A DNA stretch of 50,662 nt from Dehalococcoidales bacterium (GTDB taxonomy: Bacteria > Chloroflexota > Dehalococcoidia > Dehalococcoidales > CSSed11-197), in assembly GCA_028716145.1 (NCBI GenBank), contig JAQUQL010000002.1, positions 1 through 50,662 on the forward strand, written 5' to 3'. Shown here one piece after another: positions 1 through 50,662 of the stretch. Position 1 is the stretch's first letter. The number at the start of each line of letters is the position of its first letter. The notes below the pieces were generated by a model that saw only the letters and a list, made by a program, of their open reading frames with translations, searched no databases and had not been told where the DNA came from. The translations under genes and the position numbers were made by a program.

Positions 1-446
1 TCATCATATGTACCGGGTACGTGTTTGGGCCATTGGCCGGATTTATGACTGGGGCGCTTACTGCCATCATTTCCAACCTGTTTTTGGGGCATGGCCCCTG
101 GACGCTGTTTCAGATATTCGGCTGGGGAATGGCAGGGGTAATACCCGGAATTCTCCCCCGCAACAAAGCTTATATTTGGATTCTGGCATTTTTTGGGTTA
201 GCCTGGGGTTACATATATGGGGCTATTGTGAACATTTGGGCATGGGCTTCTTTGATATATCCCCTGACATGGCAGACATTTTTACTTTCGATGCTAAACA
301 GTGTGTGGTTTGATACAATGCACGGTGTGGCTAATGTGTTATTTATTGCCATGCTTGGAAAGCGCACTATCAGCATAATGGAAAAATGGGGTCAGCGGTT
401 TTTCTGGAGAATAGATAATCCCATTAAAACTACACCTGATGAATAA
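1..446 (+). CDS. Polytopic membrane protein, ECF-transporter S-component-like; 5' end lies outside the window
   Basis: The reading frame is open from nt 3 (IICTGYVFGPLAGF...). It encodes a Gly/Trp-rich multi-TM sequence typical of ECF substrate-capture components. The GTG at 21 is only an internal codon. Confidence 0.45.
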   Translation, partial: IICTGYVFGPLAGFMTGALTAIISNLFLGHGPWTLFQIFGWGMAGVIPGILPRNKAYIWILAFFGLAWGYIYGAIVNIWAWASLIYPLTWQTFLLSMLNSVWFDTMHGVANVLFIAMLGKRTISIMEKWGQRFFWRIDNPIKTTPDE

Positions 447-525
447 TACTGCAGCTCCATGCGTTTTCAGGTGTTGCCTGTCAAACATTTAAGGGCTAGA
501 ATAAGCAAGCTGGCAAGAAGTAATC

Positions 526-1788
526 ATGATTTTTGATAATACCAAACAAAAGCTGAAAGAATTTTTTATTTCGCGTAACCGCCAGCTGCTATTTTTTGGC
601 CTTATTCATATCGCAGTCCTTTTTATCTGGCTGAATTATTCCCGCTTTGAGATAAGGATCCACCCGGATGTTGAGTTGTATTTTGAGTACGCTCAACAGA
701 TGTTTTCCGGAAATCTGCCATACCGCGATTTTAGCGTAGAATATCCACCGCTTGCTATGTTGTTTTTACTGCTCCCAAGGCTTTTTAGTGGAAACCTTGC
801 TGGCTATGCGGATGGATTTGCAATATTGATGTTGGCTTTTGACCTGTTGGGGTTATTCTTCATCAGCCGAATAAGTTCCAATCTGAAGCTTGGTCACTTT
901 ACAACGTTGGCGATTTACACTTTCTCCTTTTTTATTCTTGGCGATATCGTCATCAATCGTTTTGATGTGATACCAGCAGTGCTATCTCTGGCAGCCATCT
1001 ATTATTATACCGAGCATAAATACAAATCTGCCTGGTTTGTTCTGGCACTTGGAGTGCTTACAAAACTGTATCCGGCAATAATTGCCCCTTTGTTTGCCAT
1101 ACCTTTCATACAAATCCGCCAATGGAAGCCACTGATAAAAGGCACGGCTGTTTTTGTTGTAACCGGCCTTATCGGGGTTGTGCCATTTTTAGCAGCAAGT
1201 CCTGAAGGCTTCTGGGAGTTTATCAATTTCCATTCCGGGAGAGGGCTCCAGCTTGAATCAGGTTATGCTTCCTTACTGATGCTTGGCGATATTTTAGGGC
1301 TTACCGATGTTGAGATTGTGCTTGCTTATTCTTCAGTAGATATATGGGCGCCCGCTTCGGATTTTCTGGTTGCTGTATCTTCTTTTGTTACGATTGGCTC
1401 TATACTTATCTGTTACTGGTTTTATTATCGCAACTCCGTTAATGATCGGCATGGCAATGCCGATCTGGCTGGTTACACGCTGGGGGTTGTGGCTATATTA
1501 CTGCTTACCACCAAGGTCTTTTCAACTCAATTTGTGATCTGGTTGTATCCGATTATTCCTTTGATAGGCAATCATATGAGGAATCCCGCATGGATCATGT
1601 TTGGTATTATTGCGCTCTTGAGCCAGTATATATACCCGTTCAACTATGGGCAACTTATGGATTTTGAGCAGCCGGCAGTGATATTTCTCATTCTGCGCAA
1701 CTTATTGGTTTTTACTCTCGGTGTGCTCGTGATGTATGCATCATCGGGTTTTCGTGTTTCGGGGAATTCTTCAAACCAGTTGCGGTGA
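526..1788 (+). CDS. Integral membrane glycosyltransferase-like protein (GT87 / DUF2029-like, GT-C fold)
   Basis: 420 aa with about 10 predicted TM segments. The N-terminal motif LPYRDFSVEYPPLA is characteristic of DUF2029/GT87 mannosyltransferase-like proteins. Confidence 0.55.
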   Translation: MIFDNTKQKLKEFFISRNRQLLFFGLIHIAVLFIWLNYSRFEIRIHPDVELYFEYAQQMFSGNLPYRDFSVEYPPLAMLFLLLPRLFSGNLAGYADGFAILMLAFDLLGLFFISRISSNLKLGHFTTLAIYTFSFFILGDIVINRFDVIPAVLSLAAIYYYTEHKYKSAWFVLALGVLTKLYPAIIAPLFAIPFIQIRQWKPLIKGTAVFVVTGLIGVVPFLAASPEGFWEFINFHSGRGLQLESGYASLLMLGDILGLTDVEIVLAYSSVDIWAPASDFLVAVSSFVTIGSILICYWFYYRNSVNDRHGNADLAGYTLGVVAILLLTTKVFSTQFVIWLYPIIPLIGNHMRNPAWIMFGIIALLSQYIYPFNYGQLMDFEQPAVIFLILRNLLVFTLGVLVMYASSGFRVSGNSSNQLR

Positions 1789-1794
1789 TTATAC

Positions 1795-2760
1795 TTAGCT
1801 TAAGAAATCAACTTCAAGGTACTTTTTGCGGTTTTTGCTTATAGCCATATTATAGATGGCTCTGGCAACTGCGATATCCTCAATAGCAATACCAGTCGAA
1901 TCAAATACTGTAATATCATTTTCGTTCAAGCGGCATCTCGCGCGCCCGGTAATACAATCACCAAGAGTTGCAGTAATGGTATCCGGCGAAATGTGACCTT
2001 GTTTGATTGGTACATTTATCTCCCCCGATTTGGATGCCTGTTCGATGTCATCAACCACCAGCCTGGCGTTTTTCAATATTTCTGTCTCAAGCTCCTGTTT
2101 GCCCGGGGCATCGGCGCCGATAGCGTTTATATGCGTACCTTTTTTTATCCAGTCAAGACGTACGATTGGTTTGGTGGCCGGGGTTGTAGTGCAGATAATT
2201 GCGCTGTCACAAACTTCTTCAATTGAACCGGAGCTTACTGGAAGGCCGGGGTAGCTTTGAACAAATGCCTGTGCTCTATCATTATCTATGTCATAAATCC
2301 TGATGTGTTTTAGATTAAATAATTCCATATGTGCCTGGAGCTGAGTGTGGGCTTGCCGCCCGGCACCTATCAAACCGAGAGAGTCTGCTCCCGGATTAGC
2401 CAGGCATCTCGATGCTATTGCCGAAGCTGCTCCGGTTCGGTACGCGGTAATTTCGCCGGCATCCATTATTGCCAGAGGGCAACCCGTCTCAGGATCGGAA
2501 TATATCAAAACAGCCATAACAGTTGGAAGGTTGATCTGCCAGTTTGCCGGGTGAACATTTACCCATTTAATCCCGCTGGCCCCAGAAAGGGCGGCAGGCA
2601 TTGCCCGGAAATCCCCCTTTTCAAGGGAGACATAAGACTTGGCGGGCATTTTGGCTGTACCGGCCGCCAATTCAATAAAAGCCACTTCCACTTCCTTTAT
2701 TACCAGCTTCATGCTTATCAGATCTAATACGTCTCCCTTGGTAAGAATAAGGGTTTTCAT
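1795..2760 (-). CDS. Ornithine cyclodeaminase / mu-crystallin family NAD-dependent enzyme (archaeal alanine-dehydrogenase-like)
   Basis: 321 aa with the Rossmann motif LGLIGAGRQA and family-typical blocks (FRAMPA, GIKWVNVHP, TGAASAIASR). An AGGAGA SD lies upstream. Confidence 0.8.
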   Translation of the reverse strand: MKTLILTKGDVLDLISMKLVIKEVEVAFIELAAGTAKMPAKSYVSLEKGDFRAMPAALSGASGIKWVNVHPANWQINLPTVMAVLIYSDPETGCPLAIMDAGEITAYRTGAASAIASRCLANPGADSLGLIGAGRQAHTQLQAHMELFNLKHIRIYDIDNDRAQAFVQSYPGLPVSSGSIEEVCDSAIICTTTPATKPIVRLDWIKKGTHINAIGADAPGKQELETEILKNARLVVDDIEQASKSGEINVPIKQGHISPDTITATLGDCITGRARCRLNENDITVFDSTGIAIEDIAVARAIYNMAISKNRKKYLEVDFLS

Positions 2761-2869
2761 CCGTTTCTCCTGTTCTCTCAGTGGCGTTCAAAGATTCCGT
2801 TAATACTATTCAGTTAGTTTAAACTTTTATGCCCATATCAGGCAACGGTTACGCAAAGTTAGAAAATAG

Positions 2870-2898
2870 AAAAGGCGCTGGATTTACCAGCGCCTTTT
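2870..2898 (-). terminator. Intrinsic terminator hairpin, usable on both strands
   Basis: aaaaggcgctgg-attta-ccagcgcctttt forms a 12-bp stem. It is flanked by an A-run on one side and a T-run on the other, and lies directly downstream of the 24-codon mini-ORF. Confidence 0.6.
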
Positions 2899-2921
2899 CT
2901 TGTCCTTGCCTTGTTATTATT

Positions 2922-2996
2922 CTACTTGCCCTTTGGTTTCGCTGGGGTAGATGCCGGTTTGGACGGAGTAGCTCCCGGTTTGGGTTTGTCTGCCAT
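2922..2996 (-). CDS. Candidate 24-aa Lys/Pro-rich small protein (MADKPKPGATPSKPASTPAKPKGK)
   Basis: ATG preceded by GGAGGTG (3004-3010) with a 9-nt spacer from GGAGG. A perfect TTGACA-17-TATAAT promoter lies upstream and a strong terminator downstream. Too short for the ORF track. Confidence 0.4.
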   Translation of the reverse strand: MADKPKPGATPSKPASTPAKPKGK

Positions 2997-3068
2997 TTTT
3001 CGTCACCTCCTTTTGGGGTGTTTGAAAAGTAACATTGAATAGAGCGAATGGTGTAATTTAATACAAGA

Positions 3069-3097
3069 ATTATAATTCATTAATAAATGATTGTCAA
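3069..3097 (-). promoter_or_regulatory. Consensus sigma70-type promoter (TTGACA-17 nt-TATAAT) driving the mini-ORF transcript
   Basis: The minus strand reads gtgTTGACAatcatttattaatgaatTATAATtcttg. Both hexamers are perfect and the spacer is 17 nt. Confidence 0.6.
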
Positions 3098-3201
3098 CAC
3101 CCTTCGAGGAAATATTTTTATGAAAATTTCATCAGAAACTCAAATTTGTAGGGATAGGCAAAACCAAGTGTAAAAACAGGCTTCTTCAGTTTGTAGTAAA
3201 A

Positions 3202-3229
3202 TTGACAGTGTAGAAACTGGGTATAAAAT
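3202..3229 (+). promoter_or_regulatory. Putative promoter of the archease-rtcB operon
   Basis: TTGACA (3202-3207), 16-nt spacer, TAAAAT (3224-3229), about 25 nt upstream of the archease ATG. Confidence 0.45.
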
Positions 3230-3254
3230 CAGGCTTATCCAAAAGTAACAGCAC

Positions 3255-3668
3255 ATGAGAAGCAAATACCGGGTATTAGAACACACGGCAGATGTTGGTC
3301 TTCTTGCCAGAGGAGATACTCTGGCTGAAGCGTTTACAAACGCCGGCCTGGGGATGTTTGCCATTATGGTAGATTTGAGAACAGTCCGCCCAAGCTCCGT
3401 GATATATGTCGATATTGTAGAAGAAACCCATGAAAGCCTGCTTTTTGAGTGGCTTAACCGCCTACTGTATTACTTTGATACACAAAACATACTTTTTAGA
3501 AAACTGGAAATCAGAACCTTTGAAAATTACCACATAACGGCTGTTTGCTATGGTGAAGTATACAACTCCCAGCGCCATGCTATAAAAACCGGGATAAAAT
3601 CTGCCACATTTCATCGTATAATGGTTGATGCTAAAACAAACCAGGTGCGAGTATTTCTGGATGTGTAG
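3255..3668 (+). CDS. Archease (RtcB activator)
   Basis: 137 aa. N-terminus RVLEHTADVGLLARGDTLAEAF matches the archease signature (EHTAD). Confidence 0.85.
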   Translation: MRSKYRVLEHTADVGLLARGDTLAEAFTNAGLGMFAIMVDLRTVRPSSVIYVDIVEETHESLLFEWLNRLLYYFDTQNILFRKLEIRTFENYHITAVCYGEVYNSQRHAIKTGIKSATFHRIMVDAKTNQVRVFLDV

Positions 3669-3676
3669 GGTGTAAG

Positions 3677-5134
3677 ATGAAAAAAACAGAAGGTTGTCTT
3701 GAGAAAATAGATGATTTCCGGTGGCGGTTACCCTCTCAATACCAGGCGGGCATGCGAGTGCCTGGTATTATATATGCCTCCCGGGAAATGCTGCCCCATA
3801 TAACCGGTGAAAATGTGCTTGGTCAGGTAGCAAATGTTGCCTGTTTGCCTGGTATAATCCGTGCTTCTATGGCAATGCCGGATGTACATTGGGGTTATGG
3901 CTTTCCAATCGGTGGAGTTGCAGCTATGGACTTTGAGAGTGGAGTAGTATCTCCTGGTGGCGTGGGGTTTGACATAAATTGTGGCGTCAGGCTGCTTGGC
4001 ACTGCTATGGATTACTCCTCTATTCAAAGTAGTCTTGAAGAACTGGTGGAGGAGATGTACAAGAGCATTCCGTCAGGTCTTGGTGTTTCTGGCAGTATCA
4101 GGCTGGGGAATAAGGACATGGAAAATGTATTGTCTCAAGGGGCGAGATGGGCGGTTGAGCAGGGGTACGGCAGGGCGGAAGACCTGAGTTTTATTGAGGA
4201 AAACGGTCAGATGAGCGAAGCTGATCCTTGGGCGATTGGTATGCGTGCCAGGGAAAGAGGCGCGTGCCAGCTTGGGACCCTTGGATCGGGGAACCATTTT
4301 GTTGAAATCGGGGTGGTGGACGCTATATACGAACCGGAAGCAGCCAGAGTGATGGGTATAAATATGGAAGGCCAGGTTCTTCTCTGGATACATACTGGAT
4401 CACGCGGATTAGGCCACCAGGTCGCTGATGATTACATAAAGTTAATGCTGGGGGCTATGACAGATTACAATATAAGTGTCCCTGACAGGCAACTGGCGTG
4501 TGCCCCGGTGAGATCAAAAGAAGGTCAGGGTTATCTTGGCGCAATGCGTAGCGCTGCTAATTTCGCCTGGGCAAACAGACAGGTAATTACCCACATGGCC
4601 AGGCAGGCGTTTATTTCAGTGCTTGGCATAAGCAGGGAAACGGCAGGATTGCAGATTATATATGATGTGAGTCATAACATTGCCAAGGTAGAGAATCATG
4701 TTTTGGAAGGTGTTGTTAAAAAGCTATGTGTTCACCGCAAGGGGGCAACCAGGGCTTTTCCTCCCCATCATCCAGATCTGCCGAAAAAATATGCCCACAT
4801 CGGCCAGCCTGTTTTGGTACCGGGTGATATGGGGCGCTATTCCTACATAATGGCGGGTACACAAAAAGCAATGGAAATGACTTTTGGTTCTGCCTGCCAT
4901 GGAGCCGGGAGGCTGAAAAGTCGCAAAGAGGCGAAGAGGGTTATCGATGGCAGAGAAGTTGTCAGGGAAATGGCCAGTCGTGGCATTATCGTTAGGGCAG
5001 GAAGCCTCTCTGCGATCGCGGAAGAAGCCTCCTTTGCCTATAAAGATGTAAGCGATGTGGCTGATGTTATCGCCCAGGCAGGACTAGCGCGGCCCATAGC
5101 AAGAACTCGGCCTGTTGGCGTTATTAAAGGTTAA
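3677..5134 (+). CDS. rtcB: RNA 3'-phosphate/2',3'-cyclic phosphate ligase RtcB
   Basis: 485 aa with RtcB blocks MPDVHWGYGFPIGGV, FDINCGVR, GSGNHFVEIG and SCHGAGR. Confidence 0.95.
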   Translation: MKKTEGCLEKIDDFRWRLPSQYQAGMRVPGIIYASREMLPHITGENVLGQVANVACLPGIIRASMAMPDVHWGYGFPIGGVAAMDFESGVVSPGGVGFDINCGVRLLGTAMDYSSIQSSLEELVEEMYKSIPSGLGVSGSIRLGNKDMENVLSQGARWAVEQGYGRAEDLSFIEENGQMSEADPWAIGMRARERGACQLGTLGSGNHFVEIGVVDAIYEPEAARVMGINMEGQVLLWIHTGSRGLGHQVADDYIKLMLGAMTDYNISVPDRQLACAPVRSKEGQGYLGAMRSAANFAWANRQVITHMARQAFISVLGISRETAGLQIIYDVSHNIAKVENHVLEGVVKKLCVHRKGATRAFPPHHPDLPKKYAHIGQPVLVPGDMGRYSYIMAGTQKAMEMTFGSACHGAGRLKSRKEAKRVIDGREVVREMASRGIIVRAGSLSAIAEEASFAYKDVSDVADVIAQAGLARPIARTRPVGVIKG

Positions 5135-5147
5135 TGGCAGGACGCAA

Positions 5148-6566
5148 ATGAGCAAGAAAGATATATATTCCGATGGTTTTTATAAAGTCCTGAGTTTTGC
5201 AGCATCAAACAGCAGCTTAAAAGAAAAGCTGAATTTCATGGTCAACACAACAGCTGAATTGGTTGGAGGTAGTGCTTCCCTGATTTTGTTGGATTCCTCT
5301 GGTAGCCAGTTGATACCAGCCGTAACCTGCAAGCTGCCAAAATTCTATATCCAAAAAGGATTACTGGATCGTTTCAAAAGCCTTGATGAGATCGATTCCG
5401 GGCGGGCAGTAATAATAAATAATGTAAATACGGATGAGCGGGTTCAGTTTAAGGATATTGCCAAAAAAGCCAGAATCACAGCCATCGCCGGGGCAGCAAT
5501 CAATATTGGGGGAAATCCGGCAGGCAGTTTACGTATTTATTTACGTGATAACCGGGTATTTTCGGGTGAAGATGTAGATTTAATCCAGCGAATGGCTGAG
5601 CTGGCAGCATTAACTATCGCCCAGCATCACCTGTGCCAGGTTGAAAATAGCAATAGGGGTTTTGAAGAATTACCCTCGGTCATCAGGCAGATCAGGGAAA
5701 CGGTATTTGCCCATCCCAGTGAGGCGGAATTTGCCAGCCTGCTCGATTTTTATAATATAGAATGGGTTTATGAACCCCGCTCCTTCGTTTTGAACCAGGA
5801 TGGGAATCGGGTTACTGAAATGTTTAGCCCAGATTTTTATCTACCGGGTCTTGATCTTTACGTAGAAATCACTACTCTCAAACAAAGCCTGATAACCTAT
5901 AAAAACCGCAAGCTTCGCCGTTTGAGAGAGCTGTATCCGGAGATAAAAATCATCCTGATCAACAAAAACAATTATGACCGGCTTTTGTCAAAATACGGAG
6001 CAGGGCCGCTGGGGCAAGCCAGGGCGCACGGTATCCGAAAAATACTCTATTCTGCTGAAAAGATAAAAGAAAGGGTAGATGAGCTGGCCGCACAAATATC
6101 TGCTGACTACGAAGGGAAATGCCCGGTGTTGCTTGGAGTTCAGCGTGGGTTCATTTGTTTTATGGCCGACCTCATACGCCAGATAAGCGTTCCTATGGAT
6201 ATGGATTTTATGGCGATAAACCGATACAGAAAAGACAGCTTAAGCAGGCTTTCGATAACCAAGGATGCAGATTTGGATATAAGCGGAAGGCATGTGTTGC
6301 TGGTTGAAGATATAGTTGATACCGGCATGACCCTAAGTTCAATTTTGGATTACCTCAAGAGCCGCAAGCCTGCCAGCCTGGAAGTATGTACGCTGCTGAA
6401 CAGAAAAGCTCGCAGATTGATGGAAGTAGATATCCGTTATTGGGGATTTGAAATACCAGACGAGTTTGTTGTTGGTTATGGCCTGGACTATCGGGAAGAA
6501 TACCGCAATTTGCCATTTATAGGTGTCCCAATAATACTTGATGAAAAGAAAGAGCCGGTTAGCTGA
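5148..6566 (+). CDS. Three-domain fusion: GAF-like sensor + PD-(D/E)xK-like middle domain + hypoxanthine/guanine phosphoribosyltransferase
   Basis: The C-terminus carries canonical HPRT motifs (VLLVEDIVDTGMTL, VVGYGLDYRE). The N-terminal ~170 aa are GAF-like. The middle ~100 aa contain FSPDFYLPGLDLYVEITTLK. The ATG at 5148 lies 14 nt after the rtcB stop; an alternative TTG at 5115 overlaps rtcB. Confidence 0.75.
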   Translation: MSKKDIYSDGFYKVLSFAASNSSLKEKLNFMVNTTAELVGGSASLILLDSSGSQLIPAVTCKLPKFYIQKGLLDRFKSLDEIDSGRAVIINNVNTDERVQFKDIAKKARITAIAGAAINIGGNPAGSLRIYLRDNRVFSGEDVDLIQRMAELAALTIAQHHLCQVENSNRGFEELPSVIRQIRETVFAHPSEAEFASLLDFYNIEWVYEPRSFVLNQDGNRVTEMFSPDFYLPGLDLYVEITTLKQSLITYKNRKLRRLRELYPEIKIILINKNNYDRLLSKYGAGPLGQARAHGIRKILYSAEKIKERVDELAAQISADYEGKCPVLLGVQRGFICFMADLIRQISVPMDMDFMAINRYRKDSLSRLSITKDADLDISGRHVLLVEDIVDTGMTLSSILDYLKSRKPASLEVCTLLNRKARRLMEVDIRYWGFEIPDEFVVGYGLDYREEYRNLPFIGVPIILDEKKEPVS

Positions 6567-6698
6567 AAAAAAAGACGCTCCAAGTAACCTTTGCCTTTTA
6601 GGCTGAATCAACCAGGTGACCTTTTCAGAACCACGGTTGTGATACCTACTCAGGGTGCTCCCTGATTTGATGGCCTCAACTGCCCGGCTACTTGGAGC
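6566..6698 (-). ncRNA. Candidate ~130-nt structured sRNA of unknown family
   Basis: The promoter at 6705-6733 predicts +1 at 6698. The first 13 nt (GCUCCAAGUAGCC) pair with nt 110-122 of the RNA (GGUUACUUGGAGC, one G-U). There is an internal hairpin UCAGGG-AGCA-CCCUGA, and the RNA ends in U8 (plus-strand A-run 6566-6573). Confidence 0.4.
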
Positions 6699-6704
6699 AT
6701 CGTC

Positions 6705-6733
6705 AGTATCTCACAACCCATTAGCAGTGTCAA
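6705..6733 (-). promoter_or_regulatory. Putative promoter of the candidate sRNA
   Basis: The minus strand reads TTGACA-ctgctaatgggttgTGa-GATACT: a perfect -35, a 17-nt spacer and an extended -10 TGn. Confidence 0.45.
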
Positions 6734-6961
6734 AACGGTTTGCAGCTGTTTTTGTTTTATCAGAGTCTTTAAGAGCAGATTGATGTGCCTGAAAAATCGA
6801 TTTATCTCTGCAAATCTTAAAAAATCTTGGCTAGTCGGGCAGGTGAGGGCAGGACCCTGTCGCAGTAAATAAAGTTAACATAATATTAGAAAGAAAGACT
6901 CATGGGTGAATGTTTGGTGTTTACAGCAGGTCAAAACATTCTAAAGAGAGAGGGTAAAGAG

Positions 6962-7038
6962 TGGCGACCCCGAGGGGATTTGAACCCCTGATCTCCACCG
7001 TGACAGGGTGGCATGTTAGACCGCTACACCACGGGGCC
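6962..7038 (-). tRNA. tRNA-Asp (anticodon GUC)
   Basis: 77-nt cloverleaf. Acceptor GGCCCCG/CGGGGTC, anticodon stem CCACC/GGTGG with loop CTGTCAC, T arm AGGGG-TTCAAAT-CCCCT. CCA is encoded. Confidence 0.9.
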
Positions 7039-7108
7039 ACGCTTAACGCTATTGAAGTGTATCAAGAACCGCGAAGAATTGTCAACCAAAAAATATTAAG
7101 GCGGAACA

Positions 7109-7864
7109 CTACTTGTAAAACAGGTTTAGGCTGCTCACCAGACTGTTATTTTTGGCAATCCAAAATCTTCTGCCGCCAAGGTGTATGTTGTCCCAGGTAT
7201 TGACTACCGGTGTTTCGCTATACTGCACAACCGGGCCATGTTCTTCTTTCCAATCGTAGCGATATTCGCTCCAGCTTTCTTCCAGGTTCAGGTCGCTGTC
7301 GTCGTAACGATGGTAATCGGCACCCATCTCCTCAAAAATGCTTTCTATGTTTGAGCCGGAAACCAGGGTGCCGGTTCCGGAATAGGGTCCGTATAATTCA
7401 CTTGGATATTCAGGTTCTACTATCTTGCATTCAAAAGGGTTTGAATACCGGGCAACAGCGGTTTCGAGAGCAACATATTTAGTGTGCTGAATAGTGGTGC
7501 GAAGGTCTCTTTCCCAGTTATCAAGATTGTATAAAAGGCCGAAATGCAAAATCAGGTCGAACCTCTGGCTTAATATCCAGGGTTTTTCCTGATCAAGCAA
7601 TAACACCCGGGCATCCTGGTCTTTCTTTTTAACCATGTCCAGGGAATCCTGGCGCGCATCAGCGAAAGTAACATCTGCTCCCAGGCTCCTCAGATATAGC
7701 CCGATATTACCGAATCCGCAAGCCACCTCGAGAACATTTTTATTTTTAAACCACTCCCGCGAGAATATGTGCTCGAGCTTTTTAACTCTTTTTACCCGCC
7801 AGTCGTTAAAAACTCCACCAAAAAGCTCGTTTTCTTCATAAAGCAGGGATTCGTCTGCATACAT
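7109..7864 (-). CDS. Class I SAM-dependent methyltransferase
   Basis: 251 aa. Motif I VLEVACGFGNIGLYL and post-I acidic residue (VTFADA). The C-terminal ~90 aa are not assignable. Confidence 0.7.
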   Translation of the reverse strand: MYADESLLYEENELFGGVFNDWRVKRVKKLEHIFSREWFKNKNVLEVACGFGNIGLYLRSLGADVTFADARQDSLDMVKKKDQDARVLLLDQEKPWILSQRFDLILHFGLLYNLDNWERDLRTTIQHTKYVALETAVARYSNPFECKIVEPEYPSELYGPYSGTGTLVSGSNIESIFEEMGADYHRYDDSDLNLEESWSEYRYDWKEEHGPVVQYSETPVVNTWDNIHLGGRRFWIAKNNSLVSSLNLFYK

Positions 7865-8073
7865 TTGAATTACCTCTTAAGATGGCCTGAAAATCATCCA
7901 GGCGCCTGCATTTAGCGTTTGGCCACTGTAAACTGTTGCCTGGTTTTTCAGAGGCCTGAAAGTGATTGTAACAAAACACGAGTTAGAGTTCAAAAAGCTG
8001 ATAACCGGTTATATCTTCATCTCTGTCAGTCGGACGTCGCATGGCTGATGTTTACCCAAAGCTGTAACAAAAA

Positions 8074-8102
8074 TTGTTTGTATCAATTACGTGTGTTATA
8101 AT
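8074..8102 (+). promoter_or_regulatory. Putative promoter of rpsF-ssb-rpsR
   Basis: TTGTTT, 17-nt spacer, extended -10 TGtTATAAT (8094-8102), about 37 nt upstream of the rpsF GTG. Confidence 0.5.
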
Positions 8103-8138
8103 TAGCCAAATTTTGTTTGAGTAAGAAGAGGCAAAAGC

Positions 8139-8489
8139 GTGGCAGTTAAAGAAAGTAGCAAGAAACCGGAAGTAACAAATACTCAAGCTGTTGAAGTCGA
8201 GAATCACGATTACGAAATGGTCGTGGTATTTAGACTGGCAGCGTCCGATCCGGAAAACGAAAAGGCTGTTGAGAATCTTAAACAGATGATCGAAGGCCTT
8301 GGCGGTAGTATTAAGCAGGTTGAACCCTGGGGCAAAAAGAAGCTGGCTTATCCTATCGCTCATTTAAACGAAGGGTATTATGTTCTAACAAAGTTTAATT
8401 TGGACCCTGGTAAAACCCTGGAGATAGAAAACAAACTGAGGATTAACGAGCAGGTGCTTCGCCACCTTCTGGTTATTGATGAGGATTAG
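8139..8489 (+). CDS. rpsF: 30S ribosomal protein bS6
   Basis: 116 aa, GTG start with a GAGG SD. YEMVVVF...KQVEPWGKKKLAYPI matches the S6 core, and the position upstream of ssb-rpsR is conserved. Confidence 0.9.
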   Translation: MAVKESSKKPEVTNTQAVEVENHDYEMVVVFRLAASDPENEKAVENLKQMIEGLGGSIKQVEPWGKKKLAYPIAHLNEGYYVLTKFNLDPGKTLEIENKLRINEQVLRHLLVIDED

Positions 8490-8507
8490 TTCAGAGGAGA
8501 GCGCATA

Positions 8508-8915
8508 ATGGTAAGTTTGAATAAGATTATGTTGATTGGCAATGTAGGCAGCGATCCCGAGATGCGTTTTATAGCAAATGGCAATCCGGTGACATCATTC
8601 AGAGTGGCAACCAATCGTATTTATACTACTCCGGAAGGGGAGCGCAAGCAGGAAACAGACTGGTTCAGCGTGGTAACCTGGAACAAGTTGGCTGAACAGT
8701 GCAACCAGTTTCTTGCCAAAGGCCGCCTTGTATATGTTGAGGGCAGGCTTCATAACAGGAGCTGGGAAGGCCAGGACGGCCAGAAAAGAACCCGGACCGA
8801 GGTAATTGCCAGCCGTGTTACATTTCTTGATCGCCAGGCTCAGGGCGGAAGCGAAGAAAAAGCGGATGACATTTATAACGACGAACTTACCCCTGACGAT
8901 ATTCCCTTCAGTTAA
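8508..8915 (+). CDS. ssb: Single-stranded DNA-binding protein
   Basis: 135 aa OB-fold N-terminus (LNKIMLIGNVGSDPEMRF) and an acidic C-terminal tail ending DDIPFS. Confidence 0.92.
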   Translation: MVSLNKIMLIGNVGSDPEMRFIANGNPVTSFRVATNRIYTTPEGERKQETDWFSVVTWNKLAEQCNQFLAKGRLVYVEGRLHNRSWEGQDGQKRTRTEVIASRVTFLDRQAQGGSEEKADDIYNDELTPDDIPFS

Positions 8916-8985
8916 GGCGGGCGTGAAACAGCGCACATAATATACTTTTTCGTAAACTATTTTTATAAGGAGATATGAAATACCT

Positions 8986-9477
8986 GTGGCAAGAGAAACA
9001 ACCACGAAACCCAAAGGTAGAACTGGTGGCAGATGGGGCGGTAACAAATTTGTTGCCAGAAGAAAAGTTTGTACCTTTTGTGCAAACAAAAGCACTCGGA
9101 TAGATTATAAGGACGTAAACCTGCTGGGGCGTTACCTTACCGATAGGGCAAAGATCCTCCCCAGAAGGCGTACCGGTAATTGTGCCAGGCATCAGAGAGC
9201 TCTTGCAGCGGCAATTAAAAGGGCGCGCTATCTGGCCCTTCTGCCATACACTGCTGAGCATATTTATGAAATGGGCGCAACCTATGAAATAAGCCGGCCG
9301 CATTATCGCAAGGAATATCATAAACCGGCTGTAGAAGCGGCGGCACCAGCTGAAGATGCAACCAAAACGGCCGAAGCTGCAGTTGAAAACACAGAGGCCG
9401 AAAACACAGAGGCCGAAAAGGCTGTAGCGGAAGTAAATGCAGAGGAAGCTATCCCTGCCAAAACTGACGAAGAATAG
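8986..9477 (+). CDS. rpsR: 30S ribosomal protein bS18 with N- and C-terminal extensions
   Basis: Core [60 protein letters not shown]. 163 aa in total, with an Ala/Glu-rich tail. Confidence 0.9.
9385..9420 (+). repeat. Tandem 15-bp direct repeat (about 2.4 copies) inside the rpsR tail
   Basis: gaaaacacagaggcc occurs at 9385-9399 and 9400-9414, then a partial gaaaag. It encodes [12 protein letters not shown]. Confidence 0.85.
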
Positions 9478-9515
9478 TAAGCATCAGCATTTTTCTTAAA
9501 TAATGAGGAGTTATT

Positions 9516-9656
9516 GTGCCTAAAAGAACATATCAACCGAAGAAAATTCCCAGAAAACGTGAGCACGGTTTTCTGGCTCGAATGAGTACCCGTGGAGGGC
9601 GTGCGGTTTTAAAAGCAAGACGCTTGAAGGGGCGGAAGCGGCTTACCGTTGTGTAA
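9516..9656 (+). CDS. rpmH: 50S ribosomal protein bL34
   Basis: Not in the ORF track (46 aa). GTG start with a GAGGAG SD. Translation is [46 protein letters not shown]. Confidence 0.92.
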
Positions 9657-9670
9657 GGTAGGATCGAGTG

Positions 9671-9704
9671 AAGCCGGTTACCGGAACAATTCCGGCGCCG
9701 GCTT
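9671..9704 (+). other. Bipartite GC-rich hairpin between rpmH and rnpA
   Basis: Outer stem aagccgg/ccggctt and inner stem ccggaa-caa-ttccgg. There is no U-run, so it is more likely a processing or translation-control structure than a terminator. Confidence 0.3.
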
Positions 9705-9719
9705 AACCTTTCTAAATCA

Positions 9720-10046
9720 GTGAAAGGACAGCAGTACCTAAGAGATACAAGAGAATACAGCCGAGTTCATCAGCAGGGGGCAGTTTACCGGCGACGGGGG
9801 CTGAATCTAAAGGTGGCCGGCAATGACATGGATTATTCTAGGTGGGGCCTGGTAGTGAGTAAAAAAGTCGGCTCAGCCGTGGTTAGAAACAGGGTTAAGC
9901 GAGTACTCAGGGAAATACTCAGGCAAACAGATTTAAAGCCAGGCTGGGATATCGTGATAGTAACCCGTCCCTATATAAACAGCATGAATTACGAGGAAAT
10001 TAAAAGCCAGGTGAATGCTATGCTGAAAGAAGCTGGCCTGATTTAG
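9720..10046 (+). CDS. rnpA: Ribonuclease P protein component
   Basis: 108 aa with the RNR motif region VSKKVGSAVVRNRVKRVLRE. Position after rpmH is conserved. Confidence 0.88.
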   Translation: MKGQQYLRDTREYSRVHQQGAVYRRRGLNLKVAGNDMDYSRWGLVVSKKVGSAVVRNRVKRVLREILRQTDLKPGWDIVIVTRPYINSMNYEEIKSQVNAMLKEAGLI

Positions 10047-10061
10047 GGAAAGTGGGAAGAA

Positions 10062-10283
10062 ATGAAAACTTTTTCAATGGCCTTGATACGCTTCTATCAG
10101 AAACATATTTCATCTGTTTTGCCTTCTTCATGTCGTTATACGCCAACCTGTTCTCAATATACTTATGAAGCGATAAACCGCTTCGGAGTTGTCAAGGGAA
10201 CTTGGATGGGGATCAAGCGAATTTGCCGCTGCCATCCCTTTAATCCGGGAGGGTATGATCCTGTTCCGGAGCGAAACCAGTAA
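10062..10283 (+). CDS. yidD: Membrane protein insertion efficiency factor YidD
   Basis: 73 aa. [28 protein letters not shown]...[11 protein letters not shown].. is the YidD signature. Confidence 0.9.
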
Positions 10284-10303
10284 TCATACACTAAGGAAGA
10301 ACG

Positions 10304-11449
10304 GTGCATAATAATAAACGAACCTTAAAAGTAATTCTATTAACGTCGCTGCTGGCGCTGGGGCTAATCGTGTCTGGCTGTGTTGGTATGGGAACAGCTC
10401 AGTCAGGCTGGTCTGGCGTTGTTGCTGGCAGCCAGTCTGTGTATCTGGGCTCTGGTGCCGGAAAACTTGTAGCACTGAATTCTGATAATGGTTTTTACCA
10501 GTGGCAGGAAGATTTGGAAGCGTCTGCGGCAGGGGGAGGGCTCGGTTGCGCCGGGGCTTCTGCTGCTGTAGTGTATTCCACGCCTGTGCTGTATGGTGAG
10601 ACCGTTTACATCGGGGATGGCGGAGGCAGATTATATGCTTTCAATGTTAATGACCGCCAGTCAAAGAATGTAGTTTTGAATACAGGTAAGTCCGGCGCTA
10701 TTATTGGAAGTCCGCTTATCGCTCATGAAAGTGTATATGTTGGATCTACTGATGGAAATCTTTATGCCTACGATGCTGCATCGCTCACTTATAGGTGGCA
10801 ATACAACACCGGTGGTGAAATATGGGCTGCTCCGGCAGTGTGGGGAAATAGTATTTTTGCAGCGTCTTTTGACAAAAAACTATACTCGATTGATGCTGAA
10901 AGCGGGCAGTCCAACTGGGATGAGCCGTTCGAAACCAATGGACCGATAATCGCTTCTCCATTAGTATACGGTGATGTTGTAATCATAGCATCCCTAGATC
11001 GGCATGTTTATGCAGTTGATGCAGAAACAGGGGAGCTTGTATGGAGCTACCCGGCCGGTGATAATGATGAAAATGCTCCAAAACGGTGGCTTTGGGCTAC
11101 TCCGGTAACTGGTGATGGGAAGATATATATACCCGGCATGGACGGAAAAGTATATGTTATTGAGGCCAGTGCCGGTGGGCTGGAAGGAATTATTGAAATT
11201 GGCGAATCTGTTGCTTCCACTCCAGTATTTGCCGGTAACAGACTGGTTCTTGCAACCGAAAGCGGCAAGATATATTCCGTTGACACGGATAATTATCAGA
11301 AGATAGAGCTCAGAAATATTGACACAGAGCTGTCATCTCCGCTGGGGGTTGATGGCCAAATTGTCTTCGTACATTCCGTGAAAGGTAACACTGTTTATGC
11401 CATCAACGGTGAAACCGGGGCTTTGTTGTGGTCAACATCTTTGAATTAG
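10304..11449 (+). CDS. PQQ-like (BamB-type) beta-propeller repeat lipoprotein
   Basis: 381 aa, GTG start. Signal peptide with lipobox VSGC. Repeated G.LYA.D...G...W blades. Confidence 0.75.
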   Translation: MHNNKRTLKVILLTSLLALGLIVSGCVGMGTAQSGWSGVVAGSQSVYLGSGAGKLVALNSDNGFYQWQEDLEASAAGGGLGCAGASAAVVYSTPVLYGETVYIGDGGGRLYAFNVNDRQSKNVVLNTGKSGAIIGSPLIAHESVYVGSTDGNLYAYDAASLTYRWQYNTGGEIWAAPAVWGNSIFAASFDKKLYSIDAESGQSNWDEPFETNGPIIASPLVYGDVVIIASLDRHVYAVDAETGELVWSYPAGDNDENAPKRWLWATPVTGDGKIYIPGMDGKVYVIEASAGGLEGIIEIGESVASTPVFAGNRLVLATESGKIYSVDTDNYQKIELRNIDTELSSPLGVDGQIVFVHSVKGNTVYAINGETGALLWSTSLN

Positions 11450-11477
11450 TAACGCAAAATTGTGAGGTAGCTGTCAG

Positions 11478-12464
11478 TTGGATATAGGAGCAATTTGGGA
11501 CATTATCATCCTCAAACCGATGATAAACAGCATGATATCGCTTTCCCAGGTTTTGTGGGGAAGCTTTGGGCTGACTATCATTATATTGACATTAATCGTT
11601 CGGGGAGTGATGTACCCCCTGACCATCAAACAGTTAAGAGCATCGAAAGCTATGCAGTCTTTGCAGCCAAAGCTGGCTGCACTGCAAAAGAAGCACGGTG
11701 CGGATAAAGAAAAACTTGCCCAGGAACAGATGCGTCTTTACAAGGAGTCTGGCGTCAGCCCGTCCGGGTGTCTGCTGCCGATGCTCATCCAGATGCCAAT
11801 CTGGATCGCTCTTTATCAGGCGATAATCAGGGTTATGGCGGTTAACCCGGAGAGCTTCCTGAACCTGTCCCACTACCTTTACTCCTGGCCGATAGTGTAT
11901 GAAGCTTTACCTTTAAATAACCATTTTCTGTGGCTGAATCTGGCAACACCTGACTATTTGCTGGCAATACTGGTAGGACTCTCCATGTTCATTCAGCAAA
12001 AAATGACCCAGGCACCGGTAACAGCCGGAGCATCACCTGCACAATCACAGGCTCAAAGCATGACGGTTATGATGCCGCTCATGTTTACCTTCCTGTCAAT
12101 GTCATTCCCAAGCGGGCTGGCTTTATACTGGGTTACCTCTAATATACTCAGTTTCGTTATGCAGTATTTTATTACCGGATGGGGCGGGCTGGAGCCGATG
12201 AAAAACCGTCTGATAGAACGTATTTCGGGTCTGTTATCCCGTAAAAAATTTAACGATGTAACAACCCGCGTTATACATTCTGGCGATAAGACTGCGCCTG
12301 ATGTAACATCAGGGGAAGATGATGTCCTGATAGGTGATCTGAAAAACGATAATGGGAAAGATGAAGATGGGCTTGCGGCTGATCAAGCGACCATAGCAAA
12401 AAAGCCAGGTAAAGATAAAAGCAAGTCCCAGGCAAAAAAAGGTAAACGAAGCAAACGCAAATAA
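11478..12464 (+). CDS. yidC: Membrane protein insertase YidC (short Gram-positive-like form with a Lys-rich tail)
   Basis: 328 aa, TTG start. Blocks PLTIKQLRASKAMQSLQPK, GCLPMLIQMPIWIALY and SGLALYWVTSN. Confidence 0.9.
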   Translation: MDIGAIWDIIILKPMINSMISLSQVLWGSFGLTIIILTLIVRGVMYPLTIKQLRASKAMQSLQPKLAALQKKHGADKEKLAQEQMRLYKESGVSPSGCLLPMLIQMPIWIALYQAIIRVMAVNPESFLNLSHYLYSWPIVYEALPLNNHFLWLNLATPDYLLAILVGLSMFIQQKMTQAPVTAGASPAQSQAQSMTVMMPLMFTFLSMSFPSGLALYWVTSNILSFVMQYFITGWGGLEPMKNRLIERISGLLSRKKFNDVTTRVIHSGDKTAPDVTSGEDDVLIGDLKNDNGKDEDGLAADQATIAKKPGKDKSKSQAKKGKRSKRK

Positions 12465-12492
12465 AGGTCTAGAAAGCAGGAGGCAGGAACTC

Positions 12493-12999
12493 GTGGCTGA
12501 AGAGATAACAATCAACGAACAACTAATCATAGATATCCAGAGCATTATCGAAGAACTGCTGGATAAAATGGGAATAGTGGCTGCGGCTGAATATAAAGAA
12601 GACGCGGTTGTACAGGAAGTTGAGAGAACGCCAAAACCTCTGCTTTTTGATATAGATTGTGCTAATCCCGGAATACTTATTGGCCGTGGTGGCCAAACGT
12701 TGGATAGCCTTCAATACCTTTTGCGTACCATGGTAAGTCATATACTCAAGGAAGAGATTCCGCCGATCGTTATTGACGTAAGCGGGTACAAGCAACGACG
12801 CTTTAAATATCTGAAAGAAATGGCTGCCAAAGTAGCCAACCAGGTTGCTGAAACTGGTCAACCGCTTACGCTTGAGCCAATGTCAGCATATGAAAGGCGC
12901 ATCATTCACACTGCACTTAATGATGATGAACGTGTTATTACCGAAAGCACTGGCTTTGAAGAAAGCCGCAAAGTGGTGATCAAGCCCTCAAACTACTAG
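12493..12999 (+). CDS. khpB: Jag/KhpB-type RNA-binding protein (KH + R3H domains)
   Basis: 168 aa, GTG start with an AGGAGG SD. GILIGRGGQTLDSLQYL (KH) and ERRIIHTALNDD (R3H). Position after yidC is conserved. Confidence 0.85.
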   Translation: MAEEITINEQLIIDIQSIIEELLDKMGIVAAAEYKEDAVVQEVERTPKPLLFDIDCANPGILIGRGGQTLDSLQYLLRTMVSHILKEEIPPIVIDVSGYKQRRFKYLKEMAAKVANQVAETGQPLTLEPMSAYERRIIHTALNDDERVITESTGFEESRKVVIKPSNY

Positions 13000-13032
13000 A
13001 TTGTGGTGGGCAGTCCGGATTATGTTACTCTT

Positions 13033-13063
13033 AATCCCGCTCGGAAACCATCAGAGCGGGATT
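13033..13063 (+). terminator. Hairpin downstream of jag (weak terminator candidate)
   Basis: aatcccgctc-(11 nt)-gagcgggatt forms a 10-bp stem, followed only by gattatt. Confidence 0.3.
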
Positions 13064-13084
13064 GATTATTAGAAAGGAAGATAT

Positions 13085-16000
13085 ATGGGTCAGGTTTTTA
13101 AACCGGTCGATACGAGGATAAGCTTTCCCGGCCAGGAAGAAGAGATTCTTGGTTTTTGGAAAAGCGAAAAAATATTCGAAAAAAGTATTTCCAGCCGGAA
13201 AGGCGGAGAACGATTTGTTTTCTATGAAGGTCCTCCGACTGCTAATGGTAATCCGGGTATTCACCACGTAATTTCAAGGGTCTTTAAAGATGTTATTACA
13301 CGTTATAAATCGATGCAGGGATACTACGTACCGCGCATCGGTGGTTGGGATACTCACGGGCTTCCGGTTGAATTGGAAGTAGAGAAGGAGCTTGGATTCA
13401 CTTCAAAAACGGATATCGAAAACTACGGTATTGATCGTTTTAATGCTAAGTGCCGCGAGTCCGTTTTTAAATATCTGAAAGAGTGGAATGCCTTTACAGA
13501 CAGAATTGCATTCTGGGTTGATCTTGATAACGCCTATATAACCATGAAAAACAGCTACATCGAAAGCTGCTGGTGGGCAATCAAAAAGATGTGGGATGAT
13601 GGCCTGGTATATAAAGGGTACAAAACGGCAGCGCACTGCCCCCGGTGCGGGACATCACTGAGCTCGCACGAAGTCGCGCAGGGCTATGAAGAAAATACTG
13701 TTGACCCTTCTGTTTACATAAAGTTTAAATTGACACCTGACAGCATATCCAGAATCGGAATAACGGAGATCGCAGAAAAGCCGGTTTATTTATTGGCGTG
13801 GACTACTACTCCGTGGACGTTACCGGGAAATACTGCCCTGGCAGTTGATGCAAGCGCCAGGTACGCCCTTGTCGAGATAGACGGGTACATCATAATTGCT
13901 GCTCAAAAACTGCTGGCTACGCTGGAGTTGTCCGATGCCAGGAAAACAGGGGAGATAAGTGGCCAATCACTGGTTGGGCTGGACTATGAACCCTTGTATA
14001 ACCCTCATGAGTTTGGGGTCGACAGGATGCGCTTTAAAGCGGGTTCCAGTGAACTGGAGAAACAACCAGAAACAGACAAGCTGAACTACCATGTCATATC
14101 GGCAGATTTCGTATCCATGGATGATGGTTCAGGTATCGTTCATATTGCTCCGGCTTTCGGTGAGGCTGACTTTGAAGCCGGCAAAACTGAAGCGCTTGAT
14201 TTTGTACAACATGTCGACCTGGGTGGAAAAATAATAGGTAATTATAATTTTACCGGATTTTTTGTAAAAGATGCTGACAAGATTATCACGCGTGACCTTG
14301 ATGATCGGGGATTGCTGTATCGGGAGACAACTATAACCCATACCTACCCATTCTGTTGGCGCTGTTCTACGCCACTTCTCTACTACGTAAAACAGTCATG
14401 GTATATACGGACTACGGCCCGGAAAGACTGCCTGATCGATCTGAATCAGGAAATAAACTGGTATCCGGATCACATTAAAAATGGAAGATTTGGGGACTGG
14501 CTGCAAAACAATGTAGACTGGGCGTTTTCTCGCGAGCGTTACTGGGGCACACCATTGCCAGTGTGGTGTTGTGAAAAGTGCGGAAGTTTTGATTGCATAG
14601 GCGGAATAGAAGAACTTAAATCCAAACCCGGGTTTTCAGGCTTTGATGGTGAGATAGACCTTCATCGGCCTTATGTTGATAACTTGACTTACACATGTAA
14701 ATGCGGCGGTTTGATGCGCCGTCAGACCGAAGTGATAGACTGCTGGTTTGATTCCGGCAATATGCCAATTGCACAGTATCATTACCCATTTGACAACAAC
14801 ACTCTAATTTCCGACGGTCGTTTTCCGGCTGATTTCATCTGTGAGGCGATCGACCAGACGCGCGGATGGTTTTATAGTCTGCATGCCATCAGCTCTCTTC
14901 TTTTCAATAGTGTGGCTTACAGGAATGTGATCTGTTTGGGCCACATCCTCGATGAGAAGGGTGAAAAAATGAGTAAAAGCCGTAAAAATGTAGTTCAGCC
15001 TAAAGTGATAATTGACAAATACGGCACCGACGCCATGCGATGGTATCTTTATACTGCAAGCCCTCCCGGGCAGCCGCGGCGCTTTTCTGAAGGTTTGGTA
15101 GGAGAGGTTATGAGGCAGTTTATGCTGCCGTTGTGGAACGTTTATTCCTTTTTCGTTACTTATGCCAACATTGATAATTACAACCCTGTAAAATCGGGTC
15201 ACACGTCTCCTGTTGCAGAACTTGACCGCTGGATATTGTCAGAACTTAACGATCTTGTGGCCAAAGTAACTAGTGACTTTGACGGTTATGATCCCACATC
15301 AGCGGGGAGGCGCATTGAAGCTTTCGTGTCCAACCTGTCTAACTGGTATGTACGCCGTAGTCGGAGGCGTTTTTGGAAAAGTGAGAATGATGAAGACAAG
15401 ATTGCAGCATATGATACCCTGCATAATTGTCTTGAGACTCTATCCCGTCTTTTGGCGCCATTTACGCCATTCCTTGCTGAGGCCATGTATCAGAATCTTG
15501 TACTGTCGGTAAATCCGCAGGCACCAGAGTCGGTCCATCTTGCCTCTTTCCCACAAGCTGATACGACGGTAATAGATAACGAACTTGCAGCCAGCGTGCA
15601 ACTGGCAATCCGGATATGCAGTCTTGGTCGCTCGGCAAGAAGCCAGGCCGGTATAAAGATCCGGCAGCCTTTATCAACGCTTACGGTGTTGCTGCAAAGC
15701 CCCGGAGAAGAAGAACGCCTGAACCGGGTTAAAGACCAAATACTGGAAGAATTAAACGTCAAACAGGTGAAGGTAGCTCTTAATAGAGAAGAGCTTGAAA
15801 AAGAAGGTTTGAATCTCAGTTCAGATAACTTATACGCTGTCGGGGTTGATACCAGGATAACGCGCGAATTGGAGTCCGAAGGGCTGGCTCGTGAAATCGT
15901 GCGGCGAATACAAACACTTCGGCGGCAGGCCGACTTTGATATTGCTGACCATATAGTTACATGGTTTCAGGCAGATCAGAGAATCGAAGAAGTTATGGAA

Positions 16001-16135
16001 GAATACCGGGTTTATATCAGCCGGGAAACTCTTTCTGATAATATTGTAAATGCTGAGCCAGATGAGCAGGGCTATTCAGAAAACTTCAAGCTTGATGGCC
16101 ATCCTGTGGTGCTGGGTGTGAAAAAGCAGGATTAA
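13085..16135 (+). CDS. ileS: Isoleucine--tRNA ligase (type 2, long form)
   Basis: 1016 aa. HIGH-region PPTANGNPGIHH, KMSKS (KMSKSRKN), editing-domain insertion, Zn-finger Cys pairs. Confidence 0.92.
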   Translation: MGQVFKPVDTRISFPGQEEEILGFWKSEKIFEKSISSRKGGERFVFYEGPPTANGNPGIHHVISRVFKDVITRYKSMQGYYVPRIGGWDTHGLPVELEVEKELGFTSKTDIENYGIDRFNAKCRESVFKYLKEWNAFTDRIAFWVDLDNAYITMKNSYIESCWWAIKKMWDDGLVYKGYKTAAHCPRCGTSLSSHEVAQGYEENTVDPSVYIKFKLTPDSISRIGITEIAEKPVYLLAWTTTPWTLPGNTALAVDASARYALVEIDGYIIIAAQKLLATLELSDARKTGEISGQSLVGLDYEPLYNPHEFGVDRMRFKAGSSELEKQPETDKLNYHVISADFVSMDDGSGIVHIAPAFGEADFEAGKTEALDFVQHVDLGGKIIGNYNFTGFFVKDADKIITRDLDDRGLLYRETTITHTYPFCWRCSTPLLYYVKQSWYIRTTARKDCLIDLNQEINWYPDHIKNGRFGDWLQNNVDWAFSRERYWGTPLPVWCCEKCGSFDCIGGIEELKSKPGFSGFDGEIDLHRPYVDNLTYTCKCGGLMRRQTEVIDCWFDSGNMPIAQYHYPFDNNTLISDGRFPADFICEAIDQTRGWFYSLHAISSLLFNSVAYRNVICLGHILDEKGEKMSKSRKNVVQPKVIIDKYGTDAMRWYLYTASPPGQPRRFSEGLVGEVMRQFMLPLWNVYSFFVTYANIDNYNPVKSGHTSPVAELDRWILSELNDLVAKVTSDFDGYDPTSAGRRIEAFVSNLSNWYVRRSRRRFWKSENDEDKIAAYDTLHNCLETLSRLLAPFTPFLAEAMYQNLVLSVNPQAPESVHLASFPQADTTVIDNELAASVQLAIRICSLGRSARSQAGIKIRQPLSTLTVLLQSPGEEERLNRVKDQILEELNVKQVKVALNREELEKEGLNLSSDNLYAVGVDTRITRELESEGLAREIVRRIQTLRRQADFDIADHIVTWFQADQRIEEVMEEYRVYISRETLSDNIVNAEPDEQGYSENFKLDGHPVVLGVKKQD

Positions 16136-16142
16136 TACCGAG

Positions 16143-17216
16143 TTAAGACAGCGTAACCAGTGTTTTATATTCATTGCCTTCGCGGTGATAGGTAATTTCT
16201 ACTGACTGGCCGATTTCCCGGGAGCGGATAGCCCAGACTAGCGTTTCAACAGAAGTTGTTGGCTGGCCGTCAATAGCGGTGATTATATCGCCAGCTCGGA
16301 GGCCACCAGCTTCAGCACCGGTGTCCGGTGTAACTCCCTGAATGAGTACGCCCTGATCTGTGTCGAGTTCAAAGAAGCTGGCAACAGCGGGGTTAACCGT
16401 CACCATGCCCCATATTCCAAGCACGGGATAAGTAATGAAACCTTCTGTAACCAGACGCTCTATTACAGGAAGGGCTGAATCTGTGCTGATGGCATATCCT
16501 ACGCTCTCGATAGTAATATCCACCAGTTTGGCGTTGGTGATGCCGATAACCTCTCCAGCCAGGTTGATAAGCGGCCCACCACTGTTACCCGGATTCATGG
16601 CGGCATCAGTCTCAATCAGCCCATAGAGCGCTCTGCCTTCAATAATTGTTGATACATTCAACTGGCTAACCCAGCCACCCTTCATGCTTATTCCAAGGCC
16701 GAGGGCGTTGCCTACAGCTGCCACAGGCTGGCCGACTTTTAATGAGGACGAACTTCCAATAGAAGCTGCTGGCAGCCCGGTTTCATTAACACGAATAATA
16801 GCGATATCGGTGATAGCATCAGCATAGATGCTAACCGCCTCAAGGTAGCGACCGTCGTGTAAAACAACGCCGACTTCTGAAGCTCCTTCAACAACATGTT
16901 CGTTGGTAACTATTAAGCCATCACTGTCGATAATCCAGCCTGATCCGGCGCCGGTAGAAGTTTCTACTGCCACCACGGAAGGGCGGACCTTTTCTACTGC
17001 CTCAACCCAGTTTTCAAGTTCAAAGCCCGAAGACTGGGTTGGTGGATTCCAGGTGGCATTGATAGGAGGTTGAGTTGAAGAAGGAGTAGTGGTTTGGGCA
17101 GAACCAAGATTAAAACCTGGGAAACGTTCTGCGATTATGGAGCAGCCGCTCAAGGTGAGCAATGCTATAGCGGATGCAATCATACCAATTGTAAGTTTTA
17201 TTTTTTTACTTTTCAT
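16143..17216 (-). CDS. HtrA/DegP-family trypsin-like serine protease with a C-terminal PDZ domain (lipoprotein signal)
   Basis: 357 aa. Lipobox LSGC; catalytic blocks TNEHVV, DIAIIRV, GNSGGPL; PDZ region GLRAGDIITAIDG. Confidence 0.88.
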   Translation of the reverse strand: MKSKKIKLTIGMIASAIALLTLSGCSIIAERFPGFNLGSAQTTTPSSTQPPINATWNPPTQSSGFELENWVEAVEKVRPSVVAVETSTGAGSGWIIDSDGLIVTNEHVVEGASEVGVVLHDGRYLEAVSIYADAITDIAIIRVNETGLPAASIGSSSSLKVGQPVAAVGNALGLGISMKGGWVSQLNVSTIIEGRALYGLIETDAAMNPGNSGGPLINLAGEVIGITNAKLVDITIESVGYAISTDSALPVIERLVTEGFITYPVLGIWGMVTVNPAVASFFELDTDQGVLIQGVTPDTGAEAGGLRAGDIITAIDGQPTTSVETLVWAIRSREIGQSVEITYHREGNEYKTLVTLS

Positions 17217-17282
17217 CGCCTCGCCTCTGAAAAGGCTCTTAACTTAATGATATATCAAGAGTGAGAGTCATTCAACCCGGAT

Positions 17283-17314
17283 AAAAAAAGGGAAGCGTAA
17301 AAGCTTCCCTTTTT
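17283..17314 (-). terminator. Intrinsic terminator downstream of trpB2
   Basis: aaaaaaa-gggaagc-gtaaaa-gcttccc-ttttt. On the minus strand the stem is followed by a U7 run. Confidence 0.6.
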
Positions 17315-17331
17315 GTGAAACTAAGTTGGTT

Positions 17332-18690
17332 TTAGACCTTTGGTAGTTGGTGAAGAGCTTCCTTCACCTTATCATCAGGGTATGAATAATCAACCAATTT
17401 CCCGGAAAGATAAGCATCATAAGATGCCATATCAACATGCCCATGGCCAGAATGACCGATCAAAATGGTTTTTGCTTCTCCGGATTCGCGGCATTTTATT
17501 GCTTCATCAATGCCGGCGCGTATGGCATGATTGGTTTCAGGAGCGCTGATATAGCCCTCGGTGCGGGCAAACTGAATTCCGGCTTCAAAGGTGGCTATCT
17601 GGGGAACCGACCGGGCTTCGATGAGACCGAGTTTGAGCAGATGGGTGACCAAAGGAGACATTCCGTGATAACGCAATCCTCCAGCATGAACCGGCGGCGG
17701 CATGAAATGGGAGCCCAGGGTGAACATCTTAAGCAAGGGAGTAAGACCAGCCACATCGCCATAATCATAGGCATATAAACCTTTTGTGAGAGAGGGGCAG
17801 CTTTCCGGCTCGACCGCTATTATTTGCGTGTCCGGATGGCTGCCATTGAGCTTGTCTTTAACAAACGGTACTGCCAGTCCTCCAAAATTGGTCCCACCGC
17901 CAACACAGCCAACAACGATATCCGGATAGCAGTCTGCCATTTCAAATTGTTTTTTGGCTTCTTGTCCGATCACTGTCTGATGTAAAATAACGTGGTTTAA
18001 GACGCTGCCCAGTGAATAATGAGTGTCATCGCGGCTTACGGCGTCCTCGACGGCTTCACTGATTGCCAGGCCGAGAGATCCGGGTGAATTGGGATCAGCA
18101 GCCAGGGCATCTCTTCCGGACTTGGTGTCCGGGCTTGGGGATGGTACGCAGGTAGCTCCCCAGGTTTCCATCATGACACGGCGGTAGGGTTTCTGGTGAA
18201 AACTTACCGCAACCATGTAAACCTTAAGTTCGATGTTAAAAAACATGCAAGCCATGGATAGAGCGCTTCCCCATTGTCCGGCGCCGGTTTCTGTAGTCAG
18301 GCGCTTGATGCCCTCTTTATGGTTGTAGTATGCCTGTGCAATTGCGCTGTTTGGTTTGTGAGAACCAGCCGGGCTGACATCCTCAAACTTATAAAATATT
18401 TTGGCGGGCGTATCAAGTGCTTTTTCAAGCCGGTGGGCCCTGAAAAGAGGGGTGGGCCGCCATACGCGGTATATTTCTTGCAACTCCTCAGGAATCTCGA
18501 TAAAACGCTGAGGGGCAAATTCCTGCATTATCAGTTCACGTGCAAAGAGAGGTTCCAGGTCCTGCGGGGTTACCGGTTTCCCTGTTGCAGGGTGAAGTAC
18601 ATCTGGCAGGGGCTCGGGAAGATCGGGCAATATATTATACCAACTGGTAGGCATATCCTTTTCGTCTAAGATAAATTTTCTTTTTTCCAT
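17332..18690 (-). CDS. trpB: TrpB2-type tryptophan synthase beta-like PLP enzyme (stand-alone)
   Basis: N-terminus [17 protein letters not shown] plus [22 protein letters not shown] and [11 protein letters not shown]. The ATG at 18690 has an AGGAGA SD. The ORF-track start at 18771 adds 27 non-conserved aa and has no SD. Confidence 0.88.
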
Positions 18691-18811
18691 CGTTTTCTCC
18701 TGGTTGAATAAATTAATTATAATACTGACAGCTAGCGTAGATAAATAATTACTTTGGCCCCCATGGGCCATAAGCGATTACGTTTGGCAAGCATTCTTCC
18801 GCCTCCTGTTT

Positions 18812-19113
18812 AAAATAGAAAAAGCCTCTTGCCCTTGAAGGGGCAGGAGGCTTACCCGCGGTGCCACCCTTCTTGACTGTAAAGCGCATAAACTTCACGG
18901 CCATCTCTTTAAGGTACAGGGGTCAACCCGATACCCTGAGGTTTGATTACGCTCCTCTCTGCGTCCGAACCTACTCACCCTCGCAGGCTTTTGGAAGGCA
19001 GCTCCCAGGACCATTCAAACCGAGCGCTGGAACCGGCTCCCACCTTCCCCGGTTCTCTGTGTCCCCGCTTGCGGATTTACTATTCCTGTTCACAGCTTTT
19101 GATATTCAATTAT
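18812..19113 (-). promoter_or_regulatory. T-box riboswitch leader, probable Trp (UGG) specifier, controlling trpB2
   Basis: Elements read on the minus strand:
- GA/K-turn at the Stem I base (UGUGAA...GGAG).
- AGUA and GAA S-turn halves.
- AGAGA bulge.
- Distal-loop GGUGGGA.
- GAA-UGG on the 3' side of the specifier loop.
- T-box motif AGGGUGGCACCGCG (plus-strand 18857-18870).
- Terminator GCCUCCUGCCC/GGGCAAGAGGC followed by a U-run (18812-18851). Confidence 0.75.
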
Positions 19114-19120
19114 AGTGGAC

Positions 19121-19149
19121 AATATAGCCTATAGAGTAACTGCTGTCAA
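19121..19149 (-). promoter_or_regulatory. Promoter of the T-box/trpB2 transcript
   Basis: The minus strand reads TTGACA-gcagttactctataggc(17)-TATATT. Confidence 0.55.
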
Positions 19150-19270
19150 GATAAAATGCAGGCCGGCTCGGAACATTCTGAAGACAAGTGTTTGATTAAA
19201 TAACCATCCGGAATGTAGAATAATCCGATTGATTGTATCCATGTTAAAAACATGTGAGGAGACTTTGTAG

Positions 19271-20263
19271 ATGGTATGGTTCAAGCTCGCTGTTTGTTGT
19301 GCGATTATTTTAATCGCTGGGACCAGGCTTGCTCGATACGGAGATGCGATTTCTGAAAGAACTGGATTAGGAGGGATGTGGATTGGTCTGGTGTTGATTG
19401 CGCTGGTCACTTCAATGCCGGAAATGGTAACCGGTATAAGCTCAGCAGTAATCGTTGGCCAGCCTGATATGGCGCTGGGCAATTTCTGGGGAAGCTGCAT
19501 TTTTAATCTTACTATACTGGCTGTTTTGGATATTATGAGCCGCCAGGGGCCAGTTTTATCCCTGGCAAATAAACGCAACATATTGCCAGCTATCATGGGA
19601 ATCATATTAATCTCATTTGCCGGCCTGTCCATCATCATTGGGGATGCTGTAACCGGGATATCGATAGGGTGGCTGGCAGTCACCAGCATTATTATTTTCG
19701 GGGGATATCTGTTCGGTATCAGGCAGATGTTTGTATTTGATAAAAAACACCCTGAAGTTAAAACAGAAGAGCCGGCTCAATATGAACATTTAAGCAGTTT
19801 ACGGATCTATGGTGTTTTTCTATTATCGGCACTGGTCATCGTCGGTGGTGGTATATGGCTTTCTCTGATTGGAGATGAAATATCGGTGACCTATAATCTC
19901 AGCGCAAGTTTTGTAGGCAGTTTATTTTTGGCCATCGGTACCTCGCTTCCAGAACTTGTGGTTGCTTTAACCGCATTGAGAATGGGGTGTATCGATCTGG
20001 CAGTGGGGGATATTCTGGGCGCGAATATGTTAAATACCGCCAACATTTTTATAACCGATGTTTTTTATACCCGTGGTCCTCTACTGGCTGAAGTATCCCT
20101 GCGCAATCTCTTCACAGGCGGTACCGTGATTTTGATGACCCTGCTGATCATTGCCGGGTTAAAGTTTAAAATAAAACGCAAGACCTTTGGCTTTGTAAGC
20201 TGGAATACACTGCTGGTCATATTGCTTTATTTGTCAGTCTCACTTGTTTTGTTTTATTATTAG
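19271..20263 (+). CDS. Ca2+/cation antiporter (CaCA family, YrbG-like Na+/Ca2+ exchanger membrane protein)
   Basis: 330 aa, 10 TM. Two alpha-repeats: LVTSMPEMVTGISS and GTSLPELVVALTA, plus GNFWGSCIFNL / GDILGANMLN. Confidence 0.85.
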   Translation: MVWFKLAVCCAIILIAGTRLARYGDAISERTGLGGMWIGLVLIALVTSMPEMVTGISSAVIVGQPDMALGNFWGSCIFNLTILAVLDIMSRQGPVLSLANKRNILPAIMGIILISFAGLSIIIGDAVTGISIGWLAVTSIIIFGGYLFGIRQMFVFDKKHPEVKTEEPAQYEHLSSLRIYGVFLLSALVIVGGGIWLSLIGDEISVTYNLSASFVGSLFLAIGTSLPELVVALTALRMGCIDLAVGDILGANMLNTANIFITDVFYTRGPLLAEVSLRNLFTGGTVILMTLLIIAGLKFKIKRKTFGFVSWNTLLVILLYLSVSLVLFYY

Positions 20264-20349
20264 CAACCGTTTTCGGTTAAGAAAGCTCCTGATCAAACAT
20301 CAAGCTGACCAAATTCACAGTCGAATCTTCCTAACTAGAAAAGCCAGTA

Positions 20350-20379
20350 TTGCTTAAACTTTAAGCTATAGGGTAAAAT
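20350..20379 (+). promoter_or_regulatory. Possible promoter for tRNA-Arg (and the downstream por operon)
   Basis: TTGCTT, 18-nt spacer, TAAAAT (20374-20379), about 10 nt before the mature tRNA 5' end. Confidence 0.35.
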
Positions 20380-20389
20380 TAGCGGATAC

Positions 20390-20461
20390 GCCCCTGTAGC
20401 TCAGAGGATAGAGCACCGGCCTCCGGAGCCGGTTGCGAGAGTTCGAGTCTCTCCAGGGGCG
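20390..20461 (+). tRNA. tRNA-Arg (anticodon CCG)
   Basis: Acceptor GCCCCTG/CAGGGGC, D arm GCTC/GAGC, anticodon stem CCGGC/GCCGG with loop CTCCGGA, T arm GAGAG-TTCGAGT-CTCTC. CCA is not encoded. Confidence 0.88.
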
Positions 20462-20496
20462 GTGCTTATTAAAAAACAAATTGTGGGAGGCTCACT

Positions 20497-21066
20497 ATAG
20501 TTACCAAACATGATATTATCGGAATCAGGTGGCATGGCCGAGGAGGCCAGGGGGCGGTAACTTCAGCCGAGCTGGTAGCCAGAGCGGCTATTGAAACTGG
20601 TGGATATGCACAGGCATTTCCGGCATTCGGGCCGGAAAGGCGCGGTGCACCGGTTCTTGCTTTTGACCGTATCAGTTCTGGTCCTATACACAGCCGCGCG
20701 GAAGTTAGTGACCCTAATATAGTGGTAGTTCTTGATGCCCGTTTGATGGAGGCTGTAAATGTAACCTCCGGGTTGAAAGACGGCGGGCTCTTGATCGTCA
20801 ACACTCGGCTAGAGCCAGGCGAAATCAGCATTCGTTACGAAAATCGCTTCCGGGTAGCTACAGTTGATGCTAACACAATAGCGCGGGAAGAGCTTGGTGT
20901 CCCCATTGTCAATACCACAATGATGGGAGCTTTGATAAAAGCCAGCGGTTTACTCAAACCGGAAGATCTGGTTGAACCACTTAAAGACCGGTTTGGCCGC
21001 CTGGCAGAAAAGAATATTAATGCCATGAAACGCGCTTATGAAGAAACCAGGATAAAGGAGCAGTAA
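20497..21066 (+). CDS. porC: Pyruvate/2-oxoacid:ferredoxin oxidoreductase gamma subunit, apparently with a non-canonical start codon
   Basis: The in-frame translation from 20473 gives ...IVTKHDIIGIRWHGRGGQGAVTSAELVARAAIETGGYAQAFPAFGPERRGAPV..., the conserved PorG N-terminus. No ATG/GTG/TTG is in frame before the GTG at 20722. A GGGAGG SD (20485-20490) lies 6 nt before the ATA at 20497. Confidence 0.7.
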   Translation: MVTKHDIIGIRWHGRGGQGAVTSAELVARAAIETGGYAQAFPAFGPERRGAPVLAFDRISSGPIHSRAEVSDPNIVVVLDARLMEAVNVTSGLKDGGLLIVNTRLEPGEISIRYENRFRVATVDANTIAREELGVPIVNTTMMGALIKASGLLKPEDLVEPLKDRFGRLAEKNINAMKRAYEETRIKEQ

Positions 21067-21067
21067 A

Positions 21068-21361
21068 TTGGTTAAACCAGAAAACGAATTTACCTGGCGC
21101 GACATAGAAATAGGGGCTATTGTAACCACGCCTGGTAATGCCATCCAGTATCGTACAGGAGACTGGCGGAGCCAGAAGCCTGAGTACATATTTGATCGCT
21201 GTATCAAGTGTGGAGTATGCGCCATATACTGCCCGGAAGGGTGTATAAACCAGAATGAAGAAGGGCATTTTGTTGCTGATATGTATTATTGCAAAGGTTG
21301 TGGCATCTGCGCTACCGAGTGCCCCGTATATGTGATAAGCATGGTAGAGGAGGTGGAATAA
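21068..21361 (+). CDS. porD: Pyruvate:ferredoxin oxidoreductase delta subunit (2x[4Fe-4S] ferredoxin)
   Basis: 97 aa, TTG start with an AAGGAG SD. CIKCGVCAIYCP and CKGCGICATECP. Confidence 0.88.
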   Translation: MVKPENEFTWRDIEIGAIVTTPGNAIQYRTGDWRSQKPEYIFDRCIKCGVCAIYCPEGCINQNEEGHFVADMYYCKGCGICATECPVYVISMVEEVE

Positions 21362-22536
21362 TGGCCAAAAGAGTTGGTATTGAAACCTCCCTGGCTATCA
21401 GTGAAGTGGTTGCTGCCTGTGATGTTGATGTTGTAGCCGCTTATCCGATTACCCCTCAAACCCATATCGTGGAGCATCTGGCAGATCTGGTCGCAAACGG
21501 CAAACTTGATGCTGAGTATATACCGGTTGAGTCGGAGCATTCGGCGATGAGTGCATGCCTTGGCAGTGTTGCTGCCGGCGCCAGAACTTTTACCGCTTCA
21601 GCCGGTCAGGGTCTTGAGCTTATGCACGAAGTTCTTTTTGTGGCTTCTGCAATGAGGCTGCCGGTTATTATGGCGGTTACCAATCGGGCTGTTTCTTCTC
21701 CGTTGAGTGTTTGGGGAGACCATTCCGATGTAATGGCAACCAGGGACGTAGGATGGATACAGTTGTTTGTAGAAAACGGCCAGGAAGCTGTTGATAATAC
21801 GATTTGTGCTTTTAAAATGGGTGAAGCTAAAAATGTACTACTTCCGGTAATGGTAAATCTGGACGGATTCCATCTTTCTCATATGATCGAGCCGATTACT
21901 ATACCGGAACGGGAAGAAATAAGCCGCTTCCTGCCTCCCTTTGATTACCCTCTGCCACTTCATCCTGATAAGCCGGTAGCAATGGGAGATTTTGCTCCAC
22001 CGGTAATTTTCAGTGAGGCAAAATGGGCACAGGAAATAAACATTCGCGATTCTTATGAGACAATTATACAAACCTGGCAGGAATTCGGCCAGCAGTTTGG
22101 ACGTTACTATCAACCTGTAGAAAAGTACTGCACTGAAGGGGCTGAGACTCTGCTCCTTACCATGGGCAGTTTCAGTGAAACCGCGATGACAGCCATAGAC
22201 AATCTGCGTGAGCAAGGCCAAAAAGTTGGTTTGGTTCGTATACGTTTGTGGCGTCCGTTTCCGTTCGAAGAACTCAGAAAAGCCGTTGGCTCAGCAAAAA
22301 CGCTGATCGTTTTCGACCGGGCTATCTCAGTTGGCGGCCCTGGAGGACCGGTTGTCAGTGAAGTTAAAGCTGCTCTTTACAACGAGCCACAAAAACCAAA
22401 TGTGGTCAGTTTTGTCGGCGGGCTTGGCGGCAGAGACGTAACCCGTGAAGGCTTTGAGGAGATAATAACCCGCGGGCAGGAAATAGCCGAACAAGGCAGC
22501 CCGAACGAGTTTGAAATTTACGGTGTGAGGGAATAA
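21361..22536 (+). CDS. porA: Pyruvate:ferredoxin oxidoreductase alpha subunit
   Basis: The ATG at 21361 (GAGGAGG SD) overlaps the porD stop by 1 nt. AAYPITPQTHIVE, ESEHSAMSAC. The ORF-track start at 21289 is inside porD. Confidence 0.9.
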   Translation: MAKRVGIETSLAISEVVAACDVDVVAAYPITPQTHIVEHLADLVANGKLDAEYIPVESEHSAMSACLGSVAAGARTFTASAGQGLELMHEVLFVASAMRLPVIMAVTNRAVSSPLSVWGDHSDVMATRDVGWIQLFVENGQEAVDNTICAFKMGEAKNVLLPVMVNLDGFHLSHMIEPITIPEREEISRFLPPFDYPLPLHPDKPVAMGDFAPPVIFSEAKWAQEINIRDSYETIIQTWQEFGQQFGRYYQPVEKYCTEGAETLLLTMGSFSETAMTAIDNLREQGQKVGLVRIRLWRPFPFEELRKAVGSAKTLIVFDRAISVGGPGGPVVSEVKAALYNEPQKPNVVSFVGGLGGRDVTREGFEEIITRGQEIAEQGSPNEFEIYGVRE

Positions 22537-23466
22537 ATGATAGGTCAGAGCGTATATGTTCCACGCCTGCTTTCGGAAATTGAGAGCCTGGCTCCAGGAC
22601 ATAGAGCCTGCATCGGTTGTGGCGAAGTGCTGGCAATCAGGCAGGCATTTAAGGCAATTGGTCGGGATGCGGTTGTGGTTAATGCTACCGGCTGCATGGA
22701 AATCATAGCCAGCCAGCTGCCATATACTTCATGGCGATTGCCGTGGATACATACTCTTTTTGAGAACACTGCTGCTGTTGCATCCGGAGTTGAAGCCGGG
22801 CTTAAAGCAATGAAAAGAAAAGGGCGTTACGATCATCCTGATACCAAAGTTGTAGCCATCGCCGGGGATGGAGGAACGGTAGACATAGGATTACAGGCGC
22901 TGTCCGGTGCCCTTGAACGCGGGCACAACCTCCTCTATATTTGTTTCGACAATGAAGGTTACATGAACACCGGTGTCCAGCGTTCATCTGCAACTCCGTA
23001 TGGAGCTACTACCACCACTTCACCCGCCGGAAAGCAGAGCATTGGCCAGCTCAGCTGGAAGAAGGACTTGCCGGCAATAGCAGTTGATCACCGTATACCA
23101 TATGTTGCTACTGCATGCCCCAGCTTTCCTATTGACCTGGTTGAAAAAGTTAAAAAGGGAGTAGCTACAAAAGGGCCGGCATATATACATGTGTTTTCAG
23201 GATGTCCAACCGGTTGGGGGTGCGCTACCAACTTGACCATTAAACTGGGGCGTCTTGCGGTGGAGACTGGTGTTTTTCCTCTATATGAAGTAGAAAATGG
23301 TAAATATAAAATGAGTTACAAACCGGAAACACTCAGGCCTATTACTGATTACATGAAACCACAGCGGCGTTTCCGTCATTTGACTGAAGATGTCATTAAA
23401 ATGATTGAAAAGCGTGTCGCCGAAGAATATTACAAACTCTTGGAGAAAGCCGAATGTCAAAAATAA
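22537..23466 (+). CDS. porB: Pyruvate:ferredoxin oxidoreductase beta subunit (TPP-binding)
   Basis: 309 aa. CIGCGEVLAIR, GDGGTVDIGLQALS, NEGYMNTGVQ. Confidence 0.9.
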   Translation: MIGQSVYVPRLLSEIESLAPGHRACIGCGEVLAIRQAFKAIGRDAVVVNATGCMEIIASQLPYTSWRLPWIHTLFENTAAVASGVEAGLKAMKRKGRYDHPDTKVVAIAGDGGTVDIGLQALSGALERGHNLLYICFDNEGYMNTGVQRSSATPYGATTTTSPAGKQSIGQLSWKKDLPAIAVDHRIPYVATACPSFPIDLVEKVKKGVATKGPAYIHVFSGCPTGWGCATNLTIKLGRLAVETGVFPLYEVENGKYKMSYKPETLRPITDYMKPQRRFRHLTEDVIKMIEKRVAEEYYKLLEKAECQK

Positions 23467-23921
23467 GCGTTAAGAATGATACCCTGGCTAAAATTCTTGA
23501 CCGGTATGATAAAGATAAAGGGCAACTTATTTCAATACTGCAGGATGTGCAGGCGGAATATAACTATCTGCCCAGAGAAGCCGTAGAATTCGTCAGCAGT
23601 CAACTTGATGTGCCGTTAAGTCAGGTATACAGTGTAGCCACATTTTTCAAGGCGTTCTCTTTAAAACCCAGAGGTCGTCATACTGTTCATGTGTGCATGG
23701 GCACTGCCTGTCACGTAAGAGGTGCCGCGCAGATACTTCAACAGATGCAAAATGAAATGAAAATAAGCTGCGGTGACACCACTGAAGACGGTAAGTTTAC
23801 CCTTGAAAGCGTAGCCTGTGTTGGCGCATGCGCCCTTGGCCCCCTGGTTGTGGTTGATGGCGAGTATGCCGGACAGATGACGGTTAACAAAGTAAAACCG
23901 CTACTGGAGAAATACGATTAG
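23454..23921 (+). CDS. NuoE/HydC-like [2Fe-2S] thioredoxin-fold subunit
   Basis: 155 aa with the C-x4-C...C-x3-C pattern (VCMGTACHVRG ... CVGACALGP). Overlaps the porB end by 13 nt. Confidence 0.85.
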   Translation: MSKISVKNDTLAKILDRYDKDKGQLISILQDVQAEYNYLPREAVEFVSSQLDVPLSQVYSVATFFKAFSLKPRGRHTVHVCMGTACHVRGAAQILQQMQNEMKISCGDTTEDGKFTLESVACVGACALGPLVVVDGEYAGQMTVNKVKPLLEKYD

Positions 23922-23923
23922 CC

Positions 23924-25789
23924 ATGAGTGATAAAATTTGTAAACTGACCTCTATAGAAGAACTCGAAAAAAAGCGCGCGCTTGTACTTGCTGAGCGTCC
24001 GGAAATATCGACTGTGACCGTCTGCTGCGGTACTGGCTGCCAGGCATTCGGTGGGCAAAAAGTTGCACAGGCTTTTCAGGAGGCAATTACCGCACATAAT
24101 CTGAAGGATCAGGTTGTGGTAAAAACTACCGGTTGTCATGGTTTCTGCGAAAGAGGACTGTTGGTGGTTATAAGGCCTCAAAACATATTTTACCAGCATG
24201 TCAGGCTAGAAGACGTTGAAGAGATTATCAGCGAAACAGTTGTAAACGGTAGGGTAATCGAAAGACTGCTTTACATAACACCTGACGGAAGCAGTAAGAT
24301 TACTTCCGAAGAAGACGTGCCATTTTATAAAAAGCAGATGAGGCTTGTGTTTGGAGCCAATGGATATATCGACCCGACCGAAATTGATGACTATATTGCT
24401 ATTGGTGGATACTCAGCTCTGGCTAAAGTGCTTTCTTCCATGAAGCCGGAACAGGTTATTGAGGAAGTAGGGGCCGCCGGCTTGCGAGGCAGGGGAGGGG
24501 GAGGTTTTCCGGCAGCTACCAAGTGGAAAAGCACCAGGGAAGCCCATGGCGAGACCAAATATGTGATCTGCAATTGTGATGAAGGTGATCCGGGTGCTTT
24601 CATGGACAGAAGCTTGATGGAAGGCAATCCTCATAACATTCTTGAAGGCATGATCATTGGAGCCTTTGCTGCAGGTTCAAGCAAAGGGTTCGTTTACATA
24701 CGGAATGAATATCCTCTAGCGGTTAAAAACACTGAGATAGCAATAAGACAGGCAGAAGAATACGGTTTGCTGGGTGAAAATATTCTTGGTTCAGGGTTCA
24801 GTTTCAGGATAGTCATTAACCGTGGAGGCGGTGCTTTTGTGTGCGGTGAATCAACTGCGCTAATGGCATCGATCGAAGGCAAGGTCGGGGAACCGAGAGC
24901 CAAATATGTACATACTTCTGAAAAAGGTTTGTTTGATTGCCCTACGGTTCTTAACAATGTAGAAACCTGGGCCAATGTACCCCTCATAATTAATCGGGGG
25001 TCTGAATGGTATGCTTCTATAGGAACTGAAAACAGTAAGGGGACCAAAATATTTTCCCTGGTAGGAAAAATAAACAACACCGGTCTGGTAGAAGTTCCTA
25101 TGGGTATTTCGCTCAGAGAAATCATATATGAAATCGGCGGGGGGATACCGGACGGCAAAAAGTTTAAAGCGGTGCTTACCGGCGGTCCTTCTGGCGGTTG
25201 TATACCCGAGAGCTTGCTGGACCTGCCAGTTGACTTTGACGAGCTGACAAGGGTTGGTTCCATGATGGGTTCCGGTGCAATGATCGTCATGGACGAAAAC
25301 AACTGCATGGTTGATATTGCTCGTTATTTCCTCAAGTTCCTGGAGGAGGAATCCTGCGGAAAATGTGTTCCCTGCCGGGAAGGCTTGAAGGGGATGAGAG
25401 AGATCCTGGATGATATCAGCGAAGGTAAGGGAGACGAATCCCAGTTGGATCTCCTTGAAGAGATGTCGGCAGTAATCCAGGATGGCTCTCTGTGCGGTCT
25501 GGGGCAAACTGCCCCCAATCCTGTTCTGACTACTCTCAAGTATTTCAGGGATGAGTATCTTGCCCACATCGTAGATAAAAAATGTCCGGCAGGTGTGTGC
25601 AAAGCCCTCATTAGCTATAACATCGTGGATGATAATTGTACAGCCTGCAGACTTTGCGTTAAGGCGTGCCCATCTGAGGCTATTGAGTTTATCGGAAAAA
25701 AAATACCGGTTGTTATTCACCAGGAAAAATGTACCAAGTGCGGCGCATGTATGGAAGCGTGCAAGTTTAAAGCGGTAGAAATAAGGTAG
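23924..25789 (+). CDS. NuoF/HydB-like NAD(H)- and FMN-binding flavoprotein with an N-terminal [2Fe-2S] domain and C-terminal 2x[4Fe-4S]
   Basis: 621 aa. GRGGGGFP, CNCDEGDPGAF, ESCGKCVPCREG, then CTACRLCVKACP and CTKCGACMEAC. Confidence 0.88.
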   Translation: MSDKICKLTSIEELEKKRALVLAERPEISTVTVCCGTGCQAFGGQKVAQAFQEAITAHNLKDQVVVKTTGCHGFCERGLLVVIRPQNIFYQHVRLEDVEEIISETVVNGRVIERLLYITPDGSSKITSEEDVPFYKKQMRLVFGANGYIDPTEIDDYIAIGGYSALAKVLSSMKPEQVIEEVGAAGLRGRGGGGFPAATKWKSTREAHGETKYVICNCDEGDPGAFMDRSLMEGNPHNILEGMIIGAFAAGSSKGFVYIRNEYPLAVKNTEIAIRQAEEYGLLGENILGSGFSFRIVINRGGGAFVCGESTALMASIEGKVGEPRAKYVHTSEKGLFDCPTVLNNVETWANVPLIINRGSEWYASIGTENSKGTKIFSLVGKINNTGLVEVPMGISLREIIYEIGGGIPDGKKFKAVLTGGPSGGCIPESLLDLPVDFDELTRVGSMMGSGAMIVMDENNCMVDIARYFLKFLEEESCGKCVPCREGLKGMREILDDISEGKGDESQLDLLEEMSAVIQDGSLCGLGQTAPNPVLTTLKYFRDEYLAHIVDKKCPAGVCKALISYNIVDDNCTACRLCVKACPSEAIEFIGKKIPVVIHQEKCTKCGACMEACKFKAVEIR

Positions 25790-25800
25790 CGGAGTAGTAA

Positions 25801-26526
25801 ATGGTAACGCTTAAAATAGACGGAAGAGAAATCACAGCAGATTCCGGGAAAACGGTTCTTGAGGCCGCCCGGGAGAATAATATCTATATTCCAACTCTTT
25901 GTGTGAATGAAGCGGTAGCCGCTTATGGAGCTTGCCGGCTTTGCATGGTTGAGGTAACCAGGGGTAATCGCAAGAGGCTGGTTGCTTCGTGTTTGTACGA
26001 AGTTGCAGAAGGACTGGTGGTGGATACGCAAACGGAAAGGGTAGTAAATATAAGGCGCATGGTAATGGAACTGCTTCTTGCCCGCTGCCCAAATTCTTCC
26101 GAGGTTATTGATATGGCAAGGAACCTCGGGGTCGACAAAAGTCGTTTTCAACCAGAAAATCAAGACAACTCATGCGTTTTATGCGCTCTTTGCACCCGGG
26201 TTTGCCGGGAGGTTGTCGGCAAGAGTGCTATCAGCCTGGTCAGCAGGGGGACCGACAGACAGGTTGCGCTTCCCTTCTGTGATGACAGCGATGCCTGTAT
26301 AGCCTGCGGTTCATGTGTTTATGTTTGCCCCACCAACGCCATTAAGATGGAGGACAGGGGAGATGTACGCATCATAACCTGGCCAAGCTCTGCTCACGAA
26401 TTCAAGATGAAGAAGTGTGCCTCATGTGGCAGTCATTTTGCCCCGGAAAAGCAGATAGCCTTCATGATGGCAAAAAGTGGGCTCGAGGCTGAAAAGTTCG
26501 AGCTTTGTATGAACTGCCGTCCATGA
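25801..26526 (+). CDS. NuoG/HydA N-terminal-like Fe-S protein ([2Fe-2S] + 2x[4Fe-4S]) with no catalytic domain
   Basis: 241 aa. Plant-type [2Fe-2S] Cys at C34/C45/C48/C64, CVLCALCTRVC, CIACGSCVYVCP, C-terminal CxxC...CxxC. No H-cluster or molybdopterin domain follows. Confidence 0.8.
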   Translation: MVTLKIDGREITADSGKTVLEAARENNIYIPTLCVNEAVAAYGACRLCMVEVTRGNRKRLVASCLYEVAEGLVVDTQTERVVNIRRMVMELLLARCPNSSEVIDMARNLGVDKSRFQPENQDNSCVLCALCTRVCREVVGKSAISLVSRGTDRQVALPFCDDSDACIACGSCVYVCPTNAIKMEDRGDVRIITWPSSAHEFKMKKCASCGSHFAPEKQIAFMMAKSGLEAEKFELCMNCRP

Positions 26527-26534
26527 CGTTAAAA

Positions 26535-26563
26535 TTGAACCTTTAATCTTCCTTTGTTATACT
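26535..26563 (+). promoter_or_regulatory. Promoter in front of tRNA-Pro
   Basis: TTGAAC, 17-nt spacer, TATACT. The predicted +1 is a few nt before the mature tRNA 5' end. Confidence 0.5.
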
Positions 26564-26575
26564 CATTTGTACATG

Positions 26576-26649
26576 CGGGGTGTAGCGCAGTTGGCTAGCG
26601 CGCAGCGTTTGGGACGCTGAGGCCGGAGGTTCGAGTCCTCTCACCCCGA
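26576..26649 (+). tRNA. tRNA-Pro (anticodon UGG)
   Basis: Acceptor CGGGGTG/CACCCCG, anticodon stem CAGCG/CGCTG with loop TTTGGGA, T arm GGAGG-TTCGAGT-CCTCT. CCA is not encoded. Confidence 0.88.
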
Positions 26650-26671
26650 TTTTTATTAGTCAGGCTTTTCA

Positions 26672-27121
26672 ATGAAATTAGAAGAGTATAGAGCAAAAAG
26701 GGATTTCTCAAAAACCCTGGAGCCTGACGGCTCTGGAACAGGGAGCAACTCTCGACGTCCTCGGTTTGTTATTCAGGAACACCATGCCAGCCACCTCCAT
26801 TATGATTTCAGGCTTGAAATAGACGGAGTGCTGAAAAGCTGGGCAGTACCAAAAGGAGTTCCGCTGGAAAACGGCATCAGAAGGCTGGCGGTTCAAACAG
26901 AAGACCATCCTTTAGATTACATAAACTTTGAGGGTGAAATCCCCGAAGGCCAGTATGGAGCCGGGAACGTGCTTATTTTTGACGCTGGCACCTTTGATCT
27001 CGCCAGCCTGGAGTCCAAAAAGCTTGAATTTGAGCTAAAAGGCAACAGATACACTGGTAAATATGTGCTTATTAATACCGGTGGGGACAACTGGCTGATT
27101 TTTAAAAAGAAGGAATCTTAG
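26672..27121 (+). CDS. Stand-alone LigD-type 3'-phosphoesterase (PE) domain protein
   Basis: 149 aa. RFVIQEHHASHLHYDFRLEIDGVLKSWAVPKGVP and GEIPEGQYGAG are the LigD-PE signatures. Confidence 0.85.
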   Translation: MKLEEYRAKRDFSKTLEPDGSGTGSNSRRPRFVIQEHHASHLHYDFRLEIDGVLKSWAVPKGVPLENGIRRLAVQTEDHPLDYINFEGEIPEGQYGAGNVLIFDAGTFDLASLESKKLEFELKGNRYTGKYVLINTGGDNWLIFKKKES

Positions 27122-27127
27122 CTCCAG

Positions 27128-27439
27128 ATGACAGAACCTCTCCCGGAAAACAAAGCCGATTTGATTGTTAACGGTCAGCGAGTTGCCAATAATACGTTTG
27201 TTGATTCATTTATTGCCGGCGTAGCAGACGGACTGGTTTCCCCACTATCAGGTCGCAGTTGTTATCGGGCTTTGAACATAGTTATAGAAGAAGAAAAATG
27301 CCTGGTAGAATTTGATGGTGCAAGTGCTTCAACCAATGATTTTGTTGATAATATGATAAAGACAACACTGATAGGTATGGCTGGTGTTCTCGGTATCAGC
27401 GGGACAGTAGAAAGGTTGACTTTAAGAGTTAACAATTGA
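27128..27439 (+). CDS. Hypothetical soluble protein (103 aa)
   Basis: A tightly spaced ORF between the PE gene and mrpE with codon usage like its neighbours. I recognise no motif. Confidence 0.5.
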   Translation: MTEPLPENKADLIVNGQRVANNTFVDSFIAGVADGLVSPLSGRSCYRALNIVIEEEKCLVEFDGASASTNDFVDNMIKTTLIGMAGVLGISGTVERLTLRVNN

Positions 27440-27466
27440 CAATATAATTATCTGAATCCATTACTT

Positions 27467-28072
27467 ATGACGAATAGCAAGAAAAAATTAATAAACGGCG
27501 GAAAAAAGAGTTCAGGTGTGTTGGGTTTCATGCTTCAGTTTGTGCCGCTCTATATATTCTGGCTGGTACTGTCTGAGCATTATACACCGTTTTACCTGAT
27601 CGCCGGAGCTTTGATAAGTGCACTGATTGTTATTTTTAACCGGGAAATGTTTTCCAGTCTTCTTCCCACCGATCGACTTGGCAAATTCACACCAGGTTCA
27701 GCTTTAAAAACAGCTTTTTACCTGATTAAATACGTTCCATGGCTTCTGCTTCAAATAGCCAGGGACAACCTGCTTGTAGCCTATCTGGTTATTCATCCCA
27801 GAATGCCGATAAATCCCAGGATTTTGAGTTTTAAAGCCAGCTACCGGCGATCGGCAAGTCAGGTTATCCTGGCAAATTCCATAACACTTTCTCCAGGTAC
27901 GATGACGGTACTTCTGGAAAACAATCGTTACCTTGTCCACGCGCTAATTCCTTCTTCGTGCGATAATCTCACCAGCGGAGAAACCCAGGATAGGGTGGGG
28001 AAAATATTTGACGAAGTGCCGGAAGGCCCACCTCAATCGGCATGTGGATATACTTTTGGGGAGATTGAATGA
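27467..28072 (+). CDS. Mrp/Mnh antiporter subunit E-like (MbhA-like)
   Basis: 201 aa. The ILANSITLSPGTMTV block is typical of MnhE. Its stop overlaps the next start. Confidence 0.75.
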   Translation: MTNSKKKLINGGKKSSGVLGFMLQFVPLYIFWLVLSEHYTPFYLIAGALISALIVIFNREMFSSLLPTDRLGKFTPGSALKTAFYLIKYVPWLLLQIARDNLLVAYLVIHPRMPINPRILSFKASYRRSASQVILANSITLSPGTMTVLLENNRYLVHALIPSSCDNLTSGETQDRVGKIFDEVPEGPPQSACGYTFGEIE

Positions 28073-28344
28073 TGGAAGGCTTTATTGTGTTTGCAGCCTT
28101 CTTTATTCTTCTTCTTAACGGGATTTGTGTATATCGCCTGGTTAGGGGTCCAAGCGTTTTTGACCGTGCAGTTGCTGTAAGTGTTATTGGCAACAATGCT
28201 GTTATTCTTATCGTATTGGTTGGGTTTATATTCGGGCGAATAAACATGTTCTTTGATATAGCGGTAGCCTATGCGCTGCTAAACTTTATAATTTCTATCG
28301 CGCTTGGAAAATACTTTGAACACCGGGGTAAACAGACGCAATGA
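28069..28344 (+). CDS. Mrp/Mnh subunit F-like (MbhB-like)
   Basis: 91 aa, 3 TM. The RLVRGPSVFDRAVAVSVIG motif is typical of MnhF. Confidence 0.75.
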   Translation: MMEGFIVFAAFFILLLNGICVYRLVRGPSVFDRAVAVSVIGNNAVILIVLVGFIFGRINMFFDIAVAYALLNFIISIALGKYFEHRGKQTQ

Positions 28345-28715
28345 ACATTCTGGCTGGGATATTAATCGCCGCCGGGCTGTTTTTTCTGGCGGTAAGCTGT
28401 ATAGGCCTGGTGCGCCTGCCGGATTTCTACACACGTAATCATGCCGCAGGAAAATCAGGAACATTGGGGGCCATTTTAATTCTGGTTGGCCTGGCTATTT
28501 ATAACGGATTTGATATAACAGTACTCAGGTTGTTTATAATTTTACTCTTTTTTGCAGTTACCAGTCCGACTGCTACTCATGCAGTTGCCAGAGCCGCCTA
28601 CCGGTTGGGACTCGAACCATGGACGCTGAAAAACCAGAATCCTGAAATATGCAATGTTGAGACCAGGGAAGCAGATGAAGGTGCAGAACGCGAAACCAGC
28701 GAGGATACAGTGTGA
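28341..28715 (+). CDS. Mrp/Mnh subunit G-like (MbhC-like)
   Basis: 124 aa. GLVRLPDFYTRNHAAGKSGTLG is the MnhG signature. Confidence 0.8.
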   Translation: MNILAGILIAAGLFFLAVSCIGLVRLPDFYTRNHAAGKSGTLGAILILVGLAIYNGFDITVLRLFIILLFFAVTSPTATHAVARAAYRLGLEPWTLKNQNPEICNVETREADEGAERETSEDTV

Positions 28716-28960
28716 TGCTTGCCAATTTTGATTTCTGGCTGCTTATATTTTTGATCGGAATGGCGTTAGTAGCGCTTAATCTGCGCGATCTGATAGCTGC
28801 CGTGCTGGTGCTTTCAGCGTATAGTTTTTGCATGGCATTGCTGTTTGCTTTTCTGGGAGCGGTTGACGTGGCACTGGTTGAAGCAACGCTGGGTGGGGGT
28901 GTCACTGGTGTGATATTAATAGCAGCTATTCTCCTTATGAAAAGGAGGTCCAGGAATTGA
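28712..28960 (+). CDS. DUF4040 / MbhD-like small membrane subunit (MrpA C-terminal-fragment-like)
   Basis: 82 aa, 3 TM. GAVDVALVEATLGGGVTG. Confidence 0.65.
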   Translation: MMLANFDFWLLIFLIGMALVALNLRDLIAAVLVLSAYSFCMALLFAFLGAVDVALVEATLGGGVTGVILIAAILLMKRRSRN

Positions 28961-29235
28961 GGGCAGCATCAGCAATAATAATAGCGGCTTTTGCGGCATT
29001 AATGATTTATGCGACTTCGGGCTTGCCTGTTCCGGGAGACCCTGATGCACCCGGATCCGGGCATGTTTCGCAATATTATATTGAACATTCAATGGAAGAT
29101 ACCCATACGCCAAATATAGTAACTGCTGTTCTTGCTGATTATCGTGGCTTTGATACCCTGGGTGAAACGCTGGTGATTTTTACAGCCAGCCTTGCCTGTG
29201 TACTTATTCTGGCAAGGAGGATCGACCGTGATTAA
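28957..29235 (+). CDS. MbhE-like small membrane subunit (MnhB N-terminal-region-like)
   Basis: 92 aa. NIVTAVLADYRGFDTLGETLVIF. Confidence 0.65.
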   Translation: MRAASAIIIAAFAALMIYATSGLPVPGDPDAPGSGHVSQYYIEHSMEDTHTPNIVTAVLADYRGFDTLGETLVIFTASLACVLILARRIDRD

Positions 29236-29665
29236 ACGCTACGACAGCGTTATAGTCGATATAACCTGCCGGATAATGGTTCCTTTCATTCAGTTGTTTG
29301 CAATATACGTTATTTTTCATGGCCATTACAGCCCTGGAGGAGGATTTCAGGGAGGGGTGCTTCTGGCTTCAAGTATGATTTTGCACCGTTTGAGCCTGGG
29401 ACAAAAAGAATCCTATGCAAAACTTGCTCCCCGTAACGCATCCATATTGGGGACTGGCGGGATGTTTCTTTTTATGCTGACTGCGATCCTCCCGATATTC
29501 TTTGGTGGGATGTTTTTAGATTACAGTTTTCTGCCGATACCAGGTTTGGAGTCTGCCATGCTCAGGTATTATGGGATACTCATAGTCGAAATCTGGATCG
29601 GTATAGCTGTTTTTGGCTGCCTGGTAGTTATCTTTGACAGGCTGACTGAAAGAAGATGGGGTTAA
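29228..29665 (+). CDS. Mrp/Mnh subunit B-like (MbhF-like)
   Basis: HGHYSPGGGFQGGVLLAS. The GTG at 29228 has an AGGAGG SD and overlaps the previous stop (GTGATTAA). The ORF-track ATG at 29192 is less likely. Confidence 0.75.
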   Translation: MIKRYDSVIVDITCRIMVPFIQLFAIYVIFHGHYSPGGGFQGGVLLASSMILHRLSLGQKESYAKLAPRNASILGTGGMFLFMLTAILPIFFGGMFLDYSFLPIPGLESAMLRYYGILIVEIWIGIAVFGCLVVIFDRLTERRWG

Positions 29666-29666
29666 C

Positions 29667-30032
29667 ATGGGAGATTTAACGTTTCATTACAGTTATATCA
29701 TGATAATCATCCTTCTGGTTATCGGGTTGTGGGGCATGCTGGGGAAACGTAACCTTATTAAAAAAATAATTGGCCTCAATATTTTCCAAACCTCTATTTT
29801 TCTGTTTTTTATCAAAGGCGCATTAAAAGAGGGGGCCACGGTTCCGGTAATTGATCCTGAATTGGGGCTTGAAGCAGCAAGCTATTTTAACCCATTGCCG
29901 CACGTAATGATTCTCACAGCCATCGTTGTATCGGTAGCCACTACCGGGGTTGCCCTGGCTTTGATGCTGACAATATACCGCAATTATTCCAGCCTGGAAG
30001 AAGGCGACATCCTGGAGAGAATGGGCAAGTGA
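29667..30032 (+). CDS. Mrp/Mnh subunit C-like (NuoK-like; MbhG-like)
   Basis: 121 aa, 3 TM, with a conserved mid-membrane Glu context. Confidence 0.75.
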   Translation: MGDLTFHYSYIMIIILLVIGLWGMLGKRNLIKKIIGLNIFQTSIFLFFIKGALKEGATVPVIDPELGLEAASYFNPLPHVMILTAIVVSVATTGVALALMLTIYRNYSSLEEGDILERMGK

Positions 30033-31501
30033 TTGAGCATCTGCCGGCACTAATACCGATAACTCTTATCCTGTTTGCATTCATAGCCGGAGTGCTTGGA
30101 GTTATGCAGTTCAAGCTTAGCCGCAATGTGGCGATGCTGGGAGCTTTAGCCGCATTTGTATTGTCGGTTACCGGCACTATCCAGGTACTGCAAACCGGGC
30201 CGATGCATTACAGTTTCGGCAGTTGGCCGCCGCCGTATGGGATCGAATTTGTGCTGGATACCCTTTCAGCATTTATGGTACTGGTGATTACGGGCATAGG
30301 ATCAATTTTGCTTATGTTCCCAACCAAGCCCGGCTTTATGATTGATGAGCAAAAGGGAGCTACGGTGTACACAGTAGTGCTCATGCTCATGGCAGGGCTA
30401 TGCGGAATGGTGCTGGCTGGAGACTTGTTTAATCTTTACGTGTTCCTCGAAATTTCCTCCCTTTCGACTTTTGCGCTGATTTCTCTTGGGGGCGGTAAAG
30501 CAGCTGTTGCCAGTTTCCGTTATCTGATAATGGCCAGCATCGGTGGATGTTTTTATCTGCTGGGCGTCGGGTTTATATATTTTTCGGTTGGGTCGGTCAA
30601 TATGGCAGATGTTTTACAATTGCTACCGGCTGTATATGATTCGCCTTCGGTTATCGGCGGGGCCATTCTTATGGTTACAGGACTTTGCGTGAAGATGGCT
30701 TTGTTCCCCCTCCACACCTGGCTGCCGGATTCTGATACCTATGCGCCTCCGGTTGTAGCGGCATTTTCAGCAGCAGTGCAAATAGAGGTATCTGCGTATG
30801 TAATCATCAGGTTGATACTTAACGTATTTTCCCCTGAGTTTATAATCGGCTTGACGCCGATTACAGATATAATCGCCTGGATATCGGCAGCCGGTATCAT
30901 AATTGCGTCAATTCTTGCAGTAGCCCAGCAGAACTTCCGGAGGATGCTTGCTTACAGCAGTGTAGCCCAGATCGCTTATGTAGGACTTGGAATCGGGCTT
31001 GCCAATCCACTCGGGATAGTGGGCGGCATTTTTCACATCATGGCTCATTCATTGATGAAAGGGAGCCTGTTTCTTATTGCCGGTGGCATTCGTCATCATA
31101 CCGGGATTTGGAATATAAACGATTTTCAGGGTCTTGGACGTCGAATGCCCTGGACGATCGGCGCGTTTACTATTGCGGCAATGGGCATGATAGGTATTCC
31201 GCCAACTGCTGGATTTTTCAGCAAGTGGTATTTGCTTTTGGGCAGTATAGAGGGCGACCAATGGGTTTTTGTAGCTGTAATACTGATAAGCAGCCTTTTA
31301 AACGCAGTATATTTCTTTCGAATTATCGAAAAAGCGTTTTCACCTCCGGCAGAATCAACGGCCTCTGTTAATAAAACTGGTGAATTACCGAAGAGAATGC
31401 TTGCACCTATTTTGATTCTGGCAATCGGGACACTCATAGTAGGGGCGTTGAATGTGCTGGTTGTAAATGAGCTGATCATGCCGGTTGTGGAAGGGTTATA
31501 A
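30029..31501 (+). CDS. Antiporter-like subunit 1 (MrpD / NuoN/M family)
   Basis: 490 aa, about 14 TM. FPLHTWLPDS and HSLMKGSLFL blocks of proton-conducting membrane transporter subunits. Confidence 0.85.
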   Translation: MIEHLPALIPITLILFAFIAGVLGVMQFKLSRNVAMLGALAAFVLSVTGTIQVLQTGPMHYSFGSWPPPYGIEFVLDTLSAFMVLVITGIGSILLMFPTKPGFMIDEQKGATVYTVVLMLMAGLCGMVLAGDLFNLYVFLEISSLSTFALISLGGGKAAVASFRYLIMASIGGCFYLLGVGFIYFSVGSVNMADVLQLLPAVYDSPSVIGGAILMVTGLCVKMALFPLHTWLPDSDTYAPPVVAAFSAAVQIEVSAYVIIRLILNVFSPEFIIGLTPITDIIAWISAAGIIIASILAVAQQNFRRMLAYSSVAQIAYVGLGIGLANPLGIVGGIFHIMAHSLMKGSLFLIAGGIRHHTGIWNINDFQGLGRRMPWTIGAFTIAAMGMIGIPPTAGFFSKWYLLLGSIEGDQWVFVAVILISSLLNAVYFFRIIEKAFSPPAESTASVNKTGELPKRMLAPILILAIGTLIVGALNVLVVNELIMPVVEGL

Positions 31502-31504
31502 AAC

Positions 31505-32992
31505 ATGAGCGGATTTTCATCATTTCTTCCCATAGCAGCAATAATAGTATCGCTGATAGCTTTTGTGCTTATAATTCTGTTTGATAAAAAACCTAATGCC
31601 CGTGAAGCTGTTACCATAATTGCCGCTATATCCAAATTTGGAATCGTGTTTTCCATGGTTGGGTATGTGTTGGATGGAAGATATCCCCAAATGAGGCTAT
31701 TCAGTCTTTCACCAGGCATTGATCTTGCCTTGAGAGTGGATGAAGCGGGGATTATTTTTGCACTGCTTGCTTCTCTGCTCTGGATCGTAACCTCATTTTA
31801 CTCTATTGGATATATGCGGGGGCTATCGGAAACCCGCCAGACCCGATTTTTTGCCAGTTTTGCATTGTGCCTTTCCTCTACCATCGGCCTGGCTTTTTCG
31901 GCTAACTTGCTTACCTTCTACCTGTTTTACGAAATTCTTACCATTGCAACTTATCCCCTGGTTACCCATAAAGGAACGCCGGAGTCGATAAAGGCAGGAA
32001 GAAAATATCTTGCTTATCTTCTTACCGGTGGGGTGATACTGCTGGTAGCAATCGTTTACACTTATCAGATCTCTGGCACTCTGGATTTTAAGCCCGGAGG
32101 AATTTTACCAGCCGGGGCAAGCTTCGCCGAGCTGGCAGTATTATTCAGCCTTTTCCTGGTGGGGTTTGGTTTTAAAGCGGCGATAATACCACTGCACAGC
32201 TGGTTACCTTCGGCTATGGTCGCACCAACACCGGTAAGCGCGCTTCTGCATGCGGTGGCTGTAGTTAAAGCCGGTGTGTTTGGTCTGGTGCGTGCTACCG
32301 GATTTGTCATTGGCCCTGAGGTACTGGCCGACATTGGGGCAGGTGGCGTGATGGCGATCCTGGCTTCTGTTACGATTGTTATTGCTTCGCTCCTGGCTTT
32401 CCGCCAGGATAATCTCAAGCTTAGATTGGCTTATTCAACCGTGGCTCACCTGTCATATATCGTATTAGGGCTTGCCTTATTTTCTGATTATGCCTGGAAC
32501 GGAGCCTTGCTGCATATCGTCAATCATGGCGTGATGAAGATAACCCTCTTTTTTTGCGCTGGTGCTATTTACGTAAAAACCCATCTGACCAATATCAGCG
32601 ATCTTGATGGAATAGGCAGAAAGATGCCTTTGACGATGTCGGCTTTTACTATAGCTACAATGGGGCTTGCTGGTATGCCTCCGGTTGCTGGATTTGTTTC
32701 TAAATTCTTGCTGGTAGAAGGGGCGTTTGCTGACGGCCGGGCGGTATTCGGAGTGGTGTTGCTTATCAGCGGTTTGCTTAATGCAGGATACTTCTTTCCG
32801 ATCGTATACCGGGCTTTTTTCAAGAGCCCTTCTGATAACACTGGCAAAAATGAGGCGCCAGCCCTGATGCTGATACCCATCATGGTTACTGCCGGTTTAT
32901 CCTTGCTGTTCGGTTTGTTTCCGGATGGAATCTTCCACTTCTTCAATCTGGCCCAAAACGCAGTCAGTCAATTAGCAGGGGGTATCTGGTGA
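31505..32992 (+). CDS. Antiporter-like subunit 2 (MrpD / NuoM family)
   Basis: 495 aa. IPLHSWLPSAMVAPTPVSALLHAVAVVKAG and NHGVMKITLFFCAG. Confidence 0.85.
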   Translation: MSGFSSFLPIAAIIVSLIAFVLIILFDKKPNAREAVTIIAAISKFGIVFSMVGYVLDGRYPQMRLFSLSPGIDLALRVDEAGIIFALLASLLWIVTSFYSIGYMRGLSETRQTRFFASFALCLSSTIGLAFSANLLTFYLFYEILTIATYPLVTHKGTPESIKAGRKYLAYLLTGGVILLVAIVYTYQISGTLDFKPGGILPAGASFAELAVLFSLFLVGFGFKAAIIPLHSWLPSAMVAPTPVSALLHAVAVVKAGVFGLVRATGFVIGPEVLADIGAGGVMAILASVTIVIASLLAFRQDNLKLRLAYSTVAHLSYIVLGLALFSDYAWNGALLHIVNHGVMKITLFFCAGAIYVKTHLTNISDLDGIGRKMPLTMSAFTIATMGLAGMPPVAGFVSKFLLVEGAFADGRAVFGVVLLISGLLNAGYFFPIVYRAFFKSPSDNTGKNEAPALMLIPIMVTAGLSLLFGLFPDGIFHFFNLAQNAVSQLAGGIW

Positions 32993-33216
32993 AGAAAAAA
33001 CTCGTCATCGTTGGCGTTCTGCTTGCCATGTTTGTTTTGGCAGACAGCCTGTTTCACCTCACCCACGGAGAAGGCTGGTGGGCGCAGATACCGGCATTTT
33101 TTGCATTTCTTGGTTTTGTTGGAGGTCTTCTGATTTTCTTTTTGGCAAAGATTGTAATCAGCGCGCTTTTGCATCGTAACGAGGATTATTATGAGTCTGA
33201 TAGAAATAATCAATAG
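32989..33216 (+). CDS. Small 2-TM membrane protein embedded in the mrp cluster
   Basis: 75 aa. The GTG start overlaps the upstream TGA (GTGA), indicating translational coupling. No recognisable family. Confidence 0.5.
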   Translation: MKKKLVIVGVLLAMFVLADSLFHLTHGEGWWAQIPAFFAFLGFVGGLLIFFLAKIVISALLHRNEDYYESDRNNQ

Positions 33217-34960
33217 CATTCCTCCTGTATCGGTGTTTTTTATCGGGGCATTGATAATGCTCTTTGTACCTTCGCGTGCCAGGGCGATAACAGTTCTTGC
33301 CTGCTCATTGCTGGTTCTGGCAATGCTTCCATTCCTTCAGGATGGAAGCCTGGTCAAGCTTGGATTTTTAAACTTTGAACTTGTGCCGTTTGCAGTAGAC
33401 CGGTTAAGCGTAGCTTTTGCTTATGTATTTTGCCTTATTGCATTTTTTGGCGGCGTGTATGCCTTTCATTTAAAAGACAGGGGACAGCAGGTTGCGGCTA
33501 TGATCTATGCCGGTGGTTCGCTTGGAGCGATATTTGCCGGTGATCTATTCTCCCTGTTTATCTTTTGGGAAATTATGCTGGCTGGTTCAGCCTACCTGAT
33601 CTGGGCAAGAAAAACTCCGGAAGCTGCCGGGGCAGGTATGCGGTACATAATAGTTCATCTTGCCGGTGGAAGCTTTTTACTTGCCGGGATAATCTGGCAT
33701 CTGGTTGAAACAGGTTCGCTTGAGTTCGGTTTATTGGAAGGAGCTCCCTCATACCTGATTCTGATAGGTTTTCTGGTGAATGCGGCTGTACCACCATTGC
33801 ACGCCTGGCTGCCTGATGCATACCCTCAATCAACCGTGACTGGCAGTGTATTCTTAAGTGCCTTTACCACCAAGGTGGCTGTTTATGCTCTGATTCGTGG
33901 TTTTGCCGGGTTAGAAATATTGGTATGGGCAGGCGCGATTATGGCAGTTTATGGCGTAACTTATGCGTTTCTGGAAAATGATATCCGTAAAATTCTTTCC
34001 CATCACATAGTCAGCCAGGTGGGGTTCATGGTGGCCGCAATCGGCATCGGATCGGCGCTATCTGTAAATGGGGCAGTTGCCCATGCTTTTACCAATATTC
34101 TCAACAAAGGGCTGCTGTTTATGGGAACGGGGGCGATTCTGTATTCAACCGGGAAGAGCAAGCTGAATGAACTTGGCGGATTATTAAAACAAACGCCATA
34201 TGTTTTTGCATTTTATATGGTAGGAGCCGTTTCAATATCCGGGTTTCCTTTGTTTTGTGGCTTTGTAAGCAAGGGGATGGTTACTTACTCAGCCGAAACG
34301 GCGCATTATGTTCCAGCGTTTTTAATGCTTAACCTGGCTTCAGTTGGAACTTTTTTAAGTGTTGGCTTGAAATTGCCTTATTACACCTGGTTCGGAAAAC
34401 AGCCGCAAGCAGAGGCAGTTAAGCCCGTTCCTGTGGGGATGTATGTTGGTATGGCTCTTACAGCTTTAAGCTGTGTTGTATTTGGGGTGTTCCCCGGCCT
34501 TCTTGGCAATTTATTGCCCTATGATGCGTCTTACCAACCTTATACTCTCGTGCACTTTTGGGAAACACTGTCTATCATATTGTTTTCCGGTTTGATGTTC
34601 TGGGTCTTGATCGGCTGGATTAAACCCAAGCCCGGCATCACTCTGGATTTTGACTGGTTTTACCGTCGCCCGGCAACGCTGGCGTATAAAGTATTTGTTC
34701 GGTTTCCGTCGGCTGTGTTTACCTCAGCTGGTGATATGATGGGAGCGACCGTCAGCAAGATTAGTGAAATTGCTGCTAACCCGATAGGATTTGGTATCTG
34801 GCATTTCAAAAATATCTTCAGTAAAGTTAAGAAGGAGCCATCTCCCGAGTGTGAACCGTCTGAGTTTGATCCTCACCGTTACCGCAGTTCATTGGGCATG
34901 ATGGTTCTGGCAGTTATGGCTGGCTTTGTTTTTGTGGCTCTCCTAACGTGGCTGGCTTGA
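33191..34960 (+). CDS. Antiporter-like subunit 3 (MrpA/MrpD / NuoL-like, long form)
   Basis: 589 aa. PPLHAWLPDAYP, HHIVSQVGFMV, with extra C-terminal TM helices. Confidence 0.8.
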   Translation: MSLIEIINSIPPVSVFFIGALIMLFVPSRARAITVLACSLLVLAMLPFLQDGSLVKLGFLNFELVPFAVDRLSVAFAYVFCLIAFFGGVYAFHLKDRGQQVAAMIYAGGSLGAIFAGDLFSLFIFWEIMLAGSAYLIWARKTPEAAGAGMRYIIVHLAGGSFLLAGIIWHLVETGSLEFGLLEGAPSYLILIGFLVNAAVPPLHAWLPDAYPQSTVTGSVFLSAFTTKVAVYALIRGFAGLEILVWAGAIMAVYGVTYAFLENDIRKILSHHIVSQVGFMVAAIGIGSALSVNGAVAHAFTNILNKGLLFMGTGAILYSTGKSKLNELGGLLKQTPYVFAFYMVGAVSISGFPLFCGFVSKGMVTYSAETAHYVPAFLMLNLASVGTFLSVGLKLPYYTWFGKQPQAEAVKPVPVGMYVGMALTALSCVVFGVFPGLLGNLLPYDASYQPYTLVHFWETLSIILFSGLMFWVLIGWIKPKPGITLDFDWFYRRPATLAYKVFVRFPSAVFTSAGDMMGATVSKISEIAANPIGFGIWHFKNIFSKVKKEPSPECEPSEFDPHRYRSSLGMMVLAVMAGFVFVALLTWLA

Positions 34961-35031
34961 AATGTCCACAGCCAGGTGGTAAATTGACACGCGTTCCCGA
35001 TATGTTGTAAAGTGATTGCCATACGGCAACC

Positions 35032-35056
35032 GTTTGCCGTACTTTTGCGGGTTAAG
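35032..35056 (+). terminator. Intrinsic terminator after the mrp cluster
   Basis: tacggcaa-ccgt-ttgccgta forms an 8-bp stem, followed by cTTTT. Confidence 0.5.
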
Positions 35057-35146
35057 TGAGCTTCATTGACCCGCAATTATATTGAAAGTATATGCTTTCA
35101 ACAGAGCGAATAATTTTACATAATATATCAGGAGATTACTGAAAAC

Positions 35147-36418
35147 ATGCCAAACAACTGTAACGTCAAACCAGAAAACGAGAACCCGTTTGATATCGTT
35201 CGGCAGCAAATTGATGCGTCTGCGGCTATATTAAAACTCAGTTCACAGGAAATTGCTCTTCTGAAAAACCCGGTACGAGAGCTTCACGTATCGCTTCCGG
35301 TACGCATGGATGATGGAACCACAAAAGTATTTCAGGGATATCGGGTTCAGTATAACGATGCTCGCGGGCCAGGCAAAGGCGGCATACGCTTTCATCCTCA
35401 GGAGACAATCGATACTGTGCGTGCGCTGGCGGCGTGGATGACATGGAAGACTGCTCTTCTTGATTTACCGCTTGGTGGAGCCAAGGGTGGCGTAATATGC
35501 AACCCTAAAGAATTGAGCCAGGCTGAATTGCAAAGGCTCAGCCGGGCTTATGTGAGAGCGGTTTACCAGTTTATTGGGCCTGATAAAGATGTACCTGCTC
35601 CTGATGTTTATACTAATCCACAGATAATGGCATGGATGGCCGATGAATATTCGGTTATTTCTGGAAAACCCCAGTTTGGTGTAATAACCGGAAAACCGAT
35701 CAGCCTTGGCGGATCTCCCGGGCGGGGTGATGCAACTGCACGAGGCGGAATGTATGCCATACGTGAAGCGGCAAGAGTTCTTGGTATCGATCTCAGCAAG
35801 GCAACCGTAGCGATTCAGGGATACGGCAATGCCGGGTATCATGCTGCCCGGTTGTGCAAGGAATTATTCGGTGCCAGGGTTGTAGCTGCCTGCGATTCAC
35901 AGGGCAGTGTTTATTGCGAAGAGGGGATAGATCCTGAAGAAGCGTATGCATGTAAATGTTCTACCACCTCAGTATGCAACATGGATGGGGTGGAAACCAT
36001 ATGTGGCGATGACTTGTTAAGCCTGGATGTAGATATACTGATACCGGCAGCTATGGAAAACGCGATAAACAGCCATAATGCTGGCGAAGTGAAGGCAAGG
36101 ATCGTGGCCGAACTTGCAAATGGGCCAACAACACCAGAGGCGGATGAAATTCTTTATGCCAATGGAGTTCATGTAATTCCTGATTTCCTCTGTAATGCTG
36201 GTGGTGTAACTGTTTCATATTTTGAAATGGTGCAGAACTTCTACATGTATCGCTGGGATGAAAAAGAAGTTTACCAGAAACTGGATCAAAGAATCACAGA
36301 TGCTTATCAGTCTGTGTGGAAAGCCAGCTGTGAGCATAATATCAATATGCGCCAGGCAGCCTATGTTGTTGCTCTGCAAAGAGTAGTTGAAGCGATGAAA
36401 CTGCGCGGGTGGGTTTAA
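35147..36418 (+). CDS. gdhA: Glutamate dehydrogenase
   Basis: 423 aa. GPGKGGIRFHP, LPLGGAKGG, GYGNAGYH. Confidence 0.93.
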   Translation: MPNNCNVKPENENPFDIVRQQIDASAAILKLSSQEIALLKNPVRELHVSLPVRMDDGTTKVFQGYRVQYNDARGPGKGGIRFHPQETIDTVRALAAWMTWKTALLDLPLGGAKGGVICNPKELSQAELQRLSRAYVRAVYQFIGPDKDVPAPDVYTNPQIMAWMADEYSVISGKPQFGVITGKPISLGGSPGRGDATARGGMYAIREAARVLGIDLSKATVAIQGYGNAGYHAARLCKELFGARVVAACDSQGSVYCEEGIDPEEAYACKCSTTSVCNMDGVETICGDDLLSLDVDILIPAAMENAINSHNAGEVKARIVAELANGPTTPEADEILYANGVHVIPDFLCNAGGVTVSYFEMVQNFYMYRWDEKEVYQKLDQRITDAYQSVWKASCEHNINMRQAAYVVALQRVVEAMKLRGWV

Positions 36419-36450
36419 CAACTTTACATAAACTTTTATAATTCAGTAAC

Positions 36451-36490
36451 AACAACGGAGAAGCAAAAGGCTTCTCCGTTGTTTATTTTA
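36451..36490 (+). terminator. Strong intrinsic terminator between the convergent gdhA and Rieske genes
   Basis: aacaacggagaag/cttctccgttgtt forms a 13-bp stem, followed by tatttta. Confidence 0.6.
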
Positions 36491-36626
36491 GCCCTGCAAG
36501 CAAAAAAATCTGGCATTGAGCAGGGCTCACCAAAGGTATTTTAACCTACAATTCAATACAGAGGGGTTTAGCATAAAATAGACCGCACAGAATCGATTTA
36601 CAGGCGTTTAAAATAAGTTATCAGTG

Positions 36627-36983
36627 TTATAGGCTTAATAGCACCTGAATTTCGTTATCTTTTATAACTACCGGATAGGTTTTCAGGGGTTTTGGTTTTT
36701 TGATGGCACCTCCGATTGCTTTAGCCAGCCCTCCAAAATCTGTCCATTGAAGTACCTTGCCGTCAGCCAGATCGAACTTGGAATTGTGCAGAGGGCAGGT
36801 TATTACACTTCCGTTTAGGGTTCCTTTGGACAGGTTGCCTCCCATATGCGGGCATTTGTTATCGGCAGCATAATAAGTATCATTTTGACGAGCTATTAAA
36901 ATTTGCCGGGTTCCGATAATAAAACTTTTCATTTCACCTGATTGCAGTTGTTCGGTGGTTGTGACAGTTATAGGTTCGGTCAT
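36627..36983 (-). CDS. Rieske [2Fe-2S] ferredoxin-type protein
   Basis: 118 aa. CPHMGGNL ... CPLHNSKF. Confidence 0.88.
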   Translation of the reverse strand: MTEPITVTTTEQLQSGEMKSFIIGTRQILIARQNDTYYAADNKCPHMGGNLSKGTLNGSVITCPLHNSKFDLADGKVLQWTDFGGLAKAIGGAIKKPKPLKTYPVVIKDNEIQVLLSL

Positions 36984-36997
36984 GTTGAAGCCTCCTT

Positions 36998-37708
36998 TTA
37001 CTTATACCCGGTAAAGATATCCATCTTTATTGATCTGGCGTCTACACTTAATTGGGCAACCTGCAAGCCGATCGATTCAACCATTGAGGGTGGCCCCGAG
37101 AGATAAAAGAGGCGTTCTTTGTAGTCCGGAACCAGTTTTTCAATAGAGGCTTTGTTGATGTAGCCGTTATGATACTCAGGTTTCAGCTGCTGTGAAGAGC
37201 TGGAAACAAAATGATGTATTGTGATGTTGGGCTCTTTGCCCAGTTCATCGAGTTCTTCCTTGAATATAATGCTTCGTGGGTTCGTGTTTGAATATAACAG
37301 CAGGCAGTCGAGAGGACGTTGCTTTCGTTTAACATAATTGAGCATGCTTTTAACAGGGGTTACACCGATTCCCCCGCATATAAAAGCAAGTTTTCGCTTG
37401 CTGTTGGGAAGAGTAAATTTACCTTCAGGTCCTTCGATTAAAGCCCAGGTACCGGGTTTAATGTTATCCAGAGTCCGGGAATAATCACTCTCGGTTATTC
37501 TTTTAGTAAACTCAATATAATTCTTCTCAGCAGGGGAGCTTGAAAAGGAGAAATGGTGTACCAGTGGCTTGGAATTTACAACTATTGTAACGTAGAAATA
37601 TTGGCCCGCTCTGTAGCGCAAATTCAGCCCTTTTCGGGGGAAGCGAAAGGACTTTACCCCGGGAACTCTTTCAATGACCTCGGAAAATTGTGTTTCTATC
37701 TGCCACAT
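36998..37708 (-). CDS. FNR-family FAD/NAD(P)H-binding oxidoreductase (ferredoxin reductase-like)
   Basis: RAGQYFYV, HHFSFSSSP (RxYS-like), ICGGIGVTP, YLSGPPSMV. I prefer the start at ATG 37708 (MWQIETQF); the ORF-track start at 37750 is an alternative. Confidence 0.8.
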   Translation of the reverse strand: MWQIETQFSEVIERVPGVKSFRFPRKGLNLRYRAGQYFYVTIVVNSKPLVHHFSFSSSPAEKNYIEFTKRITESDYSRTLDNIKPGTWALIEGPEGKFTLPNSKRKLAFICGGIGVTPVKSMLNYVKRKQRPLDCLLLYSNTNPRSIIFKEELDELGKEPNITIHHFVSSSSQQLKPEYHNGYINKASIEKLVPDYKERLFYLSGPPSMVESIGLQVAQLSVDARSIKMDIFTGYK

Positions 37709-37900
37709 TTCAACTCGTAACAATATATAATTTAAGGGAGCACAAGTCAATAAATATTCTACAATATTTGACGAAAATTATGTAAAGTATATGGTGCTTC
37801 ACGTATAAACTAGTGACATAACATATATAGTGCGAACATAATTCGGCACTAAATACATTACATAAAGTATGTTATAAATTTGGTAAAAAGGTAATAAATT

Positions 37901-37942
37901 ACCGCTGGGCTCTTTGATAATAAAGTTGATGAGCCCAGCGGT
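37901..37942 (-). terminator. Hairpin downstream of ftsZ (terminator candidate)
   Basis: accgctgggctc-(18 nt)-gagcccagcggt forms a 12-bp stem, with a U-rich tract after it on the minus strand. Confidence 0.35.
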
Positions 37943-37973
37943 ATAAAAACTGGTTTCTATATTTTAATTAAAT

Positions 37974-39080
37974 CTATCTTCTGTTAGATGAAACGTACTG
38001 AGGTGTGCGACGGTTGTTTAAAAAACCTCCCAGACGCTGAAAACTGGGAACTTCAAGTTCTGCTTCTGTTCGAATATTTTTAAGCACCCGGTTTATTTCA
38101 ATGTCCCGGCTCTGGGCAGATGTTGTTCTGTTGGAGGCAAAACCAGTGGCGATAAGAGTAAGACGAACTTCACTATCCTGGCGTGGATCATTGGTGACAC
38201 CAAAAATCACATTAGCATTGGGGTCCACCTGCTGGCGTATTATCTCGGCAGCTTCGTTGACTTCATAAAGAGTCAGGTTATCGCTTCCGGATATGTTGAA
38301 TATCACACCCATGGCTCCATTGACCGATACGTCGAGCAAGGGGCTGCTCAGAGCATTCTCTGCCGCCATCACAGCACGGTTTTTACCTGAACCCTTTCCG
38401 ATACTCATCCAGGCCGGGCCGGCACCCTTCATCACTGCTTTTACATCCGCAAAATCAAGGTTGATGGTACCGGGCACGGTGATAACTTCAGCAATGGCCT
38501 GAACGCCATGGCATAGTGTTTCGTCTACCAGTTTAAAGGCTCCATCCATACCGCATTTGGCATCGCATATGGAGAACAGGCGTTCATTGGGTACAATTAT
38601 CATGGTATCCACATTATCCACCAGGCTTTCGATGCCTTCTTCAGCTACCTGGGCTCTGCGAGCGCCTTCAAAACCGAATGGTTTGGTAACTACGCCTATG
38701 GTTAATGCGCCAGTTTCCTTGCTGGCTCTGGCAACTACCGGAGCCGAGCCGGTACCGGTGCCCCCGCCCATACCAGCGGTGATGAAGACCATGTCAGCGC
38801 CTTCGACGACCTGCTTTATCTGGCTCAGGCTTTCTTCAGCGGCTTCTTCGCCCTTTTTGTTGTTTCCGCCGGCGCCAAGGCCGCGTGTGCAACGTTCACC
38901 CAGTTGAATGCGGGTTGGCGCCTCTGTAATTGCCAGGTGCTGAGCATCGGTATTCATGGCGATAAATTCAACACCGCGAATCTGCTCTCTTACCATTCTT
39001 GTTATAGCGTTACATCCGGCTCCACCGAGACCTATTACCTTGATTTTTGCCCCATTGGGAACATAACTTACTTTTCCCAC
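37974..39080 (-). CDS. ftsZ: Cell division GTPase FtsZ
   Basis: 368 aa. GLGGAGCNA, GGGTGTGSAP. Confidence 0.95.
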   Translation of the reverse strand: MGKVSYVPNGAKIKVIGLGGAGCNAITRMVREQIRGVEFIAMNTDAQHLAITEAPTRIQLGERCTRGLGAGGNNKKGEEAAEESLSQIKQVVEGADMVFITAGMGGGTGTGSAPVVARASKETGALTIGVVTKPFGFEGARRAQVAEEGIESLVDNVDTMIIVPNERLFSICDAKCGMDGAFKLVDETLCHGVQAIAEVITVPGTINLDFADVKAVMKGAGPAWMSIGKGSGKNRAVMAAENALSSPLLDVSVNGAMGVIFNISGSDNLTLYEVNEAAEIIRQQVDPNANVIFGVTNDPRQDSEVRLTLIATGFASNRTTSAQSRDIEINRVLKNIRTEAELEVPSFQRLGGFLNNRRTPQYVSSNRR

Positions 39081-39110
39081 TGATCGATATTCTCCTTTAA
39101 CTTATAATTA

Positions 39111-40343
39111 TTAATTTTTACCAAATAGTCGTATTAAACGGGATAATACCCCGCTATTTTTAAATACCCTGTTATTCATTTTTTGACGGTAGAAAACCTC
39201 TGGCGTTTCCAGTTTCCAAAGTAAAAGTCCAAAGCTGGCAGCATATTGAGGGCCGCTGATACTGTCAGCAATACCGGAAACCCTGGGAGGATATCCGATT
39301 CTGCATGGCATATGAGTGACCTGCTGAGCCATTTCTGCCAGCCCGGGAAGGTTTCCAGTACCGCCGGTAATCACTATTCCTGCTGGAAGAGAACCTGCCG
39401 GGTCGAGCTCTCCGCCGGTGTCGTTATTTACCTGCAGCAGCACCAGTCTGAGCAGTTCTTCTGTGCGTATATTTATTATGTCAAATAGATCTTCGTAGGG
39501 AATTTCCTCCCCCTCGACGATCAAAGGCTTGGGCTTTTCAGTTTGCGGTAAAGGTACCAGGGATCCATACCGTACTTTTATCTCTTCGGAGAGCTCCGGT
39601 GCCAGGCCCAGGCCGAGAGAAATATCCCTGGTAATCTGATTTCCGGCTACCGAAATCACGGAAGAATAATAAACACTATCATTTTTATAAACAGTGATAT
39701 TGGTGGAGCCGCCGCCGATATCTGCCAGTAGCACTCCATCCCTTTTTTCGTCTTCAGTCAGAACGGCAGCGGCGCTGGCCAGTGGTTCGAAAACAACGTT
39801 ATCGATCTTTACCCCTGCTCCGATTACGCATTTTACCAGGTTTTCCAGTGAGGTGACAGAGGCTGTTATGGTATGGGTTTCAACATCCAGACGGTAACCG
39901 AACATCCCAACCGGGTCTTTTACTCCATCCTGACCATCTACTCTGTAATACCTGGGAATCTGGTGGAGAACGGTTTCTTCAGGAGGAATGTTTTCACTGC
40001 GAGTAATTTCCAATAATCTTTCTACATCTTTTTGTTCGACTGTTTGCTTGCGGTTGCCGGTAATACTTATGACTCCACGTTTATTACCGGAACTTACATG
40101 TCTGCCGGCCATGGTGACCAAGGCTGATTCCATACGGAATCCGGCAGTTTTTTCGGCAGCTCTGATCGAGGCTCGGACTGATTCTCTGGCCTCGGCAATA
40201 TTTACGACCTGTCCTTTTTGTAGACCGTGTGAGGGAACAGATCCGATACCAAGAACCCGCAGCCCTGTACCATCGGTTTCTGCGATCAGTGAACATACCT
40301 TGCTAGTACCAATATCAATGGCACCGATTTTACTTGTTTTCAA
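39111..40343 (-). CDS. ftsA: Cell division protein FtsA
   Basis: 410 aa actin-fold protein. AIDIGTSKV, DIGGGSTNITV, ITGGTGNLPGL. Confidence 0.92.
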   Translation of the reverse strand: MKTSKIGAIDIGTSKVCSLIAETDGTGLRVLGIGSVPSHGLQKGQVVNIAEARESVRASIRAAEKTAGFRMESALVTMAGRHVSSGNKRGVISITGNRKQTVEQKDVERLLEITRSENIPPEETVLHQIPRYYRVDGQDGVKDPVGMFGYRLDVETHTITASVTSLENLVKCVIGAGVKIDNVVFEPLASAAAVLTEDEKRDGVLLADIGGGSTNITVYKNDSVYYSSVISVAGNQITRDISLGLGLAPELSEEIKVRYGSLVPLPQTEKPKPLIVEGEEIPYEDLFDIINIRTEELLRLVLLQVNNDTGGELDPAGSLPAGIVITGGTGNLPGLAEMAQQVTHMPCRIGYPPRVSGIADSISGPQYAASFGLLLWKLETPEVFYRQKMNNRVFKNSGVLSRLIRLFGKN

Positions 40344-40358
40344 GAATGCCTCCTGCTA

Positions 40359-40574
40359 TTACTTGTTGTTTGTATTACGGAAATGTACGTTCCATTTGGA
40401 AGACAGGGAGCTGATAAAGTTTTTTACCTCTGGGCTGGGAGCCCGATACAGCTCTGCCAGGAATCCATGTAATAGTTCTCCCCCACTCATGCCAGCTACT
40501 GGCTCCTGGGGGCCGGGCAGGTTTATGTGGACGATTTCAGTCATTAGTTTTTGATATTCTATTGCTGATCCCAT
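40359..40574 (-). CDS. Hypothetical 71-aa protein immediately upstream of ftsA
   Basis: The ATG at 40574 is preceded by AAGGAG, and the ORF stops 15 nt before ftsA. No TM segment and no recognisable motif. The ORF-track start at 40613 lacks an SD. Confidence 0.4.
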   Translation of the reverse strand: MGSAIEYQKLMTEIVHINLPGPQEPVAGMSGGELLHGFLAELYRAPSPEVKNFISSLSSKWNVHFRNTNNK

Positions 40575-40686
40575 TTTTCCATGCTCCTTTTTGCTTAAAG
40601 ATGTTGGACACAATTTTAGGCATGCATTTTCTACCCGTCAAATATTGTCCTGATTCGTCCAAATAAGTGCCGCTTGAAAAAAGAGC

Positions 40687-40715
40687 TTGCAATTGTTTGT
40701 CCTTATATATAAAAT
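40687..40715 (+). promoter_or_regulatory. Promoter of the 230-aa orphan gene
   Basis: TTGCAA, 17-nt spacer, TAAAAT. A GGGAGG SD lies at 40730-40735. Confidence 0.5.
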
Positions 40716-40739
40716 TACCTAGAGTTTCTGGGAGGAAAA

Positions 40740-41432
40740 ATGTCCGATAATAACCGTAGACAATTGCCACCTTATGTATCCTACCGTTCATTCTGGAATT
40801 TTCTTGACCGTTTGCAAGGAGCCATCCCTGCACGTATAGATCGTAGCTATTGGGGGGACAAATTTTCAGGAAGTACCGGTACTCAACTCATGAGGGCTTT
40901 AAGATACCTTGGTTTGATTGATGACCGAGGTATACCTACTCCCCTGCTCAGGAACTTGGTAGAAGCCAGGGATTTACAGAGAGATGAATTGATGGCTCAA
41001 ATAGCACGTACCAGTTATAGTTTTTTTATAAACGGGCCAGTTGATTATAAAACAGCAACTTATGCCCAGTTTGAAGATATCCTGCATGCCAACTTTCAGG
41101 TTAACTCTGAAGTAGCTCGCAAATGCATCAAGTTTTTTGTGGATCTTGCTACCGATGCCAGGATACCCATGTCACCGTTTGTGATAAAGAAAAATCGCAA
41201 GGCACGAGCTGCTGTTTCAACCCGGAGGACAAAAAATAAACCGCAGAATATAATGGAAACATCCAGTGCCATAACAGAGACGGAATTAGTTCCAAATGGA
41301 ACTGGTTTGGACAAATTATTGGTAAACAAGTTTCCGAACTTTGATACTGCCTGGCCGGATGAAATCAAGATGAAATGGTTTACTGCGTTTGACGAACTTA
41401 TCAAGCGCATTCCGACAGAAAAAAATTATTAA
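40740..41432 (+). CDS. Hypothetical protein (230 aa; the N-terminal half resembles DUF5343-type proteins, tentative)
   Basis: Strong SD and promoter. N-terminal pattern PPYVSYRSFWNFLDRL....PARIDRSYW....SGSTGTQLMRALRYLGLIDDRGIPT. A basic linker and a conserved-looking C-terminal helix. Confidence 0.6.
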   Translation: MSDNNRRQLPPYVSYRSFWNFLDRLQGAIPARIDRSYWGDKFSGSTGTQLMRALRYLGLIDDRGIPTPLLRNLVEARDLQRDELMAQIARTSYSFFINGPVDYKTATYAQFEDILHANFQVNSEVARKCIKFFVDLATDARIPMSPFVIKKNRKARAAVSTRRTKNKPQNIMETSSAITETELVPNGTGLDKLLVNKFPNFDTAWPDEIKMKWFTAFDELIKRIPTEKNY

Positions 41433-41468
41433 GTAAAAGCGTCACATCACAGTTTTATATGGGTAATG

Positions 41469-42647
41469 TTAACTGTTATCGGTTGGTCTGCGTAAATCAG
41501 TAACAGCCGACGAAATGGTTTCTTTAAGTTTTTCCATTCCCCATCCTCGTGCGGCCGAAACAATCACCGTATTGGGCCTGGTATCTCCAATGGTTTCCTC
41601 TATAAACTCTATAGCATCTTTCTCGGTCCAGGTTTTTGATGGGTCGAGCGCGCGGTCTATCTTGTTTAATACGGTTATTCTGGGTTTAATGGAAATCTCC
41701 ATATCTTCCAGGATATTTTCAACAGTATCACACTGCTCTGCAGCTCTTGGGTTTGAGAAATCCACCACATGAAGAAGGATGTCAGCCTGGTTCAACTCTT
41801 CCAGGGTGGCTCTAAAAGCTGAAACCAAACCGGGGGGGAGCTTTCGGATAAAGCCAACTGTATCACTGATGAGCGCGAACATGTTATCTGGCAGATGGAC
41901 CCTGCGAGTGGTTGGGTCAAGAGTGGCAAAAAGCTTGTCTTCTGCTAGTATGCTGGCATGGCTCAAAGCGTTTAGGAGGGTGCTTTTACCGGTGTTGGTA
42001 TAGCCGACAAGCGCGAGAGTGGGAATTTCGCTTTGTTGCCTGGATTTCTGATGCAATTTTCTTTGTTTCTTGATGTCTTCTATCTGTTGTTTAAGTCGGC
42101 TGATTTTTTTCTGTGCCAGCCTTCGATCGGTTTCGATCTGGGTTTCTCCGGGGCCTCGGGTTCCTATTCCTCCGCCCAGCCTTTCAAGGTGGCTCCATTG
42201 CCCTGCTAAACGCGGCAGCAGGTATTCGCTTTGTGCCAGGGAGACTTGCAGCATGCCTTCGCGTGAACGAGCGTGCCTGGCGAATATATCTATAATCAGT
42301 GCCACCCGATCTATAATTTTAACACCAAGCTCATCTTCCAGGTTGCGTTGTTGTAACGCAGAAAGTTCGTCGTCAAATATCAGAAGGTTGTACTCCAAGT
42401 CTTCCTTGAGCTCTTTGAGTTCTTCCAGCTTTCCTTTACCAAGGTAGTAGTTTTTTGAAGGGTTTTGAGTCTGCTGGCTGAGCCTGCCCACTATAGTAGC
42501 TCCAGCGGTCAAGGCGAGCTGTTCAAGCTCGTCAAGTGATTCATTAACTGGCCACGCCCCTTTTTTAGGGCCGCTGTCTACTGCCACCAGCATGGCTTTT
42601 TCCTTCTCCGGAGCGGTCGAAATTGTATTTTTTATGGTTTTTGCCAA
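41469..42647 (-). CDS. hflX: GTPase HflX
   Basis: 392 aa. HflX N-domain, G1 GYTNTGKSTLLN, DTVGF, NKID. Confidence 0.92.
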   Translation of the reverse strand: MAKTIKNTISTAPEKEKAMLVAVDSGPKKGAWPVNESLDELEQLALTAGATIVGRLSQQTQNPSKNYYLGKGKLEELKELKEDLEYNLLIFDDELSALQQRNLEDELGVKIIDRVALIIDIFARHARSREGMLQVSLAQSEYLLPRLAGQWSHLERLGGGIGTRGPGETQIETDRRLAQKKISRLKQQIEDIKKQRKLHQKSRQQSEIPTLALVGYTNTGKSTLLNALSHASILAEDKLFATLDPTTRRVHLPDNMFALISDTVGFIRKLPPGLVSAFRATLEELNQADILLHVVDFSNPRAAEQCDTVENILEDMEISIKPRITVLNKIDRALDPSKTWTEKDAIEFIEETIGDTRPNTVIVSAARGWGMEKLKETISSAVTDLRRPTDNS

Positions 42648-42657
42648 TTTACTTACG

Positions 42658-43848
42658 TTACCTTAATTTTGTTTTAAACGGATGCTTATCATCCTTCCAG
42701 GAACCCAATCTGGACAAACCCTTGATAAGAAGAGCGTCATGTATAGTCAGTGAGAACCGTACGTAGCCTTCGCCGTATTTGCCATACCCGGTGCCGGGTG
42801 TTACTGCTACCGAACACTGATCAAGCAGGCTGCTGGTAAATTCCACCGATGTATAGCCCTGTGGGACCTTCGCCCAGATATACAGCCCTCCTTCGGGGGG
42901 AGTTACTTCCAGGCCGATATCCGAAAGTACTTCGCAAATCAGATCGCGCCGTTTTTTATAGACTTCCATAGTGGTTTTGATCGTTTCTGGTGAGCTTTGA
43001 AGAGCAGTAATGGCTGCCTTTTGAATTGCCTGGGGAATCCCGGAATCAAGATTGGATTTCAGCGTAGTAAGAGCTTTAACCAATTCACTGTTGCCAACTG
43101 CCATACCGATCCGCCAGCCAGTCATGTTGTAGGTTTTTGAAAGTGAGTGAAACTCGATAGATATCTCTTTAGCCCTGTTGGCTTCAAGGAGGCTGTGCGG
43201 ACGGTTATTAGAGAAATAAACTTCGGAATACGGGTTGTCATGGCAAATAATGATGTCGTTTTGTATAGCGAAGTCTACTGCACGGTTAAAAAAATCGAGC
43301 CCGGCGGTTGCGCCAGTGGGATTGTTGGGATAATTGAGCCACATTACCCTCGCTTTTTTTACTATATCATCAGGGATAGAATCGAAGTCTGGAAGAAACT
43401 GGTTTTTTTCCAGCAGTGGCATATAATACGGTTTGCCTCCGGCCAGAGTTGTGCCTATAGCGTAAACCGGATAAGCCGGATCCGGCACCAGAGCAACATC
43501 TTCTGCATCGATCAGGCAGAAAGCGATGTGGCCAATACCCTCTTTGGAACCGATTAGAGGCACAACCTCGTTTTCGCTATCCAGTTTCACGCCGAAGCGC
43601 TCGCTGTACCAGCGGGTAATCGCCTGGCGTAACTCCGGCAAACCGGAAGTTTCCGGATAGCGGTGGTTTTGAGTCTCCTGAGAGGCCTGACAAAGGCTTT
43701 CTATTACAGGAGATGGAGTTGGCATATCCGGATCGCCAATAGCAAAACTGATTACTTCTTCACCGGCAGCCCTTTTTTGGGCTATTTTCCGGTTAATTTC
43801 TACAAATAAATACGGAGGAAGGCTGGAAAGACGTTTGGATAATTTCAT
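42658..43848 (-). CDS. dapL: Class I/II PLP aminotransferase, probable LL-diaminopimelate aminotransferase
   Basis: 396 aa. PPYLFVEINRK, NYPNNPTG, SLSKTYNMTGWRIG. Adjacent to dapF. Confidence 0.65.
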   Translation of the reverse strand: MKLSKRLSSLPPYLFVEINRKIAQKRAAGEEVISFAIGDPDMPTPSPVIESLCQASQETQNHRYPETSGLPELRQAITRWYSERFGVKLDSENEVVPLIGSKEGIGHIAFCLIDAEDVALVPDPAYPVYAIGTTLAGGKPYYMPLLEKNQFLPDFDSIPDDIVKKARVMWLNYPNNPTGATAGLDFFNRAVDFAIQNDIIICHDNPYSEVYFSNNRPHSLLEANRAKEISIEFHSLSKTYNMTGWRIGMAVGNSELVKALTTLKSNLDSGIPQAIQKAAITALQSSPETIKTTMEVYKKRRDLICEVLSDIGLEVTPPEGGLYIWAKVPQGYTSVEFTSSLLDQCSVAVTPGTGYGKYGEGYVRFSLTIHDALLIKGLSRLGSWKDDKHPFKTKLR

Positions 43849-43872
43849 TAAATATAACCTCTAAAAATTCAA

Positions 43873-44745
43873 TTAAAAAGTAGTATTTGGCAATTCCCCG
43901 TGAAAAACAGTTACGGCTTTGCCTTTAAGTTGTACCTCTCCCGGCTGGTTCCAGTTGACTTCAAGCTTGCCTCCGGGAAGGCTTACGGTTACCGGATTGT
44001 CGACAAGGCCAAGAAGCTGGGCGGAGACACCGATAGCACATGCCCCGGACCCGCAAGCCAGTGTTTCCCCGGCTCCCCTTTCCCATACACGTGCTTCTAC
44101 AATGTTGCGGTTAATAATACGAACAACTTCAAAATTTGTTTTACGTGGGAACACAGCCGAGTGTTCAACCCGGGGTCCGATGCGGTGTAGCGGAAATCCG
44201 CTGACCGGCTGGGTGATAAAACAGACTGCATGAGGATTTCCCATTGATACCAGAGCAAGGCTGAGTTTGTACTCATCTATTATAAGATTAAAATTAAGGT
44301 ATGCTTTTATGCCAACTACTTCTTCAGTTCTGCTTTCGCCCGGATCAAAGGGAATGGAGTCAGCATCAAAGGAGGGTTTGCCCATACCGGCTTCTATGGT
44401 TGTGCCAATGATATCGCTTTCAATGATGCGAGCCTGGCGTGTTCCTGCTATGGTGGCAATACTTATGGTTTTACCTCTGGCAATGCCTTTATCAAAACAG
44501 TATTTCACCAGGCATCGCAGTCCGTTGCCGCAGGCTTCAGCTTCTGAGCCGTCCGGGTTGTACATCCTCATACCTGCATCCGCATCGGTGGCGGAGGTAA
44601 TAACCATCACTCCGTCAGAGCCTATGCCAAAGTGGCGGTCGCAAGCGAAACGGGCGAACGCCGGATAATCTTTTATGATACCGTTGTCTTCTACCACAAC
44701 GAAATCATTGCCGGCGCTTTGCATTTTGGTAAAAGATATGCTCAT
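43873..44745 (-). CDS. dapF: Diaminopimelate epimerase
   Basis: 290 aa. SAGNDFVVV, EACGNGLRC, ACGSGACA. Confidence 0.92.
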   Translation of the reverse strand: MSISFTKMQSAGNDFVVVEDNGIIKDYPAFARFACDRHFGIGSDGVMVITSATDADAGMRMYNPDGSEAEACGNGLRCLVKYCFDKGIARGKTISIATIAGTRQARIIESDIIGTTIEAGMGKPSFDADSIPFDPGESRTEEVVGIKAYLNFNLIIDEYKLSLALVSMGNPHAVCFITQPVSGFPLHRIGPRVEHSAVFPRKTNFEVVRIINRNIVEARVWERGAGETLACGSGACAIGVSAQLLGLVDNPVTVSLPGGKLEVNWNQPGEVQLKGKAVTVFHGELPNTTF

Positions 44746-45656
44746 GAGTTACAAATGAATCCTTTCACCGTAGCTGTTATTGTATCCTGGTATTCAGGTT
44801 CTGTTATATCAAACCATTTTATTCTTGTGTCTTGCAAGCTGAACCAGTTGTATTGCATCCTCACCAGGCGGTGACTTTCGTTTTTAATACTGCTTACAGC
44901 ATCTGCAAGGCTTAAATTATCTTGCAGGTAGCTGATGATTTGCCGATACCCAATCCCGCTCATGGAGGGCAAATCTGGAGCATACCCCATTTCTAAAAGG
45001 GATTTCACTTCTTCTATCAAACCATTTTCAATCATTTGTTCTACCCTGGTATCAATCAATCCATATAAAAAACTTCTGGGAGCGGTAAGCCCTATTATTA
45101 AAGAGTTGTACCTGGGCTGTTTTTTTGGTTTGGTAAAAACCGTTCCTGTTAATGCGATTTCAAGCGCTCGTATAACCCTTCGAGTGTTACGGTAATCGAT
45201 CCGGGCAGCTGCTTTCGGGTTTAATTCTTCCAGTTCATTATACAAGGCCTGTCCTTCGCCGCTGGCAGCTCTAGCTTCCAGCTTTTTACGCAGCTGGATA
45301 TCTGGTTCTACTCTGGGTATCTCCCATCCTTCCAGTATCGCCCATGCGTACTGGCCTGTTCCACCTGCCAGAAGCGGTATTTTGCCCTTCAAGCTGATTT
45401 CTTCAATCTTTTCGTGGGCAATATCGATGAAATCTGCCAGACTGAAGACTTCATCTGGGTCGGCAGCATCTATCGCGTAGTGGGGCACTGTTTCTTGTTC
45501 ATGTGGGGTGGGTTTGGCAGTCCCGATATCCATAAAACGATAAACCTGCCTGGAATCGGCACTTATTATCTCGCCGCCAAACTGTTCGGCAATCCGGAGG
45601 GCTGTGCCACTTTTACCAACTCCGGTCGGCCCGATTATGGCAACCAGCTTTTCCAT
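44742..45656 (-). CDS. miaA: tRNA dimethylallyltransferase
   Basis: 304 aa. GPTGVGKS, DSRQVYRFMDIGTAKP. 4-nt ATGA overlap with dapF. Confidence 0.92.
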   Translation of the reverse strand: MEKLVAIIGPTGVGKSGTALRIAEQFGGEIISADSRQVYRFMDIGTAKPTPHEQETVPHYAIDAADPDEVFSLADFIDIAHEKIEEISLKGKIPLLAGGTGQYAWAILEGWEIPRVEPDIQLRKKLEARAASGEGQALYNELEELNPKAAARIDYRNTRRVIRALEIALTGTVFTKPKKQPRYNSLIIGLTAPRSFLYGLIDTRVEQMIENGLIEEVKSLLEMGYAPDLPSMSGIGYRQIISYLQDNLSLADAVSSIKNESHRLVRMQYNWFSLQDTRIKWFDITEPEYQDTITATVKGFICNS

Positions 45657-45666
45657 AGATTAAGGA

Positions 45667-46428
45667 CTAGCCGCCAGCCCGTTCGGCCTGTTTAACTATG
45701 CTTATAAATTGTTCAGCTTTAAGGCTGGCCCCTCCCACAAGTGCGCCATCGATCGTTTCGCTGGCAAGGTAATCACTGGCGTTTTGGCTGTTTACACTCC
45801 CGCCGTAAAGAAGCCTGATATTAGCAGCCGTGGCTTGGCCGTATATGTCAGACACAATAGTCCGGATGGCATCCATCATCAAGCAGACATCACTGACTTC
45901 GGCGTTTATACCAGAGCCGATAGCCCAGATAGGCTCATAGGCTATCACCAGCGAGCCGATATCACGTATATCCCCAAGTGAAGATTTCAGCTGGGAAGTT
46001 ATGGTCTCCCTGGCAACCCCGGCTTGACGGTGTTTAAGTGTCTCGCCAAGGCATAGTATTGGAATTATACCGGCCTGTAAAGCCTGTTTTAGCTTCTGGT
46101 TGATTATTTCATTGCTTTCTGCGAAAAGTTGACGCCGCTCGGAGTGGCCGATAATAACATATTTGCATAACGGTTTTAGCATTGTGGCCGAAACCTCGCC
46201 GGTGAAAGCGCCTTTTTCTTCGAAGTACATATTTTGAGCGCCAAGATACACGCAGCTTGAGGCAAGGAGGTCATAAACCGGCGCCAGAGAAACAAACGGC
46301 GGGCAGATAGCCACTTCAACAGAAGTTATTTTTTCAAGCTCAGGAAGCATTTCTTTAACCAGAGCAATGGCCTGGCTGGTGGTAGTGTTCATTTTCCAGT
46401 TTCCGGCTATTAAAGGTTTTCTTTTCAT
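45667..46428 (-). CDS. tpiA: Triosephosphate isomerase
   Basis: MKRKPLIAGNWKMN, IGHSERR, YEPIWAIGSG. I prefer the ATG at 46428 over the ORF-track 46449, which overlaps apgM. Confidence 0.92.
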   Translation of the reverse strand: MKRKPLIAGNWKMNTTTSQAIALVKEMLPELEKITSVEVAICPPFVSLAPVYDLLASSCVYLGAQNMYFEEKGAFTGEVSATMLKPLCKYVIIGHSERRQLFAESNEIINQKLKQALQAGIIPILCLGETLKHRQAGVARETITSQLKSSLGDIRDIGSLVIAYEPIWAIGSGINAEVSDVCLMMDAIRTIVSDIYGQATAANIRLLYGGSVNSQNASDYLASETIDGALVGGASLKAEQFISIVKQAERAGG

Positions 46429-46438
46429 TGTTAGCAAC

Positions 46439-47590
46439 CTATGCTCCATATTTTCCCAGTTTTTGTGCGTTTGCCATTGCCAGCGGCATTATGCTGGTGG
46501 CTGGGATTGTTCCCAGCCCGCCTGACAGGCACGAAGTTTCTGAAAAAGACAATGTGTTGTCAGGACGGCAGTATGACGAATGAAGTAAAAGGGGTACCGG
46601 GTGCCAGCTATGCCCTCCGATAACAGCGGGAGTTGAATGGTCACCGGCGATTACGAGTACATCCGGCTTAAGCGCCAATATACGGGGTATGAAGCGATCA
46701 ACTTCTTCGATAACGCTGACCTTGCGCTCAAAATCTGCGTCTTCTCCGGCAGAATCAGCCCCCTTTACGTGCAGGAAGAAAAAGTCATGTCCACCGAAGG
46801 CATTTTCAAGCGTTGTGATTTCTTCTCCCAGGCTTAATCCGGTTGGCAGTACTTCCATACCCACCAGGCGGGCGAGCCCGCGGTACATCGGGTATGCAGC
46901 TATGGCTACCGGATTTAACTGGTATATCGATTGCATCGAAGGAATACTTGGTATAGATGAAAACCCTCTCAGTAGAATCATGTTAGCGGGGGTTTTATCA
47001 GCAAGCACCCCAGATGCTTTTTCAATGAATCGGTTTATCGCCACGGATGTTTTTTCAGCCTGTGGGCAGTCAGCAACAGCGCTTAGTGGGGCAACTCCTG
47101 TCTGCTGGGGATCTGTATCTTTGACCTGATCACTTAAAGAGATGCTGGAACGCATGAGCACCACCAGTCGGTGTTCCCGGACCGGGCGTACGACAAACTC
47201 TACCCCCTCAAATGTCTGTCCGTCCAGCAATCGGCATAAATCGGCAGCTTGCTGGCTATCGATGCGGCCGGCTCGCCGGTCGGTTATCAGACCATGCTTG
47301 TCGACGGTGCAAAAATTGCCTCTGGCAGCTACATCACCATGGCAGACTTCCATATCTATCCCGACAGCCTCAAGTACTCCCCTGCCAATAAGGTATGACA
47401 GTGGATCATAGCCAAATAAACTCAGGTGCCCTGGGGCGCTTCCAGGGGTAATTCCGGGTAAAACTGGCACTGAAAATCCGCAAATGCTTTTCCTGGCGAG
47501 TGCGTCCATGTTAGGAGTATCAGCAGTTTCCAGTTCGGTTCGGCCTGAATCGGAATGTGGAACGCCTCCCAGACCATCAATAACCAGCAT
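46439..47590 (-). CDS. apgM: Cofactor-independent phosphoglycerate mutase, archaeal type (ApgM family)
   Basis: 383 aa from the ATG at 47590. LVIDGLGG, ITDRRAGRI, AGDHSTP. The frame stays open upstream (see finding), so the true N-terminus is uncertain. Confidence 0.8.
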   Translation of the reverse strand: MLVIDGLGGVPHSDSGRTELETADTPNMDALARKSICGFSVPVLPGITPGSAPGHLSLFGYDPLSYLIGRGVLEAVGIDMEVCHGDVAARGNFCTVDKHGLITDRRAGRIDSQQAADLCRLLDGQTFEGVEFVVRPVREHRLVVLMRSSISLSDQVKDTDPQQTGVAPLSAVADCPQAEKTSVAINRFIEKASGVLADKTPANMILLRGFSSIPSIPSMQSIYQLNPVAIAAYPMYRGLARLVGMEVLPTGLSLGEEITTLENAFGGHDFFFLHVKGADSAGEDADFERKVSVIEEVDRFIPRILALKPDVLVIAGDHSTPAVIGGHSWHPVPLLLHSSYCRPDNTLSFSETSCLSGGLGTIPATSIMPLAMANAQKLGKYGA

Positions 47591-47670
47591 GACTATTTTC
47601 TTATCATTTCTGAATGAAAGGGAGCTTATTAATTCTATCTGGTTATAGTTATGTAAAATGTTGCACCTCT

Positions 47671-48891
47671 TTAGTCTCGAATATATTCTGCGGTTTCTCT
47701 TTCCTTCTCTTTATCCATCAATATTGCAACTCCAGGCAGCGGTTCCCCGCTTAAAAATTCAAGCGAAGCACCTCCACCGGTGGAGACGAAGGTCATTTTT
47801 TCAGCAAGTTTCATTTCAGTCATGATTTCAGCGGTAGATCCTCCGCCAACAATGGTGGTAGCCAACAGGTTTGACATGACTCTGGCGATAGTACGAGTCC
47901 CTTCAGAGTAAAGCGAAATTTCATAAATACCCATCGGCCCATTCCAGAAAACGGTGCGGCATTTTTCGAGGACGCCAGTGAACTTGGTAATCGTGAGTGT
48001 TCCGATGTCCACAATCATCTTATCCTGTGGTATTTGGGAGATTGCCACGTTTTGAGCTGGTGCCGGGGGGCTAATGGATTCTGCAACCATTACGTCGTCA
48101 GGAAGAACGAGTTTAACTCCATTGCCGGCAACCTTATCGATCAACATTCGCGCAGTTTCCAGAGAGCCATCTATAAGCGATTTCCCAACTTCGTAACCCT
48201 GAGCTTTCAGGAATGTTGCCGCCATTCCACCGCCGACGATTATGAAATTCACTTTATCCATGACGTTTTCCAGCAGTTTAACCTTATCGGTCACCTTGGC
48301 TCCACCAAGAATTACTCCAAAAGGCCGATTGGGCTTCTCCAGGACCAGCCCCAGGGAGTTGATTTCCTTTTCAAGTAACAATCCGGCTACCGATGGCAAA
48401 TATTCGGTGATTCCTACAATTGAAGCATGTTTGCGGTGGGATGTACCGAAAGCGTCATTTACGTAAATATCTCCGAGTTGAGATAGCTGAAAAGCAAATT
48501 GAGGGTTATTTTCTTCTTCATCGGGATAAAACCGTAAGTTTTCAAGCAGCAGAATTTCTGAATTATTAAGGTTATCAGCCATTTCTTCTACTTCCTGGCC
48601 AATACAATCCGGAGCGAATTTAATTTCTTCTCTAAGGATCTGACTCAACCTTTTTGCAACCGGCTCCAGACTGTATTTTGGATTGCGTTTGCCTTTGGGT
48701 CGTCCAAGGTGAGAGCACAGGATTACCCTGGCATTATTGCTGGTCAGATACTCGATTGTCGGCAAGCTTGCCCTGATACGGCTGTCATCAGTAATTTCTC
48801 CCGTCTCTTCATTGATGGGAACATTGAAGTCAACCCTCACCAGTACGCGACGGTTGCAGACGGAAACGTCCCTGACTGTTTTCTTATCCAC
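47671..48891 (-). CDS. pgk: Phosphoglycerate kinase
   Basis: 406 aa, GTG start. RVDFNVP, SHLGRPKG, GGGASLE. Confidence 0.95.
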   Translation of the reverse strand: MDKKTVRDVSVCNRRVLVRVDFNVPINEETGEITDDSRIRASLPTIEYLTSNNARVILCSHLGRPKGKRNPKYSLEPVAKRLSQILREEIKFAPDCIGQEVEEMADNLNNSEILLLENLRFYPDEEENNPQFAFQLSQLGDIYVNDAFGTSHRKHASIVGITEYLPSVAGLLLEKEINSLGLVLEKPNRPFGVILGGAKVTDKVKLLENVMDKVNFIIVGGGMAATFLKAQGYEVGKSLIDGSLETARMLIDKVAGNGVKLVLPDDVMVAESISPPAPAQNVAISQIPQDKMIVDIGTLTITKFTGVLEKCRTVFWNGPMGIYEISLYSEGTRTIARVMSNLLATTIVGGGSTAEIMTEMKLAEKMTFVSTGGGASLEFLSGEPLPGVAILMDKEKERETAEYIRD

Positions 48892-48937
48892 TTTTCACCT
48901 TTCTATAAATATTTCAAAGGAATCATTAAAAACTTTA

Positions 48938-50662
48938 TTATCCCCTGCTGAGTTGAGACTTGTGTCCACCGCACGAGCCGTTCTCAGTAGTGTGTTCAAG
49001 CATCAACCTGGCATTTTTAAAAATACCCTGGCTATCGAGGTCGTAGTTTTTCCTTAAAATATCCTGTGGGCCATGCACTGTAAATTCATCTCTAACCCCG
49101 ATGCTTTTCAGGTTGATGTCAGATAAACCATATTTATGTAAAGTTTGTGCTACCCTGCTGCCAAGTCCGCCGGAGAGAACATTTTCCTCAACGGTCAGTA
49201 TATTTCGGGTACTAAAAGCTATGCGTTGAAGCATCTCCTCGTCAAGTGGTTTGACAAAGAGCATGTTTACTACAGCAGCTTCCTTTCCTTCTTTCAAAAG
49301 GGCTTCGGCGGCGGCAATCGCAGGGTACACTGTAAAACCACTGGCTATAATGGCGATGTCGCTGCCTTCTCTCATCATCTCCGCTTGCCCGATCGGCAAA
49401 TTATGCAAAGGCTCTTCTATGTCAGCCCCATATCCGCAACCTCTTGGATACCTCACCGCCATCGGGGAACCGGCATTGATAGCTGTAAAAAGAAGATGCC
49501 TGAGTTCATTTTCATCCTTGGGGGAAGCAACAGCCATGTTGGGTATCAGGCTCAGGTAGGAAACATCAAGTGTTCCCTGATGAGTTTTACCGTCTTCCCC
49601 TACCAGGCCTGCACGGTCAACGGCGAAAGTAACCGGTAGTTTTTGAATGCAAATATCATGAACCAGCTGATCAAAAGCTCTCTGGAGAAAGGTAGAGTAA
49701 ATAGCGACCACTGGCCTGTATCCCTGTGTTGCCATACCGGCAGCAAAAGTTACCGCATGCTGCTCACAAATACCGACATCTATCACCCTCTCAGGGAACA
49801 CTGCCTGGATTTCAGTGAGGCTGTTTCCTTCCGGCATCGCGGCTGTAATAACTACCACTCGTGGGTCTTTGGTCATGATTTCAAGGCAGGTGTTTGCAAA
49901 TACCTTACTGTAGCTTGGAGCGGGAGTTTTTTTCCCGTTGGAAGGAGGTATTCCATGGAAACAGACTGCGTCGTCCTCAGCAGGTCCGTATCCCTTGCCC
50001 TTGGTGCTTATGACGTGCATTAAAACCGGTTTCCTTGAGTACGAGCGTGCATATTTAAGGGCTTTTTCTATCTCGCCTATGTTGTGTCCGTTAATCGGCC
50101 CAAGATAGGTAAAGCCGAATTCTTCCCATAAACGGGTAGGCATAAGAAGCCCCTTAAGACCATTTTTAAAACGGCGGGCAACCTTCCACCAAAAATTAGA
50201 GAATGGAACAGAGTTTATCAAACGCTGGCCACGCTCCATAGCGCGGTCATAGTTATGAGTAAAACGAACCCGGTCCAGCATTCGGGCTATAGCGCCGACA
50301 GAAGGAGAAATAGACATGCCATTGTCGTTTAATATTACGATTATCTTTGACCCTAATTGGGTGGTATTATTGATAGCTTCAAGCGCCATGCCACCACCAA
50401 TTGAGCCGTCACCAATCACAGCGATTACATGATATTTGTCACCGTTTAAATCTCTGGCCTTGGCCATGCCAAGGGCTGCCGAGATTGAGGTTGATGCATG
50501 ACCGGTACCAAAATGATCATGCGGGCTTTCATCACGGTTGGGGAAACCGGATAGTCCTCCGTATGTTCTTATTGTTTTGAACGCATCTCTACGGCCGGTG
50601 ATTATTTTATGGGCATACGATTGGTGGCCTACATCCCAGATGATTTTGTCTGCAGGGCTTTC
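48938..50662 (-). CDS. dxs: 1-deoxy-D-xylulose-5-phosphate synthase (N-terminus outside the window)
   Basis: The frame is open to the window edge (...DVGHQSYAHKIITGRR...GHASTSISAALGMA...). GDGSIGGGMALEA is the TPP motif. The ORF-track start at 50467 is internal. Confidence 0.92.
   Translation of the reverse strand, partial: ESPADKIIWDVGHQSYAHKIITGRRDAFKTIRTYGGLSGFPNRDESPHDHFGTGHASTSISAALGMAKARDLNGDKYHVIAVIGDGSIGGGMALEAINNTTQLGSKIIVILNDNGMSISPSVGAIARMLDRVRFTHNYDRAMERGQRLINSVPFSNFWWKVARRFKNGLKGLLMPTRLWEEFGFTYLGPINGHNIGEIEKALKYARSYSRKPVLMHVISTKGKGYGPAEDDAVCFHGIPPSNGKKTPAPSYSKVFANTCLEIMTKDPRVVVITAAMPEGNSLTEIQAVFPERVIDVGICEQHAVTFAAGMATQGYRPVVAIYSTFLQRAFDQLVHDICIQKLPVTFAVDRAGLVGEDGKTHQGTLDVSYLSLIPNMAVASPKDENELRHLLFTAINAGSPMAVRYPRGCGYGADIEEPLHNLPIGQAEMMREGSDIAIIASGFTVYPAIAAAEALLKEGKEAAVVNMLFVKPLDEEMLQRIAFSTRNILTVEENVLSGGLGSRVAQTLHKYGLSDINLKSIGVRDEFTVHGPQDILRKNYDLDSQGIFKNARLMLEHTTENGSCGGHKSQLSRG

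Follow-up and report, generated by a model that had tools for sequence, protein, structure and literature searches.

In the genome of a Dehalococcoidales bacterium (assembly GCA_028716145.1, contig JAQUQL010000002.1), the genes for archease and the RNA ligase RtcB are closely followed by a gene for a protein that combines a GAF domain, a nuclease-fold domain and a hypoxanthine/guanine phosphoribosyltransferase (HPRT). RtcB uses GTP, and HPRT, which is central to purine salvage, is a classic example of an enzyme controlled by (p)ppGpp. A first-pass annotation of the window, i.e. the whole stretch of 50,662 nucleotides analysed here, had inferred from this arrangement an RNA damage/repair or toxin-like cassette. 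The Dehalococcoidia include organohalide respirers with tiny genomes. The locus raises the question whether the fusion protein belongs to RNA repair or to purine salvage, and what a nuclease fold contributes to either. Here, the domains of the fusion, the putative active site of its middle domain, the distribution of this domain and the gene neighbourhoods of its relatives were analysed.

Organization of the locus

The three genes are arranged head to tail on the forward strand: the archease gene at 3255-3668 (137 aa; PF01951, E = 1.6e-37, full length), the RtcB gene at 3677-5134 (485 aa; PF01139, E = 1.3e-169, full length) and the fusion gene at 5148-6566, an ORF of 472 aa assigned by its family matches and by an identical database protein. 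An alternative start at TTG 5115 would make the fusion gene overlap rtcB, the stop codon of which ends at 5134; coordinates and Pfam matches confirmed this layout, including the overlap option, as it had been described before. The start is likely ATG 5148, since the database protein P0001, which is 100% identical, has a length of 472 aa and the N-termini of homologues align at this position. The spacer of 13 nt between rtcB and the fusion gene (5135-5147, forward strand) contains a Shine-Dalgarno-like AGGA at 5139-5142, 5 nt before ATG 5148. As a separate promoter or terminator had been named as an argument against a common operon, this gap was subjected to a pattern scan, which found neither a terminator nor a strong promoter, so that co-transcription of archease, rtcB and the fusion gene is plausible on pattern evidence. 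A sigma-70-like promoter candidate upstream of archease (3202-3229, forward strand; TTGACA-16-TAAAAT, 11/12 consensus, a pattern match only) was the strongest forward-strand match of the consensus scan within 2700-7300. An Rfam search of the window returned tRNAs only.

Domain composition of the fusion protein

The GAF domain (5214-5618, forward strand; residues 34-168 in the numbering from TTG 5115) scored above the Pfam gathering thresholds of both GAF_2 (PF13185, 33.1 bits, cutoff 28.6) and GAF (PF01590, 28.6 bits, cutoff 22.4). The blocks of the AlphaFold2 (AF2) model in this region had mean pLDDT values of 81-95 with one exception at 67, and an NCBIfam scan gave a weak match of the N-terminus to the GAF region of NifA. 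Since a sequence search of the GAF part against the PDB found no solved relative, it gives no clue to the ligand.

The HPRT domain (6042-6527, forward strand; TTG residues 310-471) reached 188.6 bits against TIGR01203, the equivalog cutoff of which is 150. The C-terminal 170 residues of the fusion align end to end with the HGPRT of Thermoanaerobacter tengcongensis (PDB 1R3U/1YFZ; about 50% identity to 1r3u, E = 1.3e-50), and Foldseek with the full-length fusion model returned HPRTs only. The segment VLLVEDIVDTGMTL (residues 394-407, TTG numbering) aligns with the PRPP-binding loop of 1R3U (acidic pair and DTG), and both this loop (EDIVDTG) and FVVGYGLDY, the segment that binds the purine, are intact, DEFVVGYGLDY being the stretch that aligns with 1R3U. 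The fusion resembles bacterial HGPRT in its C-terminal enzyme part, the motifs and the equivalog score, but differs from it by about 295 additional N-terminal residues (GAF and the middle domain) and at the 6-oxopurine-binding Lys position, where TILDK of 1R3U is replaced by TLLNR; Arg or Lys is found at this position across the clade. The HPRT part is predicted to be catalytically intact. The earlier calls of a GAF domain at about residues 25-170 and of a full HPRT with intact PRPP loop at about residues 305-475 were therefore both upheld.

The middle domain (5706-6017, forward strand; residues 187-290 in the numbering from ATG 5148) was assigned to a T7-endonuclease-I-like PD-(D/E)xK fold with an ELTT/EITT signature, termed EndoIL here, by profile search, PHROG search, AF2 and Foldseek. 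Single-sequence searches of the domain against PDB and Pfam gave nothing usable, and profiles and PHROGs were needed: the PHROG search gave endonuclease matches, and T7 endonuclease I was the only solved family matched in a profile search of the PDB. In the AF2 model of the domain, a monomer with a core pLDDT of 85-94, the secondary structure follows the core topology of T7 endonuclease I. The best Foldseek matches of this model were models of phage Endonuclease I (5.7e-7), while matches to the PDB were weak (best 2.5e-3) and fell on PD-(D/E)xK nucleases, which backs the fold class and not a specific family. The domain of the window was unmatched by PF05367 (Phage_endo_I, gathering threshold 29.1 bits) even at E <= 10; among 30 EndoIL relatives, 12 gave weak matches at E <= 1 (best 4.3e-6), and the relative P0175 scored 16.7 bits. 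Judged from profiles and models, EndoIL appears to be related to phage T7 endonuclease I but to have diverged from it. The restriction-endonuclease fold suspected in the middle region was thus found, in place of a mere linker, and no segment of the fusion protein is better conserved than this domain. Chloroflexi members, including Dehalococcoides and Thermomicrobium sequences, were already listed under Phage_endo_I in the PD-(D/E)XK census of 2012 (PMC3424549).

Putative active site of EndoIL

T7 endonuclease I (gp3; PF05367; PDB 1M0D, 2PFJ, 3CAE) is a Holliday-junction resolvase that forms a domain-swapped homodimer and cleaves four-way DNA junctions; of its catalytic tetrad E20/D55/E65/K67, the Lys is an essential member. 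EndoIL shares with it the Glu of helix 1, the Asp of the PDF motif, the Glu of strand 3, the basic helix that follows and a ...YP... segment, but carries Thr at the position of Lys67, and the window domain stays below any Pfam threshold. The helix-1 Glu (E203 in TTG, E192 in ATG numbering; 5721-5723, forward strand) corresponds to E20 in the profile alignment; it is invariant in alignments A1 and A2 and present in 115 of the 122 family representatives with a matched helix-1 motif. The PDF-motif Asp (D240 TTG, D229 ATG; 5832-5834, forward strand), equivalent to D55, occurs in 138/138 representatives. The third site, E-I-T (E251/T253 TTG; 5865-5873, forward strand), corresponds to E65-x-K67 with Thr for the catalytic Lys; here Glu is found in 138/138 and Thr in 137/138 representatives. 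A D...E.K pattern had previously been read from the segment FSPDFYLPGLDLYVEITTLK (residues 237-256, TTG numbering), which lies in the middle domain; its D and E stand, but the K does not, as the Lys position is taken by Thr and the tetrad is incomplete.

Further conserved residues are found near this site. K252, N253 and K255 of the second core helix are invariant and its basic KNRKLRRLR is conserved, and a His (FAH) stands just ahead of the helix-1 Glu in 107/122 representatives. That Glu/Asp/Glu are invariant and that the Thr is invariant as well and does not drift speaks for a functional metal site, and non-canonical hydrolytic activity would be possible with such a site. The label 'catalytically dead' was avoided because migration of the Lys is documented in the superfamily, as in Pa4535, where it has moved into the second core helix (PMC3424549). 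A role of EndoIL as the Holliday-junction resolvase of the lineage was set aside because of the change from Lys to Thr and the strict coupling to HPRT.

Distribution of EndoIL and its pairing with HPRT

At 50% identity the EndoIL family comprised 1761 clusters, of which 805 had E <= 1e-10, and a second database contained 4669 EndoIL proteins. They occur in Chloroflexota, Armatimonadota and uncultured bacteria of soil and sediment, and in four architectures: standalone, Cytidylate_kin2 + EndoIL, EndoIL + HPRT, and GAF + EndoIL + HPRT. Where the domain is not fused to HPRT, an HPRT gene is its neighbour in the loci examined. All 62 kinase-EndoIL loci with room downstream have a same-strand HPRT gene downstream, at a distance of at most 400 nt in 59 cases, overlapping in 2 and 784 nt away in 1. 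Standalone EndoIL was followed on the same strand by a true HPRT gene in 4/4 contexts, although one of these 'standalone' cases (L085/L086) resembles a frameshifted fusion. Each of the partner genes tested (10/10) exceeded the TIGR01203 cutoff, and in one split pair the EndoIL and HPRT genes are joined by a TGATG stop/start overlap. A neighbour census around the pairs of kinase-EndoIL and HPRT found no other conserved gene, and neither tilS nor ftsH. Across phyla, EndoIL is thus linked to HPRT itself and not to RNA repair. Phage T7 endonuclease I differs in this respect from EndoIL, a domain of cellular genomes that is invariably accompanied by HPRT and is all but missing from the viral contigs scanned; these yielded a single relative, which has retained the canonical ExK and lacks HPRT. 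Literature searches found no published description of the EndoIL-HPRT pairing.

The three-domain protein is widespread in Dehalococcoidia and typical of the class. Its best 120 database matches were full-length throughout (120/120, 446-515 aa), those with a name being HPRTs from Dehalococcoidia, and a genome scan detected relatives in 369 species, of which the best 80 were all Dehalococcoidia/Chloroflexota.

Linkage of the fusion gene to rtcB

An upstream archease-rtcB pair was found only in relatives with at least 58% identity to the fusion (L172, L003/L004, L006 and L007). In this clade the tight order archease-rtcB-fusion is kept in all five loci, and the RtcB of the window is 61-66% identical to the RtcB proteins that precede the fusion in its nearest relatives. 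Of 57 other species loci for which the genome sequence extends 2 kb or more upstream, 56 lacked rtcB within 6 kb upstream, and three of these have thrS-infC-rpmI-rplT in the place of archease-rtcB. The flanking genes of the fusion loci are housekeeping genes, and a neighbour census around the Dehalococcoidia fusion revealed no conserved neighbour (at most 7/80 loci), and no tilS or ftsH. The architecture and synteny surveys therefore found what the first-pass annotation had itself set against its inference, an ordinary hpt of the class without conserved rtcB linkage. The adjacency to archease-rtcB appears to be a lineage-specific operon arrangement, local to one small clade, in which the fusion gene is probably co-transcribed with the two genes before it; within this clade, rtcB and the fusion may be functionally coupled, since their tight spacing is kept down to 58% identity.

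A search of PADLOC-DB for anti-phage defence left the full fusion protein unmatched and gave for EndoIL only marginal, generic PD-DEXK matches (E of about 1e-3), which is why a reading as defence system was rejected.

Discussion

The fusion gene is best explained as a housekeeping hpt that is equipped with a ligand sensor and with EndoIL as an obligate, probably non-nucleolytic partner module, an explanation to which we assign a probability of about 0.55. Its ubiquity and gene context suggest that it is the sole housekeeping hpt of the lineage. EndoIL would then be an ancient and obligate companion of HPRT, present in the same protein or specified by a gene shortly before it, and gene fusion and adjacency suggest that the two form a complex. 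Its resolvase activity would have been lost: EndoIL would not be a junction-resolving nuclease but a subunit for regulation or assembly that binds metal or phosphate, and fusion and adjacency likewise point to a regulatory role. The variable N-terminal ligand-binding module (GAF in the fusion, none or a cytidylate-kinase-like module elsewhere) would tune HPRT activity via EndoIL. An N-terminal GAF domain before a catalytic output domain is also found in GAF-regulated enzymes such as cNMP phosphodiesterases and cyanobacterial adenylate cyclases and in NifA/FhlA-type regulators, whereas the output of the fusion is a phosphoribosyltransferase (PRT), reached through an intervening nuclease-fold domain.

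EndoIL might instead be an active, non-canonical phosphodiesterase or nuclease, in which a Lys of helix 2 (K252/K255) or the His of FAH replaces the strand-3 Lys and the reaction is coupled to purine salvage, for example at the ends of RNA or DNA or with a small nucleotide-like compound as substrate. The three metal ligands that have stayed invariant over hundreds of clusters at 50% identity, the Thr that is fixed and does not drift, the invariant residues of the second core helix, the frequent His and the partnership with two nucleotide enzymes, HPRT and the kinase-like domain, all speak for such an activity, as does the Lys migration known in the superfamily (PMC3424549). However, the missing Lys belongs to the catalytic tetrad of T7 endonuclease I, whose helix is likewise basic, so that a basic helix need not be catalytic; taken as a whole, the domain has no strongly basic character (median pI 8.4; 6.8 in the window), and the neighbourhoods contain no conserved nucleotidase, nucleosidase or further salvage enzyme by which a free base could be obtained from the product of a nuclease. 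We consider an active EndoIL unlikely, though worth serious attention. The same loss of Lys and the conserved basic helix would suit a moonlighting regulator, in which the altered nuclease fold binds DNA or structured RNA, the PRT part senses PRPP or guanine nucleotides, and purine genes are controlled. PRT-fold proteins with nucleic-acid-binding capacity and with PRPP or nucleotides as effectors are known in Bacillus subtilis (PurR and PyrR), PurR being composed of a winged-helix DNA-binding domain and a catalytically inactive PRT domain. Inactive PD-(D/E)xK homologues that serve DNA binding have been noted as well (PMC3424549). The PRT of the fusion is nevertheless, in contrast to that of PurR, a bona fide HPRT, a full equivalog with intact catalytic motifs, and is joined to a PD-(D/E)xK fold; the complete metal triad is unexpected for a pure binding domain, and the censuses yielded no conserved target genes or neighbours, which makes a regulator of this kind improbable.

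The RNA-repair or toxin-like cassette, in which the nuclease fold would cut RNA or DNA and HPRT would supply guanine nucleotide to RtcB, draws on the terminator-free gap of 13 nt, on the order kept in the five related loci and on the GTP use of RtcB. It is largely refuted by the synteny survey, that is by the 56 of 57 loci without rtcB, and EndoIL-HPRT pairs without rtcB were found in 66/66 contexts examined; EndoIL lacks the canonical catalytic Lys, neither a defence nor a toxin family was matched and the flanks are housekeeping genes. We regard this original inference as very improbable, and the adjacency to rtcB should not be taken as a sign of a repair or toxin cassette.

In Dehalococcoidia and many uncultured lineages, HPRT thus appears to be always paired with a nuclease-fold partner that is better conserved than the enzyme itself, which points to additional regulation or chemistry within purine salvage. 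As a speculative extension, and a rather unlikely one, ELTT-type EndoIL could be the catalytic or allosteric subunit of a 'two-component HPRT', whose re-engineered metal site (Glu/Asp/Glu and Thr) would catalyse a new phosphodiester or pyrophosphate reaction with a substrate related to nucleotides or would bind four-way-junction-like RNA, e.g. tRNA. If so, purine salvage in Chloroflexota, Armatimonadota and many uncultured bacteria of soil and sediment would be coupled to nucleic-acid or nucleotide signalling, and the GAF or kinase-like modules would be sensors that can replace each other.

The pairing also bears on annotation. In bifunctional TilS/HprT proteins and in the tilS-hpt gene pair (KEGG K15780), as in the fusion, HPRT is joined to, or encoded behind, an N-terminal nucleic-acid-related module. 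The N-terminal modules of the fusion are, however, GAF and EndoIL, and Pfam and NCBIfam scans found no TilS domains (PP-loop ATPase, tRNA-binding) in it. Because the TilS domain is missing, the JGI name 'TilS/HprT' carried by many members of the EndoIL-HPRT family is an erroneous carry-over from the HPRT part. Standalone EndoIL proteins, which have neither domain, are named 'hypoxanthine phosphoribosyltransferase' or 'TilS/HprT' in thousands of cases.

Domain composition of the fusion protein

The 472-aa protein encoded 3′ of rtcB was found to be a bona fide HPRT carrying two N-terminal domains. Both terminal domain calls of the first-pass annotation were confirmed by matches over cutoff: with residues counted from the alternative start TTG 5115, GAF_2/GAF matched residues 34-168 over the Pfam cutoffs, and TIGR01203 (HGPRTase) matched residues 310-471 with 188.6 bits against a cutoff of 150. 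As judged by these sequence models, the protein is a member of HPRT (TIGR01203) with a GAF domain. Over its whole length, the HPRT domain could be aligned with solved bacterial HGPRTs (1r3u, E = 1.3e-50, ~50% identity); the motifs EDIVDTG and FVVGYGLDY are intact, and the position of the 6-oxo-binding Lys is occupied by Arg in the window and by Arg or Lys across the clade. The GAF part was confidently folded in the predicted full-length model, and no close solved relative of it was found.

For the middle domain, neither a Pfam or NCBIfam match of its own nor, in a single-sequence search, a PDB match was obtained. It matched PHROG endonuclease and Holliday-junction-resolvase families (E = 1.4e-8, 1.8e-5 and 3.6e-4), and when a profile of 30 sequences of the domain was compared with all solved structures, T7 endonuclease I alone was matched (3cae at 1.5e-4; 2pfj, 1m0d and 1fzr). 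Phage_endo_I was the sole Pfam family recurring among the relatives (12 of 30 at E <= 1, best 4.3e-6). The predicted models had pLDDT values of 75 at full length and 79.6 for the domain only, with 85-94 in its core. Foldseek searches of the domain yielded weak matches to PD-(D/E)xK nucleases in the PDB (best 2.5e-3) and 59 matches at E <= 1e-3 to phage models, including an 'Endonuclease I' (5.7e-7, TM 0.63, 30% identity). The earlier nuclease-fold call for this region is thus borne out by the profile, PHROG and Foldseek matches, and the profile, Pfam-relative and Foldseek matches identify T7 endonuclease I as the specific relative. The domain, here termed EndoIL, is related to the T7 endonuclease I family but not a member of it, as it falls below the Pfam threshold and is without the catalytic Lys. 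In an alignment of 34 sequences it was the best-conserved segment of the fusion protein. A superfamily census of 2012 had placed Dehalococcoides and Thermomicrobium sequences under Phage_endo_I, with the PRT partner unmentioned (PMC3424549).

The EndoIL active site

The HMMER alignment places E20 of T7 endonuclease I on the invariant PSE Glu of EndoIL, D55 on the PDF Asp and E65 on the Glu in (V/I)E(L/I)TT; K67 aligns with the first Thr of the last motif. The D...E.K pattern proposed at first pass needs one correction: strand 3 reads E-I-T instead of E-x-K. Conservation was counted in 150 family representatives (50% identity clusters), 138 of which had the core motif. The PDF Asp and the strand-3 Glu were conserved in 138/138, and the canonical Lys position was occupied by Thr in 137 and by Ala in 1; the second Thr was present in 133/138, the following Gln in 128/138 and the helix-1 Glu in 115/122. 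KNRK, in the helix that follows, hardly varies.

Viral contigs yielded a single relative (L174, 2137-2679; IMG/VR IMGVR_UViG_3300032118_000240), which keeps a canonical YIEIKG. This 180-aa protein (PDF...YIEIKG, ExK) is flanked by portal-like and head-morphogenesis-like genes and may lie near the ancestral form of the cellular ELTT family; because it retains ExK, its sequence fits a Lys-to-Thr exchange that is derived and fixed in the cellular family. Its N-terminus is rich in Lys/Gly and, as we presume, may be NUMOD-like.

Partnership of EndoIL with HPRT

A search with EndoIL alone against 1.84 billion representatives returned 1761 matches, 805 of them at E <= 1e-10, and 4669 EndoIL proteins were found in a second database. 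Four architectures were observed: standalone EndoIL (111-230 aa), Cytidylate_kin2 (PF13189) + EndoIL (~310-410 aa), EndoIL + HPRT (~330-340 aa) and GAF + EndoIL + HPRT. In all four independent contexts of standalone EndoIL the next same-strand gene was a PRT gene, with spacings between a one-base overlap and 38 nt, one pair overlapping as TGATG. For the kinase-like + EndoIL form, 80 metagenomic loci were fetched and the 62 having 700 nt or more of downstream sequence were counted; a same-strand downstream HPRT was present in 62/62 (59 within 400 nt, 2 overlapping, 1 at 784 nt). All ten HPRT partner genes tested scored over the TIGR01203 cutoff, and no further conserved gene was found around these pairs. 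EndoIL and HPRT thus occur as a fused or split pair, adjacent in essentially all contexts and occasionally coupled in translation. From the architectures and the adjacency it follows that the conserved unit is EndoIL + HPRT, preceded by nothing, a GAF domain or a kinase-like domain, and that the window protein is the fully fused Dehalococcoidia form.

Two details concern individual loci. One of the four standalone cases (L085/L086, 5001-5941) is probably a frameshifted EndoIL-HPRT fusion: its EndoIL protein P0278 ends with HPRT-start-like residues (…KGIDRVL…), the HPRT tblastn match, in a different frame, shares 18 nt with this end, and the PRT gene as called encodes only 142 aa. At L093-L098, L101, L105, L107, L110 and L127, all of the kinase-like + EndoIL form, the HPRT match begins 220-390 nt after the EndoIL match, compared with 20-100 nt elsewhere; the longer spacer could hold a C-terminal tail, an N-terminal HPRT extension or a small ORF.

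Genomic context and linkage to RtcB

The archease gene (3255-3668, plus strand; PF01951, E = 1.6e-37) and the rtcB gene (3677-5134, plus strand, stop ending at 5134; PF01139, E = 1.3e-169) are directly followed by the ORF of ~470 aa, as first annotated, and the motifs quoted there were found in place by sequence check. This plus-strand ORF extends from TTG 5115 or ATG 5148 to 6566. ATG 5148, which is preceded by a spacer of 13 nt with an SD-like AGGA at 5139-5142, is the likely start, because an identical database protein has 472 aa and the N-termini of homologues align there. A strong sigma-70-like site was matched 5′ of archease (3202-3229), and no promoter-like or terminator-like site was found in the rtcB-fusion gap. 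Judged by these pattern matches, co-transcription of the fusion with rtcB in the window organism is plausible, but the adjacency is lineage-specific. No terminator-like site was detected 3′ of the fusion gene, and the window contains no second HPRT or EndoIL copy. The ~395 nt from the fusion stop to tRNA-Asp (6567-6961; tRNA at 6962-7038, minus strand) are without ORF or Rfam match. Downstream at 8139-12464 lie rpsF-ssb-rpsR, rnpA, a yidD-like gene, a PQQ-like beta-propeller gene and yidC; this housekeeping cluster is syntenic with locus L172 and speaks for an ordinary chromosomal setting of the fusion gene.

The best 120 database matches of the fusion protein had 446-515 aa, with GAF and PRT both present in 119/120; where named, they were HPRTs from Dehalococcoidia, Dehalococcoidales, Dehalococcoidaceae or Chloroflexota, or mislabelled 'TilS/HprT'. 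Relatives were found in 369 genomes (one genome scanned per GTDB species), and the best 80 were all full-length with 46-75% identity. Archease and RtcB, searched by tblastn with the window proteins, were located directly 5′ only in L003/L004 (65% identity to the window fusion protein), L006 (64%), L007 (58%) and L172 (79%), the last being syntenic with the window across 13 kb. Among the 57 genome loci having at least 2 kb upstream, rtcB was absent within 6 kb in 56. In three genome loci, two of which are megabase-scale assemblies represented a second time as L001 and L002, the fusion gene follows thrS-infC-rpmI-rplT; in one 56% relative it stands alone after ~700 nt of non-coding DNA. Clustering of flanking ORFs revealed no neighbour common to more than 7 of 80 fusion loci. 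The archease-rtcB-fusion arrangement is accordingly lineage-specific, and the situation that the first-pass annotation itself named as refuting its proposal was observed: the architecture is the widespread, ordinary housekeeping hpt of the clade and shows no conserved linkage to rtcB.

Further observations were made at single loci. In L003 (JGI Ga0068713_1000377), phage-like genes lie 3′ of the fusion gene (10144-10911 and beyond; weak SU10 major-capsid and GP7 matches, an AAA_25 gene and several ORFans), whereas the same flank of the window holds a methyltransferase gene and rpsF-ssb-rpsR; the L003 flank may be a prophage or an integrated element near the tRNA-Asp site. Two contigs of MAG JBGOWL01 (L053 and L068; isolate OBJ_0618_130150_93) carry two different full-length GAF-EndoIL-HPRT genes with 49% and 51% identity to the window protein, either paralogues or a mixed bin. 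In L173 (DAOUMC010000017.1, a 56% relative), a xanthine-dehydrogenase-like cluster (8720-12631; Ald_Xan_dh_C/MoCoBD, FAD_binding_5, Fer2) is located ~1.3 kb downstream of the fusion gene on the opposite strand, a single case of a possible purine-catabolism neighbourhood.

Proposed role of EndoIL

The fusion is very probably a clade-typical hpt gene with no dedicated RtcB function, and EndoIL is tentatively regarded as a regulatory subunit, a mechanism that is possible though somewhat doubtful; for both parts taken together a probability of roughly 0.55 is given. EndoIL and HPRT would form a physical complex, in which EndoIL, whose putative ancestor is an obligately dimeric junction resolvase, would bind metal or phosphate and serve as a platform for regulation or assembly. 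Through it, HPRT may be modulated by the exchangeable ligand-binding modules at the N-terminus, which are GAF in the window protein and a kinase-like P-loop domain in others.

The active site of EndoIL is described as non-canonical and the domain is not called dead, because Pa4535, another member of the superfamily, is a documented case in which the Lys has moved to the second core helix (PMC3424549), and the corresponding helix of EndoIL carries invariant Lys residues. That EndoIL is an active, non-canonical phosphodiesterase is nevertheless considered unlikely, and a PurR/PyrR-like nucleic-acid-binding regulator formed by EndoIL and HPRT is considered improbable. The RNA-repair or toxin-like cassette of archease-RtcB and the fusion, as first proposed from their adjacency, does not hold, given that the synteny survey shows no conserved rtcB linkage, and is regarded as highly improbable.

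Known families and annotation

The fusion proteins are already known in databases as HPRT, and the tie of Chloroflexi sequences to the nuclease fold is implicit in the 2012 census. No description of the obligate EndoIL-HPRT partnership, the Lys-to-Thr signature or the interchangeable GAF/kinase-like front ends was found in the literature. The fusion was rejected as a known defence protein, as the full-length protein had no match in PADLOC-DB, and a TilS/HprT identity was rejected with no TilS family in the Pfam and NCBIfam scans. Many full-length fusions (P0004, P0005 and others) are named 'bifunctional protein TilS/HprT' without any TilS domain, and JGI or NCBI give the name 'hypoxanthine phosphoribosyltransferase' to many standalone EndoIL proteins (115-190 aa, without PRT; P0272, P0127, P0280, P0295, P0336 and others); this is a systematic annotation transfer error.

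Follow-up and report, generated by a model that had tools for sequence, protein, structure and literature searches.

A conserved porGDAB-bfuCBA gene cluster in an uncultured Dehalococcoidales bacterium and its predicted electron-bifurcating Por-Bfu enzyme

INTRODUCTION

The closest described system is the Por-Bfu of Dehalococcoides mccartyi 195, a member of the class Dehalococcoidia, in which the same four por genes occur with bfuC, bfuB and bfuA. This system, itself a bioinformatic prediction, was proposed in 2022 on the grounds that the seven genes have similar transcript levels and that two tRNA genes flank them (Schut et al. 2022, PMC9304861). It is assigned to Type 2 of the Bfu family, with a BfuA that carries only the clusters A1, A2 and A4. 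The D. mccartyi homologues have been annotated as pyruvate:ferredoxin oxidoreductase (PMC6005880, PMC9304861), and the products of the homologues cbdbA684 and cbdbA685 of D. mccartyi CBDB1 occur at the protein level (PMC6113397). The searched literature contains no Por-Bfu that has been purified, assayed or structurally solved.

The electron-bifurcating tungsten aldehyde oxidoreductase WorABCSL of Acetomicrobium mobile (PDB 9MQX; PMC12318220) is built on a BfuBC core. Its WorA subunit, devoid of A3 and A5, is fed at A4 by a ferredoxin-like protein that belongs to a distinct catalytic module, and it offers a structural precedent for coupling. The bifurcating hydrogenases HydABC and NiFe-HydABCSL (PDB 7P5H, 7Q4V, 8A6T, 7T2R) contain full-length homologues of BfuB and BfuC. 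By the Bfu paradigm, these enzymes cannot do without ferredoxin as a co-substrate (PMC9304861, PMC11829005, PMC12318220). Ancestry with BfuCBA is also shared by the HoxEFU diaphorase of the bidirectional NAD-reducing [NiFe] hydrogenase and by NuoEFG of complex I. The NADH-dependent phenylglyoxylate dehydrogenase and the Euglena pyruvate:NADP+ oxidoreductase follow the same concept, in that a pyridine-nucleotide module is built into an enzyme of the OFOR family. In place of BfuABC they have one FAD/FMN reductase subunit or a fused CPR-like domain, and they are not ferredoxin-coupled bifurcating enzymes.

The locus described here was found in a window (the whole stretch of DNA that was analysed) of 50,662 nucleotides from an uncultured Dehalococcoidales bacterium (GenBank GCA_028716145.1, contig JAQUQL010000002.1). 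The original prediction for this DNA put forward POR as the catalytic partner of a flavoprotein module and knew of no characterized example. The first idea is in keeping with the data below and is not new, having been published as the predicted Por-Bfu; the second holds for biochemistry in the searched literature, but the arrangement itself had been published (PMC9304861). The locus is a further, conserved case of this predicted kind in a different host.

GENE ORGANIZATION OF THE LOCUS

Seven genes on the + strand occupy positions 20497 to 26526 in the order porG-porD-porA-porB-bfuC-bfuB-bfuA, as read from the open reading frames and Pfam, which matched each assignment. The junctions are a 1-nt gap (porG/porD), a 1-nt overlap (porD/porA), direct adjacency (porA/porB), a 13-nt overlap (porB/bfuC), a 2-nt gap (bfuC/bfuB) and an 11-nt gap (bfuB/bfuA). 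The genes, coordinates and junctions given in the original prediction were thereby reproduced. The Fe-S, FMN and TPP ligands are all intact across the seven products. No hydrogenase or FDH gene was found in the window within about 20 kb of the cluster, and neither hoxYH nor nuo membrane genes are adjacent to it. On balance, the seven genes probably form one operon for a Por-Bfu enzyme, in which PorABDG is coupled to a BfuABC flavin/Fe-S electron-bifurcating module.

The cluster is flanked by two tRNA genes identified with ARAGORN and Rfam, as in D. mccartyi: tRNA-Arg(CCG) (20389..20462, + strand), 34 nt upstream of porG, and tRNA-Pro(TGG) (26576..26649, + strand), 49 nt downstream of bfuA. Among the 19 Dehalococcoidia-type loci checked, the former was kept at the same position in all and the latter in 18. 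A promoter-like site upstream of tRNA-Arg (TTGTCA-18-TATTAT, 20231..20260, + strand; 10/12 matches) might tentatively be taken as a candidate promoter for a tRNA-Arg/por-bfu transcript; the consensus scan that gave it returned 13 such sites in the region against 8.9 expected.

POR SUBUNITS AND SUBSTRATE

The gene porG (20497..21066, + strand) encodes the gamma subunit with the CoA-binding domain III (Pfam POR, 6.9e-40; NCBIfam top match POR gamma). Its frame contains no ATG, GTG or TTG before 20722, so that the start at 20497 is an ATA codon. This codon lies 7 nt after GGGAGG, aligns with the ATG, GTG or TTG starts of relatives and is common to the two closest relatives. Public gene calls for the locus conflict (106, 114 or 180 aa). 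From the sequence context, ATA is probably the start codon. The delta subunit gene porD (21068..21361, + strand) specifies a ferredoxin-like protein with 2x[4Fe-4S] (two Fer4 domains in Pfam; NCBIfam PorD), whose CxxCxxCxxxC motifs at residues 45 and 75 are invariant in 56 sequences. The alpha subunit gene porA (21361..22536, + strand) was matched by POR_N (1.9e-70), PFOR_II (1.7e-29) and, below the equivalog cut-off, NCBIfam PorA_Arch (1.7e-139). The beta subunit gene porB (22537..23466, + strand) encodes the TPP site (TPP_enzyme_C) and the proximal [4Fe-4S] cluster, for which the cysteines C25, C28, C53 and C223 did not vary among 59 sequences.

It is very improbable that the enzyme links another 2-oxoacid (2-oxoisovalerate, 2-oxoglutarate, aryl-pyruvate or oxalate) to NAD(H) and ferredoxin. 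PorA, PorD and PorG score below their NCBIfam equivalog cut-offs, and good scores were also obtained with VOR, oxalate and phenylglyoxylate models, which would leave room for such a substrate. However, the top NCBIfam match of every Por subunit is of the pyruvate type, PorB exceeds the PorB equivalog cut-off (410.3 versus 405), and the published annotation of the D. mccartyi homologues points the same way.

THE BfuBC CORE

The gene bfuC (23454..23921, + strand) encodes a NuoE/HydC-like protein (2Fe-2S_thioredx, 6.6e-51; 7t2r_C, 1.1e-43) with the C1 [2Fe-2S] ligands C81, C86, C122 and C126, invariant among relatives. The NuoF/HydB-like BfuB (23924..25789, + strand) comprises Complex1_51K, SLBB and NADH_4Fe-4S domains, extended by an N-terminal 2Fe-2S_thioredx-like stretch and a C-terminal 2x Fer4 (Pfam). 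Its sites are the N-terminal [2Fe-2S] B5, FMN/NAD(H), the [4Fe-4S] B1, B2/Zn (C461, S499, H548, C554, C559) and the C-terminal 2x[4Fe-4S] B3/B4; the ligands of B5, B1, B3 and B4 are also kept. Full-length matches were obtained with BfuB chains of enzymes whose bifurcation is biochemically proven (7t2r_B, 2.7e-232; 9mqx_B, 9.8e-232; 7q4v_B, 3.8e-227), and the sites are those of WorABCSL and of the hydrogenases (B1-B5, C1). The terminal clusters noted originally are borne out by Pfam and ligand positions, and the pair is a genuine HydBC/BfuBC core with all the extra sites that set bifurcating enzymes apart from complex I and Hox. HoxF and NuoF, which are non-bifurcating, lack B2, B3, B4 and B5 (PMC11829005). 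All scores against NCBIfam HoxE and HoxU stay below the equivalog cut-offs.

The suggestion that the enzyme can do without free ferredoxin is not supported: BfuB retains B3/B4, the domain that reduces ferredoxin, and the suggestion is also at odds with the Bfu paradigm. It would suit a non-bifurcating pyruvate:NAD+ oxidoreductase, in which all POR electrons pass through BfuA to FMN and NAD+ and B3/B4 are vestigial or regulatory. Such an enzyme would catalyse a reaction that is exergonic without coupling. In 19 related por-linked loci BfuB naturally lacks B3/B4, so ferredoxin coupling is not universal in this group as judged from sequence, and variant loci have an NfnL/GltD-type NAD(P)H flavoprotein in place of BfuBC. 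The NCBIfam models PadE, PadF, PadG and PadI of phenylglyoxylate dehydrogenase match PorG, PorD, PorA and PorB. The Euglena enzyme is a further precedent for pyridine-nucleotide-linked members of the POR family. This alternative is nevertheless considered improbable: every B2-B5 ligand is present in the window BfuB and conserved in 43 of 62 relatives, WorABCSL reduces neither NAD+ nor ferredoxin alone although both reactions are exergonic (PMC9304861), and deletion of B3/B4 in HydABC of T. kivui abolishes bifurcation (PMC11829005), which shows that these clusters have a function in the family.

BfuA AND ITS PARTNER

The 241-aa BfuA (25801..26526, + strand) is of the short Type 2 (Fer2_4 and 2x Fer4 in Pfam). 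It contains A1 [2Fe-2S], the [4Fe-4S] clusters A2 and A4 (CxxCxxCxxxC motifs at residues 125 and 166) and a C-terminal 4-Cys zinc-finger-like motif. A3, A5 and a catalytic domain are absent from it. Pfam detected no H-cluster or molybdopterin domain, and the His-ligated motif HxxxCxxCxxxxxC was not found, the sole His residues being 199 and 212; all this agrees with the first description of the subunit. HoxU and NuoG, the names given to the family in public annotations, keep that His-ligated cluster. Unlike the hydrogenases, the predicted enzyme has neither an H-cluster domain nor NiFe subunits, and BfuA ends after its ferredoxin-like domain. The third subunit had been said to be normally catalytic; it is free of a catalytic domain here, but such a short BfuA is not exceptional, since it defines Type 2 Bfu and has been solved as WorA.

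WorA (247 aa) is the closest solved relative, likewise without A3/A5 and with a C-terminal 4-Cys zinc finger (9mqx_A, 2.7e-41 over residues 3-240; also the top Foldseek match, from a model of moderate pLDDT, 70). The WorABCSL catalytic module is a tungstopterin WOR, whereas that predicted here is a TPP-dependent POR, and the polyferredoxin nanowire of WorABCSL has no evident counterpart at this locus. WorA recruits its partner with a C-terminal adaptor helix, whereas the window BfuA stops directly after the last CxxC. The missing helix would fit two enzymes from one operon: a conventional POR reducing free ferredoxin through PorD, as its normal donating subunit, and a stand-alone BfuABC (a soluble ferredoxin:NAD+ oxidoreductase) re-oxidizing it, linked metabolically by diffusible ferredoxin, not physically. 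In published complexome data of D. mccartyi CBDB1, PorA, PorB and PorG co-migrated and the proteins listed do not include the adjacent Bfu subunits, a weak negative given the low coverage (1-3 peptides). Yet A2 and A4 of BfuA would lead nowhere in a stand-alone BfuABC, and the porB/bfuC overlap also argues against separation.

CONSERVATION OF THE GENE CLUSTER

Synteny was compared in 80 species-representative loci with this BfuA (the best, L001, with 88% BfuA identity), 62 of which had enough upstream DNA to be judged. The genes porGDAB were directly upstream in 59 of these 62, with all seven genes in the same order in 52 and por plus bfuA in seven. This arrangement is far beyond chance. In 50 of 52 related loci, porB and bfuC overlapped or were separated by no more than 30 nt (start positions being approximate). 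The por-linked loci span Dehalococcoidia and Desulfobacterota-like lineages; 13 were labelled Syntrophales, Desulfobaccales, Thermodesulfobacteriota, delta proteobacterium or similar (BfuA identity 44-53%). Neighbour-joining trees of PorA, BfuB and BfuA were broadly congruent.

A usual association of the bfu genes with a hydrogenase or FDH, with por as a coincidental neighbour, was not seen; the gene neighbourhoods across genomes mark POR as the predicted partner. Only three of the 62 loci lacked por, none of them with a hydrogenase abutting BfuA, and a single related locus (L046) was FDH-linked. In the relative L042, por is absent from the neighbourhood of bfuCBA, as two separate enzymes would allow. 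However, L042 and L046 appear secondarily derived, because their BfuB nests within the por-linked clade. Moreover, BfuA adjoins por even where BfuBC is missing (L059, L060, L066, L068) or replaced by the NfnL/GltD-type flavoprotein (L067, L075, L080). This pattern suggests that BfuA is the subunit nearest to POR, and it would be difficult to account for if BfuA worked with BfuBC alone. With por immediately upstream across phyla, two separate enzymes seem unlikely. This retention of BfuA beside por, BfuB without B3/B4 and the probable ATA start of porG were not found in the searched literature.

PREDICTED ELECTRON PATH AND ENERGETICS

In the favoured Por-Bfu, taken as one physical complex, electrons would pass, by analogy with WorABCSL, from TPP in PorB to the PorB [4Fe-4S] cluster, to the two [4Fe-4S] clusters of PorD, the predicted electron exit of POR, and on to BfuA at A4, then A2 and the [2Fe-2S] cluster A1. 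The POR would thus feed A4 through a ferredoxin-like subunit as a separate catalytic module. From A1 they would reach the B1-FMN-C1 "flavobicluster" of BfuBC and be split or merged there, with hydride going to or from NAD(H) at FMN and single low-potential electrons to or from ferredoxin via C1 and B3/B4. The net reaction would be 2 pyruvate + 2 CoA + NAD+ + 2 Fd(ox) <-> 2 acetyl-CoA + 2 CO2 + NADH + 2 Fd(red).

At -500 mV, pyruvate oxidation can reduce both NAD+ and ferredoxin with no need of bifurcation, which leaves the energetic case for the oxidative direction less than compelling. Dehalococcoidia that assimilate acetate may rather profit from the reverse reaction, pyruvate synthesis. NADH would then replace half of the reduced ferredoxin needed by a plain POR. 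This would be feasible only if pyruvate were kept low, which would raise the pyruvate couple to about -350 to -380 mV, while the donors average -390 mV (illustrative arithmetic; potentials from PMC9304861).

Gene cluster and flanking regions

The seven genes lie on the plus strand in the order porG (20497-21066, 189 aa), porD (21068-21361, 97 aa), porA (21361-22536, 391 aa), porB (22537-23466, 309 aa), NuoE-like bfuC (23454-23921, 155 aa), NuoF-like bfuB (23924-25789, 621 aa) and NuoG-N-like bfuA (25801-26526, 241 aa). The head-to-tail packing described in the original prediction was recovered: porG and porD are separated by 1 nt, porD and porA overlap by 1 nt, porA and porB are adjacent, porB and bfuC overlap by 13 nt, and gaps of 2 and 11 nt precede bfuB and bfuA, respectively. 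The four por genes are thus contiguous and co-oriented with the three bfu genes, which is the gene order of the predicted enzyme named 'Por-Bfu (A-G)' by Schut et al. 2022 (PMC9304861) and listed there as an uncharacterised Type 2 Bfu member, i.e. one with a short WorA-like BfuA. The functional inference first drawn from the cluster is thus a rediscovery of a published hypothesis. The earlier statement that no characterised example was known was correct for biochemistry: no biochemical characterisation of any Por-Bfu was found in the literature searched (Por-Bfu, DET/cbdbA locus tags and confurcating pyruvate enzymes), where a single further paper names the enzyme. It did not stand for the arrangement itself, already predicted in 2022 (PMC9304861).

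The stated porG start at 20497 is an ATA codon located 7 nt after GGGAGG; the first in-frame ATG, GTG or TTG does not occur before 20722. The codon aligned with this start is ATG, GTG or TTG in 16 relatives and ATA in the window (20484-20524) and in its two closest relatives, loci L001 (about 4690-4700) and L002 (about 830-845). Public gene calls for this porG locus conflict (106, 114 or 180 aa). In the Dehalococcoidia unit, porG may initiate at ATA.

Two plus-strand tRNA genes flanking the cluster were detected with Rfam, tRNA-Arg(CCG) upstream of porG (20389-20462) and tRNA-Pro(TGG) downstream of bfuA (26576-26649); no riboswitch or other RNA element was found in the operon by Rfam beyond these two. 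Among the Dehalococcoidia-type loci examined, tRNA-Arg(CCG) was present about 30 nt 5' of porG in 19/19 and tRNA-Pro(TGG) about 50 nt 3' of bfuA in 18/19. Neither flank was found at the Desulfobacterota-like loci. A tRNA-Arg/por-bfu/tRNA-Pro co-transcript is plausible in Dehalococcoidia because the spacer that separates tRNA-Arg from porG is too short to hold a promoter.

The remainder of the window has a housekeeping character. Upstream neighbours encode RtcB, YidC, IleRS, HtrA, a PALP enzyme and a Na/Ca exchanger. Downstream are genes for a LigD phosphoesterase, an Mrp antiporter, glutamate dehydrogenase, FtsZ/FtsA, PGK and DXS. Two proteins are encoded between tRNA-Pro and the Mrp operon (26672-27439): one of 149 aa that is a LigD 3'-phosphoesterase domain on its own and, after it, one of 103 aa without a match in Pfam or NCBIfam. 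This pair is conserved in the other assemblies of the locus. The Mrp-type cation/proton antiporter operon (27467-34960) is complete, with MnhE, F, G, MbhD, MbhE, MnhB, a NuoK-like and three NuoL/M/N-like proteins, and is devoid of hydrogenase or Nuo catalytic subunits.

Conservation of the por-bfu order

The BfuA alignment was scanned against one genome per GTDB species, which gave 80 loci, and the seven window proteins were placed on these loci by tblastn. Upstream DNA was too short for the context to be judged at 18 loci, leaving 62 informative ones. The full porGDAB-bfuCBA set was present in the same order and on the same strand at 52 of these; at 7, bfuA came after porGDAB but a canonical bfuB was missing, and 3 had no por. 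The synteny that the original prediction suggested checking was thus widely found. The porB-bfuC junction was an overlap or a gap of at most 30 nt in 50/52 full loci (start calls are approximate). No Por-Bfu subunit fusion (Rosetta-stone protein) was found among the 52 full loci, whose junctions were overlaps or short gaps.

The nearest species representative was a Dehalococcoidales MAG (L001, 88% BfuA identity), and the identical locus was present in several public assemblies. Thirteen of the 52 full loci were labelled Syntrophales, Desulfobaccales, Thermodesulfobacteriota, 'delta proteobacterium', Myxococcales or unclassified, with BfuA identities of 44-53%. Neighbour-joining (NJ) trees of BfuB, BfuA and PorA were broadly congruent. 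Por-bfu synteny is strong across phyla, and the cluster in the window is an operon-like unit.

The three loci without por were L042 (bfuCBA alone), L046 (with an FdhA-like gene) and L061 (adjoining a CCG-domain protein). In the NJ tree, the BfuB proteins of L042 and L046 nested within the por-linked Dehalococcoidia clade. At L046 (5275-12948), two tandem bfuC-bfuB-like pairs precede a short BfuA and an FdhA-like gene that is broken into two ORFs, for which a selenocysteine codon or a frameshift may be responsible.

The chance that the bfu trio usually accompanies a hydrogenase or formate dehydrogenase (FDH), and only abuts por by coincidence, was judged from the same counts: L046 alone of the 62 informative loci was FDH-linked, so such a partnership is not the usual one and the original prediction withstood this refuting condition. 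No hydrogenase or formate dehydrogenase gene was detected by Pfam in the window regions scanned, and a partner of this kind was rejected. Other identities were discarded as well. The HoxEFU/NuoEFG annotation of public sources was rejected on equivalog cut-offs and on the missing His cluster. A HoxEFUYH diaphorase was likewise excluded, with no hydrogenase genes, no His motif and a HoxU equivalog score of 141 vs a cut-off of 333. An [FeFe] HydABC hydrogenase or an NAD-dependent FDH did not agree with a 241-aa protein that has only Fer2_4 and Fer4 domains.

POR subunits

The four Por proteins have the PorABDG features in Pfam (TPP domain, proximal-cluster Cys of PorB and 2x[4Fe-4S] of PorD) and their Cys ligands are invariant. 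The GDG...N TPP-binding motif is visible in PorB. In PorD, C59 is a ninth Cys (CPEGC) and is conserved in 50/56 sequences. Pyruvate-type NCBIfam models were the best match for all four proteins, with PorB above its equivalog cut-off (410.3 vs 405) and PorA, PorD and PorG below theirs. Pyruvate is the probable substrate, and a different 2-oxoacid is considered very unlikely.

BfuB and BfuC

Window BfuB (621 aa) contains PF01512 (Nuo51 FMN), PF10531 (SLBB), PF10589 (NADH_4Fe-4S) and Fer4 families at residues 567-618 (Pfam). It thus has the domains by which BfuB is defined in InterPro: Nuo51 FMN, SLBB, NADH_4Fe-4S and a C-terminal 4Fe-4S ferredoxin-type domain (PMC9304861). The extra N-terminal [2Fe-2S] and C-terminal 2x[4Fe-4S] expected from the first reading were both recovered by Pfam, the N-terminal thioredoxin-like stretch weakly. 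The metal sites were assigned as follows: B5, the N-terminal thioredoxin-like [2Fe-2S] site, to C34, C39, C71 and C75; B1 to C478, C481, C484 and C524; B2/Zn to C461, S499, H548, C554 and C559, aligned to C438, C476, H525, C531 and C536 of 7t2r_B; and B3 and B4 to CxxCxxCxxxC motifs at residues 572 and 603. The FMN site reads GRGGGGF. The B2/Zn site of the family has the pattern Cys, Cys/Thr, His, Cys, Cys. Its His and Cys were invariant in 62 relatives, whereas position 499 varied (Thr, 51 relatives; Cys, 6; Ser, 4; Val, 1).

Full-length matches were obtained with 7t2r_B (E 2.7e-232), 9mqx_B (9.8e-232) and 7q4v_B (3.8e-227), all of them BfuB/HydB chains from bifurcating enzymes with known biochemistry and structure, vs about 1e-99 to 1e-107 over the core region only for complex-I NuoF. 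Sites B2-B5 are missing from the non-bifurcating homologues NuoF, HoxF and FdsB (PMC11829005). BfuC (155 aa), whose gene adjoins bfuB, matched PF01257 (6.6e-51) and 7t2r_C (1.1e-43), with its four Cys ligands invariant. These full-length matches and the retention of B5, B2/Zn and B3/B4 bear out the HydABC-type architecture first proposed for the NuoE/NuoF-like pair. A non-bifurcating pyruvate:NAD+ oxidoreductase, a form to which some relatives with a shorter BfuB may belong, is improbable for the window.

BfuA

BfuA consists of PF13510 and Fer4 families (Fer2_4 plus 2x Fer4), and its ligand Cys are conserved in 80 sequences. As expected from the first reading, the H-cluster, the molybdopterin domain and the HxxxCxxCxxxxxC motif are all absent. 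The closest solved relative is WorA (9mqx_A, 247 aa; E 2.7e-41, residues 3-240 vs 6-234), the BfuA of WorABCSL, a bifurcating tungsten aldehyde oxidoreductase. WorA has A1, A2 and A4 and lacks A3 (PMC12318220). Its zinc finger occupies the A5-binding place of other BfuA proteins, and electrons enter it at A4 from the ferredoxin-like subunit of a separate catalytic module (PMC12318220). Window BfuA resembles WorA in keeping A1, A2 and A4, in lacking A3 and the A5/catalytic C-terminal domain, and in having a C-terminal four-Cys motif. This motif is a conserved, zinc-finger-like CxxC...CxxC pair (C206, C209, C236 and C239) with a putative bound metal. The place of the His ligand in the lost A3 motif is taken by C96 (LLLARCP vs LLL..HP); this residue is Cys in 66/80 relatives and Ala in WorA.

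The two proteins differ at the C-terminus. Window BfuA stops 2 residues past its last Cys (...CMNCRP), whereas WorA runs 13 residues beyond the aligned end. The WorA alpha-helix adaptor, which recruits the ferredoxin-like partner (PMC12318220), is therefore absent from window BfuA.

An AlphaFold model of BfuA was built from a 15-sequence alignment (pLDDT 70; Fe-S region at residues 120-165 below 50). With this moderate model, Foldseek ranked 9mqx_A first (TM 0.48), which weakly corroborates the sequence match. The window proteins belong to the Bfu family, with the Type 2 form of BfuA and complete cofactor sets. Judged from sequence and conserved synteny, their functional assignment to the predicted Por-Bfu enzyme class is reasonable.

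Variant loci

BfuB ends right after the B2/Zn site (H...C....C), without B3/B4, at 19 por-linked loci, mostly Dehalococcoidaceae MAGs (L003, L005, L019, L022, L024, L027, L028, L030, L031, L033-L038, L044, L049, L051 and L063). The C-terminal B3/B4 domain is required for bifurcation in T. kivui HydABC (PMC11829005). BfuC and BfuB are both missing at L059, L060, L066 and L068, where BfuA directly follows porB; L066 and L068 keep the same flanking tRNA-Arg and tRNA-Pro. At three further loci (L067:4575-6491, L075:8043-9965 and L080:7969-9891), BfuCB is replaced by a 638-640-aa protein encoded between porB and bfuA. This protein has a NuoF-type 4Fe-4S domain, Fer4_20 and Pyr_redox_2, the first of these joined to an NfnL/GltD-like FAD/NAD(P)H module, and its best PDB match is NfnA (9n5u_A, 4e-118).

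Throughout the variant loci, por is accompanied by BfuA. Taken together with the B3/B4-less BfuB and the conserved tRNA/operon frame, this leads us to propose, tentatively, a modular NAD(P)-linked POR family in which short BfuA would be a POR-dedicated electron adaptor with an interchangeable pyridine-nucleotide module. Behind BfuA there would be one of four forms: full BfuBC, which could bifurcate (the form in the window); BfuB without B3/B4, so that the enzyme would simply link pyruvate to NAD+; a flavoprotein of NfnL/GltD type for NAD(P)H; or nothing.

Proposed electron path and energetics

By analogy with WorABCSL, electrons would pass from TPP through the clusters of PorB and then PorD to A4, A2 and A1 of BfuA, and then to the B1-FMN-C1 flavobicluster. 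NAD(H) would react at FMN, and ferredoxin through C1 and B3/B4. The original prediction had also supposed that the complex needs no free ferredoxin; this was not upheld for the window, in which the B3/B4 ferredoxin domain of BfuB is intact. The absence of the WorA-type adaptor helix counts against a single complex.

In the complexome of D. mccartyi CBDB1, PorA, PorB and PorG co-migrate and the adjacent Bfu subunits are not listed; these subunits were detectable in another proteome of the strain. The complexome is either uninformative or weakly negative for a single POR-BfuABC complex. A pair of separate enzymes, expressed together and connected through free ferredoxin, would be consistent with this migration pattern; this arrangement is considered unlikely.

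According to the proposal of Schut et al., the enzyme would either oxidise pyruvate with bifurcation or make pyruvate at the expense of NADH and ferredoxin (PMC9304861). With the potentials tabulated there, the oxidative direction was calculated to be exergonic by about 42 kJ per 4 electrons. The reverse was feasible only at low pyruvate, for a pyruvate couple of about -350 to -380 mV and a mean donor potential (NADH + 2 Fd(red)) of -390 mV. These low-pyruvate energetics fit an anabolic role of the predicted Por-Bfu in acetate-assimilating Dehalococcoidia, which we infer.

Significance

The window provides a further clean example of Por-Bfu and reveals no new kind of system; it is the natural variants, as handles for experiments, that are of value rather than this cluster itself. 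If the modular reading is true, the NAD(P)-linked POR family would be broader than the 'Por-Bfu' catalogued by BfuB searches, and the forms that naturally lack B3/B4 or BfuBC would serve as internal controls for the mechanism of bifurcation. Should Por-Bfu work as proposed, it would offer a way to test why reactions that are already exergonic are coupled by Bfu enzymes. The central pyruvate/acetyl-CoA node would then be tied directly to the NADH and ferredoxin pools in many strict anaerobes, including organohalide-respiring and subsurface Dehalococcoidia and syntrophic Desulfobacterota. For pyruvate synthesis from acetyl-CoA and CO2, the cost in reduced ferredoxin would be halved, which would be relevant for organisms living near the thermodynamic limit.
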